Assembly (NCBI GenBank): GCA_041389025.1
Contig: JAWKSP010000002.1
Location: forward strand, 105,279 to 169,278
DNA: 64,000 nt
Reading direction: 5' to 3'
DNA from: Minisyncoccota bacterium
GTDB lineage: Bacteria > Patescibacteriota > Minisyncoccia > Phycocordibacterales > UBA918
Below the pieces are notes generated by a model. That model did not search any database and was not told the DNA's origin. It was given only the letters and a program-made list of their open reading frames with translations. How positions within the stretch are numbered: position 1 is the stretch's first letter; every line of letters begins with the position of its first letter. Below are positions 1 through 64,000 of this stretch, one piece after another. The position numbers and the translations under genes were made by a program.

Positions 1-1141
1 TCTTAATCTGATCGCTAGTTAGAGGCACTCCAAAACCGGACATTAATATTTCGGCAGTTGTTATTTGCTCACTACCTGCAACACCTTCACTATCAACCTG
101 TTTTGTTTTTTGATTTTTTATATCTTTGTTGGGTTTTTCCTCAACATTTATATCTGCCTCACTACTTGAAGCTACGTTACTGGTTGTGTTAGTCGCAACA
201 TCCTCCTTAGTCACCACAATCGGACTAGTTGAAGCGGCATTTAAAAATTCTTGTTCATCGATTTCTTCGTCATCAATTCCATTTTCATTTATTAGCACTT
301 CATTGTCCGACTTACTTTCTTCCTCAGATTCAGACAAAGTGTCTTTTTTCTCCTCTGTTACCAAAGATTCTGATGGTTCAGACTTAGGTTTTATCTCAGA
401 TTCTTCAGTAGGTTCAGTTTCCTCATCAGATTGGCTATTTTCAACTTCTTCAGTAACCAACTCTTGTAACAACGGATACCTGTGTTTAGCATCAACAAAC
501 ACACCCCAAACTAAACTGTTGTTTTGGATAAATGAAACCTCACTGTCAACTATATCTTTATCACTTTCTTCAGATACCTGTTCAGGCTCTTGTTCAGGTT
601 CAAGTTCCGTTTCTAATTTCTCTGTGTCAGGATCCGGATTCGACACATCCTCATTTAAATCATTATTAAAAGCGTTATCCTCATCGACTTCGGTAGTTTC
701 TTCCAAATCAACAGATTCTAAAGACTCTCCAGAGTCGTGATCCATTTCTGTATCAATAGTACTTGTACTTTTTTCACTGGTTGTTGAATTGTTATTATCA
801 TTTGTTACGTCAATCCCACTTACAGTTTGCGGAGTTTTTTCTTTTTGTTTAAGAACATTTTTTTCTTGTTTAACTTCCTCTTTTTGTTCCACTGTAGTAT
901 ATAAAAATGCTGAATTCTTTTTCGAAAATTCTTGATACAAAGCGTATTCAGAAACATCTTGTTCATAGATATGTTCAATATTTGACCAAGTTGTTGACGT
1001 TATTGAATCAGGAATTACTTTCAATGTCTCAGACACAAATTCTGTTTTTGCCACTGAGCCATAAGCAAACAACCCTGCACACAAACCAAGCAGTAGCAAA
1101 ATCACCGATACGAATTTTTTATGTATCTTTATATGTGTCAT
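1..1141 (-). CDS. Partial (C-terminus off window) acidic, Glu/Asp/Ser-rich secreted or membrane-anchored protein. N-terminus MTHIKIHKKFVSVILLLLGLCAGLFAYGS has a signal-peptide/TM character.
   Basis: I translated the minus strand by hand from the ATG at 1141-1139 and found no stop down to position 1. The + strand ORFs 126..740 and 907..1215 in the provided track are Ser-rich antisense shadows of this gene. Hydrophobic N-terminus followed by acidic low-complexity sequence. Confidence 0.5.
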   Translation of the reverse strand, partial: MTHIKIHKKFVSVILLLLGLCAGLFAYGSVAKTEFVSETLKVIPDSITSTTWSNIEHIYEQDVSEYALYQEFSKKNSAFLYTTVEQKEEVKQEKNVLKQKEKTPQTVSGIDVTNDNNNSTTSEKSTSTIDTEMDHDSGESLESVDLEETTEVDEDNAFNNDLNEDVSNPDPDTEKLETELEPEQEPEQVSEESDKDIVDSEVSFIQNNSLVWGVFVDAKHRYPLLQELVTEEVENSQSDEETEPTEESEIKPKSEPSESLVTEEKKDTLSESEEESKSDNEVLINENGIDDEEIDEQEFLNAASTSPIVVTKEDVATNTTSNVASSSEADINVEEKPNKDIKNQKTKQVDSEGVAGSEQITTAEILMSGFGVPLTSDQIK

Positions 1142-1197
1142 TTAGTATTACAAACCAAACCCTATTTCATAAGTTAGAAATCGGGCTATTATATTAT

Positions 1198-1236
1198 AAC
1201 GCGCCAGTCTTTTAGACTGGCGCGTTATTAGTTATT
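1198..1236 (-). terminator. Rho-independent terminator hairpin. 13-bp perfect stem AACGCGCCAGTCT / AGACTGGCGCGTT with a 3-nt loop and flanking A/T runs. Located downstream of gene 1259..2824; a TATAAT-like box follows on the minus strand.
   Basis: Perfect inverted repeat 1198-1210 / 1214-1226, followed by TTATTAGTTATTTTTTG on the + strand. It lies in a 118-bp intergenic gap. Confidence 0.55.
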
Positions 1237-1258
1237 TTTTGTGGATTTGTCTGTTTTT

Positions 1259-2824
1259 CTACTTCAAGATCGTCTTTACATCATTAATTTCTTTTTCTAT
1301 CAATGTCTCGGATACCTCCAAAGCTTGGTTCAATCCCTCCACCGCTTCTTTCTCATTTTTAGAAAGACGTTTTCGTTTAGTAATAGTATTTATTTGGTCA
1401 TAAATTTCGTCTCTTAAGGCTGAGAATATTTTTTCCATTTGATCCTGTATTTCTCTAGTTTCCTTTCTTAATTTTTCTTCTTTAAGTTTGATTTGTTTTC
1501 GTTCGTACCAAATGTAAATACTTTGTAGAATGATAATTAATATCAGGAAGAAAATCAAAACATTTATTGGCGTAATATAGCTAAGCAAACTCTTATTTTC
1601 CTCGACCTCAAACGGCTTTATCCAGCCAGCCGTTATCAGTACTGCTTTTGTACTTTCGGTTTTGTTTCCGGCCATATCATAGGCGGTGACTTTTACAGTG
1701 TAAGTACCATCTTCAAGCTCCTTTAGTAGATAACCCAACTTTGCTTCATCAGGAGTAACAGTGACTGGCTCCTTATCGGCAATAGTCATTTCATAGTAGT
1801 CAATGCCTGAAGTTTCATCCATTGCTTCAAATTCAATTGTTGGGAATGATGAAGGTGTGGTTCCGGTTTTTACCGCTATGACAAAGGGCTCCGGTGATCT
1901 GGTGTCTATCTGAAGTTTTCTATTCGTTACCGCACCCCAACCTACTTGGTTTTTGAAGTTTACACTTATATACTGCACACCTTCCACCAAATCTTCTTTA
2001 GTTACCCTAAATTCATCTATCGGAGGATCATAAACAACGTTATTATTTAGTTCAGGTTTATTTTCAGCAGAAGTGGCAATTTCTACCGCTACTTCAGTTA
2101 CATCAAACGGTAATGTCCAATTAAACACTCCTTCAGTGCTTGAATACCAAACCTCGGGATCCAAGAAAGCTTGTGAACCTACCTCAGGCGCTCTTGGTGG
2201 ATCTCCAAAAACAATCGCCTCATCATCATTTTCATTTAAACTAGCTGGAGCCGAAGTTTGAGTCGGTACAGGCTCTGGTGTTGGTGCCGGAACCGGAGCC
2301 TGAGCCAAAGAAACGGTATATGAAGCTGGAACACCAGATTTATACACATCGGTTCCTTGTCCGTCTGCAGCCAAAACAGAGGCATCAGAGAAAGTTACTT
2401 TACCATTTCCTTCACTAACTGTTCGCCAAGTGATAGTTACCAAATTTGATGCTGTAGAAAATGGAGTTGGACTTCCACCACCAAAAGAGACAGTACCGGC
2501 ACTATTAGAAAAAGTCGGCTCAACTGTCCAAAGAGAAAAGGCTGAGCCATTTTTGTTTACATTAACTACCGATAAGGTAGCTGGATCGAATTTCAAAGTA
2601 GCTTCAACAGCGTTAATTTTTTGACCAGAGGGCAGAACTTTAACTACAGTAGTAAAAGTTTGTCCTGCTGAGTAGGAACCACTAGCCGGAGAAACCTCCA
2701 AGGTAGCAGCTGATGCAAAGTCAAACCACAGAAAAGACAAAACAACAAAAACAATGACTTTGAGAGAAATTACTGTATTTAAATTTATTTTATCAAAAAT
2801 CATAATTAGACTATTTATTTGCAA
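1259..2824 (-). CDS. Type-I membrane surface protein. Domain order: N-terminal signal/TM, cohesin-like domain, Pro-rich linker (APVPAPTPEPVPTQTSAP), Ig/Fn3-like domains, a single C-terminal TM, then a coiled-coil cytoplasmic tail.
   Basis: The segment ATLEVSPASGSYSAGQTFTTVVKV...INAVEATLKFDPATLSVVNVNKNGSAFSLWTVEPTFSNSAGTVSFGGG...GKVTFSDASVLAADGQGTDV matches the cohesin-domain consensus pattern. The TM is LIFFLILIIILQSIYIWY and the tail is basic and helical. A likely alternative start at Met-8 (2803) removes the 14-bp overlap with the hsp20 gene. Confidence 0.65.
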   Translation of the reverse strand: MQINSLIMIFDKINLNTVISLKVIVFVVLSFLWFDFASAATLEVSPASGSYSAGQTFTTVVKVLPSGQKINAVEATLKFDPATLSVVNVNKNGSAFSLWTVEPTFSNSAGTVSFGGGSPTPFSTASNLVTITWRTVSEGNGKVTFSDASVLAADGQGTDVYKSGVPASYTVSLAQAPVPAPTPEPVPTQTSAPASLNENDDEAIVFGDPPRAPEVGSQAFLDPEVWYSSTEGVFNWTLPFDVTEVAVEIATSAENKPELNNNVVYDPPIDEFRVTKEDLVEGVQYISVNFKNQVGWGAVTNRKLQIDTRSPEPFVIAVKTGTTPSSFPTIEFEAMDETSGIDYYEMTIADKEPVTVTPDEAKLGYLLKELEDGTYTVKVTAYDMAGNKTESTKAVLITAGWIKPFEVEENKSLLSYITPINVLIFFLILIIILQSIYIWYERKQIKLKEEKLRKETREIQDQMEKIFSALRDEIYDQINTITKRKRLSKNEKEAVEGLNQALEVSETLIEKEINDVKTILK

Positions 2825-3281
2825 AAGTTCTTCTTTCTTGTTTTATTTTCAATTTTACTTTTTCCTTCTCGGTTGGTTTTAGTAAAGGTAAAATTAAAAT
2901 TAAGACTCCATTCTTGATTTTTGCTTCCGCTTTTTCAATATTTACACTTTCAGGTAGAATAATTCTTCGATAAAAATCTCCCCAAGTGCATTCTTCAGCA
3001 AAGTACGAGCCGGCTTCTCTTTTTTTTGTAAACACAAGGTACTCTGGCCTAACACGCCTGCCTTCAATCAAAACGATATCAGCATCTCCTTCAATAGACA
3101 CATTTATATCATTCATGTCGGCTCCTGATGCTTGGGCATAAATAATAACCGATCGTTCAGTTTGATAAACATCCACATTTAACTGAGCAACTTTATCGAC
3201 CGCTGTTTCCTCAGAATCAGACTGTAAAGAAGCCTGCTCAGAACGAACTCCTCTGTTTTTTAATCTTTGCAGAAATGACAT
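2811..3281 (-). CDS. Small heat shock protein, Hsp20/alpha-crystallin family.
   Basis: Alpha-crystallin domain motifs: SVIIYAQASGADMNDINVSIEGD..LIEG, and a C-terminal AEAKIKNGVLILILPLLKP (GVL-I-LPK-like). About 156 aa. Confidence 0.8.
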   Translation of the reverse strand: MSFLQRLKNRGVRSEQASLQSDSEETAVDKVAQLNVDVYQTERSVIIYAQASGADMNDINVSIEGDADIVLIEGRRVRPEYLVFTKKREAGSYFAEECTWGDFYRRIILPESVNIEKAEAKIKNGVLILILPLLKPTEKEKVKLKIKQERRTFANK

Positions 3282-3352
3282 ATTCGTTACTTATTATAGT
3301 ACATAGAATTTATATGTTTTGTTTGACTTGGGGATTTGTTTCATTTTCTTCA

Positions 3353-5161
3353 CTAACCGGTCCAATTAAATAAAAGAATCGAAAAGTCGGTTAGATTTAC
3401 TTTTCCGTCACTGTTTAGATCGGCCGTCGTTGGTTTGTCGGCCTTTTGACCAATTCCATAGAATAGATAATCGGAAAAGCCGGCCTTGCTACCATCCGAT
3501 TGCTCAGCTTTTGCTCTGACTTTATACGTACCTGTATTGAAATCAGTAGCATCTAGAGTTGTTTTCCATGCGCCATTTGAGTCAGCTGTAACATTGATAG
3601 TTTTTAAACTTGGAGCTGATTTATCTTTCATGTTTTCAATCGTTACCTCAGAACTAGCCAAGGCGTAACCACTTATCTCAAAAGTTTGACCAGACTGAAC
3701 TGGGTCTGGATCAACTCTTATTGTTGGAGTAACAACAATATTTGAAAGAGAAGTTGTTCTGGCACCGGAAACTGTAAACGAAGTATTGAAGGTTGAAGAC
3801 TTTGTGTCATTTTTATCCAATACATAAACACCAAAGGTGTATACACCTCGGGCTATTTCATCTAGAGTTACAGAAAATATTCCATCTGCATTACCTTTCT
3901 TAGTTGCAACTTCAGTTCCATCGACCAAAGCTACTATAGTTGAATTCGGATAAGCCTTTCCGGAAATAATAACTCTACCATCACCACTTCTATAAGGTCC
4001 TTCGGATGACTCAAAACCACCACCACCGGAACTACCGCTACCGCCACCAGACCCACCACCACCACCACCACCGGAACCTCCAGAACCTGAATCACCACCA
4101 GAAGTTGGTTTTTCGCCGTCTGACGAACCTGATGTTCCTCCACTACCATCACCACTTCCGGTACCGTCATCACCACTTCCGGTACCATCACCTTCAGTTT
4201 CTCCTTCGGTATTTGAAGTTCCGGTTGGAATATCCGTCACTTGAAATTGTATAAGATAGTCATCAATATTAAAGTTTCCTTCATCATCAATACACCTAAC
4301 GTAAAATGATTGAGTGGAGTTTGGTGTGACAGAAACCACTGTAGTGTGGTAAATCAAACCGGTATTGGAAAAACCGTTGATCATAGAAGCATAGTCAGTT
4401 CCCGGAACGGTGTCGTATCGACAGAAAGCAAACTCGTCGGTTTCCAAAAATATTTCCACACTTTGTGTTACACCGGTAACTGTGGAAGATGGAGCTCCGT
4501 TAAAACGGTATGGGGGGATTTCCTCAGTAGTATCAATCGGACCCACTCCAATCTGACTTATCAGTGCGATAACGGGTTTAGCGCTAGCTACCAAACTACC
4601 ATCGTATATGTTTAAAGTCATTTTTTTTGTTCCCACCGTATCCGCATTCACAATCGGAACTATATCCGCCGGCGTAGTGGTAGTGCCGGTTGAGGTACTA
4701 TAAGTAACACTAAAGTTATTTGCCTTTGACGTATGATTGCCAATCATTAATTTTAATTGTGAGTCAGCTGATATTCCACTCGAGGTATTTAAAGTATACT
4801 TGATAAGGCCTGGTGTACCAGAAAAAATCTCTACCCCATCACTACTAGCCGACCGTGTAGCCGAAGAATTTCGCAGTACCTCGTCAACATAAAGTTCCAC
4901 GTTTCGATCAGCTGAAAATGTTGATGTGCCTAACGTTTCAAAACCAGTCGGCGGCACCACTTCAATGTAACTATTTGGTCCAATTCCGGTTTTTAATGTA
5001 AAAGAAATCGTGTGATTTGCAGCTTGGTCAGGAGCAGAGTTAGAAATTACATTTTTATAATTAATTATATTGGCGGCATTGACTTGTTCTGTTGAAAAAA
5101 ATAAGAACAAAAAACCAAAAACCAACCCAAGGAGATAAGTTTTTTTTAAAAACCAGTTCAT
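3353..5161 (-). CDS. Large secreted protein with a signal peptide, Ig-like beta domains, a long Gly/Ser/Asp linker, and a C-terminal dockerin-like calcium-binding repeat.
   Basis: Signal peptide MNWFLKKTYLLGLVFGFLFLFFSTEQVNA. The linker is GTGSGDDGTGSGDGSGGTSGSS...GGGGGGGSGGGSG. The extreme C-terminus TADLNSDGKVNLTDFSILLFNW fits the dockerin type-I repeat (D-x-N-x-D-G-x-V-N-x-x-D). Only one repeat is visible. Confidence 0.65.
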   Translation of the reverse strand: MNWFLKKTYLLGLVFGFLFLFFSTEQVNAANIINYKNVISNSAPDQAANHTISFTLKTGIGPNSYIEVVPPTGFETLGTSTFSADRNVELYVDEVLRNSSATRSASSDGVEIFSGTPGLIKYTLNTSSGISADSQLKLMIGNHTSKANNFSVTYSTSTGTTTTPADIVPIVNADTVGTKKMTLNIYDGSLVASAKPVIALISQIGVGPIDTTEEIPPYRFNGAPSSTVTGVTQSVEIFLETDEFAFCRYDTVPGTDYASMINGFSNTGLIYHTTVVSVTPNSTQSFYVRCIDDEGNFNIDDYLIQFQVTDIPTGTSNTEGETEGDGTGSGDDGTGSGDGSGGTSGSSDGEKPTSGGDSGSGGSGGGGGGGSGGGSGSSGGGGFESSEGPYRSGDGRVIISGKAYPNSTIVALVDGTEVATKKGNADGIFSVTLDEIARGVYTFGVYVLDKNDTKSSTFNTSFTVSGARTTSLSNIVVTPTIRVDPDPVQSGQTFEISGYALASSEVTIENMKDKSAPSLKTINVTADSNGAWKTTLDATDFNTGTYKVRAKAEQSDGSKAGFSDYLFYGIGQKADKPTTADLNSDGKVNLTDFSILLFNWTG

Positions 5162-5229
5162 TTAGATGATTATACATTTAAATGAACTGCAAAATAAGTC
5201 GTGTTACACACAGGAAAAATCACGACAAA

Positions 5230-5900
5230 TAAATTTGCCATAATTTTTGACAACCGATGATTTCAAGTGACAAACCACCGGGACTAAGGTCCGGTGGCTT
5301 CTTAATAGCTGGCGATGCCAGCATCACTTAAAGAGGTTAAATAGAGATGGTTGTTCTAGTTGATTCTTATCGTACTGATGACGTACATAACGTCGTATTA
5401 AGTGTTCGTCTAGTCCGATACTGGAGACAAAGTATCCTCTAGCCCAGAGTGAACCTCTATCATAGAGCTTATCGATGTTTTTAACTTTCTTTTTCATCCA
5501 AGCTGATGATTTACCTTTAATTATCTGCGTTACGTACGATATGGAATATCTAGGTTATGTGAGTAGTATAAGATGAATATGATCGTCTTGTATATTTAAC
5601 TCTATAATCTCCCACTGTTTCCATTTGCATATTTGATTAATAACTCTTGTTACTTCTTGTTTTATCTTTGGTTTATCCAGTACCTTACCTCGGTACTTTG
5701 GTGTCCAGACGATATGATATTTTAGATCGTAGAAACAGTGTGATAATGTTCTAATGGTATGTTTGTGGTATGACATACGTATTATGATATTAAGCGAATA
5801 AGTCCTTCCTTTCGGAATGGACTTATTCGTTATACGACGTTGTCTTTAAACGTACACCCCAGTGAGACTGGGGGTTTTTAGGGTTAATGAACTACCCTAA
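5230..5900 (-). mobile_element. IS200/IS605-family insertion sequence carrying tnpA only, with subterminal hairpins at both ends. Probably decayed.
   Basis: Y1-transposase ORF with HxH (HIHLIL) and the YHIVWTPKYR motif. Right-end hairpins at about 5245-5320 (CCACCGGGAC..GTCCGGTGG; GCTGGC-GAT-GCCAGC). Left-end hairpins at 5797-5835 (CGAATAAGTCC..GGACTTATTCG), 5857-5874 (CCCCAGT-GAG-ACTGGGG) and 5883-5904 (TAGGGT..ACCCTA). Confidence 0.6.
5324..5776 (-). pseudogene. tnpA: IS200-type transposase tnpA (Y1 HUH transposase) interrupted by an in-frame TAA at 5555-5557.
   Basis: N-terminal part (5776..5558) reads MSYHKHTIRTLSHCFYDLKYHIVWTPKYRGKVL...DDHIHLILLT, then TAA. The same frame continues PRYSISYVTQIIKGKSSAWMKKKVKNIDKLYDRGSLWARGYFVSSIGLDEHLIRRYVRHQYDKNQ, which is the conserved C-terminal half of IS200 TnpA. 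The stop sits exactly where a hydrophobic residue is expected. Confidence 0.65.
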
Positions 5901-5928
5901 TGCAGAGCATGCGGGGTAAAGATGGAAT

Positions 5929-7737
5929 CTAATCCAATAAAAAACCTCCGGATTGATGTTGCCACAATTTAGCATATACTCCGTTTGCATCTTTAAGTTC
6001 GGTGTGTTTCCCGTCTTCAATTATTTTCCCTTCTTCCAAAACAATTATTCGGTCCATTTCCCTTAAAGTAGAAAGTCTGTGAGCAATGGCAATTACTGTT
6101 TTCCCTTCCATCAGATTATGAAGAGCTTTTTGTATAAGAATTTCACTTTCACTATCGAGAGCTGAGGTGGCCTCATCTAATATAAGTATTGGAGCGTTTT
6201 TAAGCATTGCTCTAGCTATGGCTACTCGTTGTTTTTGACCACCGGACAATTTCACTCCACGCTCTCCTACCAAAGTATCATAACCCTCCGATAATTTACT
6301 GATAAATTCGTGAGCATGGGCTTGTTTCGCCACTTCGATAATCTCTTCGTCAGTAGCATTTGTATTACCGTAAGCAATATTTTCTCTTATCGTCCTATGA
6401 AACAAAGCCGGTTCTTGTGGTACCACGGCTATATTTTGCCTTAAAGAATCCTGTGTTACTTTTGAAATATCTTGTCCATCGATTTTTATTAAACCAGAAT
6501 CAACGTCATGTTGGCGTAAAAGCAATGACACAAAAGTAGACTTACCAGCTCCGGACGAACCAACCAACCCAACTCTTTGACCACCCTCTATACTTAAGTT
6601 AAAACCTGTAAAAACTTCATTATTCTCAAACTGAAACGACACGTCGTTCCAATCAATTCTTCCATTATTTACCACCATATCTGTTGCATCTTTGACATCC
6701 ACAATTTCGTGATTTACTAGTAAATCATCAAGGGCCTCCTGTAACTCACCAATTGTTTTAGCCATAGCATTAAAAGCTCTACCTATAAATATAAGTGATC
6801 CAGAAATATTAAATATTAAAGCCGCTACCATCACAAAATCACCAGTACTTATTTCTCCTAACGACCACTTGTTAGTAACTAACCAGAAAATACTAAAGGA
6901 AAAAGTAAATAATATAAAAGTATTGATAATTAATAACTTTTCTGTATAAAACCAATTATTTTTATGTGCTATCCTTCGTTTATCAGTTAATTCTTTTAAA
7001 TCATTTATCTCTTGTTCGTACTTAGTATATTGTCTAACTGCACTTATATTTGTTAATCTATCAATTATTCCTCCACCTAGTAAAGTATTAGCCTCTGAAC
7101 TTATTTTTGAAAGCCTAGTTTTCTCAGGAGCAAGTTTTTTATTTGTAAGATAAAGCACAAATATCAAAATTATGAATAAAAAAGATGATGTGCCATCTAC
7201 TGAAAATATAAGTGAAAAAGTAACTAAAAAGCCAACAAATGAAGCTAGTTGGGCCCACAAAAAATCAGGAATAATTTCATCTACAGCTCCTATAATGTTT
7301 CTCAGTTTACTTGAAATTGAACCAGCAAATCTATTCGAGTAATATGAATGACTATGTTTAAAAATATACGAATTAACGGTGTCTACAGCCGTTTTTGCAG
7401 TTTTTGTTGTCCAATTTGCAGCTACAAAACCACTTAAACGATAAGTTGCTTGTATAACAAATAATGTAAGTGGTAATACTACACCCCAAAACATTGCTGA
7501 TTTTGTATCACCTTTTTCTGCAGCATCAACTATAAGTTTAAAAATATAGCTTGTACCAGAACCAACTGAAGAAGCAATTATTACCAAAAAAATAGCCGAA
7601 AAAGCCCAAATCTTATGAGGTTTTGATGAATACACAAAAAACCGCCACGGAGTTTTGGGAATAGTATTTTCTTTTTCGTTTATTGTTTTATTCATAAAGT
7701 AAATTAACGCCTTAATCAGCGCTATTTTAATATACAC
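5929..7737 (-). CDS. ABC exporter, fused permease plus ATPase (MsbA/multidrug type).
   Basis: N-terminal 6-TM domain. Walker A GSSGAGKST, ABC signature LSGGQKQRVAIARA, Walker B ILILDEATSALD. Confidence 0.9.
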   Translation of the reverse strand: MYIKIALIKALIYFMNKTINEKENTIPKTPWRFFVYSSKPHKIWAFSAIFLVIIASSVGSGTSYIFKLIVDAAEKGDTKSAMFWGVVLPLTLFVIQATYRLSGFVAANWTTKTAKTAVDTVNSYIFKHSHSYYSNRFAGSISSKLRNIIGAVDEIIPDFLWAQLASFVGFLVTFSLIFSVDGTSSFLFIILIFVLYLTNKKLAPEKTRLSKISSEANTLLGGGIIDRLTNISAVRQYTKYEQEINDLKELTDKRRIAHKNNWFYTEKLLIINTFILFTFSFSIFWLVTNKWSLGEISTGDFVMVAALIFNISGSLIFIGRAFNAMAKTIGELQEALDDLLVNHEIVDVKDATDMVVNNGRIDWNDVSFQFENNEVFTGFNLSIEGGQRVGLVGSSGAGKSTFVSLLLRQHDVDSGLIKIDGQDISKVTQDSLRQNIAVVPQEPALFHRTIRENIAYGNTNATDEEIIEVAKQAHAHEFISKLSEGYDTLVGERGVKLSGGQKQRVAIARAMLKNAPILILDEATSALDSESEILIQKALHNLMEGKTVIAIAHRLSTLREMDRIIVLEEGKIIEDGKHTELKDANGVYAKLWQHQSGGFLLD

Positions 7738-7793
7738 GTATAAAATAAGTAATTCTTACCAAATTAATTTACTAATACAGTATTTTGAACATT

Positions 7794-8204
7794 TTAAGCC
7801 TCAGTTTTTAAAATAGGACGTGCTCGCAAATAATCCAAAATATAATTAAGAACAATTAGAACCAATAAAATAAACAATATTATACTTAAAATCAAGGTGG
7901 AACGGTCAGTTGCTGAGGCGTTTTGTTCACCTTCAGTATTACCAATATTTACTGCTATTAGTCTATCTTTGGCTTCAACTTCTTGTTCCAACTCCGTAAT
8001 CCTAGCTGTTAGTTGATTTACTTGAGTTGGTGCTACACCAACTCTCACTCCTACTGCTTGCGCCAAATAATCTTGTGTTCCAGTGGATAAAGTTCTTGTT
8101 TTTTCAGAAATAATCCCACTATCAAATACCAACAGGAAAGCAAATACCACCACTGCTATCCGTAGAAAACTATGATAAGTAGAATGCTCTATGCTATTTT
8201 TCAT
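7794..8204 (-). CDS. Small bitopic membrane protein with an N-terminal TM, a coiled-coil middle region, a C-terminal TM and a basic tail. Function unknown.
   Basis: Tightly packed between the surface-protein genes and the ABC exporter. Hydrophobic segments AVVVFAFLLVF and LILSIILFILLVLIVLNYIL. Confidence 0.5.
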   Translation of the reverse strand: MKNSIEHSTYHSFLRIAVVVFAFLLVFDSGIISEKTRTLSTGTQDYLAQAVGVRVGVAPTQVNQLTARITELEQEVEAKDRLIAVNIGNTEGEQNASATDRSTLILSIILFILLVLIVLNYILDYLRARPILKTEA

Positions 8205-8223
8205 TAGTACTATTTTACCACTA

Positions 8224-9321
8224 TTAAGAGAATAATAAGAGTAAAATTATCATCAAAAGTGCCGTGATAACCAACATAGTAACAAACACCAACAAAACCG
8301 GGAATTGTGTATTCTTATGTCGTCGACTAACAAGACGTCTAGTCGAACCTCCGGTCATGACAGCTACTGTTCTTTTAATATAAATTTTAACCCCAAAATA
8401 CACTACTAGGAAAAATACGAGTAGACCAACCAGAGCCGGACCAACTATTTTCATTGGTAAAACCCAAAAAGTAACTGTACTGGTCATGGTTTTCATAGCT
8501 CCGGCATCGCCATATACAGCACTTAAAACAGCTTCATATCGTCCAAAACCAGGTGTCTCGTCTTGCCAATTTATTTCATAGTCTCTGACGGTCGGTCCGT
8601 TTTTAGTCATTGGAAATACCCCAGCTCCGTTCTCATTAAAGGTTATATTAGCTACTTGTTTTCCAAACATATTTGTCACTTCCAACGGTCCGATTGGCTT
8701 TACCAAAGTATTACCTTCATTTTCAATCCTGACTAAAAAATTTACATCAATACTCGAGTGTATATACTTTTCAGTTGAAAACTGTCTTATTTGTGCGGAC
8801 TCTACAACCTCTCCAGCGATGCGCATGCTTATTATATTTGCCACCTCATAACCGATACTGGCTCCACTAGAACGCATTTCAGGAGGTTCTACCGAAACCA
8901 CAATTGCACCAAAGTGTCCACCGGGAGTAGCGTCTTCCGGTGCCTGTAGGACAAAGGGTACAGCTCGTGCTTCTCCAGCTGGTATAAACACAGAGTCTTG
9001 CTCTAAGGTAATCCATTCACTAAGTTCATATCCGCTACGCTCTGTTTTTGAGTTTGCAAAAACTGGAACGCCACCCGGAGCAACATCAACGATATCTCTT
9101 CTTGATAAATAAAAAGTCTGATCGATACCACTTAGGTTACTAACTGAAACAGAAAAAGATCTGGTTTCACCCGGCTCCAACTTATCAGTTATACTAGCCG
9201 GTTTTATACCAACACCAGCTTCCTCTTGTGCGCTTACAATACTAATAAATGAAACAAATAATAAAAAAATAATTACCGCCAACCTAAATGTAATAGTGGC
9301 AAAATGATGTGCAAAATTCAT
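8224..9321 (-). CDS. Cell-surface protein with signal peptide, Ig-like body, a C-terminal TM anchor and a basic tail. The architecture resembles DUF916/DUF3324 proteins of WxL loci (inference).
   Basis: Signal peptide ...ISIVSAQEE. Beta-rich body GIKPASITDKLEPGETRSFSVSVSNLSG. C-terminal anchor LVGLLVFFLVVYFGVKIYIKRTVAV followed by RRLVSRRHK. Confidence 0.45.
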   Translation of the reverse strand: MNFAHHFATITFRLAVIIFLLFVSFISIVSAQEEAGVGIKPASITDKLEPGETRSFSVSVSNLSGIDQTFYLSRRDIVDVAPGGVPVFANSKTERSGYELSEWITLEQDSVFIPAGEARAVPFVLQAPEDATPGGHFGAIVVSVEPPEMRSSGASIGYEVANIISMRIAGEVVESAQIRQFSTEKYIHSSIDVNFLVRIENEGNTLVKPIGPLEVTNMFGKQVANITFNENGAGVFPMTKNGPTVRDYEINWQDETPGFGRYEAVLSAVYGDAGAMKTMTSTVTFWVLPMKIVGPALVGLLVFFLVVYFGVKIYIKRTVAVMTGGSTRRLVSRRHKNTQFPVLLVFVTMLVITALLMIILLLLFS

Positions 9322-9438
9322 AATTAAAACACATATATAATATCATTTGACTGTATAAAAAAATAAAACAAATTAACAGTTTACCAAATAAAAAACCACC
9401 AATAATATGGTGGTTTTTTATTTGGTAAATGAAATTTA

Positions 9439-10524
9439 CTAGAAAGTTGGTGTAGCAATATACATAAGTGTTGCTGTATAGTCGTCAGCTGCTTCCTGAA
9501 GCGGTGTCACTTCAATTTGGTAGCCAACTTTTGCCAAACCGTAGTCTTGTGTAGTTCCGTCAGACGGACCGTTGTGTGAAAAAATCTGACGTGGTGTAGT
9601 ACTTGCCGCGACCCATCGATCCCCGCCTGTGCCTACATTGAACTCATTGGCATTCAAGTCTGAGTCATCAGAAGTAAGACCCCAGTGTCCCCATGTATTC
9701 TCATCCAGCAAAGAATCTCCGGGTGACTGCCATGCTGCAGGTGTATCTACATAAGTTCCGTCAGTAAATCCGTCAATATCGGCACCAGTTGATGATTGCA
9801 AGTTACCGTCCTGTTCTACAGTAACAACAAATCCATTAATAGCGTTGGTTGTAACTCTAAGCTCTTGTCCAAGAGTGTATACAGTGTCTGATGAAAGTAC
9901 ACCGAACGGTATGGTAGTTGTACCAGTAGTTCCGGTGGTACTAGCGTTATTAACTGAGGTAGAAGTTGCCAAACCTGAAATTGTAAAGTCAAAAGTGGTA
10001 TCAATCACAGCACTGACTGTTACATAATCTACAATTGCTACTCTTGTCTGACCACTATCTGATGCTGTGGTAACGGTAAATTCATAAGATTGAATTGAAG
10101 CTGGGTTTGTCACCACACCATCAGCTATAACAATTCTCACCTCTTCTCCAGCAGCCGCAGCGACGTTATCAAAAGAGACATCCTGTCCAACCGCCGAAAA
10201 GTTTCCAATTGTTTCCGGAGCACCTCCCTCAACCGTCACAGTTAGGTTTCCAGATACTAGAGTGTTTACTCCAGTGAAGCCGGTTGGGAAATTAACATTT
10301 ACAGTATCGCCTGTTCCTAGTGATGAACCGGTAGGAATAGTAAATTTGATATCATGACCGGAAGTTACACTTGGTCCTGAGTCGGTTAATGTGTTACTAA
10401 CTTCTGTTAGGTTAGCTGCTTGTGCGGTCGAGTAAGCTCCGAGTGACCAGAGTACGACAGCGCACGCAACGAGCATCGCGACTACCCGGTGCGTAAAGCC
10501 AACTTTTGTTGGTATTACGTACAT
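9439..10524 (-). CDS. Secreted beta-rich surface protein with a Thr-rich segment (TTGTTGTTT). The C-terminal region is WxL-domain-like (inference).
   Basis: Signal peptide ending AYSTAQA. C-terminal motifs NTWGHWGLTSDD and DYTATLMYIATPTF resemble the two conserved WxL motifs (W-x-L ... Y-t-x-t-L-t-W-t-L-t-x-x-P) with W replaced by Y in the second. Confidence 0.4.
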   Translation of the reverse strand: MYVIPTKVGFTHRVVAMLVACAVVLWSLGAYSTAQAANLTEVSNTLTDSGPSVTSGHDIKFTIPTGSSLGTGDTVNVNFPTGFTGVNTLVSGNLTVTVEGGAPETIGNFSAVGQDVSFDNVAAAAGEEVRIVIADGVVTNPASIQSYEFTVTTASDSGQTRVAIVDYVTVSAVIDTTFDFTISGLATSTSVNNASTTGTTGTTTIPFGVLSSDTVYTLGQELRVTTNAINGFVVTVEQDGNLQSSTGADIDGFTDGTYVDTPAAWQSPGDSLLDENTWGHWGLTSDDSDLNANEFNVGTGGDRWVAASTTPRQIFSHNGPSDGTTQDYGLAKVGYQIEVTPLQEAADDYTATLMYIATPTF

Positions 10525-10852
10525 GTTTATTTATTTATTATTTTTACTAAATAACTGAAGTCATTTTTTCATTTGATAGAGAATGAAATAGCGACTAGTC
10601 GGTTGAAATTTTTTCTGTGGAGAGACATTTAAAAAAATTTTGTTTGAAAAGTAAGCCAAAATTTTTAATGTCAACCTCAACCGTCTGAGACCATTATAAT
10701 TTTAATAAGACGTTTTGTCTGAAATCTTATGTTGATAACTTGTAAAGAACAAGACAATATTATTAAATTTAACCTTATTTTTAAATTTGTTTTTAAATTT
10801 TAAGAGACTTACTTTTACAACTTTGTTAAGTACTAATGTCTGTTTTATTTTT

Positions 10853-12133
10853 CTAATGTACAATTTTTATTTTTTGCCAATCAGTAGTGTAAGCAGGTGA
10901 AATACGGTCTTTTTTGTTTAGCCAAATTCTTTTTTTACGATCAGGTAAGCTCCCTAACCTCAACATATCTTGCCTGTTTTTTTGGTTTACTGAAAAGAGT
11001 AAGTTGGTCAGTTCCGCCTTATTTTTAGTATTATCAGGAATTGGGAATAATGAATTTGTTTTTTCCTGTTCAACCACCAATCCAGATAACATAACCCCAG
11101 CTTTTTTATACTGAATAGAAGGTTTGTAATTTATTTCAAGTAAATTTATTGCTTCTTTTGTTAAAGTAAATAAATCTCTAGTTGACTCATTTAAAATAAC
11201 TTCTAATTTAGAATTGAGTATAAGGGATTTATTATTAAAACTGGGTTTAATACTTATTCGCAAAATTTTTGCTTCTAATTTGGTTGCATACAAGGTACTG
11301 ACACATTTAAAAACGTGGTATTTTATAGCTTCTTTTAAATCATTTATGTCATTTGTAGATTGACTAAAAGAACGTGAGTTCATAATACTTTTTTGTAAAT
11401 CTTTCTTAAAATTAATCGGAAAAACTATCTCTCCCATAAGCTCGTCTTGCAGCCTAACACCAAAAACCCCAAACCAGTCATTGAGTTGACGTTTTGAGAC
11501 ATTAAATAAATCTTTTACTGTTACTAAACCATAATCATTAAACATCCTTACCTTATCTTGACCAACTCCCCACAACTCTGAAAGTTTAATCTTCTCAGAT
11601 CTTTGTTTCCAGGTCTTCATCGACCAAACTTCTACTCCAGTTTTTGTCTTTTTAGAAATCTTGTTTACATATTTAGCTTGTGTCTTTGATGAAGCTACGC
11701 CAATGGAGACCGGAACGCCTACGTGTCTTTCCACCTTATTTTTTACTCTAATCATTTCTTTAAAATCAAAATCTGTTTTAAAAAAACACTCATCAATTGA
11801 ATATCTTTCTACCTTACCCACTTCACCTTCTACGGTTACAAAAACACGCTTTGCTATATCTTTATATAAAGCAAAGTTAGCTGGAAAAGTTACTATTTTT
11901 CTGTCCTTTATTATGTCTTTTATATGGAAATAAGGGACACCCATTGCTATACCCATGTCTTTTACTTCCTGAGATCGTGCTACCACACAACCTTCATCAC
12001 TAGAAAGTACTAGAACTGGTTTTTCTCTTAAATCTGGTCTAAACAACCGCTCACAAGAAACAAAGAAATTATTACAATCTAAAACACCGATTTTATCGGT
12101 GTTCGCTTCTAATATTTCTCTATTATCTAGCAT
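10853..12133 (-). CDS. umuC: Y-family translesion DNA polymerase, UmuC-like.
   Basis: LDCNNFFVSCERLFRPDLREKPVLVLSSDEGCVVARS aligns with E. coli UmuC CDVNAFYASCETVFRPDLWGKPVVVLSNNDGCVIARN. Other matches: YSIDECFF (YSIDEAF) and YKKAGVML (YQKAGVML). Confidence 0.9.
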   Translation of the reverse strand: MLDNREILEANTDKIGVLDCNNFFVSCERLFRPDLREKPVLVLSSDEGCVVARSQEVKDMGIAMGVPYFHIKDIIKDRKIVTFPANFALYKDIAKRVFVTVEGEVGKVERYSIDECFFKTDFDFKEMIRVKNKVERHVGVPVSIGVASSKTQAKYVNKISKKTKTGVEVWSMKTWKQRSEKIKLSELWGVGQDKVRMFNDYGLVTVKDLFNVSKRQLNDWFGVFGVRLQDELMGEIVFPINFKKDLQKSIMNSRSFSQSTNDINDLKEAIKYHVFKCVSTLYATKLEAKILRISIKPSFNNKSLILNSKLEVILNESTRDLFTLTKEAINLLEINYKPSIQYKKAGVMLSGLVVEQEKTNSLFPIPDNTKNKAELTNLLFSVNQKNRQDMLRLGSLPDRKKRIWLNKKDRISPAYTTDWQKIKIVH

Positions 12134-12158
12134 TAGCTATATTGTAACCTGTCTCTAT

Positions 12159-13346
12159 TTATCTCCAAATTTTCTTATCTTCTTCACCGTCAATTTTAAA
12201 ATATGCCACTCCAGCTAAATTATATTTTTCAGCTAATTCTATTTTTTCTTTTGCTGCTTTTGCATCAGAATAGGTAATGAAACGTACAGTCACTTCTTGA
12301 CCAGTCATATTAGCGAACAATAGTGCTCTAGCGGCATTTTCAAACCCTTCTGGTGTTCCTTCGGGTACCGGCAAAGCTGTTAAAACTCTATAAGGTGAAG
12401 TGTCTGGAAAGTAACTGATAACCGCCTCCCCACCGGCAGTTCGACCAATTGGTGAATCGTATTTTTCAGCCAACTCCTTAATTCTTGGTATATTTAAAGA
12501 AGCTACTTTAATGTAATCTCTATACCAATTCGGAGAAACTTTTACATCCCAAGCTCGACCATAAGTCGGTACTCCTAAAAAAACTTTTTCTTCCGGAAAA
12601 TCTTCCAAAGCTAAGACGAGAACCTTCTCTACCCAATCAATATCAGCCACCGGCATATACGGTACACCAGCTCTTTCTTCATTAAGCTTTATATCAGCTC
12701 GTTGCTGATCATAGGCCATTATTTCAATTCGATCACAATAACGTCCAATTTTGTTGTAATTATTGGCATATTCTATTTTTTCCGGCACTTCTCGCCAACG
12801 AGATTCTGTAGGAGTCCGTGCTTCTATTGCGCAAGTTAGTTCTTTAGAACCTAAAGCTTGATTTAATTCACGTAAAAAATCTGAAAAATAATCTATAGTT
12901 TCAGACTTTTTTTGTTCATAATCAATGTTTATCCCAGCAAAATCATTATCATCTACCAAGTCTTCAATTTCTTTTATATGTTGTTTTCTTTTCTTTTTAT
13001 CACTTAAGACCTCATGAATAGCTTCACCATCAAACCAAGCAATAGTAGGAATAACTTCTACTCTTTTCTTTTTAGCTTGCCGAAACAAATCTTTCCATTC
13101 CTTAGAATCTAAGTCAGTTTTTGCTACGATTTCTTCCTTCTCATTAATTTCATAGACAAATGGGTAAATAGTATCTAATTTATTAAGATTCTTCTTGGTA
13201 CTTGCTATACCTTCCTTATCTTGCCACCACGGTATCCAGCCAGCTGTCTCCAAGCCTTTAGCGCTAGCTGTTGGTAAAATACTAAAAGATACTAATAAAA
13301 TTAGCAAAAAAGCCGTAGTTTGTTTTAAAATCACTTTATTATTCAT
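12159..13346 (-). CDS. Secreted glycoside hydrolase family 18-like protein (chitinase or chitin-binding type). The catalytic motif is variant: [10 protein letters not shown].
   Basis: Signal peptide ...ILPTASA. GWIPWW is an N-terminal GH18 motif. AGINIDYE corresponds to DGxDxDWE with the first Asp replaced by Asn. [10 protein letters not shown] matches the GH18 LGxPxYGR motif. Confidence 0.65.
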
Positions 13347-13391
13347 ATTTTTTAGTTATTAATCTTTAATGACGTTTTCTTACCCTAAAAC

Positions 13392-13868
13392 TTACCTAAA
13401 ATCACGCACACTAGCAGTTACTACACCCCAAACAAAACAATCGTCATTTTCGTTGATAATAATTGGCTTATAGTCTTTGTTGGCTGATACAAGCTCAGTT
13501 TGATTGTTTTTTATCTTTAGATACTTTACCACCATTTCTCCATAAACAGCAGCAATAACTATTTTTCCCGAAACTAAAGGCAATGAACGGTCTACTACTA
13601 AGATATCACCAGAAAAGATACCAGCCCCTTCCATTGAATCTCCTTCAATTCTGACAAAGAAAGTTGAATTTGGGTTATTTACCAGCAATTCATTTAAATC
13701 TAAAGTTTTTTCAACCAAGTCATCTCCCATCATCGGAAAGCCAGCCGCAGGACGTGAGCTATACAAGGGTAAATCAATTTTAAAATCAGCTGAATAAGTC
13801 ATTACAGCGGTGACTTTTAAAGTTTTTTCCATACTCTTAATTTTAGCATTAAAATTAAGTAAACTCAT
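13392..13868 (-). CDS. umuD: UmuD, an S24 LexA-like self-cleaving peptidase and translesion-polymerase accessory subunit.
   Basis: AAGFP (Ala-Gly cleavage site), RIEGDSMEGAGIFSGDILVVDRS, and IVIAAVYGEMVVKYL align closely with E. coli UmuD. Confidence 0.85.
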   Translation of the reverse strand: MSLLNFNAKIKSMEKTLKVTAVMTYSADFKIDLPLYSSRPAAGFPMMGDDLVEKTLDLNELLVNNPNSTFFVRIEGDSMEGAGIFSGDILVVDRSLPLVSGKIVIAAVYGEMVVKYLKIKNNQTELVSANKDYKPIIINENDDCFVWGVVTASVRDFR

Positions 13869-14136
13869 TAAGAGTTTAGATTTTTTAAATACTTTATTTT
13901 TTAAAGTTATTTTATAATATATACTTATATATACATTTGTGATATAATCGTACTCTCGCTAAATAGCTTGGCTATGAAGCGAGATATTTTGTTTATTAAA
14001 AAGGAGATATTATGACAAAAAAGTTCTTTTAGTAGTACTGGTTGTTTTTTTACTTTTTATAAACCACACAAAAGCCGGACTAATTGCTGTAAATGTTCTC
14101 TATGAACACACCCTAGCAACTAACGAAGGCTTAGTT

Positions 14137-14352
14137 ATGGCGATCGGAATAACACAAGATAGTAATTTTGATTTTCCTAATTTTGATCATACCGACCTTA
14201 TACATACCGTAAAGGATGTACAGACCGGTAGAACTTGGGATTTTCATTCTGTTTCTAACAACAACGTACACACAGTAGATGAACCTGAAACTTGGTTTCT
14301 GTTACTAACTAGTATGTTGATTGTGTTATTTATTATCACAAGAAAAGTTTAA
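14137..14352 (+). CDS. Small protein with a C-terminal sorting-signal-like tail (DEPETW, then a hydrophobic stretch, then RKV). The reading frame stays open upstream to an RBS-bearing ATG at 14012 that is out of frame at an A6 run.
   Basis: AAAGGAG-N5-ATG at 14012 gives MTKKFF then a stop. The +2 frame from 14014 reads DKKVLLVVLVVFLLFINHTKAGLIAVNV... continuously into the 14137 ORF. This suggests a frameshift or sequencing error in AAAAAA at 14017-14022. Confidence 0.35.
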   Translation: MAIGITQDSNFDFPNFDHTDLIHTVKDVQTGRTWDFHSVSNNNVHTVDEPETWFLLLTSMLIVLFIITRKV

Positions 14353-14443
14353 GCAACCATGAGGGCAATCCTTTTATTTTAGAGGATTGTCCTCTTTTTT
14401 ATATTTTTATTACACTGAAAGGCTAAAGTACGAACAGGTTTAA

Positions 14444-15337
14444 TTAGTAACCATAATTAAACCGACTAAATACCATCATTTCCTGACAAGGAGTTTTATA
14501 GGTATCTATATCCTTTAATTTGGAACTTTCTTCGTTCCTAAAATAATACTGAGCTCTTTTCTTCATTATTTCGCGTTGTTCTCGCATTTCTTCACGACTA
14601 TGAAAATCATCATAAAACCAAGGAAATACTCCACAAACATGTATTTTGGGTGGTTTAATTCCCAAAACTTGCCCCACCACTTTCACATTTTGACCGGTAC
14701 CAAGCCTTTTTATATCATCGTCATCCAATTCAGTAGTAACTAAACCCCAGCGAGTATTATATATATCGACAAACAAAGCTTCTGAATTATCATTATTCAT
14801 TTCATAAACCTGACCGATTATGCGACCAGCCACTGGGCTTTGCCAAAGTCTAAGCTCAATTTTCTCCTGTGAATTATATAAAGAAATATAATGCCCTAAC
14901 CACCTATCTGCACTAAAACCGATTCCACTAGTTTGCAACAAGACACCACCGACAAAACTAACTCCCACACTTAAACCAACTACCACCAAAAGCGAATAAC
15001 GATAACCTCTCTTAGTATGCCTTATGTTGTAAGTAGCTAAAATAATCATTAAAAATAGTAAAAAAAACCATAAAAAAGGTAAGACCTCTACCATAAAAGT
15101 GAGGAAATTATCGTGAGTGGCTTCATATAAGGCATATTGACGATAACCAATCACAAACAAAGTAATAGCTACAGCTATCGCTCCTACTCCAGTACTTAGA
15201 AACCAGAAAAACCAGAAAATTATTTCTTTAACTAGAAAAAAAGCCTTTGGTCGGGGATTTAAATCGTTCTCTTTTAAACGCTCCAAGACACTGGTTTTTA
15301 AGTCTTTCTCTGGATTTTTACCATTCATACTTTTCAT
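14444..15337 (-). CDS. Membrane protein, putative anti-sigma factor. Its start overlaps the stop of the ECF sigma gene by 4 bp.
   Basis: ATGA overlap with the upstream sigma gene. Multiple TM helices. No recognisable enzymatic motif. Confidence 0.45.
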   Translation of the reverse strand: MKSMNGKNPEKDLKTSVLERLKENDLNPRPKAFFLVKEIIFWFFWFLSTGVGAIAVAITLFVIGYRQYALYEATHDNFLTFMVEVLPFLWFFLLFLMIILATYNIRHTKRGYRYSLLVVVGLSVGVSFVGGVLLQTSGIGFSADRWLGHYISLYNSQEKIELRLWQSPVAGRIIGQVYEMNNDNSEALFVDIYNTRWGLVTTELDDDDIKRLGTGQNVKVVGQVLGIKPPKIHVCGVFPWFYDDFHSREEMREQREIMKKRAQYYFRNEESSKLKDIDTYKTPCQEMMVFSRFNYGY

Positions 15338-15975
15338 ATACGTATATAATCTTGATTTAATGCATTTAAAAGTTGTTTTTTTCCACGATGTATCAGTGTA
15401 CCAACCGATCCAATAGGAATCTTGAGCACATCTGAAATCTCATCATACTCCAGATGCTCAAAATACCGCAAAATTAATACTTGTTTATATTTTTCATCAA
15501 TCCTTTCTAAGGCCTTGCCTACTTCTTCAATGTTTATTTTTTGATCAAAAGCAATATCGGGAGTATCATCAGATGAATCGATCAACTTTAAAACTTCGTC
15601 GCTATCAGCAATCAAATGTCCCTCTGGTCTTACCGTATGCTTACGGTACCAGCTAATTGCTTCATTATGAGCTATCCTATATATCCAAGCAGAAAAAGAC
15701 AAAGACCTATCAAAACTATTTAAATTTTTATAAGCTTTTATAAATATTTCCTGCAACACATCCAATTGATCATCTGGATTCTTAACACCCAAGCGGTTGA
15801 TATAACGCTTCAACTTAGCTTCATAACGTTCCACAATAAAACCAAAAGAACTCCGTTCACGGAGTGTCATTTCAACTAATTCTTTATCAGTTGGCTGATT
15901 CTGTTCCATACACGATAGAGTATTTACTATGGTGACACAGATCAGAGTAAAATAAAAACAATAAAACTCATACAA
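15334..15975 (-). CDS. RNA polymerase sigma factor, ECF (sigma-70 group 4) type. The likely true start is the internal Met at 15909.
   Basis: Region 2: FSAWIYRIAHNEAISWYRK. Region 4 helix-turn-helix: YKQVLILRYFEHLEYDEISDVLKIPIGSVGTLIHRGKKQL. Confidence 0.8.
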   Translation of the reverse strand: MYEFYCFYFTLICVTIVNTLSCMEQNQPTDKELVEMTLRERSSFGFIVERYEAKLKRYINRLGVKNPDDQLDVLQEIFIKAYKNLNSFDRSLSFSAWIYRIAHNEAISWYRKHTVRPEGHLIADSDEVLKLIDSSDDTPDIAFDQKINIEEVGKALERIDEKYKQVLILRYFEHLEYDEISDVLKIPIGSVGTLIHRGKKQLLNALNQDYIRI

Positions 15976-16035
15976 AACATATCTGATTCTCGGTCAAACT
16001 TGCAATATTCATGTTTTTATTGCATTGTATAAGGT

Positions 16036-16746
16036 ATGAGTTTCCCTATGCGAATAAACAAATACCTAGCTGAACAAAAAATCGCCTCCAGACGTGAGGC
16101 CGACGCCATGATTGAGTCTGGAGAAGTACTGGTTAACGGTAAAAAAGCGGTACTTGGCCAACAAGTGTCCGAAGGTGATACGATAGAGCTCGTGGGCAAG
16201 CCCAAAAAACACATCTACCTTGCCTACTACAAAGGCCGTGGTGTTATTACTCATTCTCCAGCCGAACACGAAATTGATATCGCTACTAGACTTAAAAAAG
16301 ACTACGGTATTACCGGAATTGCTCCAATTGGTCGTTTAGACAAAGACTCTGAAGGATTAATGATACTAACAGACGACGGCCGTCTAACCGGACCGCTTCT
16401 TGACCCAGAAGCTAAGCATGAAAAAGAATATGACGTGACTTTGGATAAAGTAATTTCGACTAGTTTTCAAAAAATAATGAGTTTGGGAGTGGATATAGAA
16501 GGTTATAAAACTAAGCCAGCTAAAGTAGATCCTAATCCCAAAAATCCTAAACGTTTTAAGTTAACGATTACTGAAGGTAAAAAGCATCAAATTAGACGGA
16601 TGTGTGCAGCTCTAGGCTTTCAAGTACAGTCACTAAAACGAGTGAGGATTATGAATGTAGAGCTTGGTAGTTTAAAGCCAAATCAGTATCGAAAAATTAC
16701 CGATACTGAACTAAATACACTTTTAGGAAGCTTGGACTTAAAATAA
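16036..16746 (+). CDS. Pseudouridine synthase of the RsuA/RluB family, with an N-terminal S4 domain.
   Basis: INKYLAEQKIASRREADAMIESGEVLVNGK is the S4 domain. The catalytic motif is GRLDKDSEGLMILTDDG. EGKKHQIRRM is also conserved. Confidence 0.85.
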   Translation: MSFPMRINKYLAEQKIASRREADAMIESGEVLVNGKKAVLGQQVSEGDTIELVGKPKKHIYLAYYKGRGVITHSPAEHEIDIATRLKKDYGITGIAPIGRLDKDSEGLMILTDDGRLTGPLLDPEAKHEKEYDVTLDKVISTSFQKIMSLGVDIEGYKTKPAKVDPNPKNPKRFKLTITEGKKHQIRRMCAALGFQVQSLKRVRIMNVELGSLKPNQYRKITDTELNTLLGSLDLK

Positions 16747-16790
16747 TAAAAACAGTCGAAACTAAAAGTTTCAACTGTTTTTTTATTAAT
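16747..16790 (+). terminator. Rho-independent terminator after the pseudouridine synthase gene. It is bidirectional with the convergent gene 16794..16976.
   Basis: Stem AACAGTCGAAAC / GTTTCAACTGTT (11 of 12 bp paired) followed by TTTTTTTATT. Confidence 0.6.
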
Positions 16791-16793
16791 TTA

Positions 16794-16976
16794 TTATCTA
16801 AGCTCAGCCCAGTCTTTTTCGAAGCGTTCCATCCATTGCTTTTTACCTTCCTCACTGATGTCAGTAATAATCTCATTATGATCTTTCATATAGTGATTAT
16901 AAAGTTGTTTTAAAATATCATCTCTATTCTTAGTTTCAAAAGTAAGTTCACAATCATAACATTTAAATCTTTTCAT
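16794..16976 (-). CDS. Small conserved-looking hypothetical protein of 60 aa.
   Basis: MKRFKCYDCELTFETK... It has no TM segment and sits tightly between the terminator and typA. Function unknown. Confidence 0.4.
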   Translation of the reverse strand: MKRFKCYDCELTFETKNRDDILKQLYNHYMKDHNEIITDISEEGKKQWMERFEKDWAELR

Positions 16977-17003
16977 ATTACGTAATTATTATTATCAATA
17001 TGA

Positions 17004-18788
17004 TTACTTTCCTCGCTTTCTCTCACTTTCTTTTAGCTGAGACTTGCGTAATCGCACACTTTCTGGCGTAACCTCTAAGTATTCATCGTCTGCCATAATT
17101 TCTAGACCTAACTCAATAGTAATTAGTTTTGGTGGCACTAGATTTATGGCATCATCAGAACCAGAAGCACGCATATTGGTAAGTTGCTTGCCCTTAGTTG
17201 GATTTACCGTCATTTCTTCACCTTTGGAAGTATTACCAATCACCATACCTTCATATACTTCGGTACCGGCTCCTATATATAGTTGTCCACGGTCTTGAAG
17301 ACCATAAAGAGCAAACCCCAAAGCTTTACCTTGTACCATAGAAATCATTGAACCTACTTGACGTTTCTTGATCTCCCCAGCGTAAGGACGAAAACCAAGT
17401 ACTCGTGAGGCTAAAATACCTTCTCCTTTAGTATCAACTATAAACTGATTCTTATAACCAAGTAGTCCACGAGTCGGGCCTTCAAAAATAAGTCTTACCT
17501 GATTATCATGCACCACCATATTCATCATGACAAAACCTCGATTTCCTAGTCGTTCAATCACTGCCCCTTGAAATTCTGACGGAATATCTACTGTCACCTC
17601 TTCAAACGGTTCCATCTTTTGCCCTTCTTCTTCCTTAATGATCACTTGTGGTTGAGATACTGCCAGCTCATAGCCATCCCGTCGCATATTTTCAAGTAAA
17701 ATAGCAATATGCATCTCACCACGCCCCCGTACCTCAAAAGTGTCTCCTTGGGAAAAATCTACTTGTAGTCCAACGTTTACCTCCAGCTCCCTCTCCAAAC
17801 GCTCGCGAATTTGGCGTGAAGTCACATATTTTCCTTCTCTCCCCGCAAACGGTGAGGAGTTTGGCATAAATTGTAGAGCGATGGTTGGTTCATCGACCGC
17901 AATCGCTGGCAAAGGCTCCGCTTCCTCATTGTCAGTCAAAGTGTCCCCAATATTTATATCAGCAAATCCAGCAATCATCACAATATCACCAGCAAAAGCT
18001 TCCGTTGTATCAACTTTTTGTATGCCTTTAAAAGTAGAAAGCTTCACCACTTTTCCTTTACTAGTCTCAGTACCTTTATGCTTTATAAATAAAGGTTGAT
18101 TAGTTTTAATTGACCCTTCGTAGACACGTGCAATGGCCAAACGACCAAGGAAATTATCATAAGCCAGATTAAATACTTGAGCACGCAAAGCTTCTCCCTC
18201 AACATAAGCACGAGCTGCCGGTACTTCTTCCAAAATCACATCGAGGAGTGGAGACAAGTCTTTAAATTCATCTTCAAGTTTACGTTTCGCTACTCCATCG
18301 CGACCAATAGCGTATACCACTGTAAAATCTGACTGATTATCATCAGCTCCTAACTCTAAGAAAAGTTCCAGCACTTGCTCTTCTGCTCGAACCGGATCAG
18401 CAGCTGGTTTGTCAATTTTATTCAAAACCACTATTGGCTTAAGTCCTAGCTCTAGTGATTTCTTTAGTACAAAGCGTGTCTGTGGCATTGGCCCCTCCTG
18501 AGCATCTACCACCAATAACACCGAGTCAATCGAGCGAAGTACTCGTTCTACTTCAGATCCAAAGTCGGCGTGACCAGGAGTATCCACAATATTGATTTTA
18601 GTGTCTTTGTACTCAATAGAGGTATTTTTGGCATAAATAGTAATACCACGCTCACGCTCAAGCGCATTGCTATCCATTGAACTCTCACCATCACGCGCGC
18701 CAGTTTGCTCCATTAAAGCGTCGGTTAGAGTAGTCTTGCCGTGGTCTACGTGAGCAATAATAGCGATATTACGAATTTCCTGTGCCAT
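17004..18788 (-). CDS. typA: Translational GTPase TypA/BipA.
   Basis: The G-domain IRNIAIIAHVDHGKTTLTDAL and DTPGHADF. The overall EF-G-like organisation is that of BipA. Confidence 0.95.
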   Translation of the reverse strand: MAQEIRNIAIIAHVDHGKTTLTDALMEQTGARDGESSMDSNALERERGITIYAKNTSIEYKDTKINIVDTPGHADFGSEVERVLRSIDSVLLVVDAQEGPMPQTRFVLKKSLELGLKPIVVLNKIDKPAADPVRAEEQVLELFLELGADDNQSDFTVVYAIGRDGVAKRKLEDEFKDLSPLLDVILEEVPAARAYVEGEALRAQVFNLAYDNFLGRLAIARVYEGSIKTNQPLFIKHKGTETSKGKVVKLSTFKGIQKVDTTEAFAGDIVMIAGFADINIGDTLTDNEEAEPLPAIAVDEPTIALQFMPNSSPFAGREGKYVTSRQIRERLERELEVNVGLQVDFSQGDTFEVRGRGEMHIAILLENMRRDGYELAVSQPQVIIKEEEGQKMEPFEEVTVDIPSEFQGAVIERLGNRGFVMMNMVVHDNQVRLIFEGPTRGLLGYKNQFIVDTKGEGILASRVLGFRPYAGEIKKRQVGSMISMVQGKALGFALYGLQDRGQLYIGAGTEVYEGMVIGNTSKGEEMTVNPTKGKQLTNMRASGSDDAINLVPPKLITIELGLEIMADDEYLEVTPESVRLRKSQLKESERKRGK

Positions 18789-18856
18789 ATAAAAATGATT
18801 AAAATTAAAATATTAAACCTCCATTACCCGCTTACCAAAATTATTAAACGAGAAAG

Positions 18857-18885
18857 GCGCGTATCACTGCAAGGCGAACGCGCCC
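18857..18885 (-). terminator. GC-rich hairpin (GGCGCG...CGCGCC) downstream of the GIY-YIG gene and upstream of typA. It is a candidate terminator.
   Basis: Inverted repeat 18857-18862 / 18880-18885, followed on the minus strand by TTTCTCGTTT. There is a second 9-bp inverted repeat CAAAAGTGA..TCACTTTTG at 18886-18923. Confidence 0.4.
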
Positions 18886-18913
18886 AAAAGTGACTGTAGA
18901 ATACAAAGAAAAA

Positions 18914-19189
18914 TCACTTTTGTCTAGCGAAAAGTTGTATTTTTTTAACTTTATTAAGTTTTTTTAGTGACAACTCACATTTTGTGGCTTCACTACGAGA
19001 TTTAAAAGTTTTTTTGTAGACTAACTCCACTGGACGGCGAACTTTAGTATATTTGGCACCAAGTTTATCATCTTCATTATGCTCTTTGACGCGCCTTTTT
19101 AAGTCTGTAGTAATACCAGTATACAGAGTATCATCGGCACACCTAAGCATGTAGACATACCAGACTACTTTATCACTATTTTTTTTCAT
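18914..19189 (-). CDS. GIY-YIG nuclease-family protein (UPF0213-like).
   Basis: VVWYVYMLRCADDTLYTGITTDLKRRVKEHN is the GIY-YIG motif. Confidence 0.8.
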   Translation of the reverse strand: MKKNSDKVVWYVYMLRCADDTLYTGITTDLKRRVKEHNEDDKLGAKYTKVRRPVELVYKKTFKSRSEATKCELSLKKLNKVKKIQLFARQK

Positions 19190-19258
19190 AAACTACCGTT
19201 AAAAGCCTGATCACCATACCAATAAAGCCAAACCAAAAAAATCACTACCACTAAAATT

Positions 19259-19948
19259 TTAATTAGAGTTTTGAACATTATTAAAGTTAGTTTTGACTCT
19301 TTGTCGCTTTCGCCAAACCAGATAAAATAAAATTGTAATAGTAATTATCCCTAAAGGATAATAAACATATGACGAACGAAAAATACTAAAAAATGAGTCG
19401 TCTAAGAAGGAATTTATTGTCTTTATGTGTAATAATTCAGAAAAATAGCTATGATTACTATCATCCTGACCGATGGTTAACATGTATTTTCCTCTATTTT
19501 CCGGTGTACTAACTTCAATTCTATATGTGCCAGAAGTTACTTTGACACTTAAATCATTACTAACCTTTAGCTTGAGACCTAATTTTCCATCCGATATCGT
19601 GTTCCATTCTATATTTTTTTGATTAAGACGTCCTACTTCTTGGACACCCCCACCCTTTTCTTTCTCCTTTACTACAATTAAAGAAAAAGGAATTGGTGAA
19701 TTTAAATTTGTCGCTAACTGAGCTAATGATAAAGTAAGTTCAGTGGTGGTACTGGAATTAAATTCATACATGTGTGGGTCATTTTTTAGTTCCCCTAAGT
19801 ACTGATATTTAGTTTGAATATCTGAATTTATCGAGGTTAACTCATAAGGGATTGTAGTGGTGTTTATAGACGGATTATAAGCCAAAGAAACCAACGGCAG
19901 AAACAACAGAGGCAAGCTCATTAAAAATATACGTGGAGTAAGTGACAT
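19259..19948 (-). CDS. Hypothetical secreted or membrane protein with a signal peptide and a C-terminal TM.
   Basis: N-terminal LMSLPLLFLPLVSLA. C-terminal ITITILFYLVWRKRQR. Confidence 0.5.
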   Translation of the reverse strand: MSLTPRIFLMSLPLLFLPLVSLAYNPSINTTTIPYELTSINSDIQTKYQYLGELKNDPHMYEFNSSTTTELTLSLAQLATNLNSPIPFSLIVVKEKEKGGGVQEVGRLNQKNIEWNTISDGKLGLKLKVSNDLSVKVTSGTYRIEVSTPENRGKYMLTIGQDDSNHSYFSELLHIKTINSFLDDSFFSIFRSSYVYYPLGIITITILFYLVWRKRQRVKTNFNNVQNSN

Positions 19949-19964
19949 AATAAAATAATAGCAA

Positions 19965-19999
19965 AGAAACAGCCGGCGACAAAGTCGCCGGCTGTTTCT
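19965..19999 (-). terminator. Terminator hairpin with a 16-bp perfect stem, AGAAACAGCCGGCGAC / GTCGCCGGCTGTTTCT, and loop AAA.
   Basis: Perfect inverted repeat located downstream of gene 20053..20655. Flanks are A/T-rich. Confidence 0.6.
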
Positions 20000-20052
20000 T
20001 TCTTAAACTATTAACAATTTTAATATTCAGTAGAATAAAATTTTACAAACTT

Positions 20053-20655
20053 TTAATTAGCCAATCCTGCCTCTTTTAAAATTTCTTTTATAGTTTCTTT
20101 GTCGTTTGATTGTCTGGCTACCATTAACGCGTCTTGCTGTTCAGGAGTCAGATCAAGCCACTTTTTACCTTTTTTTCCATGATGTTTTCCTTGACTACCA
20201 AATTCCTCACCAACACCAAGCTTATCTAATTTTACCTTTGCTTCTTCAAATTCTCCATTTTGCCTTAATTTCAATGCTTCTTTAAAAAGTTCAAAGTCGG
20301 CTTCAGTGGTGACTATATCACTTAATGGAGTGCCTACAATTAAACCTTTGAAATTGTCATAATCACCAGATAAAACAGACTCATACAATTCATGACGCAG
20401 ATTATGAGATAATTTTTTTAGCTCTTTCAGTTTTTCTTCATCAACCCCAGCTTCTAATAATATATCTCTGGCTTTTTTATTATCACCATGCGCTCTTAAT
20501 TCTCGAGCTTCAGCCAAAGCTTCAATTTGACTTGGTGAAAAACCAGCTTTTTCCAGCCTATCTACACCAACATAAGCTTGTACACCAGTAGCGGTGACAG
20601 CAAAAGCGGCGATAGCTATTAGTAATGATTTTGATTGCATATTTTCAATTTTCAA
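20053..20655 (-). CDS. Hypothetical secreted helical protein.
   Basis: Signal peptide ...ATGVQA. Lys/Glu-rich helical repeats. Confidence 0.5.
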   Translation of the reverse strand: MKIENMQSKSLLIAIAAFAVTATGVQAYVGVDRLEKAGFSPSQIEALAEARELRAHGDNKKARDILLEAGVDEEKLKELKKLSHNLRHELYESVLSGDYDNFKGLIVGTPLSDIVTTEADFELFKEALKLRQNGEFEEAKVKLDKLGVGEEFGSQGKHHGKKGKKWLDLTPEQQDALMVARQSNDKETIKEILKEAGLAN

Positions 20656-20668
20656 ATTTCAATAAAAT

Positions 20669-20710
20669 AAGAGTAACAAGACGTCTCTTGTTACTCTTAT
20701 TTTTACGTAA
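20669..20710 (-). terminator. Rho-independent terminator: AAGAGTAACAAG-ACGTCT-CTTGTTACTCTT followed by a T-run.
   Basis: 12-bp perfect stem. ATTTTATTG follows on the minus strand. Located downstream of gene 20732..21238. Confidence 0.6.
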
Positions 20711-20731
20711 TTTTAAACACCCTATTTCACT

Positions 20732-21238
20732 TTAAATAGTTTCAAAATAACTCCACAATTTTTCAAGGCTTGTCCAAGTCCTACTGTTATAGTCTACTGT
20801 TGTTCTACAAGTATCCAGTATATACTCCTCACTATCAATAGTTATTTTGAAATTATAATCAACTCCCCCCTCTTTTGAATCACATTTTTGTACCAAACGG
20901 CGAGAAGTTTGTTTTTCTAACTCATTCAAATTTACCATTCTTTGCAATTCATTTCTTAAACTCCTATCGATCACTCCTTCTTTTATGATATCTCCGACTT
21001 CAGTTTTAGTGGTAAGTAAGCGATAAGAACCAGTCGAGACAATAAGCTGAAAAGACATACAACCTTTTACACTGCAAGATCCATAAGCTTCGGCTTCAAT
21101 TGTATAATCGTCATAAATTTTACTATCAGGAATTAAGGAGAACTCAAAATGAAAGCCAGTTAGAAAAAAATAAAAACCAGCGACAAATCCCATTATAAAG
21201 GTTATGAGTATACTCAACTTATCTTGTCTGGTTATCAT
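20732..21238 (-). CDS. Hypothetical membrane-anchored, Cys-containing protein.
   Basis: N-terminal TM ILITFIMGFVAGFYFFLTGF. Confidence 0.45.
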   Translation of the reverse strand: MITRQDKLSILITFIMGFVAGFYFFLTGFHFEFSLIPDSKIYDDYTIEAEAYGSCSVKGCMSFQLIVSTGSYRLLTTKTEVGDIIKEGVIDRSLRNELQRMVNLNELEKQTSRRLVQKCDSKEGGVDYNFKITIDSEEYILDTCRTTVDYNSRTWTSLEKLWSYFETI

Positions 21239-21265
21239 GTTTGATAAAATTATAACATTGAAAGG

Positions 21266-21310
21266 GAAAATAAAAGCCCCGCGCCTACGGCGCGGGGCTT
21301 TTATTTTCCC
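21266..21310 (-). terminator. Rho-independent terminator: AAAGCCCCGCGCC-TACG-GCGCGGGGCTTT followed by a T-run.
   Basis: 13-bp GC-rich stem and TTTTATTTTCCC on the minus strand, downstream of the cupin gene. Confidence 0.75.
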
Positions 21311-21313
21311 ACC

Positions 21314-21724
21314 TTATTCTCTATCAGCAGTAGTCACACCGTCAAAGTGCTCTTCTTTTTCATCAGCTTTGGTTGGTTGCACAACCCCGTCTTTATGCTC
21401 TGGTGTTGAGTAAATAGTGTAAAGTTTTAAATCTTCACTTCCTTCATTTACTACATTATGCCAAGTTCCAGCCGGAATAATCACCACATGATCAGCTGGT
21501 AACTCATATTCATCTTTATTGTTAAGTATCACTTTACCAGTACCGGCCTCTGATCTGATAAATTGGTCTAAACCGTGAATTTCATTTCCAATTTCTTCCC
21601 CTGGTCGAATATTCATGACCACTAACTGCATATAGCGACCAGTATAAAGTACTCGACGATAATCAGTATTGTTTATTGTTTCTTCTTCAATATTAGCTAA
21701 ATATTCTTTCATAAGACTAACCAA
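21314..21724 (-). CDS. Cupin-domain protein.
   Basis: GEEIGNEIHGLDQFIRSEAGTGKV...IPAGTWHNVVNEGSEDL is the cupin 2 conserved barrel. Confidence 0.7.
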   Translation of the reverse strand: MVSLMKEYLANIEEETINNTDYRRVLYTGRYMQLVVMNIRPGEEIGNEIHGLDQFIRSEAGTGKVILNNKDEYELPADHVVIIPAGTWHNVVNEGSEDLKLYTIYSTPEHKDGVVQPTKADEKEEHFDGVTTADRE

Positions 21725-21777
21725 GAATTAAGGTAATAATTCACAATAATAACACAACTAACTAGTTTTTGTTAAAA

Positions 21778-22317
21778 CTATTCAGACAATAATTTTCCAA
21801 GTTTAATCCCTAAAACCAAATCATCAACCGCTCCAAACAGTATTTCTCTTAATTTTCCTTGTTTATCAATGATAATTAATGAAGGAGTACCATTCAAAGC
21901 AAAATTTTTCATACTTTCTGGTAATCGACTGTTATCATTGTGCTTATCAATTGCCACCGGAAAAGTATAACGAAATTCTGACAAAAAAGCCTCAAGAGAC
22001 TCTTTTTGCATAGCTTTATGATGTTCAAAAACTGAATGTAACCCTAAAACTACTAACTTTTCCTCATCAGCAAACATTGAATGAAGTCGTTTGGCTTGAG
22101 GTAAGCTATGCGTTACACACCCTGGACAAAGCATTTGAAAAGCTTCGATAATAATCACTTTACCTTTTAGGTCAGTTAAATTAATATTCTTTCCTCCAGT
22201 ATTTAACCACTCACTAACCACCAATTCCGGCAGTTGTGTCATAACACCATCATTATCGTCTTTTACCTCACAAACCCCATCTTCACAGTTAACCTCTTTT
22301 TTTTGTTTATCAGTCAT
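21778..22317 (-). CDS. Thioredoxin-fold thiol-disulfide oxidoreductase (TlpA/redoxin-like).
   Basis: CxxC motif in FQMLCPGCVTHSLPQA. Thioredoxin-like length and context. Confidence 0.65.
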   Translation of the reverse strand: MTDKQKKEVNCEDGVCEVKDDNDGVMTQLPELVVSEWLNTGGKNINLTDLKGKVIIIEAFQMLCPGCVTHSLPQAKRLHSMFADEEKLVVLGLHSVFEHHKAMQKESLEAFLSEFRYTFPVAIDKHNDNSRLPESMKNFALNGTPSLIIIDKQGKLREILFGAVDDLVLGIKLGKLLSE

Positions 22318-22331
22318 GTACTTATTGTAAC

Positions 22332-23000
22332 TTATATCAAATCAAAGGAAACTTCTTCAATATTGGTTACACACACCGCTTGCAATTCATTAGTCTCACT
22401 AAATTTTGGCTCCAAACTAAACTGCACCACTCCTTGTACATCAGTTCCTGGAGCAAAGCTGATTTTTTCCTTGCTTAGACTATGAGTACCACTAAACATA
22501 GCCGGTACCTCAGCCATCACCACACCCTGTTCCTTGACTTCAATATCTCCTGGAGATTCAAAAGTAATATCAACTACCCCCGGATTCTCACCACACATAG
22601 CTACTTCACCCAACCTTACAATGTGATTATGCCAAATTGGATCAGAAGCATCTTTTTGCATCTCACTATCCAAGACTCCACCATGAGTAGTGGCTACAAT
22701 CACTTGGTCAGTACCCTTGTCAGTAATAATACCGTAACCAACTGCTCCATTCTCGCCATTTAAAGGCATAAGTCCCATGGCTTTCAAATCAGCAGTAAAA
22801 TCAGCTGATTTTTTTGTTATTTTTGCTTCAGATAAATGATGGTCAATTCCCATTTCATGACTTTCCATATCAGACATTTCTTCTGACATAGCTGTATCAA
22901 TATTTTTTTCAGCAATTTCTTTTTCATCACTGCCAATGAATAAAAATACTCCGATTAGCGCAACAGCAATGACTCCAAAGATCAAAACATTATTGTTCAT
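22332..23000 (-). CDS. Hypothetical membrane-anchored extracytoplasmic protein.
   Basis: N-terminal TM VLIFGVIAVALIGVFLFIG followed by an acidic, Met/His-rich segment. Confidence 0.5.
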   Translation of the reverse strand: MNNNVLIFGVIAVALIGVFLFIGSDEKEIAEKNIDTAMSEEMSDMESHEMGIDHHLSEAKITKKSADFTADLKAMGLMPLNGENGAVGYGIITDKGTDQVIVATTHGGVLDSEMQKDASDPIWHNHIVRLGEVAMCGENPGVVDITFESPGDIEVKEQGVVMAEVPAMFSGTHSLSKEKISFAPGTDVQGVVQFSLEPKFSETNELQAVCVTNIEEVSFDLI

Positions 23001-23145
23001 ATTATTTAATTTAGTTTAAATTTTTAAGTTAATTAATTCATGTCACCCAACATGTACCTGAAGTATAGCCCATTGATTTATTTTTTAAAGTAGCTATAAT
23101 AAAGTAACCTAGTTAGAATTACTAAAGTTTTATTGATTTATAAGC

Positions 23146-23484
23146 ATGAAAACAGATAACCAATTGGGGATAGAATTTAATAAAGATTGCTCCATTCGCA
23201 AAGCTATTGAGATAATTGGCCAAAAACACTCAATTTTAATTTTTAATGAACTGTTAAAACATCAAGTTTTACGCTTTGGCGAACTAAGAAGAGTACTTGG
23301 TAATCTAAATACCGGTACTCTTAGTATAACTTTAAAGCAACTGGAAGATTCTGGTTTAATTAGACGTACAGTTTTTAGTGAAATACCACCTCGAGTTGAA
23401 TATTCTTTAACCGATAAAGGTAAGGAATTGGAAAAAGTCTTAATTCAACTCCAATTATGGTATGAAAAATGGTACAAAGATTAA
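23146..23484 (+). CDS. HxlR-family winged-helix transcriptional regulator.
   Basis: CSIRKAIEIIGQKHSILIF..LRFGEL...PPRVEYSLTDKGKEL is the canonical HxlR signature. Confidence 0.85.
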   Translation: MKTDNQLGIEFNKDCSIRKAIEIIGQKHSILIFNELLKHQVLRFGELRRVLGNLNTGTLSITLKQLEDSGLIRRTVFSEIPPRVEYSLTDKGKELEKVLIQLQLWYEKWYKD

Positions 23485-23581
23485 AATTTTAAAAAAATTA
23501 AAATAAAATTGACTGCCCATCAAAAAGATGGTATTTTTGGCGCCAGTAGTTTTTTAAAAATACTTTTTTACGAGGTGTAGG

Positions 23582-24304
23582 ATGAACACAGATGTTAAAT
23601 GTAGTAGTCACACAAGATTCCCTTTAACAGTTTACTACATAATTTCAATTGGAGTATTTGGTATTTTTTGTCTTTCATACGGGTACGATTTAAAGGTCTT
23701 AGAAAAAACAACCTGGACTACAATAAATACCGTTTTATTTTTTCTACTTTTTTTAGGAGCTATTATCACTCTAGTGATATCATCTTTGCTAAATAGTGGA
23801 AATTTTATAAAATATTTTTTTGTATTTCTAGTTCTTTTCCTGTTGGTTGGATTATTGACAATCATATACCTACCCAATAACAATCATTATTCAGTTATTG
23901 GTAACAAGACAACATACTCTAAGCTTGTTTTTAGAAACCCATTAAAGCATAGCCACGCTATTACCATAAATAAAGAATATGGTTTTGACCGTTTGACTTT
24001 TGAAGTGACAAGACAAGATTTGACAAAATACAAGATATCTTTAATTGGTAATCATAAACTTAATCTAGAGAATGAGGAAGAATTACTGCAGATAGTACGA
24101 TTGGCAGAAGCTGCAAATCTTACTCCAAACGAATTTATTAATAAATATCAAACGAAGCAAATAGTAAATGTTGTAAAAAACTATTTCCTTGATGAAAAAT
24201 CTAAAAATCTTCAATTATTCCTACAAAAGAATCTTGATTTAAGTGAATGGTTTTTAGTCCATAAAAAAGGAAGTATTCAGATATTGGAGTTAGAAGAATT
24301 ATAA
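23582..24304 (+). CDS. Hypothetical polytopic membrane protein.
   Basis: About 4 TM helices in the N-terminal half. Confidence 0.5.
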   Translation: MNTDVKCSSHTRFPLTVYYIISIGVFGIFCLSYGYDLKVLEKTTWTTINTVLFFLLFLGAIITLVISSLLNSGNFIKYFFVFLVLFLLVGLLTIIYLPNNNHYSVIGNKTTYSKLVFRNPLKHSHAITINKEYGFDRLTFEVTRQDLTKYKISLIGNHKLNLENEEELLQIVRLAEAANLTPNEFINKYQTKQIVNVVKNYFLDEKSKNLQLFLQKNLDLSEWFLVHKKGSIQILELEEL

Positions 24305-24445
24305 AATATTTTATGGCAATAACTTACGGGTACTGAAACATTTTGGTACCCATTTTATTTTCACAGTTTACACAAACCCACCACTTATGATATAAAGTTG
24401 ATCTAAGTGGTTCTTTTTATTTTTTAAAGTAAAGAAAGGAAAAAA

Positions 24446-24712
24446 ATGAGTGTGACAACACATGAAGTTTTAGTTTTTTTAAACAAACAAAGTAACACAA
24501 CTGATATAAACTATCAAACTCTTAGGAAATTAAGTGTTTCATTAAGTACATACTTCAGTAAGATAGCAGTTGAATTAAAAGATATAGTTATTGAAATATA
24601 TAGTATTCAATATCTCCAAAACTCGAGTCACTGTACTATATTGTGTGAGATAAATGGTGAGAAACTTAAAATTTTCACTCCAAGAAACACAGTGACCAAA
24701 GTTAAAGTATAA
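24446..24712 (+). CDS. Small hypothetical protein.
   Basis: ORF only. Precedes the sipW cluster on the opposite strand. Confidence 0.3.
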   Translation: MSVTTHEVLVFLNKQSNTTDINYQTLRKLSVSLSTYFSKIAVELKDIVIEIYSIQYLQNSSHCTILCEINGEKLKIFTPRNTVTKVKV

Positions 24713-24814
24713 AATACTCCACTTAGAAAACCGGCAGTAAACATATGTTTCTGTCGGTTATTGTTTTAATAACAACTTAGTAACATTTAGCTTTTAAATT
24801 AAAGCAATCTAAAA

Positions 24815-26518
24815 CTATATTTCAATCTCATCTATAACCACTGTTTCCTCAATCTTTTTTTCTGGTTCTTCTATCACTTCTTCTACAACTTCATTATTCT
24901 CCTCAACTAATTCTTCTACCACCTCCTCAACAATAATTTCTTCCACAACATCAACCTTAGTTTCGCTAGATTTATCATTTACATCGGCTTGTTCATTAAT
25001 ATTATTTTCTTTTTCTTCTTGGTTATTTTGATTAGTATTTTGCTCTATTTCATTTTCATCTATTTGTCCTAACATCTCTTCTTTATCTTCGGTTGGTATG
25101 GTTGGCTTTTCGATAAATTCCTCTATTGTCTGTTCTTCTCCATTTTTTTCTTCACTATCGTTACTAGAAATAAAGGTTTGACTATCAATTACCAGTGGTA
25201 GAGTCATGGCTGGCTCAGCAATATTTCTAGTAAATTCAAAAGTTACAATTTCAGTGTCAATATAACCGCTGCCAGCCGTCTCACCATCAAGATAAGCGGT
25301 AAATATTAAATCTACTATACAAGGTGTTACTCCATAATAAAAATCAGATAAAGAAAAATCTAGTAAGAAGTCATTACCAATAATGGTCTCAGTTTTATTT
25401 AAATTAAGCAGATTTCCATTGTAAGAAAGCGGCGCTTCTGCTTTAACAGTAATCAAACCACACAAAGCAGAAGCGCCGCTTTCTTTTACTTCAATTTTAT
25501 AAACCAAACTCTCTTTTACTCGATTATCTAAATCAATACTAACCTCTGTAGTAGTGGTACCCAAAATATTATCATCTTCAGTCAAGAAATTTGTCTTAGA
25601 AGCAAAAATTGAAAAATCAACAGCTGTTGCCTGCATGCTGTTTGCAAAACTAATTTCTGTATCAGTTGGATAAGCAAAGGTAGTCATGTCTCCCAACATT
25701 TGCATAGAAACAAAAACCAGCAATACAAACCCCGCCACTACTGTTGAAGCCTGCGGTCTAATATCATGTGAAAAATTATAGCTATTTTTTTGTTCAACTA
25801 TCTTACCAGTAGAAGGTTCTATCATTTTTCTAGTTTTACCAGTTGGTTCTATATCCATTTTTTTTGTTTTAACGACTCTAGTTGGTAAATCAACTTTTAA
25901 GTTAACTTTTCTTAATGAATTTGCTGTTTGTATTTTTTTTACTTTTTGCTTTGAGCTATTTGGATCATAAGGAGTAATCACCAGCGGCACGACCATATCT
26001 TTATCAAATCTAAGTCCACGCATTCTTCTCACTTCCAACCAAATTTTTATTAGTTCATCTAGAACAATCAAAAAAGCCGGAATACCAACCAAAAGCCCAA
26101 AACCCAATGGTTGTCTGGCAAAATCAAGCATAAAACCAACGTACGGTATATCAAAGACTACTTTTCCAATAACATCACCGGCCGGTACCGGTTTTGCGTC
26201 TCTATCTTCGTTGGCGTCACCTTTGGTTATAAAATAACTCTTTCCATTTATATTTTCAGTATCAATTATCCTATGTGTAGTCGGAATCTTAGCGTTTTTA
26301 TCTGCAAAAGTGATAATATCACCAACTTTATAACTTTCAATTTCATGAATAGCCACCACTGCTCCAGTCATAATAGTTGGCTCCATCGAACCAGATTTCA
26401 CTATTTTAACTTCAATATTTCCAACCCCTGGAATTGGTGGCGCCATTAGCAAGAAAACCAAACCCAAAACGATTAGGATAAAAATTGTATAGGTGATATT
26501 ACTAATAATTTTTTTCAT
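24815..26518 (-). CDS. sipW: Archaeal/ER-type signal peptidase I (SipW-like, S26B) fused in frame to a TasA-like module that has its own internal SipW-cognate-type signal sequence and an acidic C-terminal tail.
   Basis: N-terminal 190 aa: TM, then VKIVKSGSMEPTIMTGAVV...IPTTHRII...FITKGDANEDRDAKPV..GKVVFDIPYVGF, then a second TM. These are the SipW / S26B catalytic Ser and His boxes. It is followed by a basic linker and VVAGFVLLVFVSMQMLGDMTTFAYPTDTEISFANSMQATAVDFSI, which resembles the GAFFSDTETS..N.FTAG..DL motif of the downstream paralogues. No stop codon separates the two parts. Confidence 0.8.
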   Translation of the reverse strand: MKKIISNITYTIFILIVLGLVFLLMAPPIPGVGNIEVKIVKSGSMEPTIMTGAVVAIHEIESYKVGDIITFADKNAKIPTTHRIIDTENINGKSYFITKGDANEDRDAKPVPAGDVIGKVVFDIPYVGFMLDFARQPLGFGLLVGIPAFLIVLDELIKIWLEVRRMRGLRFDKDMVVPLVITPYDPNSSKQKVKKIQTANSLRKVNLKVDLPTRVVKTKKMDIEPTGKTRKMIEPSTGKIVEQKNSYNFSHDIRPQASTVVAGFVLLVFVSMQMLGDMTTFAYPTDTEISFANSMQATAVDFSIFASKTNFLTEDDNILGTTTTEVSIDLDNRVKESLVYKIEVKESGASALCGLITVKAEAPLSYNGNLLNLNKTETIIGNDFLLDFSLSDFYYGVTPCIVDLIFTAYLDGETAGSGYIDTEIVTFEFTRNIAEPAMTLPLVIDSQTFISSNDSEEKNGEEQTIEEFIEKPTIPTEDKEEMLGQIDENEIEQNTNQNNQEEKENNINEQADVNDKSSETKVDVVEEIIVEEVVEELVEENNEVVEEVIEEPEKKIEETVVIDEIEI

Positions 26519-26523
26519 GTTTT

Positions 26524-27726
26524 TTATGTATTTTTATTCCAATCAAAACGGAAAAATAAACTATTAAATCTATCTCTTATTGACTTAGTAAAGAAATTTT
26601 CTTCAACTACCACTGGATAAAAATTTTCACTTTGCCCAGAAGGAAGACCATCATCGTCAGTATTATCGTTTTCGTCGTTAGAATTCCCTGGGTTTGAGTC
26701 ATCATTATGATCATCATCATTACCATGACCGTTATTACCTTTTGGTATACATGGTTTGCCATTTTGATCTACATATTCTTGTCCTAAAGCTTCGTATTTA
26801 ATCTGCCCAGAAGGAAGACCCTCATCGTCAGTATTATCGTTTTCGTCGTTAGAATTTCCTGGGTTTGAGTCATCATTATGATCATCATCATTACCATGAC
26901 CGTTATTACCTTTTGATTTTAATTTACAATAATTTTGTGGCGGTACTTTTTTATCACAAGAAAAACCTTCATTATATTTAGCTTGTACTGCTCGCAAGGA
27001 AACATCAACTGTCATTGAATCAGTTTGGCTTTCGTTACCCATCATTTTTCCGTCACAATTAACTTCTGCCGTATCAGTATTTACCATCAAATCTCCAGCA
27101 CACCATAATATACCCACATAATTAACCGAACCAGCCTTACAATAATTACCAGAATTAGAATAAGTGTTAGCTACAGCGTAAGTAGTACTAGCCAATAATA
27201 CATTAGCAGTTTTTGTACTGGTACCAAAAATTATCCTTTCACCAACCTCAAATTTATTGTCTCCATCGTCTTGCCAAGCAAAAAATTGTAGGTTTTGTGA
27301 TAATTCTCCACCAACTTCAGTATCCACCAATCCTTCCGGCTCGTTTGTACCATTTTCATGATCTTCTAAGTTGCTAAAATCAAGGCAAACATAAGCATCA
27401 TTCTTTTTTACATGCAAACTAATCAAATGTTCTCCTAAGTCACCTGGTTTAACATCATTAAAATTGAAAAATTTATCTGCTTTTGGTACTAGATTTTTAG
27501 CTTCCCAAGTAAGTGACGGTTGCAAAACACCATTATAAATTGCTTTACTTTCTACTGTTAGTTCTAATCCGGTTTTTTTATCTTTAGAATTATTATCTTG
27601 ATAATTACCGGTAGCAAAAGTGTAGCCGGCGTTAGCTCCGCTAACGCCGGCTACCACCAACAATAAAACTACTACTCCAACCAAAAGTGAAACTTTAACT
27701 CCTTTCTGGTAGATAAAACTTGTCAT
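26524..27726 (-). CDS. Secreted TasA-like paralogue. It shares the FNFNDVKPGD..ISLHV..NDAYVC...ENGTNEPE core with the other paralogues. It contains a duplicated 57-aa His/Asp/Asn-rich module.
   Basis: Core homology to the three upstream paralogues, including LGNESQTDSMTVDVSLRAVQAKYN. The N-terminus ...VAGVSGANAGYTFATGN is atypical. Confidence 0.7.
   Translation of the reverse strand: MTSFIYQKGVKVSLLVGVVVLLLVVAGVSGANAGYTFATGNYQDNNSKDKKTGLELTVESKAIYNGVLQPSLTWEAKNLVPKADKFFNFNDVKPGDLGEHLISLHVKKNDAYVCLDFSNLEDHENGTNEPEGLVDTEVGGELSQNLQFFAWQDDGDNKFEVGERIIFGTSTKTANVLLASTTYAVANTYSNSGNYCKAGSVNYVGILWCAGDLMVNTDTAEVNCDGKMMGNESQTDSMTVDVSLRAVQAKYNEGFSCDKKVPPQNYCKLKSKGNNGHGNDDDHNDDSNPGNSNDENDNTDDEGLPSGQIKYEALGQEYVDQNGKPCIPKGNNGHGNDDDHNDDSNPGNSNDENDNTDDDGLPSGQSENFYPVVVEENFFTKSIRDRFNSLFFRFDWNKNT
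26635..26919. repeat. 171-bp tandem direct repeat, about 1.7 copies and over 95% identical, inside gene 26524..27726.
   Basis: The unit starting CCCAGAAGGAAGACC at 26635 recurs at 26806. It encodes KGNNGHGNDDDHNDDSNPGNSNDENDNTDD(E/D)GLPSGQ twice. Confidence 0.85.
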
Positions 27727-27788
27727 GTAATAGTTTTTTTAGACTTTATACTACTTTAATGATTAATTTACTAAACCTTTTTTTAAAC

Positions 27789-29168
27789 TTAATTTGGTAT
27801 AACCGCACAGTTAAGTGCACTAATAGCATCTAGGTCATAACCATCGGCGGTTGCTTCAAATGGTGCTCGTGGTGATACGTCAGTTATTCTTACATATTTG
27901 GCCCAAGACAAACCAGAGCTTGCTAAATCAGCTTCTGAGTCACGATCTACACTAGCGGTTACTAAATACCAATCAAGCCCATCCTGACTTACCTCAATTT
28001 TAATTTTTTCTACCGGATAACTACTACCACCAGTTACTTCCCAAGCTCGCAAATCATTACCTGGCCCATCCACTATATAACCATCATCAAACTCAACTGT
28101 AATCCACCCTCCTTCAGTCTCGTTTTCATCTGGGTTAAAACCAAGACTAAAGAAGCTATTTGGTACAACTGGATTATCAAATGGTGTACCAAGACTTTGT
28201 GGAGCACCGATTACGTAAGATTCCACTGAACGACCAGCGTCTACTGGAGCACCATTTTTCTTTACTCCCTGTGACACTGCTATTACCTTGGTGGCGTATG
28301 ATTGTTCTGGTGTACAAGCCACTTGATTTGGTCTACATACAAAATCAGAATTATGTCGCGCTTGTACCGCACTAAATGACACATCTGCAGTTAAAGAGTC
28401 GGTTTGACTTTCGTTACCAAGCTTCGCTCCACTACATAGAAATCCTCCATCAGCTGGTTCACCCGCTTCTCCGTTATTATCGTTATCGTCAGCTGGACTC
28501 CATTCGTCCACCTCACCATCCTGATCTAAAGCTTGTGGTTCCATATCACCAAAACACCATGCTTTACCAATATAATAGGTCTCAGTTCCATTTATAGGAC
28601 CACCAAGAGCATTTTCATTCCAAATGTTAGTGTTTGAGTCGGCTAGCGCGATTGAATATGCTTGACCAATCGGTAGAGACCCAATTGGGGCTGGACCGGA
28701 AATTATCTCTTCATCATCCTCATAGACATTATCACCATCGTCAGCCCACCAAATGAAGTTTACCAAACCAGCCAACTCACCTTCGTCATCATCGATTGTT
28801 TGGTCAACCAAAGCCTCCGGCTCTGTTTGACCATTTTCATTATTTGAAGTTAGGGTTACATCAGCACAAACAAAAGAATCATTATTTTCTACGTGGATAG
28901 AAATAGTATCTTCACCATAATCCCCTGGCTTCACATCATCAAAATCAAAGAATTTTTCAATGGTTAAATCTTTCTTTTCCCATGATGTATTGTCGTTAAA
29001 AAGACCATTGTAATAGCTTTCGTTGTCTATCAGCAAGTCAATTGCTCCGGCGGTAAAGATGTTGTCGGTGGAGTTTTCTGTATCATTAAAAAAAGCTTTA
29101 GTCACCCCAAAAGCCGTAACACTGGCGGTTACCAAAATCATTGCCAAACTTAGAAAAATACGTCGCAT
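27789..29168 (-). CDS. Secreted TasA-like protein with a SipW-cognate signal peptide and a C-terminal beta-sandwich (galactose-binding/discoidin-like) domain.
   Basis: N-terminus MRRIFLSLAMILVTASVTAFGVTKAFFNDTENSTDNIFTAGAIDL. Core FDFDDVKPGDYGEDTISIHVENND. The C-terminal domain ...GGWITVEFDDGYIVDGPGNDLRAWEV...WAKYVRITD...ADGYDLDAISAL is called from its pattern only. Confidence 0.7.
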   Translation of the reverse strand: MRRIFLSLAMILVTASVTAFGVTKAFFNDTENSTDNIFTAGAIDLLIDNESYYNGLFNDNTSWEKKDLTIEKFFDFDDVKPGDYGEDTISIHVENNDSFVCADVTLTSNNENGQTEPEALVDQTIDDDEGELAGLVNFIWWADDGDNVYEDDEEIISGPAPIGSLPIGQAYSIALADSNTNIWNENALGGPINGTETYYIGKAWCFGDMEPQALDQDGEVDEWSPADDNDNNGEAGEPADGGFLCSGAKLGNESQTDSLTADVSFSAVQARHNSDFVCRPNQVACTPEQSYATKVIAVSQGVKKNGAPVDAGRSVESYVIGAPQSLGTPFDNPVVPNSFFSLGFNPDENETEGGWITVEFDDGYIVDGPGNDLRAWEVTGGSSYPVEKIKIEVSQDGLDWYLVTASVDRDSEADLASSGLSWAKYVRITDVSPRAPFEATADGYDLDAISALNCAVIPN

Positions 29169-29278
29169 AATCAGATTTCTTAATTATTAAATTAAATATT
29201 TTTTAATTTATAAAGCCCCCCAGCTAATAATCTTAATAAATTTATAAACTCAACGCGCTGATTCCCCTTTTCAGCCCA

Positions 29279-29307
29279 CTGAACATCTTAAACTTTAAGA
29301 TGTTCAG
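29279..29307. promoter_or_regulatory. 29-bp near-perfect palindrome, CTGAACATCTTAAA-C-TTTAAGATGTTCAG, in the intergenic leader between two tasA-like genes. Candidate operator or attenuator hairpin.
   Basis: Two 14-bp perfect inverted arms. It is embedded in a leader element conserved with the region 30860-30920. Confidence 0.45.
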
Positions 29308-29330
29308 AACGGCTAAATATAATCAGTTTT

Positions 29331-30812
29331 TTAGTTAATTGGGCAATCTGCCAAACCAGCTAAAATATTTTCAAGATCAGAAAACTCAGCGGCTGTAAAG
29401 TAATGAGCTGGTGAAGTAGCAATACCTTCTAGGAAAGTATTATTTACTCCATCACCAATACCAACTACGTATATAGTAGTACCGGCAGCTTTAGCGGCGT
29501 TAGCAGCTATTACAGCTGTTCCTTCGTCATCTGGTACACCATCAGTCATGATAAGCATAAAATCCGGTGCTTCTAAGACATCATCCCGGTCGCGTACACC
29601 AGAAAGCTCGGTTGATGCTAGACTAATACCAGCAGCTAGATTGGTAGTACCCCCTGAAGACAAGGCGTCAATAGCGGTATTGATATCAGCTAACACGTCA
29701 GTCAATTGTGAGTTTAAGGTAGCACCAAAATCAAAGTCCACCACACCAATGTGGTTGCCAGGGGTAGCTGGGGCTAATGCAGAAGCAAAAGCTTTCGCTG
29801 CAGTAGACATAACCCCTAACTCAGCAGGACTAATGCTACCTGATGAGTCAAGTACAAACACTACGTCATTTTCTTCGTTACAAGCCAATCCTCCATCTCG
29901 CTCATCACAAACAAAGTTTGGATTATTTCGAGCTTGTTCAACTCGAAAAGCAATATCAGCTGTCATACTGTCTGTTTGAGCTTCGTTCTTCATAGTTGAG
30001 CCATCACAAGTAACAGTTCCTTCAATTGAGGCGTCGATAGTACCAGCACACCAAGCTAACCCAATATACTGTGTAGTAGCCCCAGGGAAAGGAGTACCAG
30101 TAGTTGAATCTGCCAAAGTATAAGTTCGTCCACCAAGTACATCACTAGCTGGCCCAGAAACATTTGAGAATAGTTTTGGTTCTCCAGTCTCCCAAATATT
30201 GTCTCCATCATCAGCCCACGCAAAGAAAGTCATATTTTGAGCCAACTCTCCATCAAAATCATCGTTATTGTCCTCCGCCACGTCACCACTTTCAAGTTCC
30301 GGCTCAGTTGAAGAGACATCATCATTTTTAGTAATATCTACATCAACACACATCCATGCATCGTTATTTTCAACGTGTAATGAAATAGTGTTTTCACCGT
30401 TATCACCTGGTTTAACATCTTCAAAATCAAAGAAAGTATGAACTCCATCTTCAAGATCAGTCAAAGACCAAGTTCCAGCACAAGCATCACCAGCTTGTGG
30501 GACGTTAGCTGGGTTGGCAGTGTTGTAAGCAGTGTTGGCTGTGTCAATATCTTCACCATCTTTTAGTGCCAAATGAGCTGGTGTATCACCTTCTTCTGGC
30601 ACCCATTCAATAATATCTTCATCAGTCCAAGCACCATCAAAACAAACCAAACCATTGATATGCGCTACGCTGTCAACTTTTAGATCTAAAGCACCGGCGG
30701 TAAAGACGTTACCGGTAGAAGTCTCGGTGTCAGAGAAGAAAGCTCCAGTACCAGAAGCGACCAAAGCGACCGCAAATACGATCATTCCTAGACTTGTAAC
30801 AATTTTTTTCAT
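29331..30812 (-). CDS. Secreted TasA-like protein with a SipW-cognate signal peptide and a C-terminal von Willebrand factor A (vWA) domain carrying a MIDAS motif.
   Basis: N-terminus MKKIVTSLGMIVFAVALVASGTGAFFSDTETSTGNVFTAGALDL. The vWA part is VVFVLDSSGSISPAEL... (D-x-S-x-S MIDAS) ...MIMTDGVPDD...IYVVGIG. Confidence 0.8.
   Translation of the reverse strand: MKKIVTSLGMIVFAVALVASGTGAFFSDTETSTGNVFTAGALDLKVDSVAHINGLVCFDGAWTDEDIIEWVPEEGDTPAHLALKDGEDIDTANTAYNTANPANVPQAGDACAGTWSLTDLEDGVHTFFDFEDVKPGDNGENTISLHVENNDAWMCVDVDITKNDDVSSTEPELESGDVAEDNNDDFDGELAQNMTFFAWADDGDNIWETGEPKLFSNVSGPASDVLGGRTYTLADSTTGTPFPGATTQYIGLAWCAGTIDASIEGTVTCDGSTMKNEAQTDSMTADIAFRVEQARNNPNFVCDERDGGLACNEENDVVFVLDSSGSISPAELGVMSTAAKAFASALAPATPGNHIGVVDFDFGATLNSQLTDVLADINTAIDALSSGGTTNLAAGISLASTELSGVRDRDDVLEAPDFMLIMTDGVPDDEGTAVIAANAAKAAGTTIYVVGIGDGVNNTFLEGIATSPAHYFTAAEFSDLENILAGLADCPIN
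30690..30812. repeat. Copy B of a roughly 125-bp duplicated gene 5' end, 2 mismatches from copy A at 32450..32572.
   Basis: Base-by-base comparison shows only 2 substitutions. It encodes the identical signal peptide MKKIVTSLGMIVFAVALVASGTGAFFSDTETS. Confidence 0.9.
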
Positions 30813-30922
30813 AGCTATTTATTATTTGTAAAGTAATTAATTTTTTACTAAATATCATGCTGTCCCCTCCAGCCCGCCAAATTCCAGCCACCAGACTGAA
30901 ATTCGGAACGGCTGAGTAGGAT

Positions 30923-32572
30923 TTAGTTGTGCGGAAAAGCACTCACTTCTTCAGGTATAAAGTCAACCTCGTCTGTGCCACCAGTTTGAGCAGCTCCACC
31001 ATTTGGACCCCAGAAGTTGTTAATAGCGTTAACATTTCCTGCTAAGGCGCCATAGGTATTTAACATTGTTCCATCCAAGAAATTATTGAACTGCACAGTG
31101 GCTGGATTCGCATCGTGTGTCGAATCTGCCCCAACAGCTTCTGAACCAGGTACTGTATGTTCAAATTCATTGTATTGAACAGTTACTCCATTAAGTCCAC
31201 CAATACCGGCAGTGTTACCGTCGATGTCGTTATACTCGATTACAATAGTTCCAGTGTGTGGATTGGTGTAAATACCAGTTGTTAAATCGTGAATATGATT
31301 TCTAACAATATCTACATTTGAATAGGTAGCAGCGGTTACTGTCTCAACTCCACGTGAACTAGCCTCACTTAAACCATCAATGTCGTTGTAAGAGACTTCA
31401 ACGTTACTTAAATCACCATTAAGGTAAACAGCAGCGTTGGTTCCCAAGAAAGAACCTGGATTAATCACAAAACCAGTAAGTGTCACATCATCTGCCTCAA
31501 TAATCACACCGTTCTGGATGGTAGCTGTATTAGTCGGGCCATTCACAGAAGCTAGGGTTAACGGTTTATCAATAGTCACTGTTTCATCATAGCTACCGTC
31601 CCCAACACAAACAACGTCACTTGGTGTAGCACTATTAACCGCATCTTGAATTGACTGACTATCATCAGCTACCGTAACGTCACAACTTGGTGCCACATAG
31701 TCAGACAAGGATGCTCCTACCAGTTGACGTGGCTCTTGCCCTCCATCAAGTGGTGGTAAAGAAGCACATCTAAACGCATCGTTGTGACGAGCTTGCACCG
31801 CATGGAAAGCTACATCAACTTCGATACCATCGGTTTGAGCATCATTATGGTCGCCTTGCGCGCCAGTACAAGCAAATCCGGTATTATCAACAGTCGGTGC
31901 CCCATAATCATCTTGAGGCACTGCATCAGGTGAAATATCACCAAAACACCATCCTTTTCCAATGTAAGCGGTTTCTCCACCAGAGAACGGTTCGTCACCT
32001 GACTCAGCCAAAGCTAGCCAGTTACCTGTAAAGATTTCACTTGAAAGACCACTTAAAGCGTCGATGATTTTTTCATCATCTTCCAAGACATTGTCTCCGT
32101 CATCGTGCCAGAAAAGGAAAGAAAGATAATTTTGCAGCTCTCCTTCGTCAGCGCCGGCTGTGTTATCAACGTCCACTTCTGGCTCAGTCTGATCATTTTC
32201 CGGCGTTCCGGTCAAGTCAAACGCCATACAGGCATAAGCGTCATTGTCGTTCACATGCAAGGAGATAGTATCTTCACCATAATCCCCCGGTTTTAAATCA
32301 CGGAAGTTAAAGAAGAGCTGATCCGTCAAATCAGACAACTCCCACGAATTACTGTCGTTTGGTCCCCATACACCAGTCGCCTGATCTAGCGGGATAGCTG
32401 GGTTATTCCAATCAAACCCATAGCTGGAATTATCAATCAAAAGATCAATAGCTCCGGCGGTAAAGACGTTACCGGCAGAAGTCTCGGTGTCAGAGAAGAA
32501 AGCTCCAGTACCAGAAGCGACCAAAGCGACCGCAAATACGATCATTCCTAGACTTGTAACAATTTTTTTCAT
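30923..32572 (-). CDS. Secreted TasA-like protein with a SipW-cognate signal peptide and C-terminal right-handed parallel beta-helix repeats (pectate-lyase/NosD-like).
   Basis: Same N-terminus as the downstream paralogue. Core NFRDLKPGDYGEDTISLHVNDNDAYACM. The C-terminal part has repeated V/I-x-N-x-I segments: VTLTGFVINP, VEVSYNDIDG, DIVRNHIHD, IVIEYNDIDGN, VTVQYNEFEH. Confidence 0.75.
   Translation of the reverse strand: MKKIVTSLGMIVFAVALVASGTGAFFSDTETSAGNVFTAGAIDLLIDNSSYGFDWNNPAIPLDQATGVWGPNDSNSWELSDLTDQLFFNFRDLKPGDYGEDTISLHVNDNDAYACMAFDLTGTPENDQTEPEVDVDNTAGADEGELQNYLSFLFWHDDGDNVLEDDEKIIDALSGLSSEIFTGNWLALAESGDEPFSGGETAYIGKGWCFGDISPDAVPQDDYGAPTVDNTGFACTGAQGDHNDAQTDGIEVDVAFHAVQARHNDAFRCASLPPLDGGQEPRQLVGASLSDYVAPSCDVTVADDSQSIQDAVNSATPSDVVCVGDGSYDETVTIDKPLTLASVNGPTNTATIQNGVIIEADDVTLTGFVINPGSFLGTNAAVYLNGDLSNVEVSYNDIDGLSEASSRGVETVTAATYSNVDIVRNHIHDLTTGIYTNPHTGTIVIEYNDIDGNTAGIGGLNGVTVQYNEFEHTVPGSEAVGADSTHDANPATVQFNNFLDGTMLNTYGALAGNVNAINNFWGPNGGAAQTGGTDEVDFIPEEVSAFPHN
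32450..32572. repeat. Copy A of the duplicated gene 5' end. See 30690..30812.
   Basis: Near-identical to 30690..30812. Confidence 0.9.
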
Positions 32573-32951
32573 AACTAAGATTTTGTTATTAATTATTTAA
32601 TTAAGTTTATAAATTCACCACGAATTTTGTTAAAAACGCTGGAGACAAAACCAACCATTAAACGTTTTGTCACCCATAAGGAATAGTGTAAACCGTCTGA
32701 CACAAAGCTTTAAATCGTTCAATAGTTACCTGAAGCAACTAAAAACTTGACAGTCTTTTTGTGGAAAACTTTTAATTAAATTGCTAGAAATAAAAATACT
32801 TTAAAAAATAAACCTGTTGATAAAGTGTAGATAAACTATGCATAACCTCTGTATAAAGTGTGGATTTCGGGTTAATAAAATGTTTATTGTAAAAATACGA
32901 CACAATTTTGTAGAGAAGTAAATAATTTTTTTGGTTTTTTTGAGTAATTTG

Positions 32952-32985
32952 ACTTGAAAAGCGTGGCGCCGTAGGCGCCACGCAA
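32952..32985 (-). terminator. GC-rich hairpin GCGTGGCGCC-GTAG-GCGCCACGC with flanking A/T runs. Candidate bidirectional terminator downstream of gene 33047..33424.
   Basis: 10-bp perfect stem. AAAAAAAA follows on the + strand and CTTTTCAAG on the minus strand. Confidence 0.5.
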
Positions 32986-33046
32986 AAAAAACCGATTGAG
33001 CACAAAACTCAATCGGTGTTATCTTAATATCATAATTTAATCCTTT

Positions 33047-33424
33047 TTACTTCCCTCTTTTCCCTCTCAACCACAATGCAAAGCAAAGTAATGGAAACAC
33101 GTTGTCATTATCTTTAAACTCATCGTTAAAAGAAGTAACCTTGTTGATCCAGCTTTTAATGTTTTCACTACTTAAGATATCCTTACTGGACAATATATCC
33201 TTAAACTCATCAAGTAATATCAATACAGTAAGGTTAGCCCCTGAGGCTTTCTCTTCAATTTCTACTTTATGAAACTTATCGGCAATAAAGTTTATATCCC
33301 GATAGAACCATTCCATAAAGTTAGGTTCATTAATACGTGGATGATTTTTTTTATCGGTATTTAAAAATTTATTGCGCAAATTTGTAAAGAACTCTGTAAT
33401 TGGACTTTGTTTTATAGATTCCAT
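33047..33424 (-). CDS. Hypothetical protein.
   Basis: ORF of 125 aa with no recognisable motif. It is divergent from gene 33613..33987. Confidence 0.45.
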   Translation of the reverse strand: MESIKQSPITEFFTNLRNKFLNTDKKNHPRINEPNFMEWFYRDINFIADKFHKVEIEEKASGANLTVLILLDEFKDILSSKDILSSENIKSWINKVTSFNDEFKDNDNVFPLLCFALWLRGKRGK

Positions 33425-33515
33425 TTCTCCACCCTCCTCAAAAAAGTTTTATCATGAAATCAATAATATTTAAGCAGACAAACTACAGACCTGTCAACTT
33501 TTTTAATACTTTAAT

Positions 33516-33544
33516 TTGACTTTTTGCATAAAAATGTAATAATT
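33516..33544 (+). promoter_or_regulatory. Sigma-70-like promoter TTGACT-N17-ATAATT upstream of gene 33613..33987.
   Basis: A -35 TTGACT at 33516-33521, a 17-bp spacer and a -10 ATAATT at 33539-33544, about 70 bp upstream of the ATG. Confidence 0.45.
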
Positions 33545-33612
33545 TTAATTGGAATAAAGTAGTTTCCAAATTAATCTTTACATATGCTCATATTAACAAA
33601 AGAGGCTATGAA

Positions 33613-33987
33613 ATGAGACAAATAATTTGTAGAGTCAACAACGGATTTCATTACGTTTTAAGAAGAGGACTCAGAGAAGACGAAAAAGTGCTGAAAAGAC
33701 AAGGTGTTTTTAAGGACAGCACAGAAAACAGATCCTTAACAGAATCTGAAACCAAGAAGGTTTTAGAAGTTTTTAAGAATAAAGCTGATTTAATCGGTAG
33801 AGATTGGTTAAATAATCCAGCGAAACGAGGAGTAATAAAATTAGTATACCTATTGAGAAATGGATGCGAAGTTATCATAAGAGTAACCAATAAAGAGACA
33901 AAAAAGACAGAGCAATTCTCAATAATATTTGGAATAAGAGAGTCAAAACTGAGTACTTTTAGTCCAACAAATCCAATTAATTACTAA
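33613..33987 (+). CDS. Hypothetical protein.
   Basis: ORF of 124 aa with a promoter and a terminator. No recognisable motif. Confidence 0.5.
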   Translation: MRQIICRVNNGFHYVLRRGLREDEKVLKRQGVFKDSTENRSLTESETKKVLEVFKNKADLIGRDWLNNPAKRGVIKLVYLLRNGCEVIIRVTNKETKKTEQFSIIFGIRESKLSTFSPTNPINY

Positions 33988-34004
33988 ATAAACCAACTGA
34001 AAAA

Positions 34005-34045
34005 AGCCGGTAGCGTATTTAAAACTACGCTACCGGCTTTTATTA
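34005..34045 (+). terminator. Rho-independent terminator: AGCCGGTAGCGTA-loop-TACGCTACCGGCT followed by TTTTATT. It is bidirectional between convergent genes.
   Basis: 13-bp perfect stem at 34005-34017 / 34026-34038, then a T-run. Confidence 0.75.
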
Positions 34046-34426
34046 CATCGGCACAAGGTTTCTCTTATCAACCATTATCGACTCTGGCCAAAATAATGTA
34101 TTGTTTCCACCTCTACTACAAATATTTATGTCAGAACTTCCGTTGCCCTGATCTACAAATTTCATAATGTCATTCCATGAACGATCGGATTTTATGTTAA
34201 TTCTATTACCGTTTACAGTAACAATAATCGAGACACCCTCTTTTTCTCCAAGGGCTATACCGAGAAGCTTTGCTTCCACACATTTCTCAGCTAGACCCAT
34301 ACTTGCCCACAGGTCAGTTAAAAAATCGGATTCTTTATAAGTACTTATACTTATACCAAAAACAGTGAGTAGAAGGACCAATAACGCAATGTATTTATAA
34401 GAATTCACAACACAACCTCCTTTCAA
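34043..34426 (-). CDS. Hypothetical secreted protein with a signal peptide.
   Basis: N-terminal KYIALLVLLLTVFGISIST. Confidence 0.45.
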   Translation of the reverse strand: MKGGCVVNSYKYIALLVLLLTVFGISISTYKESDFLTDLWASMGLAEKCVEAKLLGIALGEKEGVSIIVTVNGNRINIKSDRSWNDIMKFVDQGNGSSDINICSRGGNNTLFWPESIMVDKRNLVPM

Positions 34427-34512
34427 AGTAAAAACAAAAAAACTATTTCCTAGAAGTAAATCATAAAAAATGTTTTTGTAAATAGTTAAAGGCCTAGTTT
34501 GTAGCTAGGCCG

Positions 34513-34860
34513 TTATTTGTTTTCCTCCTTTGTTTTATATTTTTTATCCAAATGTAATACAAGACCTCTATCACCAGAACATATTATGATTTTATTATTA
34601 ACATAAATATTAAAATCATCGCCTTCACTTACAAAACTTAGATTGATTATGTCAGGTCTATGTATACATGCAAAGTACCAACCATCACCGCCCATAACGT
34701 AAAAAGAATGATCATATTCTTCTTCGCTGACAACAAGCCTTGTATTTGGTGGCATTTTTATGCTACATGATAATTCAATTCCTGATTGTCTGAAACACCT
34801 TTCTTCTTCTATAATAATTTTTGGTAAATCAGATTCAAAATACGTATCTATAATTCCCAC
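34513..34860 (-). CDS. Hypothetical protein.
   Basis: ORF of 115 aa with no motif. Confidence 0.4.
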   Translation of the reverse strand: MGIIDTYFESDLPKIIIEEERCFRQSGIELSCSIKMPPNTRLVVSEEEYDHSFYVMGGDGWYFACIHRPDIINLSFVSEGDDFNIYVNNKIIICSGDRGLVLHLDKKYKTKEENK

Positions 34861-34992
34861 TAAATTCCTCCAAAATCTTTTATTTGTACTAATTTAGTAT
34901 TTTTTATACCATATTTATAGTCTTTTTCAAGAGTCTTTGTGTGTGATTAATTAAAGCCGTCGCGGAGTGACGGCTTTAACCTTTCTATTTTT

Positions 34993-35139
34993 ACTTACTC
35001 TATCTCTTTTTCCCAAGAAAATTCAAGCGGCTCAAATGAATTTGCATTTACAGAACTAACTTTACTTTGTAGCCAACTGTTAATATTAAAAAGAATAACT
35101 ATCAAAATAATTAACACCACATAAAATTTCACAGACTTC
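34993..35139 (-). CDS. Small 48-aa single-TM peptide (MKSVKFYVVLIILIVILFNINSWLQSKVSS...) with a GAGGTG RBS and a downstream terminator hairpin. Not in the provided ORF track.
   Basis: Hand translation of the minus strand. RBS GAGGTGTGAG immediately 5' of the ATG. A terminator-like hairpin AAAGCCGTC-GCGGAGT-GACGGCTTT lies at 34958-34982. Confidence 0.3.
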
Positions 35140-35398
35140 ATCTCACACCTCTTTTAACAAAAAACTAATATTCTTATTGAGTCTATAACACATAATTCTA
35201 TAATAAGCAATATTAAAAGCGTGACAAACCATTGCCACGCTTTCATCCATCTTTGTTAAAAGAAAACATTATAAACAGTTATAGCTAATACACCACCAAC
35301 TATAACAAAAAATACTACCCACTTAGTAGACATAAAATAGTTCCTTTTGACCAAATTAATCGAATGAAAAAACAACCTTCACTTATTATAGCATTTAA

Positions 35399-35809
35399 CT
35401 AGAGTGCTGATGAGTCTTCTTGATATAAACCAAATGTATTACCCTCAGGATCCTTAGCGTATGCTAGCCAAGCAGTATTTGGGATAGCCATTTTAGCTAC
35501 TGCTACCGTACCACCAGTTGACTTTACCCTTTCTAAATATTCATCTATATTTTCCACCGAAATAGTACACACAAAAGACGATACCGGAACCCCTTCCTGT
35601 GGAAGCTCACCACGACGCACTACCATACCACCATTTATTCCAGGCTCTTTACTATCTTCAGGAGCTGTTAAAACAAACCAATAACGGTTCTCTTCACTCA
35701 CCCCTGGCATTTCCCACTCTTTTATTTCCCAACCAAATACCTCGCTGTAAAAAGTACCAATTTTTTCTGGATCAGAAGCATGGATTTCAAAATGTACAAC
35801 ACGATTCAT
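35399..35809 (-). CDS. VOC/glyoxalase-family protein.
   Basis: MNRVVHFEIHASDPEKIGTFYSEVFGWEI...GGMVV...AYAKDPEGNTFGLYQ is the glyoxalase/bleomycin-resistance fold pattern. Confidence 0.7.
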   Translation of the reverse strand: MNRVVHFEIHASDPEKIGTFYSEVFGWEIKEWEMPGVSEENRYWFVLTAPEDSKEPGINGGMVVRRGELPQEGVPVSSFVCTISVENIDEYLERVKSTGGTVAVAKMAIPNTAWLAYAKDPEGNTFGLYQEDSSAL

Positions 35810-35977
35810 ATTTTTTAATTATATAAAGTTGATTTAATAAACTTATATTAAGTTTAACATAGACAGCCAGCATATAAAGGTATTTTTACATAAAATTAAA
35901 ACAACTGACCAAGCTTAACAGCTTGGTTTTTTAATATTCCTTAGATTATATGGTGTTTTACCCATCTTTTTCACTCT

Positions 35978-36065
35978 GCGGAGAGAGGGGGATTCGAACC
36001 CCCGAAGGGCGTAAACCCTTACACGCTTTCCAAGCGTGCGCCTTAAACCGCTCAGCCATCTCTCC
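35978..36065 (-). tRNA. tRNA-Ser (anticodon GGA) with a long variable arm.
   Basis: Reverse complement GGAGAGATGGCTGAGCGGTTTAAGGCGCACGCTTGGAAAGCGTGTAAGGGTTTACGCCCTTCGGGGGTTCGAATCCCCCTCTCTCCG. The 7-bp acceptor stem is GGAGAGA/TCTCTCC. The anticodon loop is TTGGAAA. The T-arm is GGTTCGAATCC. CCA is not encoded. Confidence 0.85.
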
Positions 36066-36195
36066 AATTTTTATTTTTGATTCCTCAAAAGACGAAAGTA
36101 TATTAGCATATGGTTTAACAGCTTCATAATTTAGAATTTACATATATTATTAATTAGCCTAGGTGCCCTTTTTACCATTGTAAAATTTTAATTTA

Positions 36196-36783
36196 ATGGT
36201 ATATTTTGAATCAGCTCTTTACACAAGGAACAAAATAATGGATATAAATATGATTGGTTATTTGCAAGCAATCAAACAAATTGACCATATTGGTTTTTGT
36301 ACTTTAGTAGAATTTTTAGACTATTATGAAATTCAATATGATGCTAAAAGTCTTGATAAGCTAAAACGGGCGAAGTTTAAACTTAAAACTCTGGAAAAAT
36401 TAAAAGACACTCATCTTTTAATTCCAGTATTTCAGATTTCAGTTTTAAACTTAGCCCAGTTAACTAACTGTACACTTGATTTCTCCAACAATGAAAAAGG
36501 TGGTTTAATAAAAAGAGAACCGTTTATCTGTGACGGTTATACTACTAATTGGTTTTTTATCAGTAAAAAGCTTTTAACGGATCCAATTTATCAAGCCAAA
36601 ATTTTACCTTTACGAATTATATTGTTTACACTACTCATACTTGACTATGCTGGTGTAAAAAAATTTGAAATATGTAAGAAAAAAATTGAACTTCCAGAGG
36701 TTGCATGTATTGAAAGAATGAATGGTAAGCTTACAATTTCATCGTATACCGGAAGTAAAACGACTGCCCCAGAAATTATTTAA
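36196..36783 (+). CDS. Hypothetical protein.
   Basis: ORF of 195 aa adjacent to the tRNA. No motif recognised. Confidence 0.45.
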   Translation: MVYFESALYTRNKIMDINMIGYLQAIKQIDHIGFCTLVEFLDYYEIQYDAKSLDKLKRAKFKLKTLEKLKDTHLLIPVFQISVLNLAQLTNCTLDFSNNEKGGLIKREPFICDGYTTNWFFISKKLLTDPIYQAKILPLRIILFTLLILDYAGVKKFEICKKKIELPEVACIERMNGKLTISSYTGSKTTAPEII

Positions 36784-36796
36784 GCTATTAGCTTTA

Positions 36797-36840
36797 AACG
36801 GCGTCAATTCTTATGAATTGACGCCGTTACTTATTATATT
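36797..36840. terminator. Bidirectional rho-independent terminator AACGGCGTCAATTC-TTAT-GAATTGACGCCGTT between convergent genes.
   Basis: 14-bp perfect stem. Both flanks are A/T-rich. Confidence 0.75.
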
Positions 36841-36842
36841 TT

Positions 36843-37742
36843 CTATTTATCCATCTGTCTCAACAGTCTAATTCTATCTTCAGCTGGTGGGTGAGTAGCA
36901 AATAACCTGCTTATTTTTTGACCAAATGAGACTTTTCCCTCTTCCTTTCCAAACGGATTTGAGATAAACAAATGTGCAGTAGCATGAGACGCTTTTTTCA
37001 TTGGTCTAGCGTGAGCTGATATTTTTTCTAGAGCTGAAGCTAAGCCTTCCGGATAACGTGTAAGTAGTGCGCCCGAAGCATCAGCCAAGTATTCACGTTT
37101 TCTAGAAATGGCCATTTGAATCAAATTGGCGGCAATTGGCGCCAAAATAATACCGACTATTCCAATAATAAGAAACGCTGGATGACGATCACGATTTCCT
37201 CCACCATACATTAAAGTACGAGCAAAAAAATCCGCCAGAATAGCCACAAATCCAGCCAGAACCACCGCCACCGTCATTACTAACATGTCTCTATTACCAA
37301 CGTGAGACAACTCATGCGCCATCACTCCTTCAAGCTCATTTCTATCTAATATCTCTAAAAGACCAGTGGTAGCAGCTACTACTGCATGCTCAGGGTCTCG
37401 TCCGGTAGCAAAAGCGTTTGGCACCGAATCATTTACTATATATAGTTTTGGCATTGGTAAACCAGCAGTAATAGAAAGATTTTCCACTATATTGTATAGC
37501 TCCGGTGCTTCAGCTTTAGACACCGGCTTGGCATTAGTCATTTTCAATACCAATTTATCTGAAAACCAATAACTACCTATGTTCATTACCATTGCAAAAA
37601 TTATTGCTATGTAAAGTATAATCGGTGAATCCATATACCAGCTAATACCGTAACCGATAGCAATAACCACCACCAAAAAGACAGTCATTAGAAGCCATGT
37701 CTTTCTAACGTTTGCGTCTTGTTGAGTGTATAAAGTTGACAT
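36843..37742 (-). CDS. htpX: Membrane zinc metalloprotease HtpX (M48 family).
   Basis: HEXXH appears as MAHELSHVGNRD. There are four TM helices. The C-terminal region has the distal zinc-ligand Glu (LADASG). Confidence 0.85.
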   Translation of the reverse strand: MSTLYTQQDANVRKTWLLMTVFLVVVIAIGYGISWYMDSPIILYIAIIFAMVMNIGSYWFSDKLVLKMTNAKPVSKAEAPELYNIVENLSITAGLPMPKLYIVNDSVPNAFATGRDPEHAVVAATTGLLEILDRNELEGVMAHELSHVGNRDMLVMTVAVVLAGFVAILADFFARTLMYGGGNRDRHPAFLIIGIVGIILAPIAANLIQMAISRKREYLADASGALLTRYPEGLASALEKISAHARPMKKASHATAHLFISNPFGKEEGKVSFGQKISRLFATHPPAEDRIRLLRQMDK

Positions 37743-37773
37743 AATTAATGATTATACACTTAATTTAGAAAAA

Positions 37774-38157
37774 TTACAGAGGTATACCTTGCGGACTTTC
37801 ATTTGATTCATATTCAACATCTTCAGACCATTTTAAGAAAAATCGACGATTATAAGCTCCTTTTTTAAGGTTATTGTCCTCTTTTACATTTCTAACTTCC
37901 TCCGGGGTTATTTCCAGCTGTTGCATAATAGTATTCAACACCATCATCAAGTCAGCATACTCACCTAAAAACTCCTTTTTTGTTCTTGCCATCGAAAGTG
38001 ATGTGGCCTCTTCTTTTATTTTTTTGAATAATTCTTGTTGATATTCCTGCATATCAGTCAATTGAACAACCTCGCAGTTTTTACGCTTAGCTTTTATCAT
38101 ATCAGGAATATTGTCACGAACTAATTTGTTGTAGTAGATACGAGTTACTTGAGACAT
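37774..38157 (-). CDS. MazG-like nucleoside-triphosphate pyrophosphohydrolase-family small protein (inference).
   Basis: YNKLVRDNIPDMI and EE..E....LGEYADLMMVL are typical of house-cleaning MazG/YpjD-like pyrophosphohydrolases. Confidence 0.5.
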   Translation of the reverse strand: MSQVTRIYYNKLVRDNIPDMIKAKRKNCEVVQLTDMQEYQQELFKKIKEEATSLSMARTKKEFLGEYADLMMVLNTIMQQLEITPEEVRNVKEDNNLKKGAYNRRFFLKWSEDVEYESNESPQGIPL

Positions 38158-38185
38158 AAAATAATCAAATATTTAATTTAATTAC

Positions 38186-38764
38186 TTAAAAAGAAACCTT
38201 TACCGGTTCGCGCTCTTCACTTCCTTCCTCCAACTCGAAGTACTGTTCTTCCTTGAAGTTAAAAGTTTTACCAACTATATTTGATGGAAATTGTTGTAAA
38301 GCTATCGCCAAATCACGTACATTTCCGTTATAGAAACGACGAGCAGCTTGAATTTTGTTTTCGGTATCGGTAAGCTCGGTTTGTAACTGTGAAAAGTTTT
38401 GATTTGCCTTTAAATCAGGATATGCTTCAGCCACCGCCAAAAGCTTTCCAAGTGATGCGGTTAACGCTGATTCAGCTCCAGCCATCGCAGTAATCTGCTC
38501 GGCGGTAATATTTGAAGGATCAACATGAACCTGAGTAGCCTTGGCTCTAGCTTGTGTAACTTCTTCAAATACTCCTCGCTCATGAGCAGCATAGCCTTTT
38601 ACAGTTTCTATGAGGTTTGGAATCAAATCATAACGACGCTTTAATTGAACATCGATATCCGCCCACGCTTCCTTGGTACGTTGTACCAGATTAACAAAGT
38701 TGTTGTATGCATAAATTACATACAAAATAATCACTGCAACTATTCCTAAAATTACCCAAGTCAT
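38186..38764 (-). CDS. lemA: LemA-family membrane protein.
   Basis: N-terminal TM plus NNFVNLVQRTKEAWADIDVQLKRRYDLIPNLIETVKGYAAHERGVFEEVTQAR is the LemA signature. Confidence 0.85.
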   Translation of the reverse strand: MTWVILGIVAVIILYVIYAYNNFVNLVQRTKEAWADIDVQLKRRYDLIPNLIETVKGYAAHERGVFEEVTQARAKATQVHVDPSNITAEQITAMAGAESALTASLGKLLAVAEAYPDLKANQNFSQLQTELTDTENKIQAARRFYNGNVRDLAIALQQFPSNIVGKTFNFKEEQYFELEEGSEEREPVKVSF

Positions 38765-38810
38765 AAAAAATTAACTAAAGTTATAATAATTCACTTAAAT
38801 TATACCAAAA

Positions 38811-38862
38811 ACTAAAAAATAATAAACAAATAACCGCGGAAAACCGCGATTATTTGTTTATT
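38811..38862 (-). terminator. Strong rho-independent terminator downstream of groEL. 19-bp stem with one mismatch, loop AAAA, then a T-run.
   Basis: AATAAACAAATAACCGCGG-AAAA-CCGCGATTATTTGTTTATT, followed on the minus strand by ATTATTTTTTAG. Confidence 0.75.
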
Positions 38863-38882
38863 AAATACTTAATAAAGAAATT

Positions 38883-40538
38883 TTAATACATACCTCCACC
38901 CATTCCGCCCATACCACCCATATCAGGCATACTAGGCTTTTCTGGTTCCGGCTCATCGGCTACCGCACACTCACTGGTCAAAAGTATCCCCGCTGCTGAA
39001 ACCGCATGTTGCACACCAGCTCTTTCCACCTTTACTGGGTCAATAATACCGGCTTTTATCATATCATCTATCATTTCGCCTTTAGCAGCATCAAATCCAG
39101 CGTTACCACCCGCCTCTTTAACTTTTTGTACAATTACGGCTCCGTCAATTTTACCGGTGTTGTCGGCAATTTGTTTTAATGGCATTTCGAGAGCTTTAAG
39201 TACGATACTATAACCAATTAATTCTTCTTTTGGTAAATCTTTCTTAGATAAAATATCTTTTTCTACTATAGCTGCTGCTCGAGCCAGTGAAGTACCACCA
39301 CCTGGCACAATTCCCTCTTCAATCGCCGCTTTAGTAGCGTTTACTGCGTCTTCTATTTTTAGCTTCAAATACTTCATTTCCGTCTCAGTGGCGGCTCCTA
39401 CTCTTATCACCGCTACTCCACCAGACAACTTGGCAATTCTTTCTTCTAATTTTTCTTTATCAAATTTAGATGAAGTGTTTTCTAGCTGTGATTTTAGAGC
39501 TTTTACTCGATCTTCAATCGCGCTTTTTTCACCGGCTCCCCCAACTATCACTGTATCCTCTTTACTGGAGACTATCCGATCAGCTTTTCCAAGTTGTGAT
39601 AATTCAGTGTTTTCTAGTTTTAAACCTAAATCTTCTGAAATAACCTGTCCACCGGTGGTCACAGCAATATCAGACAATATCTCCTTCTTGCGATCACCAT
39701 AGCCAGGAGCTTTTACAGCTAGAACAGAGAAACCACCCTTAAGTTTATTCACCACAAAAGTTGCTAAGGCCTCACCCTCTACATCATCAGCAATAATCAC
39801 TAATTCTTTTTTTCCAGTCTGAGCGATTTTTTCTAACAACGGTAATATTTCTTGAACTGAAGAAACTTTTTTGTCGGTAATAAGAATCTGAGCGTCCTTG
39901 TACTCAGCCTCCATTCGCTCCGGATTAGTAACCATATATGGAGAAACATACCCCTTATCAAACTGCATACCTTCAGTCAGCTCAGTTTCAATACCGAAAG
40001 ATTGCGATTCTTCTACCGTTACTACTCCATCTTTTCCTACTTTATCAATCGTTTCAGCGATTTTTTCACCCAACTCAGCACTTTCAGCTGAAATGGTGGC
40101 TACTTGTTTGATCTCATCAACTGAATTTATTTTAGTAGACATTCCTCGCAACGCCTCGACCACATCATTTGAAGCATGCTCCATACCGGCTTTTACCGCC
40201 ATAGAGTTGATACCCATAGTAGTTTGTTTTAAACCCTCGGTTACTAAAGCCTGAGTTAAAACTGTCGCGGTAGTAGTACCGTCACCGGCCAATTCATTGG
40301 TTTTATTAGCTACTTCTTTGATAATCTCAGCTCCCATATTCTCAAACTTATCTTTAAGAGAAATTTCTTTAGCTATAGATACACCATCGTTAGTAATAGT
40401 TGGTCCACCATACCCTTTATCCAAGACCACGTTACGTCCTCGTGGACCAAGAGTAACTTTTACTGCATTAGCTACAGTATCTACTCCTTTTTGTAGTTTT
40501 TTCTTTACTTCTTCACCATAAATTACTTCTTTTGCCAT
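38883..40538 (-). CDS. groEL: Chaperonin GroEL (Hsp60).
   Basis: [40 protein letters not shown]... with the C-terminal [11 protein letters not shown] tail. Confidence 0.97.
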
Positions 40539-40573
40539 ATCTTTATTTCTTCTTTACTACTTAATTAAATAAA

Positions 40574-40903
40574 TTAGCTAATAACAATACCTAAAATACT
40601 GCTTTCTCCAACAATAAAGTACTCATCATTTCCGAATTTTACTTCATCATAACCATACTTTGAAAACACCACCTTATCACCCACTTTAACATCCAAAGGA
40701 ATTCTTTTTTCTCCATCTTCATCCCATTTTCCAGCTCCTACTGCAATCACAATTCCTTGTTCTGGCTTTTCTTTCTTGGCGGTATCAGGAATAATAATGC
40801 CAGAAGGTGAGGTCGTACCAGCCTCTTCGTCGGTCAATGGCCGTACAATAATTCTGTCACCCAATGGTTTGATTGGACTTTCGGTATTTGTTTTCTCTGA
40901 CAT
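40574..40903 (-). CDS. groES: Co-chaperonin GroES (Hsp10).
   Basis: IKPLGDRIIVRP...GIIIPDTAKKEKPEQGIVIAVG...VKVGDKVVFSKYG. It is immediately upstream of groEL. Confidence 0.95.
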   Translation of the reverse strand: MSEKTNTESPIKPLGDRIIVRPLTDEEAGTTSPSGIIIPDTAKKEKPEQGIVIAVGAGKWDEDGEKRIPLDVKVGDKVVFSKYGYDEVKFGNDEYFIVGESSILGIVIS

Positions 40904-41086
40904 ATAAATAAATATTTTAGTTAATGATTTTTATAAAAATTAAATAATTTAAACAAATAATTGTAATAAAAACCTACAATTCTAAATTCAAAACCACGTC
41001 AAAATGTCGTCAATTACCTCCGTGGTGCTCGTATTATATTGGATATAATATTGATGTCAAAATATTTATAGAGGTATTCACAAAAG

Positions 41087-41392
41087 TTGTCTGAACCTAC
41101 AGTCGTTCAACAACCTTGCACTCAAACCACCTTTCTGCTACCATACTCACACATGGAAATCATACAGACAGTGCAGCCAGCGCTGCCATACGTTCAAATA
41201 ATTCTCTCCATCATTCTCATCGCCGGTATCTTGCTACAACAGCGAGGTTCTAGCTTAGGAGGTGCGTTTGGTGGTGACAACTTCAGCTCAGCTTTTCACA
41301 AGCGACGTGGAGCGGAATTATTTCTGTTTCACTTTACTATTGGCGTGGCTATCTTGTTTGTACTTGCTACTTTCTTGAATATTCTTGTCTAA
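41087..41392 (+). CDS. secG: Preprotein translocase subunit SecG. The likely true start is Met-23 at 41153.
   Basis: IILSIILIAGILLQQRGSSLGGAFGGDNFSSAF is the conserved SecG TM1 plus Gly-rich loop. The protein is about 79 aa from the internal Met. Confidence 0.8.
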   Translation: MSEPTVVQQPCTQTTFLLPYSHMEIIQTVQPALPYVQIILSIILIAGILLQQRGSSLGGAFGGDNFSSAFHKRRGAELFLFHFTIGVAILFVLATFLNILV

Positions 41393-41508
41393 AAGAAGCA
41401 TTCCAGGTAATTTTTATTTTATTGCCTAAAAATTAGATTACAAACAGTTTTTAAGCCTGTTTATAATCTAATTTTTACAAAAGTTTATTCAAAACTACAT
41501 CCAAAATT

Positions 41509-43242
41509 ATGATTACGCGTAAAACACGCTTCTCAATTATTGATAAGTTACTTAATCTAATTGAAAAACAACGAGCCAGCGACCGTTTGGTTATGCGCCT
41601 TTTGTTTTTTACAATTATAATCTTTGGTATTTTGTTCGCTTTATCATTAAACGATAAATACAGTGTAATTATCCCTACCAGTGGTGGCTCACTAACAGAA
41701 GGAATTGTCGGTATCCCTCGTTTTGTTAATCCAGCTCTGGCCATCACCCGAGCCGATCAAGATGTTACTTCGCTTATTTATGAAGGACTACTAAGAATCG
41801 GTCAAAATGGTGAACTGGAGCCAGCTTTGGCTAAAAATGTTACAGTTTCTGAAAACGGTTTAATCTATGATATAGAACTAAGACAAGATATCTTTTTCCA
41901 TGACGGCACACCAATTACCGTTGAAGACGTTGTTTTTACTATTGATTTAATAAAAAATCCCGACTTAAAAAGCCCTTTACGTGGTAACTGGACAGATACA
42001 GTAATCGAGCCTATTAACGACAATGAGTTGAAAATAATTTTAAAGGAACCTTACTCTCCTTTTATTGAGAACCTGACTGTTGGTATTATGCCCAGTCATG
42101 TTTGGGGTGATTTATTGATAGAACAGCTCCCTTTCAGCCAATATAATACTGAACCAATTGGTTCCGGCCCTTTTGCGATTACTAGTATCTCTCGAGACGA
42201 ATCAGGTTTGATAAAAACTTATACCTTGAAACCAAACCAATACAGTGACACTAAAGCTAACTTAAATGAAATCAAGCTCCGCTTCTTCCAAAATGAAAAA
42301 TCATTAAGTTCCGCTCTGCAAAACAATGAAATAACCAGCACCGTTTACCTACCAACCAGTGAATTAGCGAAACTTGAACCAGACAAATTTCAGGTTATTT
42401 CAAGACCTTTACCAAGAATATTCGGCATATTTTTTAACCAAAACCGCTCAACCGCTTTAAGAGACAAAGCTGCCAGAGAAGCCCTAAACTTAACAATAGA
42501 TAGACAACTGATTATTGCAGAAACCTTAGATGGTTATGGTGTACCCACCTTAAGACCTGTCTTATTTAAAGAAAATACGTTAGAATCTAACGACACTGAT
42601 CTGACAAACTCCTCCTCCACCTTAGAACAAGCCACAGAAGTGCTTAAAGCCGGCGGTTGGAATAAAAATGACTCTGGTGTTTGGGAGAAAGAGATTGACA
42701 AATCCGTTGAAACCTTAAGTGTTACCATAAAAACCAGTAATTCTGAGCTATTTAACAAAACAGCCAATTTAATAGCTAAAAACTGGCGTGAACTAGGAGT
42801 AGAAGTACAAGTAGAACAGTATGAACAAGCCGGTTTAGTACAGTCGGTTATAAGATCAAGAGACTTCCAAGCTTTACTCTTTGGTGTTGATATGAACCGA
42901 ACTCAAGACCTATATCCATTTTGGCACTCATCACAAAAAGACGATCCAGGGCTTAATGTCTCACAATATACCAATGTATCTGTTGACGACTTACTGGAAA
43001 AAATCAGAACGACCACCGACGCTTTTGAACGCCAAGAAATAATGCTAGAGGTAAATGACACCATAACCAAAGAAGTACCAGCCATATTCTTGTTTGCTCC
43101 GGAGGTTAATTATGTAGTCAGTAAAGATATTAATATAGACATGATTGACAACTTAGGAAAACCTTCAGACCGCTTTACTAATATAGCTAAATGGCACGCA
43201 AAAACTGAAACTCTTTGGCCTATTTTTCATAATAATGAATAG
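41509..43242 (+). CDS. ABC transporter substrate-binding protein, family 5 (oligopeptide/dipeptide/nickel OppA/DppA type), membrane-anchored.
   Basis: N-terminal TM, then SGGSLTEGIVGIPRFVNPALA...DVTSLIYEGLL and PIGSGPF...Y are conserved SBP_bac_5 segments. Confidence 0.85.
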   Translation: MITRKTRFSIIDKLLNLIEKQRASDRLVMRLLFFTIIIFGILFALSLNDKYSVIIPTSGGSLTEGIVGIPRFVNPALAITRADQDVTSLIYEGLLRIGQNGELEPALAKNVTVSENGLIYDIELRQDIFFHDGTPITVEDVVFTIDLIKNPDLKSPLRGNWTDTVIEPINDNELKIILKEPYSPFIENLTVGIMPSHVWGDLLIEQLPFSQYNTEPIGSGPFAITSISRDESGLIKTYTLKPNQYSDTKANLNEIKLRFFQNEKSLSSALQNNEITSTVYLPTSELAKLEPDKFQVISRPLPRIFGIFFNQNRSTALRDKAAREALNLTIDRQLIIAETLDGYGVPTLRPVLFKENTLESNDTDLTNSSSTLEQATEVLKAGGWNKNDSGVWEKEIDKSVETLSVTIKTSNSELFNKTANLIAKNWRELGVEVQVEQYEQAGLVQSVIRSRDFQALLFGVDMNRTQDLYPFWHSSQKDDPGLNVSQYTNVSVDDLLEKIRTTTDAFERQEIMLEVNDTITKEVPAIFLFAPEVNYVVSKDINIDMIDNLGKPSDRFTNIAKWHAKTETLWPIFHNNE

Positions 43243-43276
43243 ATAAGAAAATAAGAATTAAGAAATAAATTGATTT

Positions 43277-45214
43277 ATGAACAAAAAAGAACAAAACAAC
43301 ACATATAGAAGAACTAACACTAGAACCAGCAATTATAAAAGACCACAATCACCAACCAGAAAAACCGGTACTAGCACTGGTACTACCGGAACACACAGAA
43401 CGACAGCCAGAAAAACCGCCACCAAAGGTGGTAGAACTAAACGTCATCAACAGAGACGACGGTCTACTTCTGCACCAGCTTTGACTCACCGACTAAATAT
43501 AACCACCGAAAAACATCCAACTCTTCCAGAAATTACCGATGAAGACACAGTGAGAATTATTCCAGTTTCAGGCGTAGAAGAAATTGGACGAAACATGAAT
43601 ATCATTGAAACAAAAGACGACATTATTGTTATAGATGCCGGTTTTCAGTTTGTCTCAGAAGAAAGTAACGCACCAGGAATTAATTATATCCTACCAAATA
43701 CTCAGTATCTGGAGGAACGAAAACACAAAATCCGTGCTCTTGTAGTTACACATGGTCACTTAGACCATATTGGTGGCATTCCATTTGTTATGGAACGTAT
43801 CGGTAACCCACCGATTTACACTCAATACTTAACCTCACTCATGATACTTAAGCGTCAAGAGGAGTTTCCACACATGGAAAAAGTTAATATAAATGTAATC
43901 AACGAAGGTGAAAGTTTTACTGTTGGTAAAACTAAAATTAAAACCTTTCGGGTTACTCACTCTATACCTGACGCAATGGGTGTGTGTGTAGAAACTAAAC
44001 ACGGTGATGTAGTAGTGACTGGTGATATCAAGTTGGTACACGAAAACGGCCAAGTGGTGGTGGAAGAGCGATCTTCATGGGAAAAGATTGGTCAAAACAA
44101 TAATCTAGCCTTACTTTGTGACTCAACCAACGCTGACCGCGAAGGGTTTTCGGCTTCTGAAAGTAAGGTATACGAAACTTTGGAGAATATTATAAAAAGT
44201 GCTACTGGTAGACTAATTATTGGCACCTTTGCTTCCCAATTTGATCGCTTAACCAATATTATTAAAACTTGTGAAGAAACTGGTAAGAAGGTGGTCCTTG
44301 AGGGACGTAGTATTAAAACCAATGTTGATATTGCTATTACCGCTGAATTAATGAAGATTAAGCCAGGCACGATAATCAACGCCAACGACATGGATCAATA
44401 TCCAAATGATAAAATAGTTATTTTATCCACCGGTGCACAAGGAGAAGAATTTGCTGCTCTTATGCGCATGGCTACTGATAAGCATAAATTTGTTACCTTA
44501 AATGAGCGTGATACTATCGTTTTATCTTCTTCAGTTATTCCAGGTAATGAAATTGCTGTACAGAAACTAAAAGACAATATTTACCGCAAAAATGTTAAAG
44601 TGGTTAACTATAAAGGCTCACATGTTCACTCTTCTGGGCACGGTAACTCAGGAGAACTGGTTTGGATACACCAGACCTTAAAACCAAAGTATTTAATACC
44701 AGTGCACGGACACCACTTCCACTTAAAAAGCCAAATGTATGCAGCTATAGAAAATGGTTTTCCAAAACAAAACATAGTAGTGCCAGACAACGGTTCAATT
44801 ATAGATATCAAAAACGGTGAAGAAATAATTAAACATTCAGTCAAAATACCTACCGAGCTCTTGATGGTGGATGGTTTTACTGTTGGCACAAAACAAGAAG
44901 TTGTACTTAGAGACCGTATGTCTTTGGCTCAGGATGGTATGTTTGTGGTAATCGCTACTGTTAATAGTAAAACTGGACGGTTACGAAAATCACCAGATAT
45001 TATCTCTAGAGGCTTTGTTTACCTACGTGAAAATCAACAACTACTTTCTGAGGCTCGCGTCCTAATTAAACGCACCGTTGAAAAAACTACTGAACGAATG
45101 AATCCAATTGATCTTGATTACGTAAAAGAAGAACTGACCGATGTACTTAGTGGTTTTTTAATGCAAAAAACTCATAAAACACCAATGGTAATACCGGTAT
45201 TAATTGGAGTTTAA
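43277..45214 (+). CDS. rnj: Ribonuclease J (metallo-beta-lactamase / beta-CASP) with an N-terminal basic low-complexity extension.
   Basis: HGHLDHIGGIPFV is the HxHxDH motif. VTHSIPDAMGV. There is a beta-CASP region and a C-terminal domain. Confidence 0.9.
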   Translation: MNKKEQNNTYRRTNTRTSNYKRPQSPTRKTGTSTGTTGTHRTTARKTATKGGRTKRHQQRRRSTSAPALTHRLNITTEKHPTLPEITDEDTVRIIPVSGVEEIGRNMNIIETKDDIIVIDAGFQFVSEESNAPGINYILPNTQYLEERKHKIRALVVTHGHLDHIGGIPFVMERIGNPPIYTQYLTSLMILKRQEEFPHMEKVNINVINEGESFTVGKTKIKTFRVTHSIPDAMGVCVETKHGDVVVTGDIKLVHENGQVVVEERSSWEKIGQNNNLALLCDSTNADREGFSASESKVYETLENIIKSATGRLIIGTFASQFDRLTNIIKTCEETGKKVVLEGRSIKTNVDIAITAELMKIKPGTIINANDMDQYPNDKIVILSTGAQGEEFAALMRMATDKHKFVTLNERDTIVLSSSVIPGNEIAVQKLKDNIYRKNVKVVNYKGSHVHSSGHGNSGELVWIHQTLKPKYLIPVHGHHFHLKSQMYAAIENGFPKQNIVVPDNGSIIDIKNGEEIIKHSVKIPTELLMVDGFTVGTKQEVVLRDRMSLAQDGMFVVIATVNSKTGRLRKSPDIISRGFVYLRENQQLLSEARVLIKRTVEKTTERMNPIDLDYVKEELTDVLSGFLMQKTHKTPMVIPVLIGV

Positions 45215-45230
45215 TCTAAAGTTTTACGGA

Positions 45231-45284
45231 CCAAACAATGTAAAAGGCGGCAAAGCAAAGCTTTGCCGCCTTTTACATTGTTTG
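45231..45284 (+). terminator. Exceptionally long perfect inverted repeat (26-bp arms): CCAAACAATGTAAAAGGCGGCAAAGC-AA-GCTTTGCCGCCTTTTACATTGTTTGG. It lies downstream of rnj and upstream of the MFS gene. It may be a terminator or a structured element.
   Basis: Perfect reverse complementarity between 45231-45256 and 45259-45284. There is no immediate T-run after the hairpin. Confidence 0.5.
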
Positions 45285-45361
45285 GCTACCTCAATCTCTT
45301 GATTTATTTACACACCCAAACCACCAAAATTAGCTATAATTTAGTACACTACATATAATCT

Positions 45362-46561
45362 ATGGACTTTTACCGACACCTACTTTTAACTGACGGCCCT
45401 GAAAAAACTATAAGCTTTTTTCAGATTTATTTAATTTCAACCATCTTTTCTTTTCAAACTCTTCTTACCGCCTATATCGGCTCATCCTACATGGAAAGAT
45501 TTGTTGACGAAGAATCAGTCGGCACAATTTTTGCCATCGGATCACTAGGAGCGATCTCTTTTATTTACTTTTCTTCAAGAATTCTTAGATCCGTTGGTAA
45601 CGTTCGTTATGTAATTGCCACCATGGTTACCATCGCTTCTCTTCTAATCATCATCGGTTTAGCCCCTACTCCAGCCATAGCCGTTGTCGCTTTTACTTTA
45701 TTTTTAATGATAAATCCACAGATTTATTTAGCTATTGATATATTTTTAGAAACCTTAATTGGTGACGATGAAGCATCAACCGGTAGCAAACGAGGTCTAA
45801 TACTAACTTTTATGGGAGTAGCAGCTTTTTTGGCTCCACTGACCATGGGTTATTTAATTGGTGAAACTGATAACATGCCTTTGGTATTTTTTACCGCAGC
45901 CGGAATTGGTCTTATTTTTAGCTTAATTGTACTTGTAGGCTTTAGAGGTTTTAAAGATCCTCAGTATCGCACGGTTAAGTTGAAAGACATGTTACTTAGC
46001 TTATCAGGTAATACCAGTATAAAAATAGTTCTTTATTGTCAATTTTTACTTCAATTATTCTTTACTTGGATGGTGATTTACTTTCCTTTATATTTAGCTA
46101 CAGAAGTTGGAATGGATTGGGATTCTATCGGTAAAATTATCGCCGCCGGATTATTTGCTTATGTTATTTTTGAATATCCAACCGGTCGCTTAGCAGACCA
46201 GAAACTCGGTGAAAAAGAATTAATGGCTCTCGGTCTGGTTATTTTAGCTATTAGTTCTTCTTTTATTTCTTTTCTTGAAGGAGTCACCATTACAACTTGG
46301 ATGATGCTTATATTTGTAAGCCGTATTGGCGCTAGCATGCTCGAAATTACTACTGAAAGTTATTTTTTCAAACAAGTAAAAGGTGGTGACCCTTCGCTTA
46401 TTAGTCTTTTTAGACTAACTAGACCAATCGCTAACTTACTCGGAGCCTTGATTGGTAGCTTCACTTTATTATTTTTACCTTTTAACCTCATTTTTGTCGT
46501 TCTAGGACTCATCCTAGTAACCGGTGCTTTTGCTACTATAAAACTTGTAGATACAAAGTAA
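45362..46561 (+). CDS. MFS-type transporter.
   Basis: Twelve predicted TM helices with MFS-like spacing. Confidence 0.7.
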   Translation: MDFYRHLLLTDGPEKTISFFQIYLISTIFSFQTLLTAYIGSSYMERFVDEESVGTIFAIGSLGAISFIYFSSRILRSVGNVRYVIATMVTIASLLIIIGLAPTPAIAVVAFTLFLMINPQIYLAIDIFLETLIGDDEASTGSKRGLILTFMGVAAFLAPLTMGYLIGETDNMPLVFFTAAGIGLIFSLIVLVGFRGFKDPQYRTVKLKDMLLSLSGNTSIKIVLYCQFLLQLFFTWMVIYFPLYLATEVGMDWDSIGKIIAAGLFAYVIFEYPTGRLADQKLGEKELMALGLVILAISSSFISFLEGVTITTWMMLIFVSRIGASMLEITTESYFFKQVKGGDPSLISLFRLTRPIANLLGALIGSFTLLFLPFNLIFVVLGLILVTGAFATIKLVDTK

Positions 46562-46566
46562 AAAAT

Positions 46567-47520
46567 ATGCAATCAAAAAAATATATTTTGTTATTTTTTA
46601 TTTTTCTTACGCTGTTGTTTTTTGTTATTTTTATCACCCAAAATAAAACTAATCAAAATATCTTCTCAATAAAAACCAACCCAATACCACATCTTCACGC
46701 TCATAACCATGCTCACGGAGATTCATTAACCCAAAGTACTCATCATGAATTTTCAAAATCAAATGAAATAGAAACGGAAAAAGATCTATGGATTAAAGCC
46801 ATAAATTTTGACATCGTAAACGCTGACGACACTGTTTTACACCACATGGTTTTAGGTCGATTAGATATGAAAAACCAAATCTGCAACCGTTACAAACCAT
46901 TGTTAATTATGGGTGAAGACCAAATGCACCAACCAAACATATCCTTTCCCACAGGTTATGCGATTCACATACCCAAAGGCACACCACTAATGGCTGATAC
47001 TATGCTACACAATCCAAACCCACCGATTGGTTATGGTAGGGAATACTACAACGTATCTAGTAAAATTAATTTTACTTTAGCTAATGAAAAAGAAATAAAC
47101 AACTTAAAACCAGTCGATTTTATACAACTATATATTGCCAATAAAAATGATCCTTGCGACTACACCTTTACTGTTCCAGCCAACACCGCTAATTTCACAG
47201 CTGGATTCAAAAATGAGACAAATTATTTTACCAGCTACCAATTCCCTACTGATGGAAAAATCATTTACATGGGTGCTCATGTGCACGGCTGGGAAGGCGG
47301 ACAATCACTTGAGGTTTACTTAAACGAAGAGCTAATTAAAAGTTATCGAACTGAGAAATCAAAAGCTGAATATGGTTATAACACTCCACACGGACAAGAA
47401 AACATTCCTGTTAAGTTTGGTGACACCATTTCCATAATATCCACCTATAATAATCCTTATCCGGAAGAAATTGTTGGTGCAATGGGTATGCTCGGCATCT
47501 ATTTTTCACCCGATAAATAA
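46567..47520 (+). CDS. Secreted hypothetical protein with a His-rich N-terminal segment (HLHAHNHAHGD).
   Basis: Signal/TM ILLFFIFLTLLFFVIFI. His cluster after the anchor. Confidence 0.5.
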   Translation: MQSKKYILLFFIFLTLLFFVIFITQNKTNQNIFSIKTNPIPHLHAHNHAHGDSLTQSTHHEFSKSNEIETEKDLWIKAINFDIVNADDTVLHHMVLGRLDMKNQICNRYKPLLIMGEDQMHQPNISFPTGYAIHIPKGTPLMADTMLHNPNPPIGYGREYYNVSSKINFTLANEKEINNLKPVDFIQLYIANKNDPCDYTFTVPANTANFTAGFKNETNYFTSYQFPTDGKIIYMGAHVHGWEGGQSLEVYLNEELIKSYRTEKSKAEYGYNTPHGQENIPVKFGDTISIISTYNNPYPEEIVGAMGMLGIYFSPDK

Positions 47521-47543
47521 AATTTAATAAATATAAAAAAATA

Positions 47544-48248
47544 CTATAGATGATAAATAACGTCTTTACTTTCCACCACCACTTCCCATTTCATACGGTT
47601 AGCGTGCTTATACAAGGTCTCGTTTGGATTAAAACAAATAGGATAAGTAACCATCTCCAATATCGGTATATCAGACTCCGTATCACCCACTGCTAAAGAT
47701 TCTTTTTTTGATAAATTAGGATTTTGATCAAATACCCTTTTTACAATATTAGCTTTATTGTTAAGTAAATGACCGTTTGTGACCACGCCGGTAAAACGGT
47801 CTTGTGGACCAATATCATAAAGTCTGCCGTATACTTTATCAAAGCCATAATCCGCACAAAAATCATCAAGTATAGTCTTGGGTGAATGAGAAATCGCCAC
47901 CAAGTAATATCCTTCGTCTTTTAAATTGCCGATTAAATCTCTAGTGTAACGATAAACTCGCCGATGCTGCTTAGCCACTACTAAACGACCAATATCTGCT
48001 AATTCGCCATAATGAACCCCTTTTATGTAACGCACAAAAGTTTTAACTACTGTATCAACATAATCTTCATACTCACCTTCTCGGTTCCACCAATCTTCAT
48101 ACTCATTACGAAATTCATCAACCGCTTCTTGAGGGAAAATTTTTTCTCTTATTAGAGCTTGTACTAATTCGATTAAAAGACTAGATCGAAAAACTGTTCC
48201 GTCAATATCAAAAAAAGCCACTTTTTTCATACATAGATGATAACACAA
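47544..48248 (-). CDS. HAD-superfamily hydrolase (subfamily IB-like).
   Basis: Motif I FFDIDGTV and motif IV AVGDTESDIP. Confidence 0.75.
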   Translation of the reverse strand: MCYHLCMKKVAFFDIDGTVFRSSLLIELVQALIREKIFPQEAVDEFRNEYEDWWNREGEYEDYVDTVVKTFVRYIKGVHYGELADIGRLVVAKQHRRVYRYTRDLIGNLKDEGYYLVAISHSPKTILDDFCADYGFDKVYGRLYDIGPQDRFTGVVTNGHLLNNKANIVKRVFDQNPNLSKKESLAVGDTESDIPILEMVTYPICFNPNETLYKHANRMKWEVVVESKDVIYHL

Positions 48249-48256
48249 GAAATAAA

Positions 48257-48577
48257 ATGTTGATAAAAAGTAAATTTATTTTAGTAAATTTTGTTAAAAT
48301 CAAAATAATGGAGAGAAAAACCAAAAATCAAGAATCGGCTTCTGCTACAAGTATCGTAAATAACGAAGTAATACACGAAACACCAAACCTAGACACTCAC
48401 AACTACAAAGGTTGGTTAAATTCTGACCATTTCTGGAAACGATCTTTAGGAATATTTTTATACTATTCAGTTTCTTCGTTTGTTATTAGTGCTATAATAA
48501 TTTTTATTATAATCATTATTATGCTTGGTATAGGTTACCCTTTACCAATTATTATAAATAAAATATTAACTGCCTAA
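48257..48577 (+). CDS. Small hypothetical protein with a C-terminal TM.
   Basis: C-terminal VSSFVISAIIIFIIIIIMLGIGY. Confidence 0.35.
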   Translation: MLIKSKFILVNFVKIKIMERKTKNQESASATSIVNNEVIHETPNLDTHNYKGWLNSDHFWKRSLGIFLYYSVSSFVISAIIIFIIIIIMLGIGYPLPIIINKILTA

Positions 48578-48626
48578 ATTATCTTTTTGGCACTACTTTC
48601 ATTTATACCCCATCAAAACATGTCGA

Positions 48627-49727
48627 CTAACCTCTAAAAAGTCGATAAGTTATTATTGATAATGAACCAAGTGTTAACATAAATAATCCCATCAAAACAA
48701 ACCAACCAACTACCGGAATGTAAAACATAGCATTAACCGCAAACACACCCAATACAATAAAACCAATCGAGACTGAACCGGTTGGTGAAAATCTAGTTAA
48801 GAAAGAGGCGGTTATTATTCCCATCATGACTAGTGACAATAAAACCAAAGAAGCATAAACAAACATCAGAATAAGTCCCAAAATACTACCAAGTGTACTG
48901 ATTAGTAAAATTAACGAAGCAATTGGTGCTAAAAACATAATACCAAAACCAATCAATACACTACGTAAAGTATGGTTTCTCGCGTACAATACTATGTTTC
49001 TGGTATAGCGGTTAAAAATAAGATGAACAACCAAAGAAGCAAAAGCTGTGATTAAGAAGAAAATTAAAAAGCTTTTGATAAAATTATCACTTTCAGCAGA
49101 CGCAACCGGATCATTCCGCACTATTTCATTTGCTACTTTAGCATTTTGTGCTCTAGTCAGGTTATTTGAGCTAGTATACTTAATTCCCGCGCCAATATCT
49201 GCTTGATCACCTAAAACCAAACCACTGGTAGTAACCTCGATTCCACCCAACACCTTAGCATCTACTCTTACGTTATCTATAAAACCATAAATATCACCAC
49301 CGACTTCACCGGAAATATCTGCCTTACTACCAAAAAACATAATATCTCCATCAATTTTAGCGGTTGGTAAAACTTTTAAGGAACTACCAACCACGACTAA
49401 ATCACCGAGTATTTCTCCGGCAATTGTAACTTCACCAGCAACAATTCTAGCATCATCAGCTACTTGACCATGAATATCCACCAAGCCAGCTAAAATAAGA
49501 GTGTCTGCACCAGCTTGTCCGTTTAAAGTAATGTCTCCCCCAGCGAGTAAAACATCACCCTTAACCTCACCGGAGATAGCTACATTTTCTCCTAAAGCAT
49601 AAAAATCGTCTTCCACTGTTTGTTCCGGCGAAATCATTACCATTTCACCAGTCCTCACGATAGATGCACCATAAACTGTAGTTGGTATAAGAAGTATTAG
49701 AAAAGACAAAATTAAAAAACGTTTCAT
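48627..49727 (-). CDS. Secreted beta-helical-repeat (bactofilin/DUF4097-like) domain protein with a C-terminal polytopic membrane domain.
   Basis: Signal peptide, then repeated G-x-V-x-I-x-G-x-V-x-G-D segments (ISGEVKGDVLLAGGDITLNGQAGADTLILAG...), then about 4 TM helices. Confidence 0.5.
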   Translation of the reverse strand: MKRFLILSFLILLIPTTVYGASIVRTGEMVMISPEQTVEDDFYALGENVAISGEVKGDVLLAGGDITLNGQAGADTLILAGLVDIHGQVADDARIVAGEVTIAGEILGDLVVVGSSLKVLPTAKIDGDIMFFGSKADISGEVGGDIYGFIDNVRVDAKVLGGIEVTTSGLVLGDQADIGAGIKYTSSNNLTRAQNAKVANEIVRNDPVASAESDNFIKSFLIFFLITAFASLVVHLIFNRYTRNIVLYARNHTLRSVLIGFGIMFLAPIASLILLISTLGSILGLILMFVYASLVLLSLVMMGIITASFLTRFSPTGSVSIGFIVLGVFAVNAMFYIPVVGWFVLMGLFMLTLGSLSIITYRLFRG

Positions 49728-50143
49728 GAAATTTTATATTAAAACACCATTGAAATGACAAAAATCAAACCCAAATGTGTGCAAAGAATAGCTACATATA
49801 ATAATTTAAAGACACTAAACTATAACATAGATTAGGTATTATTTCTATATCTATCACTGGCAGATCTACATTATTTTTTGAATATAAAAATAAAGTAAAA
49901 AAGTAACTACCAGTGCTAAAGAGAATAATAGTAAATTAGTTAATATAAATTTTTTCACACAGCAATATACTTTACCGGCATCTGTAATATAGATATAGAC
50001 ACCACAATCAACAAGAACAAGACTATTGACGACAAAAACAAAACCACTCTAGGGCGAGACAATTCCATTTTTCCGGTATGCCAATTTCTAGTATATAAAA
50101 AAGAAAAAATATAGCGCCAAAAACTCATGTTAACGATATTAAA

Positions 50144-50485
50144 CTACTTATCATATTTACTCATATTTTTGTATAAAGTACCAGTAAGCAATAGAATAGT
50201 GACGCCTAGAAATAAAATAAACCATGGATGTTGTCGTAATATATCATACTGCAACAAAACCTGTTCAAACCCCAGCAAGGTGGTAACAACTCCAAAAGTA
50301 ACCAGTAAAGAAAACAATACAGGATAACGCTTCAGCGCACTTTTCCTTAGTGGTGAAATGTACGTATCTGCTTCTTTGGTAGCTTTTTCTACCTCTTTTT
50401 CAACCAAATCAGCCATATCCAACGTCACTTCCGTTACTTCTTTAGTTATTTTTGACGCTCCTTGTTTTAGTTTTTGTACCGCCAT
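50144..50485 (-). CDS. Hypothetical membrane protein with 2 TM helices.
   Basis: ORF plus TM segments VLFSLLVTFGVVTTLLGF and WFILFLGVTILLLTGTL. Confidence 0.45.
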   Translation of the reverse strand: MAVQKLKQGASKITKEVTEVTLDMADLVEKEVEKATKEADTYISPLRKSALKRYPVLFSLLVTFGVVTTLLGFEQVLLQYDILRQHPWFILFLGVTILLLTGTLYKNMSKYDK

Positions 50486-50560
50486 AATAAATATAAATGG
50501 GTATTATAAGTAAGGTAATTTTATTATAACATTTTATTCAATTAGATTTGGCTCCTAAAT

Positions 50561-51781
50561 TTAATTTAAATTTGGCATTTCTTTTAAAATAACTTGTTTT
50601 TCTATTTTTTCCCCTTTGTGGAGAAAAAGTATTTTAATACTGTCATTAACTTGTTTTTCTCTTAAAACTGTAGCTAAGTCACGTTTATCCAATCTTTCTC
50701 CATCAATCTCAAGAATTATATCGTTCTCCACAATTCCAGCTAAATCAGCTGGTGAACCAGGCATAACAGCCAACTCTCCATTATCTTGTCCACGCACCAC
50801 TAAAGCTCCGTAATCAACTAAGATATTATTTTTCTTCTGTAGTTGTTGATCTATCATCGTATATCGAACTCCCAAATAAGGTCTCACTATTTTCCCATGT
50901 TCCTTAACTGACTGTACCACCCCTTTTACAACATGTGCCGGTAAAGCAAAGCCAATATTATCTGCTCCTCGTGAAGTAGCGACATTTACTCCAACCACCT
51001 CACCTTTTATATTTAAAAGTGGACCACCTGAATTACCTGGATTTATGGCAGCATCAGTTTGAATCACTTGATCTAAATTTTCACTTCGACCAAACTCATC
51101 TGAAGCGACAATAGATCTAGCTAATCCCGATACCACTCCAACCGAAACAGAATTTCTAAATTCGGCTAAAGCATTACCAATAGCAACAACTTTTTCGCCT
51201 AATTTAAGATTTTCTGAATCACCAAAATCTAAATACTTAAGCTTTTTATCATTAGGCAAATCAATAATTTTCAAAACAGCAATATCAAGTACTTGGTCAC
51301 GAGCCAATACCTCCACCTCATAAGATACCCCGTCATTCATCAAGACCGAATAATGAGCATCTTCACCACTTACCACATGTCTGTTTGTCACCACCAAACC
51401 ATCTTCACTAACGATAAACCCTGAACCGCCACCAACCTCTTTTTCTTCAGTACCAATTTCTCGTTGCCGAGGAACAGAAAAACCACCGAAGAACCCCCAT
51501 GGATCAAATTGCTCATAATACTGCTCATAAACAGGCACGTCTTTAGTAATAACTACTGACACCACGGCGGGATTAACTCTTTCAATCATCGTCACCACTG
51601 GATCTTCAACTAACTCCGTCTTTAAAACTTGATTATTTTCTTTGTCATCATCCACAAAAAAATCATTATTTAAATGACTATAAAAAACTTCCGGATGAAA
51701 AGCAAAGATAAAACTTAATCCGATCAATATAGTAAATAAACTACTGGTAACTGAAGTGAAAAGTAATTGTTTTAAATTCAT
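50561..51781 (-). CDS. htrA: HtrA/DegP-family serine protease with a PDZ domain.
   Basis: Catalytic-triad context ...TNRHVV..., D..AVLK, and GNSGGPLLNIKGEVVGVN. The C-terminal PDZ is LGVRY...GSPADLAGIVENDIILEIDG. Confidence 0.9.
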   Translation of the reverse strand: MNLKQLLFTSVTSSLFTILIGLSFIFAFHPEVFYSHLNNDFFVDDDKENNQVLKTELVEDPVVTMIERVNPAVVSVVITKDVPVYEQYYEQFDPWGFFGGFSVPRQREIGTEEKEVGGGSGFIVSEDGLVVTNRHVVSGEDAHYSVLMNDGVSYEVEVLARDQVLDIAVLKIIDLPNDKKLKYLDFGDSENLKLGEKVVAIGNALAEFRNSVSVGVVSGLARSIVASDEFGRSENLDQVIQTDAAINPGNSGGPLLNIKGEVVGVNVATSRGADNIGFALPAHVVKGVVQSVKEHGKIVRPYLGVRYTMIDQQLQKKNNILVDYGALVVRGQDNGELAVMPGSPADLAGIVENDIILEIDGERLDKRDLATVLREKQVNDSIKILFLHKGEKIEKQVILKEMPNLN

Positions 51782-51846
51782 ACAAAAACAGAAAATTATA
51801 ACTTACAAATAATTATGACACTAAACTATACGAAAAATACGTATAA

Positions 51847-52848
51847 TTATTTCATATAAAGTTGTTTACCCTTTTCCCAAAATTCTTCATAACCATTTTG
51901 CTTCAACCAATACCACCACTCAGCTCCCCATAAATACTGTCTATCAAACCGAGTATTTTCTGCATACTCAAGAATATTGGTAAATTTTTCTAAGTCCATA
52001 CGTGAAAACTGAGCCTCTACCGGCACATCACGAACCGGTGCCACCAACCATGGTTCGGCCGATAATTCAATCAAAAATACTGGTTTTTTACCGTATATTA
52101 AAGACAGCCAATTACTTTTTACTCGATAAGACCAAGCCGGCAAAACAGTTTTGAATTGTCCCAATTCCGGATTCCAAAAATATACATAAACACTAGTGCC
52201 AAATATATCAGCTCGTTTATAAGGTTCAACCCAAAGACCAAGATTGCCACTATCCGTAACAATCACCGATCTAGTCGGATCAAGTTCACGTACCAAGGCA
52301 ATTTCTTTATCCAATAAATCTACATCTAACTCACCACAATGCTCATAGGCAAATAACTCTAAATATGGCTCATTTTCTACCTGCCAGTATTTTACCGCCG
52401 GACTATCTTTATAACGTTCAACTACTTGTTCAAAGTATTCCAATTGAGCTTGATTACGTTCTTCTGGTTTTAAATTTTTAGCCCAATCAGGTACATGACA
52501 TTCCGGCCACCGTGGCAATCTTCGACCAACCGCCAAAATCACTTCTGTCCCAGTAATTTCGGCTCGGTTAATCTGATAATCCATTTCAGTAAAATTATAA
52601 TTGCCTTGCACGGGCTCAATCATCGGCCAATGTGCGGCCAAGCGAATATGCCTAACTTTTAGATCATCTAAAATTGCATCGTATGTTTCTTGCCAATCAA
52701 GTCCCAATTCTTTAGCGTATAAAACGTTAAACGACATTCCATAAGTGATCGAGCTCGGCTTCTTTTTATAAGCTAAAAAAGCAGTGGCAATAACTAAAAT
52801 AAATATTAAAAATAAAAATATTTTTATAATTTTTTTCCACCAAGACAT
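51847..52848 (-). CDS. Membrane-anchored clan GH-A (GH5/GH113-like) TIM-barrel glycoside hydrolase.
   Basis: AHWPMIEPVQGNYNF (W..IEP..G.Y), the acid/base WQVENEP and the nucleophile context VFLIELSAEP. Confidence 0.6.
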   Translation of the reverse strand: MSWWKKIIKIFLFLIFILVIATAFLAYKKKPSSITYGMSFNVLYAKELGLDWQETYDAILDDLKVRHIRLAAHWPMIEPVQGNYNFTEMDYQINRAEITGTEVILAVGRRLPRWPECHVPDWAKNLKPEERNQAQLEYFEQVVERYKDSPAVKYWQVENEPYLELFAYEHCGELDVDLLDKEIALVRELDPTRSVIVTDSGNLGLWVEPYKRADIFGTSVYVYFWNPELGQFKTVLPAWSYRVKSNWLSLIYGKKPVFLIELSAEPWLVAPVRDVPVEAQFSRMDLEKFTNILEYAENTRFDRQYLWGAEWWYWLKQNGYEEFWEKGKQLYMK

Positions 52849-52851
52849 AAT

Positions 52852-53790
52852 CTATAAAAATAAAATGAAGTATCCAACCGCAATAACCGCCACATACAAC
52901 ACTTGTCGAAAAACTTGTCGTGGTCTAGTATCAGCATTTACTGTGGTTTGCGGTAAAAACGATCCAAACAAAATAGTTATTAACAAAATAAAAACAAATT
53001 TTAGACCATCAAGAGCTTGTACCACTGCTACCTCACCCAGATCAGTGGCTTTAAGTAATAAGAAAGCTGCTATACCAGCCAATATCTTAGTAAAGATAAT
53101 GAGTATAACTGTTTTTAAATTAGCCTGTTTGCTCTCCTCGGTTACTTTTTCATAATAAACCGGCACCAATAATAGTGACAAAGCAAAAATAACCAAACCA
53201 ACTCTCGACCAAAAGAAACCATCATCAAAACTAGTTTCCTCAAACAAACCTTTCATAGCAATAACATGTAAAGCGAAGAAAAGACCACTATGAAAAAGAT
53301 TTATTACAGTACTACGCTTTGGTATAGTTTGTGCTACCAAAAGTGTACCTAGCGCTAAAACAATCACTCCCCAAGTGAAATTAGCTGGTAATGTCACATC
53401 CTCTAAGAAAAGATAGCTTAGAAGAAGTGACATAAAAGCGGACACTGCTCCCACCACCGGCATTACGTTTACTGCCTCTGTCCGCTTTAAAGCATCATAT
53501 AAAGACACTAAAGCCATAAAAAAAGTATAGGCCGCCAAAGAAGACATACCAACCACCTGGATAGTTGGCCACTGTATATTGGAAAAAGTAGGAATACCTA
53601 AACTAGCTAAACTAGGAATATAACCAAGTAAGAAAATAAGTACCCAAAAACCGGTCAGAAGACAAGAATAAAAAGCATACACGAAAGGCCGCGGCAATGC
53701 CTTTTCGTCAGTAACTATATATTTATCTAAGAAAGCTACAATGGCATTAATAAATTGTCCAATTGTAGCCAACAATATCCAAGACATCAC
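52852..53790 (-). CDS. DMT-superfamily (EamA-like) permease.
   Basis: Ten TM helices in two 5-TM halves. Confidence 0.55.
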   Translation of the reverse strand: MMSWILLATIGQFINAIVAFLDKYIVTDEKALPRPFVYAFYSCLLTGFWVLIFLLGYIPSLASLGIPTFSNIQWPTIQVVGMSSLAAYTFFMALVSLYDALKRTEAVNVMPVVGAVSAFMSLLLSYLFLEDVTLPANFTWGVIVLALGTLLVAQTIPKRSTVINLFHSGLFFALHVIAMKGLFEETSFDDGFFWSRVGLVIFALSLLLVPVYYEKVTEESKQANLKTVILIIFTKILAGIAAFLLLKATDLGEVAVVQALDGLKFVFILLITILFGSFLPQTTVNADTRPRQVFRQVLYVAVIAVGYFILFL

Positions 53791-53792
53791 TA

Positions 53793-55019
53793 CTATTCTA
53801 CCACCTGATTTTCCTCACAGATTTTCTTATACACGTACGCCGACGGACGGATTTTCCGCTCTAAGGTGTCATAGTCTATTTTTACTAAGCCAAACCTTTT
53901 TTCAAAACCCAATGCTAATTCATAGTTATCCAGCAACGACCAATACATATGTCCACGAACATCCACGCCAGCCTGGAGGGCCCTCCAAGTACCTTTCGTT
54001 TGTTCAGTTATATATTTAGCTCGCCTAGTATCTGAAGCATCAGCAAGTCCTGCCTCAGAAATAAAGATAGGTTTATTATATCGAGCCAAATATTTTAGAG
54101 CAAGTTCTATTTTATCTGGATTGATATTCCAATCCATATCGGTTTTAGGATAAATTTGAGTATCTCCAAACTTTTGGTAGCGATAATAATTAAGACCTAT
54201 CGAATCCAGATATTTGGCTACACGATTCATAAAATAGCCACTTTGTACATAAGCACCCACTTTAGCTACAAGCTTATTTAAAGGATTCCAATTGGCATCA
54301 AAGACACGGACATGTTTTACAATACTTACATCCACACTTGAGCGTTTTACCTTAATCAATTGATAAGCCTTATTGTGAGACTCTATTAAATTTTCCACCA
54401 CCTTAAAGTAAGTTAGAGTGTTCTTAAAGCTTAAAGTTTGCGCTGATTGCCAAGTTCCATCCGGCTTACCAAACTTAATCCACAAAAAACGTCCTCGCTT
54501 AAAAGGCGGCCATGCTCCAAAAAGCCAACCGTGACTGGCAAAAACATTTGGTTCGTTGATGGTAGAAAAATATTTACAGTCATCAGCCAACTTATCGACC
54601 ACATAAGCACAATACTTAGCAAATATTGATGGTGAATCAGGATGTTCAAAACCACCCTTATCGGCAAACCACTGCGGTAAAGTAAAGTGCCAAAGAGTTA
54701 TAAATGGTGTTAGGTCACGTTTTTTAAGTGCTTTTAGTACTTGCCGATAATGTTCAATCGCTTCCTCATCAAATTTCCCTTCCTCCGGCTCAATTCTCGC
54801 CCACTCAATAGAGAAACGATGGGAATTATGACCAAGCTCTTTTGCAATATCAAAATCCTCCTCATAGCGATTATAGTGATCTGCCGCCCTGCCAATCTTA
54901 GGAACCAAACCTTTATTAGCTGCCGTCTCCCAATCCATTCCAGTAATACCACCTTCAACCTGAAAAGCTGAAGTAGCCGCCCCCCAATAAAATCCTTCAG
55001 GAAACTTTTTTTCGGTCAT
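53793..55019 (-). CDS. Glycoside hydrolase family 1 beta-glucosidase or 6-phospho-beta-glucosidase.
   Basis: N-terminal FPEGFYWGAATSAFQVEGG. TLWHFTLPQW. The acid/base is INEPNV. The nucleophile region is IFISEAGLA. Confidence 0.8.
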   Translation of the reverse strand: MTEKKFPEGFYWGAATSAFQVEGGITGMDWETAANKGLVPKIGRAADHYNRYEEDFDIAKELGHNSHRFSIEWARIEPEEGKFDEEAIEHYRQVLKALKKRDLTPFITLWHFTLPQWFADKGGFEHPDSPSIFAKYCAYVVDKLADDCKYFSTINEPNVFASHGWLFGAWPPFKRGRFLWIKFGKPDGTWQSAQTLSFKNTLTYFKVVENLIESHNKAYQLIKVKRSSVDVSIVKHVRVFDANWNPLNKLVAKVGAYVQSGYFMNRVAKYLDSIGLNYYRYQKFGDTQIYPKTDMDWNINPDKIELALKYLARYNKPIFISEAGLADASDTRRAKYITEQTKGTWRALQAGVDVRGHMYWSLLDNYELALGFEKRFGLVKIDYDTLERKIRPSAYVYKKICEENQVVE

Positions 55020-55246
55020 AAATAATAAGTGAATTATAACAAAAAGTCACATTGAAATGCGACTTTTAAAAAACAACATTAAATTAAAGTTACTAGGTCT
55101 TTTTCTTGGTTTCTAAATTTTCTGACTTCAAGCCAATTGAGACTTTCATTTGAATATAAATTCAAATGAACTTCCTTATTGTTTATACTGGATATAGCAA
55201 TGAATTTTAAATTTTAGCTCTATTTCTTGCATAATTTATATATTAC

Positions 55247-56014
55247 CTAAAAATCAATTTCCTCTTCATTTCGCGAGCGAAAATCAAGGAAGTTTTGCCA
55301 TTTTTTGTACAATTCAACAGTGGCAGTGACATCACGGGCGTTGTAGCGGGCGATGTCGCGGAACTTTTTCTTTAAAAAAAGTTCCGCGACATCATCACCA
55401 CCCACCTCTTCTTTTGGACTCTCAATTCCGTAAGCACGGCAAAACAAATGTAAATTAGGCCTCCTCGACATCGCACCAAAAAAAGTTAGTTCATCTTGCA
55501 AATCAATGTGCCGACAACTTATCTGCTGAGACGGATAACGTCCTTCCATCAGATTCTTGGTCGGCATCACCTTATGCGTCACCGAACGATGTAATAAAAA
55601 CGGTACATCAAACACTCGACCATTAAATGTCACAAAAGTATCATAATGCTTGGCCCCAGCCCAAAATTCATAGAGCATCTCAGCTTCGGTTCGTTGTTTA
55701 TATACATAATCATCGATTTCCTCATCTTTTTCACCACCCTTTCCAGTGTAATAGACAGCGCCTTTCCCTCTTTCCAAATCATAAATACCGATAGCTACCA
55801 CAAAGCCGGTTAAGGGAGAAAAGCCTAAACCAGCTTTTATATCAAGCAACATAGCTTCTTTGTCGGACTCAGTACGAGTGGTGCGTTCCACCCAACGAGA
55901 TAAAGTCTTTTTTGTTACCTCGTCCAAAGCACCCCAGTCTTCACCCACTGTCTCAATATCAAACACCAAAGTAGCCATAAAAACTAAAGGTTTACCGGCA
56001 GTCCTGAATAACAA
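55247..56014 (-). CDS. RNase H-like 3'-5' exonuclease related to the PolB exonuclease domain. The likely start is Met-13 at 55978.
   Basis: Exo I VFDIETVG, Exo II FNGRVFDVPFL and Exo III YNARDVTAT. Confidence 0.7.
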   Translation of the reverse strand: MLFRTAGKPLVFMATLVFDIETVGEDWGALDEVTKKTLSRWVERTTRTESDKEAMLLDIKAGLGFSPLTGFVVAIGIYDLERGKGAVYYTGKGGEKDEEIDDYVYKQRTEAEMLYEFWAGAKHYDTFVTFNGRVFDVPFLLHRSVTHKVMPTKNLMEGRYPSQQISCRHIDLQDELTFFGAMSRRPNLHLFCRAYGIESPKEEVGGDDVAELFLKKKFRDIARYNARDVTATVELYKKWQNFLDFRSRNEEEIDF

Positions 56015-56766
56015 CCAATCATCCCTTCTCTATCTGAAGATAAGTAATATCGATACTGACCAGCCTCCACCACACCACCACACCGATCAGTCTCAACAGA
56101 ATCATTTAATCCATAAATCGGAAAGCCATCAAGCGCGTACCCAACCAGAGTTTCTTTACCGAAAATACCATATACGCCTTGCTCATCATTTCTAATCAAT
56201 GAGCCATCAAGCGCAATACCAACGATATCATTAGCTAAACATTTTTTAGAAGCAAGAGGCATAGTCCGCACCGGTAACTGAAGAACTATATTTTTTCCAC
56301 CAACCATTACAGAATCAACATCAGAATTTTCTACTTCTTTATAAATAATCCTTGCTCCTTCGACCACTTCAAACTTAAGATTGTATGGAGACCAACTAAC
56401 AAACATATCAGAATAACCAACACAAGTATCAATAGATGCCTGACCTCCTATCAAATCATTATCCAAAGCTTCATCTTTATCGTTCACATCCTCTACATCA
56501 TTTTCTATATCAGAAGCTATAACACTAGCCAGATTACTATTTAAATCCAACTTAGCAATTTTTTTGGTTAAATCTTTCAACCTTTCTGACCTTTTATCTG
56601 GTTCTTTTTCTGGTAAAACTGCTTCATAAATAACTTCATCAGTTTTATTAAAAGTTTTCTCTTCAGAAAATACTTTTGTACCACCATCTTCTACCGTAAT
56701 TGTAATTGCCAACACTAAAAAACCAACCGTCAACAAAAATAACAAAAAATCACGAGTTCTTACCAT
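55984..56766 (-). CDS. Secreted protein with a C-terminal YHYH-like domain (variant YRYY).
   Basis: Signal/TM, then ...GYALDGFPIYG...DRCGGVVEAGQYRYYLSSD..GCYSG resembles the YHYH family pattern. Confidence 0.45.
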   Translation of the reverse strand: MVRTRDFLLFLLTVGFLVLAITITVEDGGTKVFSEEKTFNKTDEVIYEAVLPEKEPDKRSERLKDLTKKIAKLDLNSNLASVIASDIENDVEDVNDKDEALDNDLIGGQASIDTCVGYSDMFVSWSPYNLKFEVVEGARIIYKEVENSDVDSVMVGGKNIVLQLPVRTMPLASKKCLANDIVGIALDGSLIRNDEQGVYGIFGKETLVGYALDGFPIYGLNDSVETDRCGGVVEAGQYRYYLSSDREGMIGCYSGLPVNL

Positions 56767-56796
56767 ACTTAAGTCACATAATAACAGAAAAAGCTG

Positions 56797-58131
56797 TTAT
56801 TGTTTATTTGTGTCCACTTTTTTCTTACGAGAAGCCACTTTAATCTCTACCAATTGTTCTACCCGCCTAATATCAGCTAAAAGTTTGGAGTGATCCTTGT
56901 TGTTTAAAATTAGATTGAATACTGAACGACCACCATTTCTCGCAAAAACAGCTCTGTCACCAATCTTCTTATTCACATCAATTCCATGAAAAGAATCTAG
57001 TTGTTCAATCTTTTTAATACCTTTCATTTCTACGATTTTTCCTTCTTCTTTAGCAAACCATTTCATGGCACATGCATAACTGTTACATTTTTTTGGCACA
57101 TTAACCTTTTGCGGAATCCGGTTCAGCATATCATTTAAATAATGGTTAATACCACAAGTCAAACTATACAAAGTATGCCTAAAACCACCAATTCGCGCGC
57201 CGATTTCTACCACCTTCCAATCATCATCAACTTTCATCAACTCAGTATGGGTTATAGTGTTACGCAAACCAAGAGCATGAATAGCTTTTTTAGCTGTTTC
57301 TTCTGCTCTTTCTACCGTGGTCTTTTTTAAAATTGGTGGAGTAATTTGTAGATAGCCATAAAAGTCATCATGTCCAATTTTTTTACCAGTTACCACTTTT
57401 ACCAATGGACAATGTTCGACTCGCCCGCGTGGACCAACATAAGAATCAATTGAATACATATCACCGTCCATATATTCTTCAGCAATTAACTTTGGTTCCT
57501 CAACTCGTTTATCATTTTCGTAAGCTTTGCGCAATTTCTTAAAAGTTGAACGCAACGACTTTTCAAGATCTTCTTCATGGTAACAAATAGACACCAAAAG
57601 GCTACCAGCCATGTTAGTTGGCTTAATAATCATTGGAAAACCGATTTTCTTTATAACTCTCTGTCGCTCAACTTTTGTATTATTTTTTATTAGAGTGAAC
57701 TTAGGTGTAATACTTGGATCATACAGGTTCATTCGCCGACGCATCATATACTTATCGCTGGCCCAGCGAAGGGATTCTGTAGTTGGTGTGTAGATATAAG
57801 GCACATGTGGTAAAACTTCTGCAAAACGGGCCATGCCTTGCTCACGCCTACAATTTATAGCTAATAATTGATTTTGATAAGGAAGTAAAGCTTTAGCAAT
57901 TTCATCTGGTTTAGAAAAATCAACCTGAATAGAAATATCATTTTCACCTAAACCTCTTACTAGATCACTGTCTTTTTTTAGTCGACTATCCCAAATCGAC
58001 ATTATTCTACAACTATTTCCAGTTAGTTTTTCGTATTCTTTTACATTTCTTATAACGACTGGAGTTATCCCCATCACAAAAGCAAAAATATTCTTTTCAA
58101 CCAGCTTATCATCGTTTGTTTCTTCAGACAT
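56797..58131 (-). CDS. ATP-grasp-domain ligase.
   Basis: KIGFPMIIKPTNMAGSLLVS, AEEYMDGDMYSID and HTELMKV..DWKVVEIGARIGG are ATP-grasp B/C-domain motifs. Confidence 0.6.
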   Translation of the reverse strand: MSEETNDDKLVEKNIFAFVMGITPVVIRNVKEYEKLTGNSCRIMSIWDSRLKKDSDLVRGLGENDISIQVDFSKPDEIAKALLPYQNQLLAINCRREQGMARFAEVLPHVPYIYTPTTESLRWASDKYMMRRRMNLYDPSITPKFTLIKNNTKVERQRVIKKIGFPMIIKPTNMAGSLLVSICYHEEDLEKSLRSTFKKLRKAYENDKRVEEPKLIAEEYMDGDMYSIDSYVGPRGRVEHCPLVKVVTGKKIGHDDFYGYLQITPPILKKTTVERAEETAKKAIHALGLRNTITHTELMKVDDDWKVVEIGARIGGFRHTLYSLTCGINHYLNDMLNRIPQKVNVPKKCNSYACAMKWFAKEEGKIVEMKGIKKIEQLDSFHGIDVNKKIGDRAVFARNGGRSVFNLILNNKDHSKLLADIRRVEQLVEIKVASRKKKVDTNKQ

Positions 58132-58262
58132 AAAAATTATTTGAAATTGAAAATTATTTGTATCTATTCAATCTTCACAATGTCAAACAGCATACTATAA
58201 ATTTAAGCAAAATATCTTTACAGTACAAAACAAAATAAAATCAAGACTTGACTTTTAAAACA

Positions 58263-58958
58263 TTATCCACCCGTTTCAGTACCATTCGGTAAACTAAATT
58301 CCACCTCCGGATTTACAAGATCTTCAATCGTACTAGCTAGTTGATCAAACGATATACCGGACACAACTTCACCGTTTATTACAAAAGTTGGAGTAGCATT
58401 TATACCAAGAGAGCGACCTTCATTGAGCTCTGATCGGACTTTATCCTTAATCAAAGATGATTTCATATGCTGCTCAAAAAGCTCAACGTTCAAACTTAAC
58501 TCTTCAGCATATTCCTCGAAATCACCGGTAGGGTTCAAGCTGTTTTTCCAGCTATTTTGATTCTCAAACAGAAGATCGTGAAATTCATAAAACTTATCTT
58601 GCTGACCAGCTGCTTCCGCTGCTCTAGCCGCTATTTCAGCTGAGGGATGAATCGGTAAAGGAAAATGTTTATATTCAAATCTTACCTGATCACCATATTT
58701 ATCCATAATATCGGAAACTACCGGAAACCAACTGGCACAAGCCGGACATTCAAAATCACTAAACTCAACTAAAGTTATATTGGCATCAGGATTACCTTTT
58801 ATATATTCCTTAGTAACATCGACTCCTTCATCATAATTTTTACTAACACTATTAGAATAAATAATAGAGCCACCAACTAAAACTACCGCTACTAGCCCAA
58901 CCACTGTCCATGCATTTTTCATATGACTATAATAATAACATAACATTTTCAGCGGCAA
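58263..58958 (-). CDS. DsbA-like thiol:disulfide oxidoreductase, membrane-anchored.
   Basis: N-terminal TM. CxxC in VEFSDFECPACASWFP. DsbA-like fold length. Confidence 0.8.
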   Translation of the reverse strand: MPLKMLCYYYSHMKNAWTVVGLVAVVLVGGSIIYSNSVSKNYDEGVDVTKEYIKGNPDANITLVEFSDFECPACASWFPVVSDIMDKYGDQVRFEYKHFPLPIHPSAEIAARAAEAAGQQDKFYEFHDLLFENQNSWKNSLNPTGDFEEYAEELSLNVELFEQHMKSSLIKDKVRSELNEGRSLGINATPTFVINGEVVSGISFDQLASTIEDLVNPEVEFSLPNGTETGG

Positions 58959-59025
58959 ACAACTTTCTCCTACCCACCAGTAAAGTTAGAGTCTGTCAAA
59001 ATTTTTTGGTAAACTTAAAAATATT

Positions 59026-61671
59026 ATGGACAATATAAAACTTTCTGAACATCCGTGGACAATTGAACCAAATGAGTTAGAAAAACACTTTAAAACCAAT
59101 ATTGAAAAAGGTTTAGATAATAAAGAGGTTGAACAAAGGTTAAAATTTTATGGCAGCAATGAGTTTACAGAAAATAAAAGTCGTGGTGCATTTGGTATTT
59201 TTTTTCACCAATTAAATAATCCTCTCATTATTGTTCTTATCATAGCTGTCGGCCTAACCATCTATCTAAATGAATGGGTTGACGCAACAGTAATTGCTTT
59301 AGCTGTCATTATCAATGCACTTTTAGGTTTTATTCAAGAATACAAAGCTGAGAGAGCTATTGCTGACTTAAAGTCCTATGTTCGCGACCGAGTCAGAGTA
59401 GTTAGAGATGGAGTAGAACATGAAATTGATGCTAAATTATTAGTACCAGGTGATCTTATTCACGTCGTTCGTGGTACCAGAATATCAGCTGACGCCAGAA
59501 TAATTCAAGAAACTAACTTAACTGTTGACGAATCTCTTTTAACCGGTGAATCATTACCCGAAACAAAGTCAACAGAGACGATCCCAGAAACCACCCTTTT
59601 AGCCGACCGTACCAACATGATTTATGCTGGCACCCTAACAGTTGATGGTTCAGCTTATGCTTTGGTTACCAAAACCGGTAACCATACCGAGATTGGTAAA
59701 TTAGCTTATTTAGTATCAGAAACTATTACTGAAAAAACTCCTTTACAAAAAGCAGTTGAGAAACTGACCTGGGTGATAATGATAGTAATTTCTTTGGTAG
59801 TTTTAGCGGTTTTTGGGGTCGGAGTAATGCAAGATCAACCAGTATATGAAATGTTGTTGATTTCTATTGCTATTATTGTTGGCGCAGTACCGGAATCATT
59901 ACCGATTGGCATAACTTCAGTCTTGGCTATCGGGGTTGGTAGAATTGCCAAAAAACGTGGCATTATGCGCAGCCTAACCGCCGCAGAAACACTTGGTTCT
60001 ACCACTCTTATCATGACTGACAAAACCGGTACCTTAACCCAAGCGGACATGCAATTAGTCGATATCACAACTCTGTCTGATCTATCAGAAAAACCGGTAC
60101 CCACTACCATCAGAGAGCGTTACTCCGGCGAACAAAAAGAACTTCTGACGATGGCTTTATGTTCTTCTGATGTAGTTATAGAAAACGATGAAGATGACCC
60201 AAGGAACTGGGAAATGTCCGGCTCAATACTTGAAAAAAATATTGTAAAAAGTGCAGCTCTGCACGGTCTTCGTTTAACCAGAGATGACCGAGCGAATAAT
60301 CAAGTCCGTATTCCATTCAATTCAAAACATAAGTTTTCAGTTATAAAAATTAATAAAGAATTTTTACCAAAAAAGTACGCTAAAGATAATTTTCATGTAG
60401 TGATGGGCGCTCCCGACATACTGCTTGGACTATCTAAAATGGATAAAGAAATTTTTCACAAAACTACCGACACCATCACACAAATGAGCGAAAATGGGCG
60501 ACGACTACTAGGTTTAGCTGTTATTAATTTATCAGAAAAACAAAACGATTTAAAACCAAAAGATATTACTGAGTTAGATTTTCTTGGAGTTTTGTCTTTT
60601 TACGACCCAATTAGACCGGAAGTGAAAGACGCCTTACAAAAAATTTATTCTTATGGCGTAAAAGTAGTAATGGCTACTGGTGATTTACCTGGCACAGCAC
60701 TAAATGTTGCTAAAGAAGCCGGTTTTATAGTCGATGAAAAATCAGTTTTAACCGGAAAAGAAATTAGACAACTAAATGACAAGGAACTGACCGAATCCCT
60801 TTCTTACGCTAAAATTTTTGCTCGAGTTACTCCTGAAGACAAGTTAAGAATAGTTAGACTATACCAAAATCAAGGCGAAATAGTGGCCATGACCGGTGAT
60901 GGAGTAAATGATTCACCTTCCTTAAAAGCTGCCAACATTGGTGTAGCTGTTGGATCTGGTAGTGATGTTGCTAAAAGTGTAGCTGATTTGGTATTACTAG
61001 ATGATAACTTCCAAACCATTGTTGCCACCATTGAAGAAGGTAAAAGAATGTTGGTAAACATTAAGAAAATCTTTGTTTATCTGATGTCTAACTCACTGGA
61101 TGAAGTGGTTTTAATTGGTGGTGCTATTTTGTCTGGTTTTGCCTTACCATTATCTGCTATTCAGATTATTTGGGTAAATCTATTTACCGGTAGTATACCA
61201 GCCATTGCTTACGCTTTTGATCGTCAACCGGTACCGAAAGACAATCACGCTTCTCGCTCCTTTTTTGACGGACCAGTGAAATTCTTAACTATCGGCACTG
61301 GCATTGTCACTTCACTTTTATTGTTTTTGCTTTATGTGGTTTTAATTGAACTTGGAATAGAAATTGAGGTAGCACAAAATGTTGTCTTTGCTTGTTTTGG
61401 TTCGTACATATTACTAATAGCTTTTTCTTTTAGAAACCTAAATTTACCACTTTTTAAGTATTCTTTAACTGAAAATAAAATTTTACTTTATGGAGTAATT
61501 GGTGGGTTGATTCTACTTTTGGCTACACTATATGTGCCATTTTTACAAAACATTTTTGACACTGAAGCTCTTAGTTTACCTTGGCTAATATTTGTAATAT
61601 TTTGGCTTATCCTTAACGTTGCGATTATCGAAGGTGCTAAATGGATTTCTTACACTTACTTGAAAAAGTAG
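59026..61671 (+). CDS. P-type cation-transporting ATPase (type II, Ca2+/Mg2+-like).
   Basis: Phosphorylation motif DKTGTLT. TGD. GDGVNDSPSLKAANIGVA. Ten TM helices. Confidence 0.9.
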   Translation: MDNIKLSEHPWTIEPNELEKHFKTNIEKGLDNKEVEQRLKFYGSNEFTENKSRGAFGIFFHQLNNPLIIVLIIAVGLTIYLNEWVDATVIALAVIINALLGFIQEYKAERAIADLKSYVRDRVRVVRDGVEHEIDAKLLVPGDLIHVVRGTRISADARIIQETNLTVDESLLTGESLPETKSTETIPETTLLADRTNMIYAGTLTVDGSAYALVTKTGNHTEIGKLAYLVSETITEKTPLQKAVEKLTWVIMIVISLVVLAVFGVGVMQDQPVYEMLLISIAIIVGAVPESLPIGITSVLAIGVGRIAKKRGIMRSLTAAETLGSTTLIMTDKTGTLTQADMQLVDITTLSDLSEKPVPTTIRERYSGEQKELLTMALCSSDVVIENDEDDPRNWEMSGSILEKNIVKSAALHGLRLTRDDRANNQVRIPFNSKHKFSVIKINKEFLPKKYAKDNFHVVMGAPDILLGLSKMDKEIFHKTTDTITQMSENGRRLLGLAVINLSEKQNDLKPKDITELDFLGVLSFYDPIRPEVKDALQKIYSYGVKVVMATGDLPGTALNVAKEAGFIVDEKSVLTGKEIRQLNDKELTESLSYAKIFARVTPEDKLRIVRLYQNQGEIVAMTGDGVNDSPSLKAANIGVAVGSGSDVAKSVADLVLLDDNFQTIVATIEEGKRMLVNIKKIFVYLMSNSLDEVVLIGGAILSGFALPLSAIQIIWVNLFTGSIPAIAYAFDRQPVPKDNHASRSFFDGPVKFLTIGTGIVTSLLLFLLYVVLIELGIEIEVAQNVVFACFGSYILLIAFSFRNLNLPLFKYSLTENKILLYGVIGGLILLLATLYVPFLQNIFDTEALSLPWLIFVIFWLILNVAIIEGAKWISYTYLKK

Positions 61672-61720
61672 CGCCGTGTTTTTTTGCATATATTTGTTTT
61701 TTGTGTTCTAATACTGACAA

Positions 61721-62464
61721 ATGGCCATAAAACCAAATTTTACTCACAAAAAAAAGCGCAAAAAACACGGCGCTACTTTTTGGGATGCTGAATACACCAA
61801 GCCGGAGCACTTAAAGTTATCCGAAAAACCTAGTGAAGATTTAGAAAAATTTACTCGTTGGCTAATACGCAGAAAACGTGAAGATATTCTTTCAAACGAT
61901 GCTAATGTTCTTGATGTTGGCTGTGGTAATGGACGAAACTTAGTATTTCTAGTGGAAAATTTTGGCCTAAAAGGTATCGGTTATGATATTTCAACTGCCG
62001 CTATTGCCCAAGCAATAGCAATGTCAAAAGGCTTACCAATAAAATATACCGCTAGAAGCATAGCCGGAGATTTAGAAATAGAAAATGAATCACAAGATCT
62101 AGTTTTGGATATGATGACTTCTCACTTTTTAAATCAAGACGAACGACTGACATTGCGCGATGAAATATTTAAAATATTAAAACCAGGTGGTTTTTTATTT
62201 ATTAAAACCTTTCTAAAGGATAAAGATTTACATACAGAAAGATTGATAAAGAGTCGCCCTGGTACCGAAGACAGTTCATATATACATCCAGTCATGGGTG
62301 TACAAGAATATGTATATAGTGAAGAAGAACTAACTGATTTTCTTTCAGAAAAATTTATAATCCACAAAATCTATCGCTCACATAAACACGCTTTTCGTGG
62401 TCGAGCCCGCAAGCGTCGCACTATAACCATATACGCAGAAAAACCTTTTATTAGACACAAATAG
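61721..62464 (+). CDS. Class I SAM-dependent methyltransferase.
   Basis: Motif I VLDVGCGNGRN and post-I acidic residue context. Confidence 0.75.
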   Translation: MAIKPNFTHKKKRKKHGATFWDAEYTKPEHLKLSEKPSEDLEKFTRWLIRRKREDILSNDANVLDVGCGNGRNLVFLVENFGLKGIGYDISTAAIAQAIAMSKGLPIKYTARSIAGDLEIENESQDLVLDMMTSHFLNQDERLTLRDEIFKILKPGGFLFIKTFLKDKDLHTERLIKSRPGTEDSSYIHPVMGVQEYVYSEEELTDFLSEKFIIHKIYRSHKHAFRGRARKRRTITIYAEKPFIRHK

Positions 62465-62484
62465 TTAATCCTTAATTATTAAAA

Positions 62485-63204
62485 CTAAGGTAAGACAATT
62501 CCTGCTTGTGGATCTTCATAAATAGTGCCGTATTCCATACCAGTGTTTACAATCTGCCCAAAATCAGTAAATAATATATCTGTCGGCGGCTCGAAAATAC
62601 TACCATCAATTGAAGTCCATTTTTTACAATTATACTTAACCTTTTCATCGCTAGGTATCGATTCTTTAAACCCAATACCCTCTTGCTCTTTAGACATATT
62701 AATATCTGCTACACTGGCTTTTATTCCATATTTTTGTCCCTCCAATTCAGACCACATATAAACCATTTCACTATTATTAATTATTGATGAGACTATTCCA
62801 TCTGGTAAAACAAAGTCTCCGCGAGATCGACCATTACTAGTAAAATAAGTTCCTTGCACCACTGTCTCGTCAGTTGGCTCTGTGTAAGTAATTGTACATT
62901 CTAAGTTCTCGTTTCGAGCCAATATATCAGTTAGGCTATCACTACCAACAATGTTTTGTGACTCTTCTTCTATTTGCAGAGGTGGTTGGTTATTGTTATC
63001 TTTCAAATCATTTTGATCACCAGTCTCATCTACGTCAAGTAAGATAGCTATAAAAATTACAACCAAACCAATCAATATCAAACTTCCTAGGGTTATTTTC
63101 TTACTTTTTAAATTGTACAAATTCATGCGACTATTATAGCTTATTAGATACTGAATTTGTGATCTTGTTTTTTTGTAAAAATGTTGTATTCTGTCGAAAG
63201 ACAA
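62485..63204 (-). CDS. Hypothetical secreted protein. The likely start is the internal Met at about 63126.
   Basis: TM/signal LGSLILIGLVVIFIAIL. Confidence 0.45.
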   Translation of the reverse strand: MSFDRIQHFYKKTRSQIQYLISYNSRMNLYNLKSKKITLGSLILIGLVVIFIAILLDVDETGDQNDLKDNNNQPPLQIEEESQNIVGSDSLTDILARNENLECTITYTEPTDETVVQGTYFTSNGRSRGDFVLPDGIVSSIINNSEMVYMWSELEGQKYGIKASVADINMSKEQEGIGFKESIPSDEKVKYNCKKWTSIDGSIFEPPTDILFTDFGQIVNTGMEYGTIYEDPQAGIVLP

Positions 63205-63222
63205 TTTAAAGAGGTGTTTGCC

Positions 63223-64000
63223 GTGAGTAAAATATCACATGTAAAAACTCAGATGAATTTATTGAGATGTAATACCAAATTCATAAGAGCAGTTGAGTTG
63301 TTGTCACACAAATACAACGTCAAAGGGCGTTTTATAAGAAAGATTTTGCTGTTAGAGATTCGAATTCTTATCAGACAGTTTGATGAAGCTTCATTAAGTG
63401 ATCTAAACATACAAAATAAACTCCTTTGCGTATTACTTTGGAGAAATGTATGTAAAGAGATCGAACTAATACAAGCAAAAGCACTTTCATGTACAGATCC
63501 ACTAACCGGTCTTCCCAACAGAAGATCCACCAATTCAATACTTGATAAATCTATAAAAAAAGTTATTAGGTCAAGACATAAGAAGTCCAAAAAACCGAAA
63601 CTTCTATACCTAATGACTATAGATATAGATCACTTTAAAAATTTTAACGACACATACGGACACGAAGTTGGTGATAGGGTTCTGGTCTTGGTAGCAAAGA
63701 CTTTAAATAGCTTAACCAGAGTAGAAGACCATTGTGGAAGGTATGGTGGCGAAGAATTTATCATGTCGGTTATGTTAGATCCTTGCGATAATACAAATAT
63801 CGCAACGATTGCTAAAAGGATATTGAGTAACATATCTAGTCTCAACCTTCACAAAAAAGGTATTGATGACAAAATAACCGTCAGCATAGGAGTGAGTGCT
63901 TATGCGGATGGTGACACACCAGAAGATCTAAAAAGTCGTTCTGACAAAGCACTTTATCAAGCCAAGAAAAATGGACGAAATTGTTTTGTTTTTTATGACA
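63223..64000 (+). CDS. GGDEF-domain diguanylate cyclase (partial; 3' end off window).
   Basis: Hand translation of the + strand from GTG at 63223 (RBS AAAGAGGTG). The alternative ATG is at 63253. Motifs: DPLTGLPNRRS, DIDHFKNFNDTYGHEVGDRVL, RYGGEEF (the GGEEF active site) and DKALYQAKKNGRNC. The minus-strand track ORFs 63249..63590 and 63630..63845 are antisense artefacts. Confidence 0.8.
   Translation, partial: MSKISHVKTQMNLLRCNTKFIRAVELLSHKYNVKGRFIRKILLLEIRILIRQFDEASLSDLNIQNKLLCVLLWRNVCKEIELIQAKALSCTDPLTGLPNRRSTNSILDKSIKKVIRSRHKKSKKPKLLYLMTIDIDHFKNFNDTYGHEVGDRVLVLVAKTLNSLTRVEDHCGRYGGEEFIMSVMLDPCDNTNIATIAKRILSNISSLNLHKKGIDDKITVSIGVSAYADGDTPEDLKSRSDKALYQAKKNGRNCFVFYD

Follow-up and report, generated by a model that had tools for sequence, protein, structure and literature searches.

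A TasA-related gene cluster with a fused SipW-like signal peptidase in a Candidatus Paceibacterota bacterium: a candidate operon for a surface fibre

The question raised by this locus is whether four secreted paralogues and a signal peptidase, encoded side by side by an uncultivated ultra-small bacterium (Candidatus Paceibacterota), together build a surface structure. In the window, the 64,000-nucleotide stretch of DNA that was analysed, five co-directional open reading frames lie on the minus strand in the order A-B-C-D-E, separated by gaps of 110, 162, 62 and 5 nt; the recomputed layout agrees with that given in an earlier note on this DNA. The five genes probably form one operon for a surface fibre of the TasA superfamily, built outside the cell by donor-strand complementation, with tip, shaft and anchor roles that we infer from sequence.

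Fibres of this kind have been described. The tapA-sipW-tasA operon of Bacillus subtilis makes a donor-strand fibre with TasA, TapA and SipW (PMC9674648), in which TasA assembles by donor-strand exchange (PMC9674648, PMC10151520). The haloarchaeal Tafi system comprises tip, pilin and anchor subunits and a dedicated signal peptidase: the TafC tip, the TafA and TafE pilins, the TafF membrane anchor, the TafD peptidase and TafG, a DUF5305 protein (PMC11821415, PMC12337348). Homologues of PF12389 have also been noted in Patescibacteria (PMC9245690). Given these three precedents, the combination is already published as a kind, and the suggestion that it was undescribed does not stand. What is new beyond the earlier note is the fusion of SipW to a second domain, here called sipC, a conserved class of D proteins that lack the donor strand, and the scale of the family.

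A TasA-related core and its spread

A four-way alignment of A to D contains about 60 invariant columns and four invariant cysteines over the ~250 aa of their common core. The core motifs quoted earlier are present among these columns (F.F.DVKPGD.GE..IS.HV..ND..C, TEPE, W.DDGDN and N..QTD....D....VQA..N..F.C). The proposed kinship of the paralogues with TasA and camelysin holds at the sequence level: the core of A to D is TasA/camelysin-related. PF12389 matches A at 25.4 bits and B at 33.2 bits, both above the cut-off of 22.5 and both spanning only the first ~50 residues; gene C falls below the cut-off, and profile searches with gene D gave no match to PF12389 or TIGR04088. The same profile was hit in 27 of 27 relatives that consist of the core alone, over as much as positions 6-153 of its 196. 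With hhalign, a core-only profile aligned with a hand-entered B. subtilis TasA sequence at 90% probability (E 1.7e-6, TasA residues 3-107). Profile searches against PDB sequences returned no match, and fold searches with the paralogue models were saturated by matches to the CBM32 domain. Some homologues are already named 'TasA family protein' by NCBI; the JGI name for homologues is 'predicted ribosomally synthesized peptide with SipW-like signal peptide'.

Clustering at 50% identity gives 2,786 clusters for the family, nearly all of them from Parcubacteria. SpaA-like, VWA and beta-helix regions recur at the C-termini, with SpaA_2 prealbumin-like domains in 20 and VWA in 6 of 106 representatives, and core-only paralogues that end without a C-terminal domain (243-306 aa, TasA-sized) are common in related loci. 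The operon itself is common among relatives of the host: a neighbourhood survey across related lineages found the order of two to four core genes, SipW and sipC in 80 genomes. No flanking gene is conserved with the module across related loci, and no sortase was found among the conserved neighbours. Since no LPxTG sorting signal is present in A to E, a sortase-independent fibre, as previously suggested, is a reasonable reading. The description of the locus as a hot spot for local duplication is partly supported by genes A and B, which are alike over 161 nt at 91% identity, a stretch that takes in both 5' ends and the 30 nt upstream of them.

Paralogues with a putative donor strand and one without

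Genes A, B and C each encode a Sec signal peptide and, after it, the conserved N-terminus T-x-A/FF(S/N)DTE.S..N.FTAG.IDL, with the slash marking the cleavage site. The SipW-cognate signal ascribed earlier to all three scores above the TIGR04088 cut-off of 19 in A (24.0) and B (24.6) and below it in C (15.8); the motif is present in each. The cleavage-site logo of the subunits has T at -3 (91%) and A at -1 (89%), followed by FFSDTETSxGNxFTAGxIDL. This motif is far more conserved than the remaining protein, is the sole low-confidence stretch in otherwise confident AF2 models, both of C (residues 21-40) and of sipC (275-295), and aligns with the donor strand of TasA, residues 28-38, as defined by cryo-EM (PMC9674648).

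Gene A (30923..32572, minus strand, 549 aa), which matches the family core HMM at 7e-97, carries a signal that ends in T-G-A before FFSDTETSAGNVFTAGAIDL; its TasA-like core spans aa ~25-270, and a right-handed beta-helix-like region follows at aa ~300-549. The beta-helix previously assigned here is seen weakly, via PF13229 Beta_helix at 21.6 bits, below its cut-off, and a partial match to the NosD N-terminal model TIGR04247 (5.5e-11). We propose A as a polymerising shaft subunit bearing an adhesin or enzyme-like module. Gene B (29331..30812, minus strand, 493 aa) has the signal and donor motif of A, a core with a ~50-aa insertion and, confirming the earlier assignment, a C-terminal VWA domain (E 1.6e-25) with the MIDAS motif DSSGS (DxSxS) at residue 322. 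Gene C (27789..29168, minus strand, 459 aa), which belongs to the most widely conserved orthologue class, combines a signal cut after TKA, before FFNDTENSTDNIFTAGAIDL, with the donor motif and a TasA-like core, and ends in a galactose-binding-like domain of the CBM32/discoidin type. Because the subunits that carry them have both donor motif and core, the adhesin modules would decorate the shaft. The idea of a fibre carrying tip adhesins is therefore kept as to the adhesin-type C-termini but not as to their place, and the domain fused to the peptidase is the better candidate for a tip or initiator. The C-terminal bulk on every subunit may clash with packing of the TasA kind, where the C-terminus forms part of the interface between subunits (PMC9674648).

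Gene D (26524..27726, minus strand, 400 aa) has an N-terminal hydrophobic segment, a core that begins at G-Y-T-F-A-T and the duplicated His/Asp/Asn-rich module reported before, whose two 30-aa copies (aa 272-301 and 329-358) come from a 119-nt repeat with 96% identity. Its N-terminus, earlier called atypical, does differ and has no TIGR04088 match, but it is not merely odd, as it lacks the ~9-11 residues (FFSDTETSxGN) equivalent to TasA donor-strand residues 28-38. Rather than a degenerate copy, D is a member of a conserved class, with 16 aligned D-type orthologues that miss exactly these residues, every one directly upstream of SipW; D-type proteins match the core-only profile at 100% probability (hhalign). 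In loci that have no D-type gene, sipC is followed by a TasA-like protein beginning at the position of TasA residue 42, which leaves it with no donor strand, and bearing 1-3 C-terminal TM helices. The two donor-less classes are nearly mutually exclusive: of 44 well-flanked loci, just 1 contains both, and it holds two systems. The D of the window has a good A-N-A/G site and no C-terminal TM helix; in many D-type orthologues position -1 is P, I or V, and some have extra C-terminal domains. A protein that has no donor strand can only accept one, and so would end a polymer; D is proposed to be an acceptor-only terminator and/or a membrane anchor.

A signal peptidase fused to a candidate fibre starter

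Gene E (24815..26518, minus strand, 567 aa) encodes at its N-terminal end an archaeal/ER-type signal peptidase I of the S26B/SipW-like kind, which the earlier note had placed at the operon end and which sequence searches bear out. This part (aa 1-168; 26015..26518, minus strand) consists of TM1, the catalytic domain and TM2. Residues 4-157 match TIGR02228, the archaeal-type signal peptidase I model, at E 2.7e-34 (118 bits, cut-off 52). The catalytic residues Ser44 (SGSMEP), His82 (THR), Asp101 (GDAN) and Asp107 are invariant in 58 homologues, and the best PDB match of the AF2 model in Foldseek is human SEC11 (7p2q_A, E 3e-6). The NCBI equivalog model for Bacillus SipW scores 115 bits on E and does not reach its cut-off of 190.

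Gene E does not encode a peptidase only; it is a fusion in which SipW is followed by a third TM helix, a conserved site and the Ig-like sipC domain. From hydropathy, AF2 and charge count, aa 169-279 (25682..26014, minus strand) are predicted to form a K/R-rich, disordered cytoplasmic linker (21 K+R in 91 aa; pLDDT <50 for 188-255) and then TM3 (aa 256-279; AF2 helix 256-274), the counterpart of the sipC signal peptide in relatives where that gene stands alone. The next part (aa 280-445; 25184..25681, minus strand) holds the site T-F-A/Y-P-T-D-T-E, the donor-strand-like motif YPTDTEISFANSMQATAVDF and the sipC domain, a two-cysteine Ig-like beta-sandwich (aa ~300-432); pLDDT is >94 over 300-432 and <50 at the motif (275-295). 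By hhalign, the first 43 columns of sipC match the subunit N-terminus at 95% probability, whereas the body is unrelated (0.1%). Foldseek gave the sipC model weak matches to PapD-like chaperones and chaperone-usher pilins (E ~1e-3, TMt 0.34-0.47). A strongly acidic, low-complexity tail (aa 446-567; 24815..25183, minus strand; 44 D+E in 123 aa) is predicted to be disordered and has no conservation among homologues.

Of 81 related loci, 56 have sipC downstream as a gene of its own and 10 have it fused to SipW. The sipC of relatives carries LTD, Ig-like and LamG domains. Its site has T at -3 (92%) and A or S at -1 (92%), the same whether fused or separate, and reads T-F-A/Y in the window; this conservation argues that the site is used. 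By analogy, sipC is proposed to be a TapA/TafC-like initiator or tip freed by SipW.

Assembly model, alternatives and known systems

In the proposed mechanism, SipW would cut the subunits after T-x-A, and the freed N-terminal strand, equivalent to TasA 28-38, would enter the core of the next subunit and give a polymer with adhesion and glycan-binding domains exposed along its shaft. Once the peptidase has released it, in cis or in trans, sipC would supply the first donor strand, like TapA or TafC, and would end up at the distal tip. D, accepting a strand only, would close the polymer, and if its hydrophobic segment stays uncut the fibre would be tied to the membrane, as with TafF or PapH.

The same fibre could be anchored in reverse, with an uncleaved, TM3-tethered sipC donating to the first subunit as the membrane anchor, and with D, cut at A-N-A/G, capping the distal end and exposing its H/D/N-rich module at the tip. 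The fusion does join sipC physically to a membrane protein, D in the window ends without a TM helix and has a canonical A-x-A site, and the extra C-terminal domains of other D-type orthologues could act as tip modules. We nevertheless regard this polarity as quite improbable, given that the sipC site is conserved fused or separate and hence argued to be used, that sipC is a free secreted protein in most related loci (56/81) with large LTD, Ig-like and LamG extensions typical of distal adhesins, and that the donor-less member of non-D loci is clearly membrane-bound there by its C-terminal TM helices.

A fibre may also be absent altogether. A to D would then be non-polymerising secreted or surface proteins, such as glycan-binding, metal-dependent adhesins or enzymes, with a TasA-like stalk and a special signal, and SipW their dedicated processing enzyme. 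CBM32, VWA and beta-helix/pectinesterase-like C-termini are what secreted adhesins and carbohydrate-active proteins typically carry, and the four invariant cysteines and DDGDN, missing from B. subtilis TasA, point to a divergent branch. This reading is unlikely, as it leaves unexplained why conservation is highest in the first ~20 mature residues although AF2 leaves them unpacked, why the unrelated sipC shares exactly that strand, and why each system keeps one strand-deleted member with a membrane segment; the common TasA-sized, core-only paralogues also speak against it. That the proteins are camelysin-type metalloproteases (Peptidase_M73) or ribosomally synthesised peptide precursors is suggested only by database names, 'Camelysin metallo-endopeptidase' for PF12389 and the JGI peptide label, and is hardly credible: HExxH or H..EH motifs are absent from all five proteins, the paralogues are 400-549 aa long with folded multi-domain models, at odds with peptide precursors, and PF12389 was founded on TasA, a structural protein of fibres (PMC9674648).

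The proposed donor-strand fibre, tipped by sipC and closed by D, is close to tapA-sipW-tasA. Both operons have a dedicated S26B signal peptidase; the core is PF12389-related, and the N-terminus AF.D...S...TFA.G.LDL is the donor strand in TasA. Likened by architecture, sipC here and TapA there are accessory proteins that share just the donor-like N-terminus and have another beta-sandwich body. In contrast to B. subtilis, there are three donor-bearing paralogues, each with a different C-terminal adhesion domain, a core with two presumed disulfides and a DDGDN motif, a donor-less paralogue D, a TapA-like protein translationally fused to the peptidase, and another gene order.

Tafi is likewise a donor-strand filament of several subunits: a proposed tip/initiator, shaft pilins and an anchor that combines one TM helix with a jelly-roll domain. 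Its dedicated S26-type peptidase has additional TM helices and also a second extracellular domain. In a Haloarcula locus (L076), four proteins have the motifs TTAFFSDTE...GN.LTAGSLDL and QTDS..F...F..Q.RHN, as in this family. Tafi subunits have Tat signals, whereas the twin arginine is missing in A, B and D; gene C starts M-R-R-I-F-L, with K-R in its homologues. Unlike Tafi, with its TafG, no DUF5305 partner was detected for this system, the host is bacterial (CPR) and the shaft subunits bear adhesin domains; hhalign detected no relation between sipC and the C-terminal domain of the haloarchaeal peptidase.

Chaperone-usher pili have a FimH/PapG tip adhesin, a FimA/PapA rod and a PapH/FimI terminator, and sortase-assembled Gram-positive pili have SpaA-type pilins and VWA tip adhesins. 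The former resemble the proposed fibre in a starter subunit, groove and donor-strand subunits and a terminator unable to extend the polymer, but the system here has no usher, no periplasmic chaperone and a monoderm-type envelope, and the chaperone-usher matches of sipC do not go beyond a generic Ig-like sandwich; chaperone-usher and TasA-type systems are not regarded as homologous (PMC9674648). Sortase pili share the same kinds of accessory domain, SpaA_2 and VWA, with this family, but are linked by isopeptide bonds, where the linkage here would be non-covalent strand insertion.

The proposed fibre would likely serve attachment to surfaces or host cells. If fused sipC is left uncleaved, the polarity of the model reverses; in the proposed reading, the fusion of the peptidase to the probable fibre starter follows the logic of TapA.

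A five-gene module of conserved order

Five minus-strand ORFs fill window positions 24815-32572 and are transcribed in the order A to E. They encode the paralogous secreted proteins A (32572..30923, 549 aa), B (30812..29331, 493 aa), C (29168..27789, 459 aa) and D (27726..26524, 400 aa) and the SipW-like signal peptidase E (26518..24815, 567 aa), with gaps of 110, 162, 62 and 5 nt between them. In a four-way alignment, A to D share an N-terminal core of ~250 aa with ~60 invariant columns and four invariant cysteines; the ORF coordinates and this alignment bear out the five-gene layout, and the paralogy with its quoted motifs, as the earlier note described them. The host genome, with a G+C content of ~35%, encodes GroEL, TypA and RNase J, and GenBank has proteins identical to D and E from a Candidatus Paceibacterota MAG, on a contig of 250 kb.

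A scan with three HMMs found the module across 80 GTDB loci in the order of two to four core genes, SipW and then sipC, an Ig-like domain that is fused to the C-terminus of E and is encoded by a separate downstream gene in most related loci. This gene order is kept in at least 80 species-level genomes. None of the flanking ORFs of the window recurs in more than 6 of the 80 loci, such that joint conservation is limited to the five genes. The limit of the operon is marked in part by a terminator-like hairpin at 33017-32991, upstream of A; the promoter and terminator scan was otherwise uninformative, with 25 promoter-like sites found and 25.2 expected.

G+C is 0.41-0.43 over genes A to C (28000-32000) versus 0.31-0.36 in the flanks and gene E, which may be due to the amino-acid composition of secreted proteins rich in G, A, D and T or to a different gene history. 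The 5' ends of A and B, together with ~30 nt upstream (32442-32602 and 30682-30842), are 91% identical over 161 nt, and the remainder of the two genes has ~40% identity at the protein level. This suggests a recent gene conversion, or a swap of a cassette of signal peptide, donor strand and ribosome-binding region.

In a minority of loci, two further kinds of protein are encoded close to the module and may be additional surface components. Secreted CAP/SCP-domain proteins are encoded within 10 kb of it in 14 loci (for instance L003 16591-17820), and large surface proteins with DUF11/DUF7507 repeats in 11 loci (for instance L007 2069-4885). In the window itself, a 602-aa ORF (3353-5161, minus strand) has weak matches to the tandem-repeat adhesin models NF032891 and NF033510, the latter a Ca2+-stabilised repeat (E ~3e-6, far below the cut-offs), and may encode a further surface protein.

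The signal peptidase and its fused sipC domain

Residues 4-157 of E match TIGR02228, the archaeal-type signal peptidase I model, with E 2.7e-34 and 118.3 bits (cut-off 51.85). The catalytic contexts SGSMEP, THR and GDAN can be read in its sequence, and among 58 homologues Ser44 is nearly invariant and His82, Asp101 and Asp107 are invariant. The best Foldseek matches of its AF2 model in the PDB are to human SEC11 in 7p2q_A (E 3e-6, TMt 0.59) and then to 7p2p_A. Given the profile match, the conserved catalytic residues and the structural match to SEC11, E is an S26B, SipW-type enzyme, and its earlier assignment to the archaeal/ER-type peptidases holds. It scores 115.1 bits against the Bacillus SipW equivalog model NF046067, under the cut-off of 190, and is by sequence SipW-like in type rather than a SipW equivalog. 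That E cleaves cognate signal peptides is suggested by the conserved T(-3)/A(-1) site of the neighboring proteins. Certain loci have a second SipW-type peptidase gene (L060 9911-19072, L067 3142-4803 and L069 9992-11692); L060 has two complete systems in tandem, and in L067 and L069 a small protein of ~190 aa that consists of sipC only lies between the two peptidase genes.

E had previously been taken as a peptidase alone, and its C-terminal fusion was overlooked. The catalytic domain and TM2 are followed by a K/R-rich disordered linker (21 K+R in 91 aa) and a third TM helix (aa 256-279). Beyond this helix the sequence reads T-F-A↓Y-P-T-D-T-E-I-S-F-A-N-S-M-Q-A-T-A-V-D-F, with the arrow at the cleavage-type site, and leads to a 2-Cys beta-sandwich (aa 300-432, pLDDT >94) and an acidic disordered tail. 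Homologues of E have the canonical motif (S)YF(N/S)DTE.S..N.L.A..LDF in the same place. In 66 of 81 loci sipC is adjacent to SipW or fused with it: 56 loci have it as a downstream gene of its own, which often overlaps, 10 have the fusion (the window, L001-L008 and L018), and in the other 15 it is missing or cut by a contig edge. An assembly or frameshift artefact was ruled out for the fused ORF, given that the same architecture is present in these 10 loci from independent MAGs. The architecture also occurs in more than 100 protein clusters that cover 75-93% of E.

The N-terminus of sipC resembles that of the subunits. Its first 43 columns, with the h-region, the site and the strand, are homologous to the subunit N-terminus (hhalign probability 95%, E 4e-8), and the cleavage-type site has T(-3) in 92% and A or S(-1) in 92% of sipC sequences, compared to T in 91% and A in 89% of subunits. 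The body of sipC is different. By hhalign it has no relationship to the TasA-like core (0.1% probability) or to the C-terminal, DUF5305-like part of a Haloarcula peptidase (0.1-0.2%), and because of these values sipC is no longer considered a fifth paralogue of TasA or a homologue of TafG. DUF5305 itself (PF17231, TafG) has no match in E or in 7 sipC proteins from the Candidate Phyla Radiation (CPR), and matches the Haloarcula peptidase weakly (2e-4). The sipC proteins of relatives run on into LTD, Ig-like or LamG domains, and the Foldseek matches listed for the sipC domain are to Ig-like folds of a generic kind. Only 9 hits came from a word-indexed search for sipC homologues with its profile, a number that says nothing of distribution.

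The relation between sipC and the subunits, with a common N-terminal strand and an unrelated body, is that between TapA and TasA (PMC9674648). By this analogy, and with its gene next to that of the peptidase, sipC could function as a TapA-like initiator.

TasA-like subunits and donor-less members

The earlier note linked the paralogues to TasA and camelysin and to SipW-cognate signals, and both links stand for A and B. In PF12389 (cut-off 22.5), A and B score 25.4 and 33.2 bits, only over aa 2-51; C falls below the cut-off with 18.9 bits, and D has no match. With the SipW-cognate signal model TIGR04088 (cut-off 19), A (24.0) and B (24.6) are again above the cut-off, C (15.8) is below it and D has no match. 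The TasA relationship extends to relatives that have the core without a C-terminal domain: all 27 of these core-only proteins match PF12389 at E <=0.01 (best 3.7e-9), and one of them, P0054, matches profile positions 6-153. A core profile of the 27 relatives aligns by hhalign with a hand-entered sequence of B. subtilis TasA (probability 90%, E 1.7e-6). The alignment has 99 columns, which correspond to TasA residues 3-107 and include the KPGD and T(S/E)PE motifs. Sequence searches of the PDB gave no match even at E 10 with core profiles of either 4 or 27 sequences. The AF2 model of C is confident (pLDDT 88.4) and all-beta, and the core may have a jelly-roll fold like that of TasA (PDB 5OF1/8AUR).

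The C-terminal modules of the four proteins differ: B ends in a VWA domain (E 1.6e-25) that contains the DxSxS MIDAS motif and C in a CBM32/discoidin domain, the matches of A are weak and beta-helix/NosD-like, and in D an H/D/N-rich module is duplicated. When 1.84 billion representatives were scanned, the core family numbered 2,786 clusters (50% identity) at E <=1e-3 and 848 at E <=1e-30. The core is N-terminal in all family members, which have total lengths of 254-992 aa, and among 106 family representatives 20 have SpaA_2 domains, 6 have VWA domains and 2-3 have beta-helix or pectinesterase domains. C-terminal decoration is, as read from these sequences, a property of the whole core family.

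By sequence, A, B, C and sipC have a donor strand on the mature N-terminus, which the AF2 models leave unpacked, and in D this strand is deleted. The 16 D-type orthologues, each encoded directly upstream of SipW, have a hydrophobic segment followed by G-x-T-F-A-T and then L.LKIDS, and are without the first 9-11 mature residues of the canonical A↓FFSDTETSxGNxFTAGxIDLxID. Aligned with TasA (A28-FNDIKSKDAT-F39ASGTLDL), the missing residues correspond to the donor strand in the cryo-EM structure of the TasA fibre, and TasA from which this strand is deleted forms no fibres (PMC9674648). Many D-type orthologues have P, I or V before the G, a poor fit to cleavage by a signal peptidase at that position; the D of the window reads A-N-A↓G at the same site.

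The coding sequence of D contains a perfect inverted repeat of 15 bp whose loop is 3 nt long (GTAGCCGGCGTTAGC GGA GCTAACGCCGGCTAC; 27622-27654, minus strand). At 73-105 nt into the D mRNA, over the codons V-A-G-V-S-G-A-N-A-G-Y, it coincides exactly with the A-N-A↓G site and the last part of the hydrophobic segment. An RNA of 81 nt that includes the repeat folds with -35.4 kcal/mol (z-score -4.6), and 0 of 200 shuffles fold as well. The repeat may act in translation, as a pause or attenuation element, or may have been left by recombination. Between the stop codon of D and the ATG of E there are 5 nt (AAAAC, 26519-26523) with no Shine-Dalgarno-like sequence, a spacing that would fit translational coupling between the donor-less subunit and the peptidase-initiator fusion.

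A second type of donor-less protein, cl3, is encoded after sipC in 31 loci without a D-type gene (for instance L012 9166-10650, L014 9206-10672 and L025 12235-13611) and is absent from the window. This protein of ~450 aa has an ordinary signal peptide, no donor strand, no Pfam match and 1-3 C-terminal TM helices. The start of its TasA-like domain corresponds to TasA residue 42 (hhalign 63% against TasA and 91% against the CPR core), and the domain contains a ..L.V.FE..PLF.EANFLPGD.. motif; an S/G-rich linker and a second domain are also present. Among 44 loci with ample flanks, D-type and cl3 genes are found together only in L060, the locus with two systems. The two donor-less classes are observed, as are gene content, domain architecture and the conservation of motifs and operon. 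From the distribution of these sequences, it seems that every system retains one, and only one, donor-less TasA-like member associated with the membrane. This is the expected look of a terminator or anchor and would parallel haloarchaeal TafF.

Known fibres and a proposed pilus

The combination had been thought undescribed, and its kind is in fact already known. TasA/TapA/SipW is a system of the same kind (PMC9674648, PMC10151520), as are AbpA and AbpX, which have peptidases encoded nearby (PMC9245690; bioRxiv 10.64898/2026.01.04.697558), and haloarchaeal Tafi, which has a tip, pilins, an anchor and a peptidase, TafD, that likewise carries additional TM helices and another domain on the outside (PMC11821415, PMC12337348). 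For TasA or camelysin in CPR taxa, the literature search found a single-sentence remark on PF12389 homologues in Patescibacteria, in the survey PMC9245690, and no analysis paper. What is new is the conserved CPR operon, the shaft paralogues decorated with adhesin domains, the fusion of SipW with a putative initiator, and the alternation of two donor-less membrane-associated subunits.

Tafi differs in its signals. Tafi proteins have Tat signals, whereas A, B and D are without RR; C starts with M-R-R-I-F-L, but the family consensus is M-K-R/K-I. The start of C, M-R-R-I-F-L-S, does resemble the twin-arginine consensus (RRxFLK), and its homologues mostly have K-R or K-K. The anchor TafF, with one TM helix and a jelly-roll, has two possible analogues here: D, with its N-terminal hydrophobic segment and donor-less core, and cl3, with its donor-less TasA-like domain and C-terminal TM helices. 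Sortase-dependent pilins have an LPxTG signal, whereas A to E contain no LP.[TSA]G, and there is no sortase among the conserved neighbors at related loci, where the five genes alone are conserved.

A haloarchaeal locus of Haloarcula rubra (L076 1658-11188, NZ_RKLR01000006.1) encodes four Tat-signal proteins of 389-619 aa with the N-terminus TTAFFSDTE..GN.LTAGSLDL and the C-terminal core motif QTDS..FDLGFYTEQCRHN, as in the CPR family. Because they carry the same motifs, the CPR core family has clear haloarchaeal relatives. These have SRRKVLGG and are true Tat substrates, and they are either distinct from the published Tafi genes or overlap with them. An S26B peptidase of 404 aa is encoded next to them, and its C-terminal part is the source of the weak DUF5305 match (2e-4).

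Fibre formation and every subunit role are predicted from sequence. SipW would cut at T-x-A, and the strand freed from sipC would prime the first subunit. A, B and C would then polymerise head-to-tail by strand insertion, with their C-terminal domains on display, and D would terminate the fibre and possibly anchor it. In the fused lineage, the peptidase would release its own initiator. We tentatively propose, as a possibility worth weighing, that Parcubacteria have a complete self-priming donor-strand pilus, with a peptidase-initiator/tip polyprotein that cuts itself, swappable shaft subunits with VWA, CBM32, SpaA-like or beta-helix domains and a donor-less terminator-anchor held in the membrane, made without sortase, usher, chaperone or ATPase.

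The same genes can be read in other ways. A to D could be secreted adhesins that do not polymerise, a reading that we regard as unlikely; their adhesion-type C-terminal domains would serve it as well, and the donor strand kept by sequence in A, B, C and sipC is what a polymer would use. It is also rather improbable that the fibre is the same and its anchoring is reversed, with the sipC end and the donor-less end exchanging places at the membrane. A protease or RiPP reading is very hard to credit: the HExxH motif is absent, on which a metalloprotease was rejected, and a RiPP precursor was rejected on size and fold.

The module has good comparative support and bears on the attachment of CPR cells. 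Parcubacteria/Paceibacteria make up a large share of environmental bacterial diversity, and the prevailing view is that they live attached to other cells; to our knowledge, little is known of their attachment structures apart from type IV pili. Conservation of gene order together with ~2,800 clusters that carry swappable adhesion domains is the pattern expected of an organelle for recognition of a host or substrate under diversifying selection. TasA-type donor-strand fibres have so far been a feature of Bacillota and archaea, and would extend to the CPR. Two mechanistic features of the system lend themselves readily to testing: a signal peptidase to which its own substrate, the putative initiator, is joined by translational fusion, and a pair of alternative donor-less membrane-associated subunits with the look of interchangeable terminators or anchors. 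Because the proteins are secreted, small and modelled with confidence, in vitro polymerisation and cryo-EM are feasible without culturing the organism. If true, the self-priming pilus would be the long-sought organelle of host or surface attachment for a large part of the Candidate Phyla Radiation.

What the first reader, a model, noticed from the sequence alone, without database searches (positions are those of the whole stretch)
24815..26518. Signal peptidase fused in frame to its own substrate-like module
The 567-aa ORF has a complete SipW-like peptidase in residues 1 to about 190: TM, SGSMEP, THRII, TKGDAN, GKVVFDIPYVGF, then a second TM. Without any stop it continues into a basic linker, a hydrophobic segment, and TFAYPTDTEISFANSMQATAVDFSI. 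That segment resembles the SipW-cognate cleavage-region motif of the four upstream paralogues. A beta-rich domain and a long acidic tail (EEVVEELVEENNEVVEEVIEEPEKK) follow. A peptidase covalently linked to a cognate-type signal would be unusual. Possibilities are autoprocessing, a membrane-tethered fibre base, or a mis-joined gene pair.
Basis: seen in the sequence. Interest (0 to 1): 0.75.

Follow-up and report, generated by a model that had tools for sequence, protein, structure and literature searches.

The report
Signal peptidase fused to fibre-initiator substrate
In this candidate-phyla-radiation bacterium, the membrane enzyme that trims the subunits of a TasA-like surface fibre is joined in one protein to a small secreted protein that keeps its own signal peptide and cleavage site. 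This join is a real, conserved gene fusion of two neighbouring genes, and it probably cuts itself apart.

Summary
ORF 24815-26518 (-) encodes 567 aa. It starts with an intact archaeal-type/SipW-like signal peptidase I (residues 4-157, TIGR02228 E=2.7e-34) with two membrane helices. A basic cytoplasmic linker follows, then a third hydrophobic helix, then T-F-A|Y283-P-T-D-T-E-I-S..N. This motif matches, position by position, the signal-cleavage/donor-strand motif of three of the four upstream TasA-like genes. An Ig-like beta-sandwich (AF2 pLDDT >90) and an acidic tail complete the protein.

It is not a mis-join. More than 100 Patescibacteria homologues share the architecture, including one on a 1.09-Mb single-contig genome.

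Among 80 species-representative genomes, 60 encode sipW and this module as two adjacent, usually overlapping genes. The free module often has an ordinary N-terminal signal peptide. The third helix is therefore a former signal peptide.

The -3/-1 positions are T/S in 220 of 222 homologues and S/A in 219 of 222. This argues that the SipW domain cleaves the fusion.

Motif, complete Ig domain with a conserved Cys pair, and disordered tail together mirror B. subtilis TapA, the initiator of TasA fibres. No sequence or fold membership in TapA was found.

Verdict: a new variant of a known system. Cleavage is inferred, not shown.

The parts
24815..26518 (-). Whole fused gene, 567 aa: SipW-type signal peptidase plus substrate-like module.
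   Evidence: ORF. The identical protein is on record as NCBI 'MAG: signal peptidase I [Candidatus Paceibacterota bacterium]' on a 250-kb contig.
26048..26509 (-). Signal peptidase I domain, archaeal/SipW type (residues 4-157). It includes TM1 (residues 4-30, 26429-26509), Ser44 (26387-26389) and His82 (26273-26275).
   Evidence: TIGR02228 E=2.7e-34, 118 bits against cutoff 51.85. S44, H82, D101 and D107 are invariant in 24 homologues. The AF2 model is confident here.
26039..26113 (-). TM2, the C-terminal membrane helix of the peptidase (residues 136-160).
   Evidence: Hydropathy peak. AF2 helix 137-168. The LDFARQPLGF motif is invariant or nearly so.
25751..26038 (-). Basic, disordered linker predicted to be cytoplasmic (residues 161-256). 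It carries two conserved motifs: PLV(V/I)xP(Y/F)xP (25961-25987) and RMMDI (KKMDI here, 25850-25864).
   Evidence: 22 K+R against 10 D+E. pLDDT below 50. Across 87 fused homologues the median length is 74 aa and the median net charge is +8; D222 is kept in 73/87 and I223 in 70/87. The same M.DI.P-type motif lies in the N-terminal region of free modules.
25688..25750 (-). TM3, an internal signal-peptide h-region (residues 257-277).
   Evidence: Hydropathy peak. AF2 helix 256-273. It aligns collinearly with the signal peptides of the upstream paralogues and with the N-terminal signal peptides of free modules.
25670..25681 (-). Predicted SipW cleavage site, T280-F281-A282 | Y283.
   Evidence: Over 222 homologues: position -3 is T in 205 and S in 15; -1 is S in 164 and A in 55; +1 is Y in 202 and F in 18; +2 is F in 159. 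The register is the same as T-G-A|F-F in the paralogues. It also matches B. subtilis TasA, which has Phe at P2' (PMC10269814, abstract; the TasA sequence itself is from my own knowledge). Cleavage is inferred, not shown.
25607..25672 (-). Donor-strand-like N-terminal motif of the mature module, YPTDTEISFANSMQATAVDFSI (residues 283-304).
   Evidence: Conserved positions: +4 D in 210/222, +6 E in 210/222, +8 S, +15 A in 204/222, +18 L, +19 D, +20 F. Position +11 was fixed as N by the locating pattern, and +1, +4 and +6 were restricted to small residue sets by it. N293 is invariant in the independent 24-sequence alignment. hhalign against the paralogue family gives E=1.2e-5. Residues 283-297 are low-confidence coil in the monomer models. 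The segment corresponds to the TasA donor strand, residues 28-38 (PMC9674648).
25199..25621 (-). Ig-like beta-sandwich domain (residues ~300-440) with a conserved Cys pair: C353 (25460-25462) and C400 (25319-25321).
24818..25186 (-). Acidic, low-complexity C-terminal tail (residues 445-567).
   Evidence: Residues 451-567 hold 43 D+E in 117. The tail varies in length (1-324 aa, median 78) and is about 31% acidic in homologues. Free modules carry a lamin-tail domain instead.
30923..32572 (-). First gene of the operon: fibre-subunit candidate with a SipW-type signal/donor-strand N-terminus and a beta-helix C-terminal domain.
   Evidence: TIGR04088 24.0 bits (cutoff 19) and PF12389 25.4 bits (cutoff 22.5), both covering only the first ~50 residues. 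Beta_helix and NosD-like hits are below their cutoffs.
29331..30812 (-). Second subunit candidate, with a VWA C-terminal domain.
   Evidence: TIGR04088 24.6 bits, PF12389 33.2 bits, VWA E=1.6e-25.
27789..29168 (-). Third subunit candidate, with a weak discoidin-like C-terminal domain.
   Evidence: TIGR04088 (15.8 bits) and PF12389 (18.9 bits) are both below cutoff, and F5_F8_type_C is weak. It shares the conserved ~270-aa core with the other paralogues.
26524..27726 (-). Fourth paralogue, lying 5 nt upstream of the fused gene. It has the same core domain but a divergent N-terminus (GANAG|YTFATGN) and two copies of a 37-aa Asp/Asn/His-rich repeat (26632-26742 and 26803-26913).
   Evidence: Alignment A5. 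Repeat coordinates. Orthologues hold the same position in L001, L003 and L005.

Best explanation
The ORF is a genuine gene fusion. It is the last gene of a five-gene operon on the minus strand (32572 to 24815) for a TasA-like surface fibre that probably polymerises by donor-strand exchange.

The N-terminal part is the dedicated SipW-type signal peptidase. It has two membrane helices and its active site faces outward.

The C-terminal part was once the separate gene immediately downstream of sipW. That gene encoded a secreted protein with four elements:
- its own SipW-type signal peptide, which is now TM3;
- an N-terminal strand motif like that of the fibre subunits;
- a complete Ig-like domain;
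- a variable tail.

Proposed mechanism, all inferred:
1. After membrane insertion, TM1 runs in-to-out and TM2 out-to-in. The basic linker stays in the cytoplasm, and TM3 runs in-to-out.
2. The peptidase domain cuts at T-F-A|Y283, either in the same molecule or in a neighbour.
3. This leaves a three-helix peptidase in the membrane and releases the 285-aa module.
4. The module's newly exposed N-terminal strand inserts into the acceptor groove of a fibre subunit. It thereby starts or caps the polymer, as TapA does for TasA in Bacillus subtilis.
5. Fusion fixes a 1:1 ratio of peptidase to initiator. It also places the initiator where the subunits are processed.
For: Shown by tool results:
- The peptidase domain is intact.
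- The architecture is conserved in more than 100 homologues and in syntenic operons. One is on a single-contig 1.09-Mb genome, and one identical protein is carried on 24 contigs.
- Among 80 species-representative loci, 60 have sipW followed by a separate, adjacent or overlapping module gene, and 11 are fused.
- Free modules often begin with classical signal peptides. An example is MKKKSNKIIALTLILLLTLGFSGVEKTNA|YYDDKETSGGN.
- The cleavage-site logo gives -3 T/S in 220/222 and -1 S/A in 219/222. Neither position was imposed by the search pattern. The logo is followed by Y-F-x-D-x-E-x-S-x-x-N in the same register as the paralogues.
- hhalign of the module against the paralogue family gives E=1.2e-5.
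- TIGR04088 scores on 15 of 87 fused homologues.
- The motif is unstructured, and the Ig domain is confident and compact without it, in the monomer models.
- Short fused forms keep only TM3, the motif and a tail.
- In an NJ tree, fused forms sit in several places among split lineages. This fits a fusion that is tolerated because the products are separated afterwards.

From the literature:
- The TasA donor strand is the first 11 residues of the mature protein, created by SipW cleavage (PMC9674648).
- TapA has a 43-aa signal sequence, a 14-residue N-terminal unit that suffices for biofilm formation, a complete Ig domain with a disulfide, and a dispensable disordered C-terminus. Its gene overlaps sipW (PMC10151520).
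Against: - Cleavage was not observed. No proteomic or experimental data were available.
- TIGR04088 does not score on this protein's own module.
- The linker, and the long N-regions of many free modules, carry conserved motifs (RMMDI, PLVxAPYxP) that a disposable signal peptide would not need.
- The upstream genes match TasA/camelysin models only over their first ~50 residues. Their core fold was not determined, and their profile finds nothing in the PDB. Fibre formation by donor-strand exchange is therefore itself an inference.
- The NJ tree has no support values.
Confidence: 0.55

Rival explanations
1. Permanent membrane anchor. The module is not cleaved. The whole 567-aa protein stays intact as a three-helix membrane protein. 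Its extracellular strand and Ig domain tether the base of the fibre to the cell next to the processing enzyme.
For: - The linker and the N-regions of free modules carry conserved cytoplasmic motifs. This suggests the membrane-proximal part has a lasting role.
- TapA is described as an anchoring protein that colocalises with the membrane (PMC10151520).
- These organisms need some way to hold fibres on the cell.
Against: - The -3/-1 small-residue rule is kept in about 99% of 222 homologues, although the search did not select for it.
- Many free modules have ordinary short signal peptides.
- The strand motif begins immediately after the hydrophobic helix. In TasA the donor strand starts at the very N-terminus created by cleavage. 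An uncleaved strand would sit at the membrane surface and would be hard to insert into a globular subunit (inference).
Confidence: 0.2
2. Dual expression. As well as, or instead of, the full-length protein, translation starts internally at M221 (25856-25858). This Met aligns with the N-terminal Met of some free modules, so the cell still makes two proteins and the fusion has little functional effect.
For: - Free modules such as those in L054 and L057 start with MK(V/I)ID(I/V)KP, which matches the fused RMMDI.P motif.
- Both the annotated start and M221 are preceded by A-rich sequence with no Shine-Dalgarno motif, so neither looks better than the other.
Against: - In other free modules the same motif lies 15-20 residues inside the protein, for example VYVRQRMTDGVF in L019. 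It is therefore a motif rather than a start signal.
- Met at this position is kept in only 43-50 of 87 fused proteins.
- The frame is open and conserved across the junction.
Confidence: 0.1
3. Tethered pseudo-substrate. The substrate-like segment occupies the peptidase's binding groove without productive release. It regulates when the fibre subunits are processed.
For: Covalent linkage of an enzyme to a substrate-like motif is a common form of autoinhibition (general knowledge). The motif is highly conserved.
Against: - The same module is a free secreted protein with extra extracellular domains (LTD, Ig-like) in most relatives. That fits an extracellular structural role, not a regulatory one.
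- No evidence points specifically to inhibition.
Confidence: 0.05
4. Assembly or sequencing artefact. A frameshift error in the A-rich junction joined a ~190-aa sipW to the next gene.
For: - Only one contig carries this exact protein.
- The linker coding region holds two A8 tracts.
- In split relatives the two genes overlap in different frames, so a single indel could fuse them.
Against: - The fused frame is conserved in the whole clade around the window (window plus L010-L015) and in more than 100 proteins from independent samples and assemblers.
- In-frame conserved motifs lie on both sides of the junction.
Confidence: 0.03

Closest known systems
B. subtilis tapA-sipW-tasA system (SipW peptidase, TasA fibre subunit, TapA initiator/anchor)
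   Same: - A dedicated archaeal-type signal peptidase is encoded together with its substrates.
- The substrates share a T-x-A|(A/F/Y)-F-x-D N-terminal motif that becomes the donor strand.
- There is a minor partner protein with a long signal region, a strand homologous to that of the major subunit, a complete Ig-type domain with a Cys pair, and a disordered C-terminal tail.
- The partner's gene overlaps sipW (for Bacillus; here).
   Different: - The partner lies downstream of sipW, not upstream. In this clade it is translationally fused to sipW.
- No sequence or fold match to TapA (6HQC/6QAY) or TasA (5OF1) was obtained.
- There are four subunit paralogues with add-on adhesin-type domains (VWA, beta-helix, discoidin-like) in place of one TasA.
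- The host is Patescibacteria.
Split sipW + module gene pairs of other Parcubacteria lineages (e.g. Campbellbacteria complete genome CP011215.1, locus L046)
   Same: The peptidase clade, module family (strand motif plus Ig domain) and operon position after the TasA-like genes are all the same.
   Different: There are two genes, usually overlapping by a few to tens of nucleotides. The module has its own N-terminal signal peptide and usually a lamin-tail domain (PF00932) after the Ig domain, instead of an acidic tail.
Archaeal bundling pili AbpA/AbpB and other chaperone-free donor-strand filaments (threads, cannulae)
   Different: In Thermoproteales no dedicated peptidase gene is found near the operon. 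Here the peptidase is not only dedicated but fused to the accessory protein.
Chaperone-usher pilins and chaperones (FimH, CfaE/CfaB, AggA, Caf1M, FaeE)

Membership tests
Archaeal/eukaryotic-type signal peptidase I (TIGR02228, sigpep_I_arch) | Whole-protein score above the curated cutoff over the full model length. | tested here: met
   118.3 bits against a cutoff of 51.85. Residues 4-157 cover model positions 2-156 of 158. All 87 fused homologues match.
Archaeal/eukaryotic-type signal peptidase I (TIGR02228, sigpep_I_arch) | Catalytic Ser and His (rather than the Lys of LepB-type enzymes), plus the conserved Asp residues. | tested here: met
   S44 in SGSMEP, H82 in THRI, and D101/D107 in GDAN..D are invariant in alignment A1. 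Their assignment as catalytic residues rests on established knowledge of SipW/Sec11, not on a test here.
Bacillus SipW equivalog (NF046067) | Score above the equivalog cutoff of 190 bits. | tested here: not met
   115.1 bits. The protein is SipW-like in type and context but is not an equivalog of the Bacillus protein.
SipW-dependent-type signal peptide proteins (TIGR04088, cognate_SipW), applied to the C-terminal module | Match to the 34-position signal/cleavage-region model above 19 bits. | tested here: inconclusive
   The window's own module gives no hit at E up to 10. Among 87 fused homologues, 15 hit at E up to 0.1 (best 5e-4). The position-by-position logo agrees with the paralogues that pass the cutoff. 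hhalign gives E=1.2e-5.
SipW-dependent-type signal peptide proteins (TIGR04088), applied to the C-terminal module | Cleavage by the cognate SipW. | not testable with these tools
   Only the conserved -3 T/S and -1 S/A positions, and the free homologues with classical signal peptides, speak for it.
TasA/camelysin (PF12389, Peptidase_M73), applied to the C-terminal module | Pfam match over the ~196-position domain, and a jelly-roll core like TasA. | tested here: not met
TasA/camelysin (PF12389), applied to the upstream paralogues | Pfam match above the gathering score. | tested here: inconclusive
   Two of the four pass (33.2 and 25.4 bits against 22.5), but only over profile positions 4-52. One is below the cutoff and one has no hit. 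The core fold was not modelled, and the family profile finds nothing in the PDB.
TapA/YqxM (TIGR04087) | Sequence match to the TapA model or to the solved TapA structure. | tested here: not met
   Two of 87 homologues give weak hits (best E=0.061). A PDB sequence search with the module profile finds no TapA. TapA is absent from the listed fold matches.
TapA/YqxM (functional analogy only) | Architecture: long signal region, strand homologous to the major subunit, complete Ig domain with a disulfide, disordered tail, gene coupled to sipW. | tested here: met
   compared with PMC10151520. The disulfide is inferred from the conserved Cys pair only.

The most novel reading that the evidence does not exclude
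A type I signal peptidase is naturally fused to its own preprotein substrate and processes itself. Each enzyme molecule is made with one copy of the fibre initiator attached. Self-cleavage then both matures the enzyme, leaving a three-helix form that keeps the spent signal peptide, and releases the primer for a donor-strand fibre at the site where subunits are being processed. The fusion seems to have arisen more than once in Parcubacteria, and the fibres carry VWA, beta-helix and discoidin-like adhesin domains. This could be a main attachment organelle of these host-dependent bacteria.
Probability: 0.45. Interest if true: 0.72.

Novelty: new variant of a known kind. Interest (0 to 1): 0.6.

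Why it matters
- A signal peptidase covalently joined to a cognate preprotein would be a natural single-chain enzyme-substrate pair. It could be used to study how SipW/Sec11-type peptidases recognise and position their substrates, which include the Phe/Tyr-rich P1'/P2' sites that LepB handles poorly. The assay is simple: one band or two.
- The finding defines a large module family with no matching model in the Pfam or NCBIfam libraries searched: 1,851 cluster representatives at E up to 1e-3. This module appears to be the Patescibacteria counterpart of TapA.
- A TasA-like fibre operon is widespread in Parcubacteria, with at least 532 relatives of the peptidase among species-representative genomes. 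Surface attachment in these organisms has mostly been discussed in terms of type IV pili (my own knowledge).
- I found no description of the fusion in the searchable literature. The presence of TasA homologues in Patescibacteria has been noted (PMC9245690).

Tried and rejected
- TIGR04088 and other NCBIfam models on the isolated module gave no meaningful hit.
- Pfam on the fused protein gave only weak S24/S26 hits and nothing for the module.
- The PDB sequence search with the module profile returned only chance-level CopC hits (E at least 0.25).
- The PDB sequence search with the paralogue profile returned nothing.
- The afdb50 fold library was unavailable.
- The search for related loci with the module alignment failed for lack of a conserved 7-10-column stretch. 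The full-length alignment was used instead.
- Some apparently free modules from short contigs are truncated fused genes. L009/P0173 reads through upstream without a stop. The fused/split ratio was therefore taken from species-representative genome loci, not from protein lengths.
- The promoter/terminator scan was uninformative: promoter-like sites were not above shuffles, and terminator-like sites were only about 2 sd above.
- I looked for a Shine-Dalgarno motif before M221 to test internal initiation. None is present, but none precedes the annotated start either.
Full report

Yes. The ORF listing gives one uninterrupted 567-aa ORF at 24815..26518 on the minus strand.

Residues 4-157 match the archaeal-type signal peptidase I model TIGR02228 at E=2.7e-34 (118 bits, cutoff 51.85). 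They match the Bacillus SipW model NF046067 at 115 bits, which is below its equivalog cutoff of 190.

Hydropathy shows three membrane-spanning segments: 4-30, 136-160 and 257-277. The 96-residue stretch between the second and third has 22 K+R against 10 D+E. By the positive-inside rule the linker is cytoplasmic, and everything after the third helix lies outside, on the same side as the peptidase active site.

Directly after the third helix comes T280-F-A-Y-P-T-D-T-E-I-S-F-A-N. A relaxed form of this motif occurs four times in the six-frame translation of the whole window: three upstream genes and this internal site. Shuffles give 0.02. The tail is acidic, with 43 D+E in 117 residues.

- The peptidase domain ends near residue 166, not 190.
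- Only three of the four upstream genes carry the motif.
- TIGR04088 does not score on this module on its own.

**2. Is it an artefact?**

No. The identical protein is on record from an NCBI Paceibacterota MAG with a 250-kb contig. A homology search returned 253 proteins at E up to 0.001. The best 120 are mostly 440-640 aa long and cover 70-99% of the query. Where a source names them, they come from Paceibacteria, Nomurabacteria, Minisyncoccia or the Patescibacteria group.

Alignment shows conserved in-frame motifs on both sides of the junction:
- PLV(V/I)xP(Y/F)xP and RMMDI in the linker;
- the third helix;
- G-x-T-x-S-Y-F-x-D-x-E-x-S-x-x-N-x-L-x-A-x-x-L-D-F;
- a domain with a conserved Cys pair;
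- a variable acidic or Pro-rich tail.

An orthologue of 548 aa lies on the 1.09-Mb single-contig genome CP060227.1. Another, identical 475-aa protein is carried on 24 contigs from several samples. In each case the gene is the last in an operon of three TasA-like genes. A short form of 375 aa holds the same operon position.

**3. What is the C-terminal part?**

I built a profile from the module alone, covering the third helix through the beta domain (alignment A4). I searched it against 1.84 billion cluster representatives. This gave 1,851 hits at E up to 1e-3 and 1,110 at E up to 1e-10. In some hits the module starts around residue 220-250 of a ~500-aa protein. In others it starts within the first 60 residues.

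Some of the second kind are mis-called fragments of fused genes on short contigs, for example L009. Others are truly separate:
- In L006 a 181-aa sipW ends with a stop, and the module gene overlaps it by 29 nt in another frame.
- L007 and L008 show the same arrangement.

To get an unbiased count, I scanned one genome per species (GTDB) with the full-length alignment. At least 532 stretches encode relatives, and the best 80 loci were kept. Most are titled as Patescibacteria lineages: Nomura-, Kaiser-, Taylor-, Campbell-, Vogel-, Moran-, Giovannoni-, Buchanan-, Wolfe-, Zambryski- and Nealsonbacteria. A few carry unrelated labels, probably from binning or automatic naming.

Classifying the loci with HMMs for the two parts gave these counts:
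- 60 split: a sipW of about 170-215 aa, then the module in the next ORF, usually overlapping;
- 11 fused, including two short forms;
- 10 with sipW only.

The complete Campbellbacteria genome CP011215.1 is split.

Free modules often begin with a textbook signal peptide. Examples are MKKKSNKIIALTLILLLTLGFSGVEKTNA|YYDDKETSGGN and MKQSRNKIISSALVFFLALGFLGVGRTSA|YYSDTEISTNN. Others have long basic N-regions that carry the same M.DI.P-type motif as the fused linker. After the Ig domain, all seven free modules I tested carry a lamin-tail domain (PF00932).

The third helix of the window protein is therefore a former signal peptide. The fusion joined sipW to its downstream neighbour.

In an NJ tree of the peptidase domains, the window protein sits in an all-fused clade with L010-L015. 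Other fused forms sit among split lineages. This suggests repeated fusion or fission, but the tree has no support values.

**4. Is the internal signal still a cleavage site?**

I aligned 222 module homologues on the motif. The pattern I used did not constrain the upstream positions. Even so:
- position -3 is T in 205 and S in 15;
- position -1 is S in 164 and A in 55;
- position -5 is G in 148.

These are the small-residue -3/-1 positions that type I signal peptidases require (established knowledge).

The following residues are:
- +1 Y, +2 F, +4 D, +6 E, +8 S and +11 N;
- +13 L/F and +15 A;
- +18 L, +19 D and +20 F.

Position +11 was fixed as N by the pattern, and +1, +4 and +6 were restricted by it to small residue sets. 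N293 is, however, invariant in the independent 24-sequence alignment.

The upstream paralogues read T-G-A|F-F-S-D-T-E-T-S-x-G-N-x-F-T-A-G-A-(I/L)-D-L in the same register. B. subtilis TasA reads GTWA|AFNDIK (sequence from my own knowledge), and a Phe at P2' is the stated hallmark of this SipW substrate (PMC10269814, abstract).

Profile-profile comparison of the module with the paralogue family gives E=1.2e-5, mostly from this segment. TIGR04088 scores on 15 of 87 fused homologues.

In TasA fibres the donor strand is residues 28-38, the first eleven residues created by SipW cleavage. F29, I32 and F39 make the hydrophobic contacts (PMC9674648). These map onto +2, +5 and +12/+13 of the motif here. 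An uncleaved strand would begin at the membrane surface. Cleavage is therefore the simpler way for it to work as a donor strand. This last step is inference.

**5. Structure**

- The AF2 model of residues 1-470, built with 87 sequences, has mean pLDDT 76. The peptidase domain and all three helices are confident. The linker (170-255) and residues 277-290 are below 50. Residues 300-440 are above 90.
- The model of residues 275-445 has pLDDT 87 and pTM 0.78. It is an eleven-strand sandwich, and the part of the motif before L-D-F is unstructured.
- A PDB sequence search finds nothing.

The fold fits a pilin- or TapA-like role but does not prove one.

**6. Comparison with TapA**

Published work describes TapA as having these features (PMC10151520):
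- a 43-residue signal sequence;
- an N-terminal unit (residues 44-57) that is homologous to the TasA N-terminus and suffices for biofilm formation;
- a complete Ig domain with a disulfide, which keeps it out of the filament body;
- a dispensable disordered C-terminus;
- low abundance, like SipW;
- a gene whose stop overlaps the sipW start.

It is proposed to donate the first strand (PMC9674648).

The module here has the same list of features. The short fused forms, which keep only the helix, motif and tail, parallel the TapA minimal unit.

There are also differences:
- The gene order is reversed.
- No sequence or fold membership in TapA was found.
- The C-terminal add-on varies between an LTD domain and an acidic tail.
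- In this clade the module is fused to the peptidase.

**7. Mechanism I commit to (confidence about 0.55)**

The fusion is real. The SipW domain cuts at A282|Y283, in cis or in trans. The released module starts or caps a donor-strand fibre built from the upstream paralogues. The peptidase keeps the spent signal peptide as a third helix.

- Shown: domain identities, topology signals, conservation of the site, the split/fused distribution, and the Ig-like fold.
- Inferred: cleavage, donor-strand function, and fibre formation by the paralogues. The paralogues match TasA models only over their first ~50 residues, and their core fold was not modelled.

Rivals:
- uncleaved anchor (0.2);
- internal initiation at M221 (0.1);
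- tethered pseudo-substrate (0.05);
- artefact (0.03).

The conserved cytoplasmic motifs remain unexplained. They are the main reason not to rate simple signal-peptide removal higher.

**8. Novelty**

The components and the logic are known: SipW, cognate signals, TasA-like subunits and a TapA-like initiator. TasA homologues have already been noted in Patescibacteria.

Three things appear to be new:
- the module family, which has no Pfam or NCBIfam model;
- its systematic pairing with sipW across Parcubacteria;
- its fusion to the peptidase in this clade.

I found no paper describing this. I rate it a new variant of a known kind, with interest 0.6.

Noticed in passing
window 26524-27726 (-), repeats at 26632-26742 and 26803-26913: The paralogue just upstream of the fused gene (5-nt gap) lacks the FFSDTE motif and has GANAG|YTFATGN instead. 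It carries two copies of a 37-aa repeat, KGNNGHGNDDDHNDDSNPGNSNDENDNTDD(E/D)GLPSGQ. Orthologues with the same N-terminus and an NGHGN.(D/E)D motif hold the same position in L001 and L003. L005 shares the position and the N-terminal type. A subunit with no donor strand could be the distal end of the fibre.
   Followed up: partly
window 32478-32572 and 30718-30812 (-): The first ~95 nt of the first two paralogues are identical at the DNA level, covering the signal peptide and the start of the strand motif. Downstream they soon diverge, and the upstream regions differ. This suggests gene conversion or a recent partial duplication.
   Followed up: partly
window 27622-27654: A perfect 15-bp inverted repeat with a 3-nt loop (GTAGCCGGCGTTAGC GGA GCTAACGCCGGCTAC) lies inside the signal-peptide coding region of the fourth paralogue. 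It was reported by the terminator-like scan.
   Followed up: no
window 25850-25864 and 25961-25987 (-); also the N-regions of free modules in L019, L039, L043, L054, L057 and L069: Two conserved motifs lie in the segment predicted to be cytoplasmic: RMMDI(x)P, and in the fused proteins also PLV(V/I)xP(Y/F)xP. The MDI-type motif also occurs in the long N-regions of many free modules. An ordinary signal peptide would not need such motifs. Their function is unknown.
   Followed up: partly
L020, L023; proteins P0085, P0087, P0096 (locus L005): Short fused forms (375-390 aa for these three proteins) keep the peptidase, linker, third helix and strand motif but lack the Ig domain. The motif runs straight into a Pro/Glu-rich tail. 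This recalls the TapA 1-57 minimal unit.
   Followed up: partly
L024, L034, L037, L046, L065, L080, L019 (module genes downstream of sipW): Free modules are often large, 457-1440 aa among the seven tested. All seven carry a lamin-tail domain (PF00932) after the Ig domain, and one also has a bacterial surface Ig-like domain.
   Followed up: partly
L006 6942-8716 (opposite strand): In one split-type locus, the TasA-like operon is followed by genes with the type IV pilin N-methylation motif (PF07963) on the other strand.
   Followed up: no
window 17004-24712, compared with L001 and L003: The block downstream of the operon is syntenic with the Nomurabacteria genome CP060227.1 and partly with L003. 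It includes an HxlR-type regulator (23146-23484), a redoxin (21778-22317), a cupin (21314-21724), a GIY-YIG protein (18914-19189) and a BipA/TypA GTPase (17004-18788). Family names are taken from the Pfam hits on the L001 orthologues. This probably reflects relatedness rather than function.
   Followed up: no
window 25858-25865 and 25933-25940 (-): Two A8 homopolymer tracts lie in the linker coding region. They are possible sites of slippage or sequencing indels, and of natural switching between fused and split states.
   Followed up: no

Follow-up and report, generated by a model that had tools for sequence, protein, structure and literature searches.

The duplicated segment within the gene of a secreted TasA-like protein of Patescibacteria appears, from comparison of its homologues, to encode a discrete and evolutionarily old protein module, rich in Asn, Asp and Gly, rather than low-complexity filler. 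As a whole, the observations are best explained by an old conserved module whose duplicate was homogenised by gene conversion and which likely binds divalent cations in a C-terminal stalk, an explanation that we consider on balance probable. Neither duplication nor gene conversion is unusual in itself; noteworthy is a short duplicated unit of fixed length that is conserved above the folded domain bearing it. With a family model for the module, a feature that recurs in secreted proteins could be annotated, and if the module is a cation site it would give a handle on the stiffening or attachment of TasA-like surface structures in Patescibacteria, which cannot be grown alone and whose surface biology is known mostly through inference from sequence. 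The features discussed below are given in coordinates of the window, that is the whole stretch of 64,000 nt that was analysed.

24815–26518, minus strand: SipW/archaeal-type signal peptidase I (aa 4–157) with a ~400-aa C-terminal extension (TIGR02228, tblastn synteny)
26524–27726, minus strand: focal gene, 400-aa secreted TasA-like protein (open reading frame list, 100% match to P0001)
26527–26631, minus strand: C-terminal tail, aa 366–400, predicted amphipathic basic helix
26626–26744, no strand: DNA direct repeat, distal arm, homogenised tract (repeat search, alignment)
26632–26742, minus strand: module copy 2, aa 329–365, KGNNGHGNDDDHNDDSNPGNSNDENDNTDDDGLPSGQ
26743–26802, minus strand: unique spacer, aa 309–328, IKYEALGQEYVDQNGKPCIP (one occurrence; homologous to the P0002 and P0003 spacers)
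26797–26915, no strand: DNA direct repeat, proximal arm, homogenised tract (repeat search, alignment)
26803–26913, minus strand: module copy 1, aa 272–308, KGNNGHGNDDDHNDDSNPGNSNDENDNTDDEGLPSGQ
26947–27564, minus strand: TasA-like jelly-roll/beta-sandwich domain, aa 55–260 (pLDDT 80–97, Foldseek top match 8aur_A)
27640–27726, minus strand: N-terminal hydrophobic helix, aa 1–29, export signal or anchor (AlphaFold helix 3–29)
27789–32572, minus strand: three upstream TasA-like paralogues (Pfam and NCBIfam)

The focal protein and its neighbourhood

The focal protein is identical in sequence to R3B60_03775, an NCBI protein from a metagenome-assembled genome of Candidatus Paceibacterota (CPR); a separate look-up by exact sequence found no entry. 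Its assignment as a TasA-like paralogue, made in an earlier note on this DNA, was borne out: a neighbouring paralogue is 35% identical (E=1e-44), and among PDB folds the AlphaFold model is matched best by the TasA fibre 8AUR (Foldseek, E=6.9e-5, probability 1.0). The protein itself matched neither PF12389 (Peptidase_M73) nor any other Pfam family at E<=0.01, and it was not matched by the SipW-signal model TIGR04088. Two paralogues exceed the PF12389 cut-off of 22.5 bits at their N-termini (33.2 and 25.4 bits) and two score 24.6 and 24.0 bits against the TIGR04088 cut-off of 19; where AFFSDTE stands in the signal region, the focal family has G-x-TFAT. The modules lie in a C-terminal stalk with the jelly-roll domain on one side and the short basic tail on the other.

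The peptidase gene starts 5 nt downstream of the focal gene and its product scores 118.3 bits against the TIGR02228 cut-off of 51.85, while falling short of the Bacillus SipW equivalog NF046067 (115.1 of 190 needed). Among the other Patescibacteria loci having downstream sequence, tblastn placed the peptidase part directly downstream of the homologue of the focal gene in 9 out of 9, and the C-terminal extension was matched in 8 of these. Upstream, the paralogues of 459, 493 and 549 aa show a weak sub-threshold F5/8-type-C match, a VWA domain and a sub-threshold beta-helix match, respectively.

TasA homologues have already been reported in Patescibacteria (PMC9245690), and among described systems the TasA/camelysin family and the archaeal bundling pilin AbpA (PMC9245690) come closest. 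The focal locus resembles the tapA-sipW-tasA operon of Bacillus subtilis in its jelly-roll fold and in that TasA-type genes, here a cluster of paralogues, adjoin a SipW-type signal peptidase. It differs in that the focal protein matches neither the TasA/camelysin family model PF12389 nor the SipW-signal model TIGR04088, in the fusion of the peptidase to its long extension and in the C-terminal stalk, consisting of a Cys loop, the module(s) and a basic tail, which has no counterpart in the TasA chain of 8AUR. From synteny and fold we infer that the N-terminal helix may be cleaved by the adjoining SipW-type peptidase and that the protein, a putative fibre or matrix subunit, may form fibres.

Structure and history of the repeat

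The direct-repeat arms are 119 nt long, 96% identical and spaced 171 nt apart. As the earlier note had it, two nearly identical copies are present at this spacing with the translation given: the 111-nt coding segments 26803–26913 and 26632–26742 encode KGNNGHGNDDDHNDDSNPGNSNDENDNTDD(E/D)GLPSGQ, with 3 mismatches among 111 nt and one among 37 residues. Its description of a 171-bp tandem duplication held only in part, as the repetition covers roughly 111–119 nt of every 171 and the copies do not directly abut; Tandem Repeats Finder called no array of period 171. Identity between the copies drops off exactly at the module borders, and the intervening 60 nt (26743–26802) occur once and resemble neither flank upon alignment. 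In the protein this spacer is predicted to form a small hairpin ending in Cys326 (AlphaFold, pLDDT 64–74).

The source is a metagenome-assembled genome, and repeats close to read length are prone to error in such short-read assemblies, so that a spurious duplication or collapse has to be weighed. The copies can however be told apart at three positions, the flanks are unique and in frame, and other samples, assembled independently, show the module-spacer-module arrangement again (P0002, P0011 and, from two samples, P0003), which makes an assembly artefact hardly credible.

Very recent expansion, which the earlier note had read from the near identity of the copies, is not supported by the orthologues. 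Those that are 62–69% identical have the two-module layout too, with insertion point and spacer length unchanged; P0002 and P0003 carry a 51-residue insertion at the identical site inside an EC...KC loop. The copies of these two differ at 22–25 of 111 nt and in 17/34 and 13/31 synonymous codons, respectively; across the two-module orthologues the copies differ synonymously at 13–19 of 31–35 codons, or about half. In the focal gene, 34 of the 36 codons specifying the same amino acid in both copies are identical, compared with 17.4 expected from the codon usage of the window (P=9e-10). Because the copies have diverged synonymously in the orthologues while those of the focal gene are nearly identical, the focal pair is best explained as an old duplicate that was recently homogenised by intragenic gene conversion.

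An ancestor of the clade would have gained a second copy, together with about 14 linker residues, by insertion into a loop bounded by Cys, immediately upstream of the original one. In the focal lineage the copies would then have been homogenised, leaving direct repeats of 111–119 nt, 97% identical and 171 nt apart. Conversion probably ran from copy 1 onto copy 2, as both focal copies are nearer to copy 1 (81–83%) than to copy 2 (75%) of P0002, a difference of a few percent identity over 111 nt. Loss of one copy followed by its re-duplication into the same site is formally inseparable from gene conversion. A second conversion-like tract links the 5' ends of two paralogues of the focal cluster.

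The earlier note further suggested possible copy-number variation between strains and pointed out that tandem repeats of surface proteins often give rise to phase or antigenic variation. In principle, recombination between direct repeats 171 nt apart is possible and the copies are 97% identical in DNA; an in-frame 171-nt deletion could possibly restore a one-module form. The unit is however in frame, the 60-nt spacer that separates the copies is unique, orthologues with the same layout and insertion point have copies that diverged synonymously, and selection on the module is purifying rather than diversifying. All 57 module-bearing homologues carry one or two copies, and neither the variable copy number nor the frame-shifting units that define contingency or phase-variable loci were found among them. 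The 90%-identity cluster of the focal protein has a single member, and two exact-DNA probes, directed at strain variants or a one-copy allele, gave 0 matches in JGI metagenome contigs. A very recent tandem duplication by which a surface protein would vary in copy number or undergo phase or antigenic variation is decidedly unlikely.

Conservation and distribution of the module

The module (consensus KGNNGHGND-x-D-x-NDDSNPG-x-SND-x-DD-x-TDDDG-x-PPGQ) has a fixed length of 37 residues; across 59 distinct copies there are no indels, 15 columns are invariant and 7 are nearly invariant. It is the most conserved part of the family: mean pairwise identity is 75% here, while the folded TasA-like domain reaches 60% and the tail, which every relative possesses, 17%. 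Its conserved core is without hydrophobic residues. The earlier description as His/Asp/Asn-rich overstated His, since His6 is the only invariant His and His12 occurs in half of the homologues. Synonymous change in the module is saturated between species and amino-acid changes are few; judged by these substitutions, the module is under strong purifying, not diversifying, selection. Relatives that have no module carry Asp/His-rich stretches at the same site.

The module was found in 57 of 120 homologues, 53 of them with one copy and four with two. Its core, GNNGHGNDx[DG]xxDxSNPG, was retrieved as 50 instances across 47 GTDB species loci. It is also carried by unrelated proteins, exported or of surface type, from Alphaproteobacteria, Bdellovibrionales, Campylobacterota and one archaeon; these proteins include Tad/VWA, FecR and subtilase proteins, an RTX/DUF4114 protein and an archaeal EF-hand/LDL-A protein. 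Residues D13 and S15-N16-P17-G18, which were left free by the pattern that found most of the 50 instances, are conserved in 48–50 of them. Roughly 70% identity of the module is kept between phyla (CPR bacteria and Proteobacteria) inside otherwise unrelated proteins. An exhaustive profile search of representatives returned 61 clusters (50% identity) among 1.84 billion proteins, probably an undercount for which composition-bias filtering by HMMER is suspected; a word-indexed profile search with the module alignment returned one protein only and evidently missed all 57 known carriers.

Only one alphaproteobacterial carrier, a Tad/VWA protein of a Hyphomicrobiaceae genome, has a Tad (PF13400) match. 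The N-termini of several other alphaproteobacterial carriers looked pilin-like, a reading that Pfam did not support, and an association of the module with filaments stays conjectural. Around a Rhodobacteraceae carrier the neighbourhood held housekeeping genes only (a fabD/fabG-like acyltransferase and short-chain reductase, ribosomal protein L9, and a glucose/sorbosone dehydrogenase) and gave no functional clue.

No match covering the module was obtained in Pfam-A 2025, NCBIfam 20.0 or the PDB. In NCBIfam the module was unmatched in the focal protein and in ten other carriers scanned, and neither the module profile nor that of the whole family matched a sequence in the PDB. Employing hmmscan at E<=10, the C-terminal 151 aa and a family representative 37-mer (P0002 copy 2) yielded two irrelevant weak matches only; thrombospondin type 3 (TSP3; PF02412/PF18884), RTX (PF00353), EF-hand, dockerin and Excalibur models did not match the module even at this threshold. 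Literature searches on the motif strings and on SipW in CPR found nothing relevant.

Possible function of the module

The most likely role of the module would be that of a turn-rich knot in the C-terminal stalk that binds divalent cations of the Ca2+ type. Divalent-cation binding had been proposed in the earlier note from composition; composition, the fixed spacing of Asp, Asn, Ser and Thr, and the EF-hand, LDL-A or RTX Ca2+-binding domains present in some module carriers all fit this proposal, and it is from these that we infer binding. Indirectly in keeping with it are also the absence of hydrophobic residues from the core, the low AlphaFold confidence over the modules and the Asp/His-rich stretches at the corresponding site of module-less relatives. 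The module would fold around divalent cations, with the spacings D9-x-D11-x-N13 and (D/N)27-T-D-D-D-G32 as candidate ligands. This ligand spacing, turns of the Asn-Gly and Asn-Pro-Gly type and the presence of one invariant His make Ca2+ the best guess. Binding of cations would make the stalk stiffer and allow bridged contacts with other fibres, the cell surface or a substrate, and two modules would double this capacity.

Known Ca2+-binding repeats resemble the module in part. TSP3 units (PF02412, bacterial PF18884) are likewise short, Asp/Asn-rich and without a hydrophobic core, and they require Ca2+ for folding. The second half of the module, (D/N)-T-D-D-D-G-x-P, is similar to DxDxDG Ca2+ sites. 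Unlike TSP3, the module gives no HMM match and has no disulfide-forming Cys inside the unit, and its first half, GNNGHGND...SNPG with the invariant His, has no TSP3 counterpart. In the case of RTX nonapeptide repeats (PF00353, GGxGxDxUx), N-G-H-G-N-D resembles one GGxGxD Ca2+-binding turn, and two proteins contain both the short form of the module and RTX repeats. A beta-roll cannot, however, be built from one such turn that lacks the hydrophobic U position, and the RTX model does not match.

Two other accounts of the module were weighed against cation binding. An intrinsically disordered acidic linker without a specific ligand, conserved in composition only, would agree with the strong bias to Asn, Asp and Gly; AlphaFold gave no confident apo-structure, and the pLDDT, below 50 in either module, is just as compatible with plain disorder. 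Such linkers vary in length and sequence, whereas the module has no indels and keeps its 15 invariant columns, its conservation exceeds that of the folded domain, and its identity is retained between phyla in otherwise unrelated proteins, which leaves this account very improbable. Alternatively the module may be a recognition tag for a partner or enzyme, acting in docking, proteolytic maturation, glycosylation or sorting, and not a metal site. The short form is often found at the extreme C-terminus of FecR-domain proteins after Pro-rich linkers, and the module is even found in the SipW-fusion protein of one Patescibacteria relative (P0148). Bacterial N-glycosylation takes place at the sequon D/E-x-N-x-S/T, which D-G-N-D-S in the long form of Proteobacteria and Bdellovibrionales fits, but the sequon is missing from the Patescibacteria form (D-H-N-D-D). 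The module is moreover shared by organisms with dissimilar envelopes and sorting systems (Patescibacteria, diderm Proteobacteria and an archaeon); it is internal in some proteins and reaches up to seven copies per protein in the exhaustive profile search, and the one neighbourhood examined held no conserved partner gene. A recognition tag accordingly appears unlikely, though less so than a plain linker.

Ester or isopeptide cross-link motifs were considered and rejected, as the candidate residues Lys1 and Gln37 are not invariant. The string D-x-[ED]-S-N-P-G is shared with viral 2A 'ribosome-skipping' peptides (D-x-E-x-NPG|P). In the module, however, Pro never follows the Gly, and 2A is not known to be active on bacterial ribosomes; the resemblance is ascribed to chance and this reading rejected.

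Beyond the focal family, the core may have spread by descent or horizontal transfer among CPR bacteria, Proteobacteria, Bdellovibrionota, Campylobacterota and archaea as an undescribed cation-dependent 'stalk knot' or docking mini-domain of secreted proteins for Ca2+-dependent bundling or attachment, a speculation we advance tentatively and regard as rather unlikely. If true, it could bear on host contact in episymbiotic Patescibacteria. The pattern of such a mini-domain would be GNNGHGND-x-D-x-x-D-x-SNPG(-SN-x-x-D-x-TD-x-DG-x-PG), without a hydrophobic core. A possible link to surface filaments would lie in the TasA-like proteins of CPR and in the one Tad/VWA protein of the Hyphomicrobiaceae genome (L009).

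The repeat and its host protein

The flagged interval lies within an ORF for a secreted TasA-like protein identical to hypothetical protein R3B60_03775 (P0001) of a Candidatus Paceibacterota MAG. A repeat search returned one direct-repeat family, with two 119-nt arms (26626-26744 and 26797-26915) that are 96% identical and start 171 nt apart. Within these arms lie two copies of a 111-nt unit encoding 37 residues rich in Asn, Asp and Gly, hereafter the module.

26524-27726, minus strand, focal ORF, 400 aa, containing the flagged interval (ORF list)
26803-26913, minus strand, module copy 1, aa 272-308
26632-26742, minus strand, module copy 2, aa 329-365
26743-26802, minus strand, spacer between the module copies, encoding IKYEALGQEYVDQNGKPCIP

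The module copies differ at 3 of 111 nt, and the encoded peptides at one position (E versus D). The near-identical copies at 171-nt spacing described in the earlier note are real and their translations match those given there exactly. The label "171-bp tandem duplication" is nevertheless a misnomer, because the 60-nt spacer occurs once, DNA identity drops off at both module borders in pairwise alignment, and Tandem Repeats Finder called no period-171 array; two module copies flank a unique spacer.

The AlphaFold2 model of the focal protein (alignment of 116 sequences, mean pLDDT 73.8) has a hydrophobic helix at the N-terminus (aa 3-29), a beta-sandwich modelled with confidence (aa ~55-260, in most places at pLDDT 80-97) and a C-terminal helix (aa 381-396, pLDDT ~55). 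The spacer was modelled as a small hairpin (pLDDT 64-74) and both modules at pLDDT below 50. The sole PDB fold match at E<=0.001 was the TasA fibre structure 8AUR (E=6.9e-5, probability 1.0), and the N-terminal 250 residues are 35% identical to the product of the next upstream gene (E=1e-44); fold and paralogy thus confirm the earlier description of a TasA-like paralogue. Neither PF12389 nor TIGR04088 matched the protein in Pfam and NCBIfam scans. The data support an export signal or anchor together with a TasA-type fold, and a C-terminal stalk made up of a Cys loop, one or two modules and a basic tail. A perfect GC-rich palindrome (15+15 nt, 3-nt loop; GTAGCCGGCGTTAGC gga GCTAACGCCGGCTAC) at 27622-27654, minus strand, codes for VAGVSGANAGY where the signal region ends, in a gene that otherwise has 33-36% GC; the palindrome was the strongest stem of the region in the terminator scan.

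Conservation and distribution of the module

Among the 120 top-ranking homologues (Nomurabacteria, Kaiserbacteria, Paceibacteria, Minisyncoccia and others) the module was present in 57, once in 53 and twice in 4; it nearly always started 68-79 residues before the C-terminus and preceded a short basic tail. All 59 distinct copies were 37 residues long with zero indels; 15 columns were invariant (G2, G5, H6, G7, N8, D11, N13, D14, S16, N17, G19, N22, D26, D29 and P34) and seven more were at least 90% conserved. Mean pairwise identity among module-bearing homologues was 75% in the module as compared to 60% in the TasA-like domain, 27% in the signal region and 17% in the tail. In comparisons across species, few amino acids of the module have changed as against roughly half of the synonymous codons, which indicates that it is under strong purifying selection. 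Module-less homologues usually carry an Asp/His-rich stretch at the equivalent site, e.g. DDNHHNDDDD. In the 246-aa metagenome homologue P0047 the module frame is shifted after ...CEPKG (IMGTEMTKIITMIQIQ...) and the protein ends early, owing to a frameshift mutation or to an error of sequencing within the module.

The two most conserved peptide patterns were used to scan GTDB at one genome per species, resulting in 47 confirmed module loci. Beyond Patescibacteria these included Alphaproteobacteria (Hyphomicrobiaceae, Mesorhizobium, Hoeflea, Roseicyclus, Silicimonas and others), Bdellovibrionales, Campylobacterota, Gammaproteobacteria, Magnetococcales and one Methanobacteriota archaeon. Apart from the module, the carriers are unrelated to one another, and most have an N-terminal signal, a lipoprotein signal or a membrane anchor; they include a Tad/VWA protein, a subtilase, a DUF4114/RTX protein, collagen-like repeat proteins, FecR-domain proteins that carry the motif at the extreme C-terminus, Bdellovibrionales lipoproteins of 700-800 aa and an archaeal EF-hand/LDL-A protein. 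Over 50 instances the 18-residue core reads GNNGHGND-x-[DG]-x-x-D-x-SNPG, with D13, S15, N16, P17 and G18 conserved in 48-50 of them even though the pattern that found most instances left these positions free; a long form ending in ...TD-x-DG-x-PG was seen in 23. The Roseicyclus sediminis locus carries four long-form modules, two of them in a 218-aa protein (5551-6204) and the other two, at 6839 and 6956 (~6416-7612), about 0.8 kb downstream of it, and therefore records an independent module duplication in Alphaproteobacteria. The genes around them are housekeeping genes.

When 1.84 billion representative proteins were searched exhaustively with the module profile, 61 clusters matched at E<=1e-3, and module copies reached seven per protein. 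The count is probably too low, because a separate, word-indexed profile search clearly missed known members. The module has no counterpart among Pfam-A, NCBIfam or PDB sequence entries, and full-text literature searches for its motif found nothing; it lies outside every named family. The main value of the finding is this unit, a cross-phylum, strongly constrained and unmodelled mini-module of secreted proteins.

History of the two copies

C-terminal alignment with one-module relatives revealed a 51-residue insertion common to the window protein and the two-module homologues P0002 (69% identical) and P0003 (62% identical). It consists of module 1 plus 14 residues within a Cys-bounded loop (EC / insertion / KDxxGKxC), is equal in length in all three proteins and has homologous spacers. 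Modules 1 of P0002 and P0003 have Tyr27 and Tyr33 in common, where modules 2 have Asp27 and Val/Ile33.

Divergence between the two module copies within homologous genes
P0002: 22/111 nt differ; synonymous codons differing 17/34
P0003: 25/111 nt differ; synonymous codons differing 13/31
P0011 (more distant, two-module): 23/111 nt differ; synonymous codons differing 19/35

Divergence between copies within these genes is as large as that between species. Of the 36 codon pairs in the window copies that encode the same amino acid, 34 are identical, as compared to 17.4 expected from independent codon choice at the window's own codon usage (Poisson-binomial P=9e-10). The simplest history of the window copies would be an old duplication followed by intragenic gene conversion, which recently made the copies uniform in this lineage. 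The two copies in the window are both closer to P0002 copy 1 (81-83%) than to its copy 2 (75%), which suggests that copy 1 overwrote copy 2.

The recent expansion with copy-number or phase variation proposed in the earlier note is quite improbable in our judgement, and phase or antigenic variation found no support. In the search for strain variants of the repeat, the 90%-identity cluster of the focal protein contained one member, and two exact DNA probes gave zero matches in the metagenome collection. An assembly artefact can be given almost no weight, since the copies are not identical and independent assemblies share the layout. Duplication and homogenisation are ordinary molecular evolution.

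The following tract was observed elsewhere in the cluster.

~30688-30812 and ~32448-32572, minus strand, ~125-nt paralogue tract, 5' ends of the 493-aa and 549-aa paralogues

Counted from the ATG it is nearly identical in the two genes (2 mismatches), encodes identical 32-aa signal peptides and loses identity sharply on both sides. It looks like a second gene-conversion tract, and because such a sharp-bordered tract joins two paralogues, gene conversion appears active in the TasA-like cluster.

Possible cation binding and the signal peptidase locus

The conserved module core is without hydrophobic residues, and a 37-residue unit of this sequence cannot fold around a hydrophobic core. It nevertheless has a fixed length and many positions with invariant Asp, Asn, Ser, Thr, Gly or Pro. 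The precedent known for these properties together is a fold built around metal ions, seen in TSP type 3 repeats, RTX turns and EF/DxDxDG loops. The module offers candidate ligands at D9-x-D11-x-N13-D14, a DxDxDG pattern at (D/N)27-T-D29-D-D31-G32, an RTX-like N-G-H-G-N-D turn, and Asn-Gly and Asn-Pro-Gly turns. It resembles the known systems in composition but matches none of the known Ca2+-binding family HMMs. Given this precedent and these sequence features, a divalent-cation (Ca2+-type) knot is favoured; His6 may be an additional ligand or a site for a transition metal. This reading agrees with the earlier guess of a segment that binds divalent cations. Only one His of the module is invariant, and the second position is His in half of the copies. 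The focal protein would be processed by the adjacent SipW-type peptidase and, by analogy with 8AUR and the archaeal bundling pilin AbpA, assemble into TasA-like fibres; the knot would make the stalk stiffer or link it to surfaces or other fibres.

Confidence is high for the structure and evolutionary history set out here, and the explanation as a whole is considered reasonably probable; cation binding by itself is a tentative proposal, with a chance just short of even. The low pLDDT over the modules is equally compatible with disorder. A ligand-free disordered linker is very unlikely in our estimate, and a tag recognised by a partner protein or a modifying enzyme is given a small chance. The module is classed with the acidic, probably cation-dependent mini-repeats; that it is a new cation-dependent stalk or docking domain tied to surface filaments is doubtful.

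A SipW/archaeal-type signal peptidase I gene starts 5 nt downstream of the focal gene (TIGR02228 score 118 bits, cut-off 51.85).

24815-26518, minus strand, SipW-type signal peptidase (aa 4-157) fused to a ~400-aa extension

It directly follows the focal orthologue in 9/9 other Patescibacteria loci with downstream sequence, and conserved adjacency is supported by the data. In one Patescibacteria relative (P0148) the GNNGHGND module is present in the SipW-fusion protein itself. The extension, kept in eight other Patescibacteria loci, contains a second stretch of hydrophobic residues, the motif FAYPTDTE, which resembles a TasA signal, and a long tail rich in Glu. The presence of TasA homologues in Patescibacteria was noted earlier (Wang et al. 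2022, PMC9245690). Upstream, starting with the next gene, lie three consecutive TasA-like paralogues whose C-terminal regions match, in order, F5/8-type-C (weak, sub-threshold), a VWA domain and a beta-helix (sub-threshold); two of them score above the cut-offs of both PF12389 and TIGR04088 (SipW-cognate signal). GC content is 41-46% in these paralogues (27789-32572), 32-36% in the focal and peptidase genes (24815-27726) and 36% in the whole window, a contrast that could stem from different origin or expression-linked codon usage.
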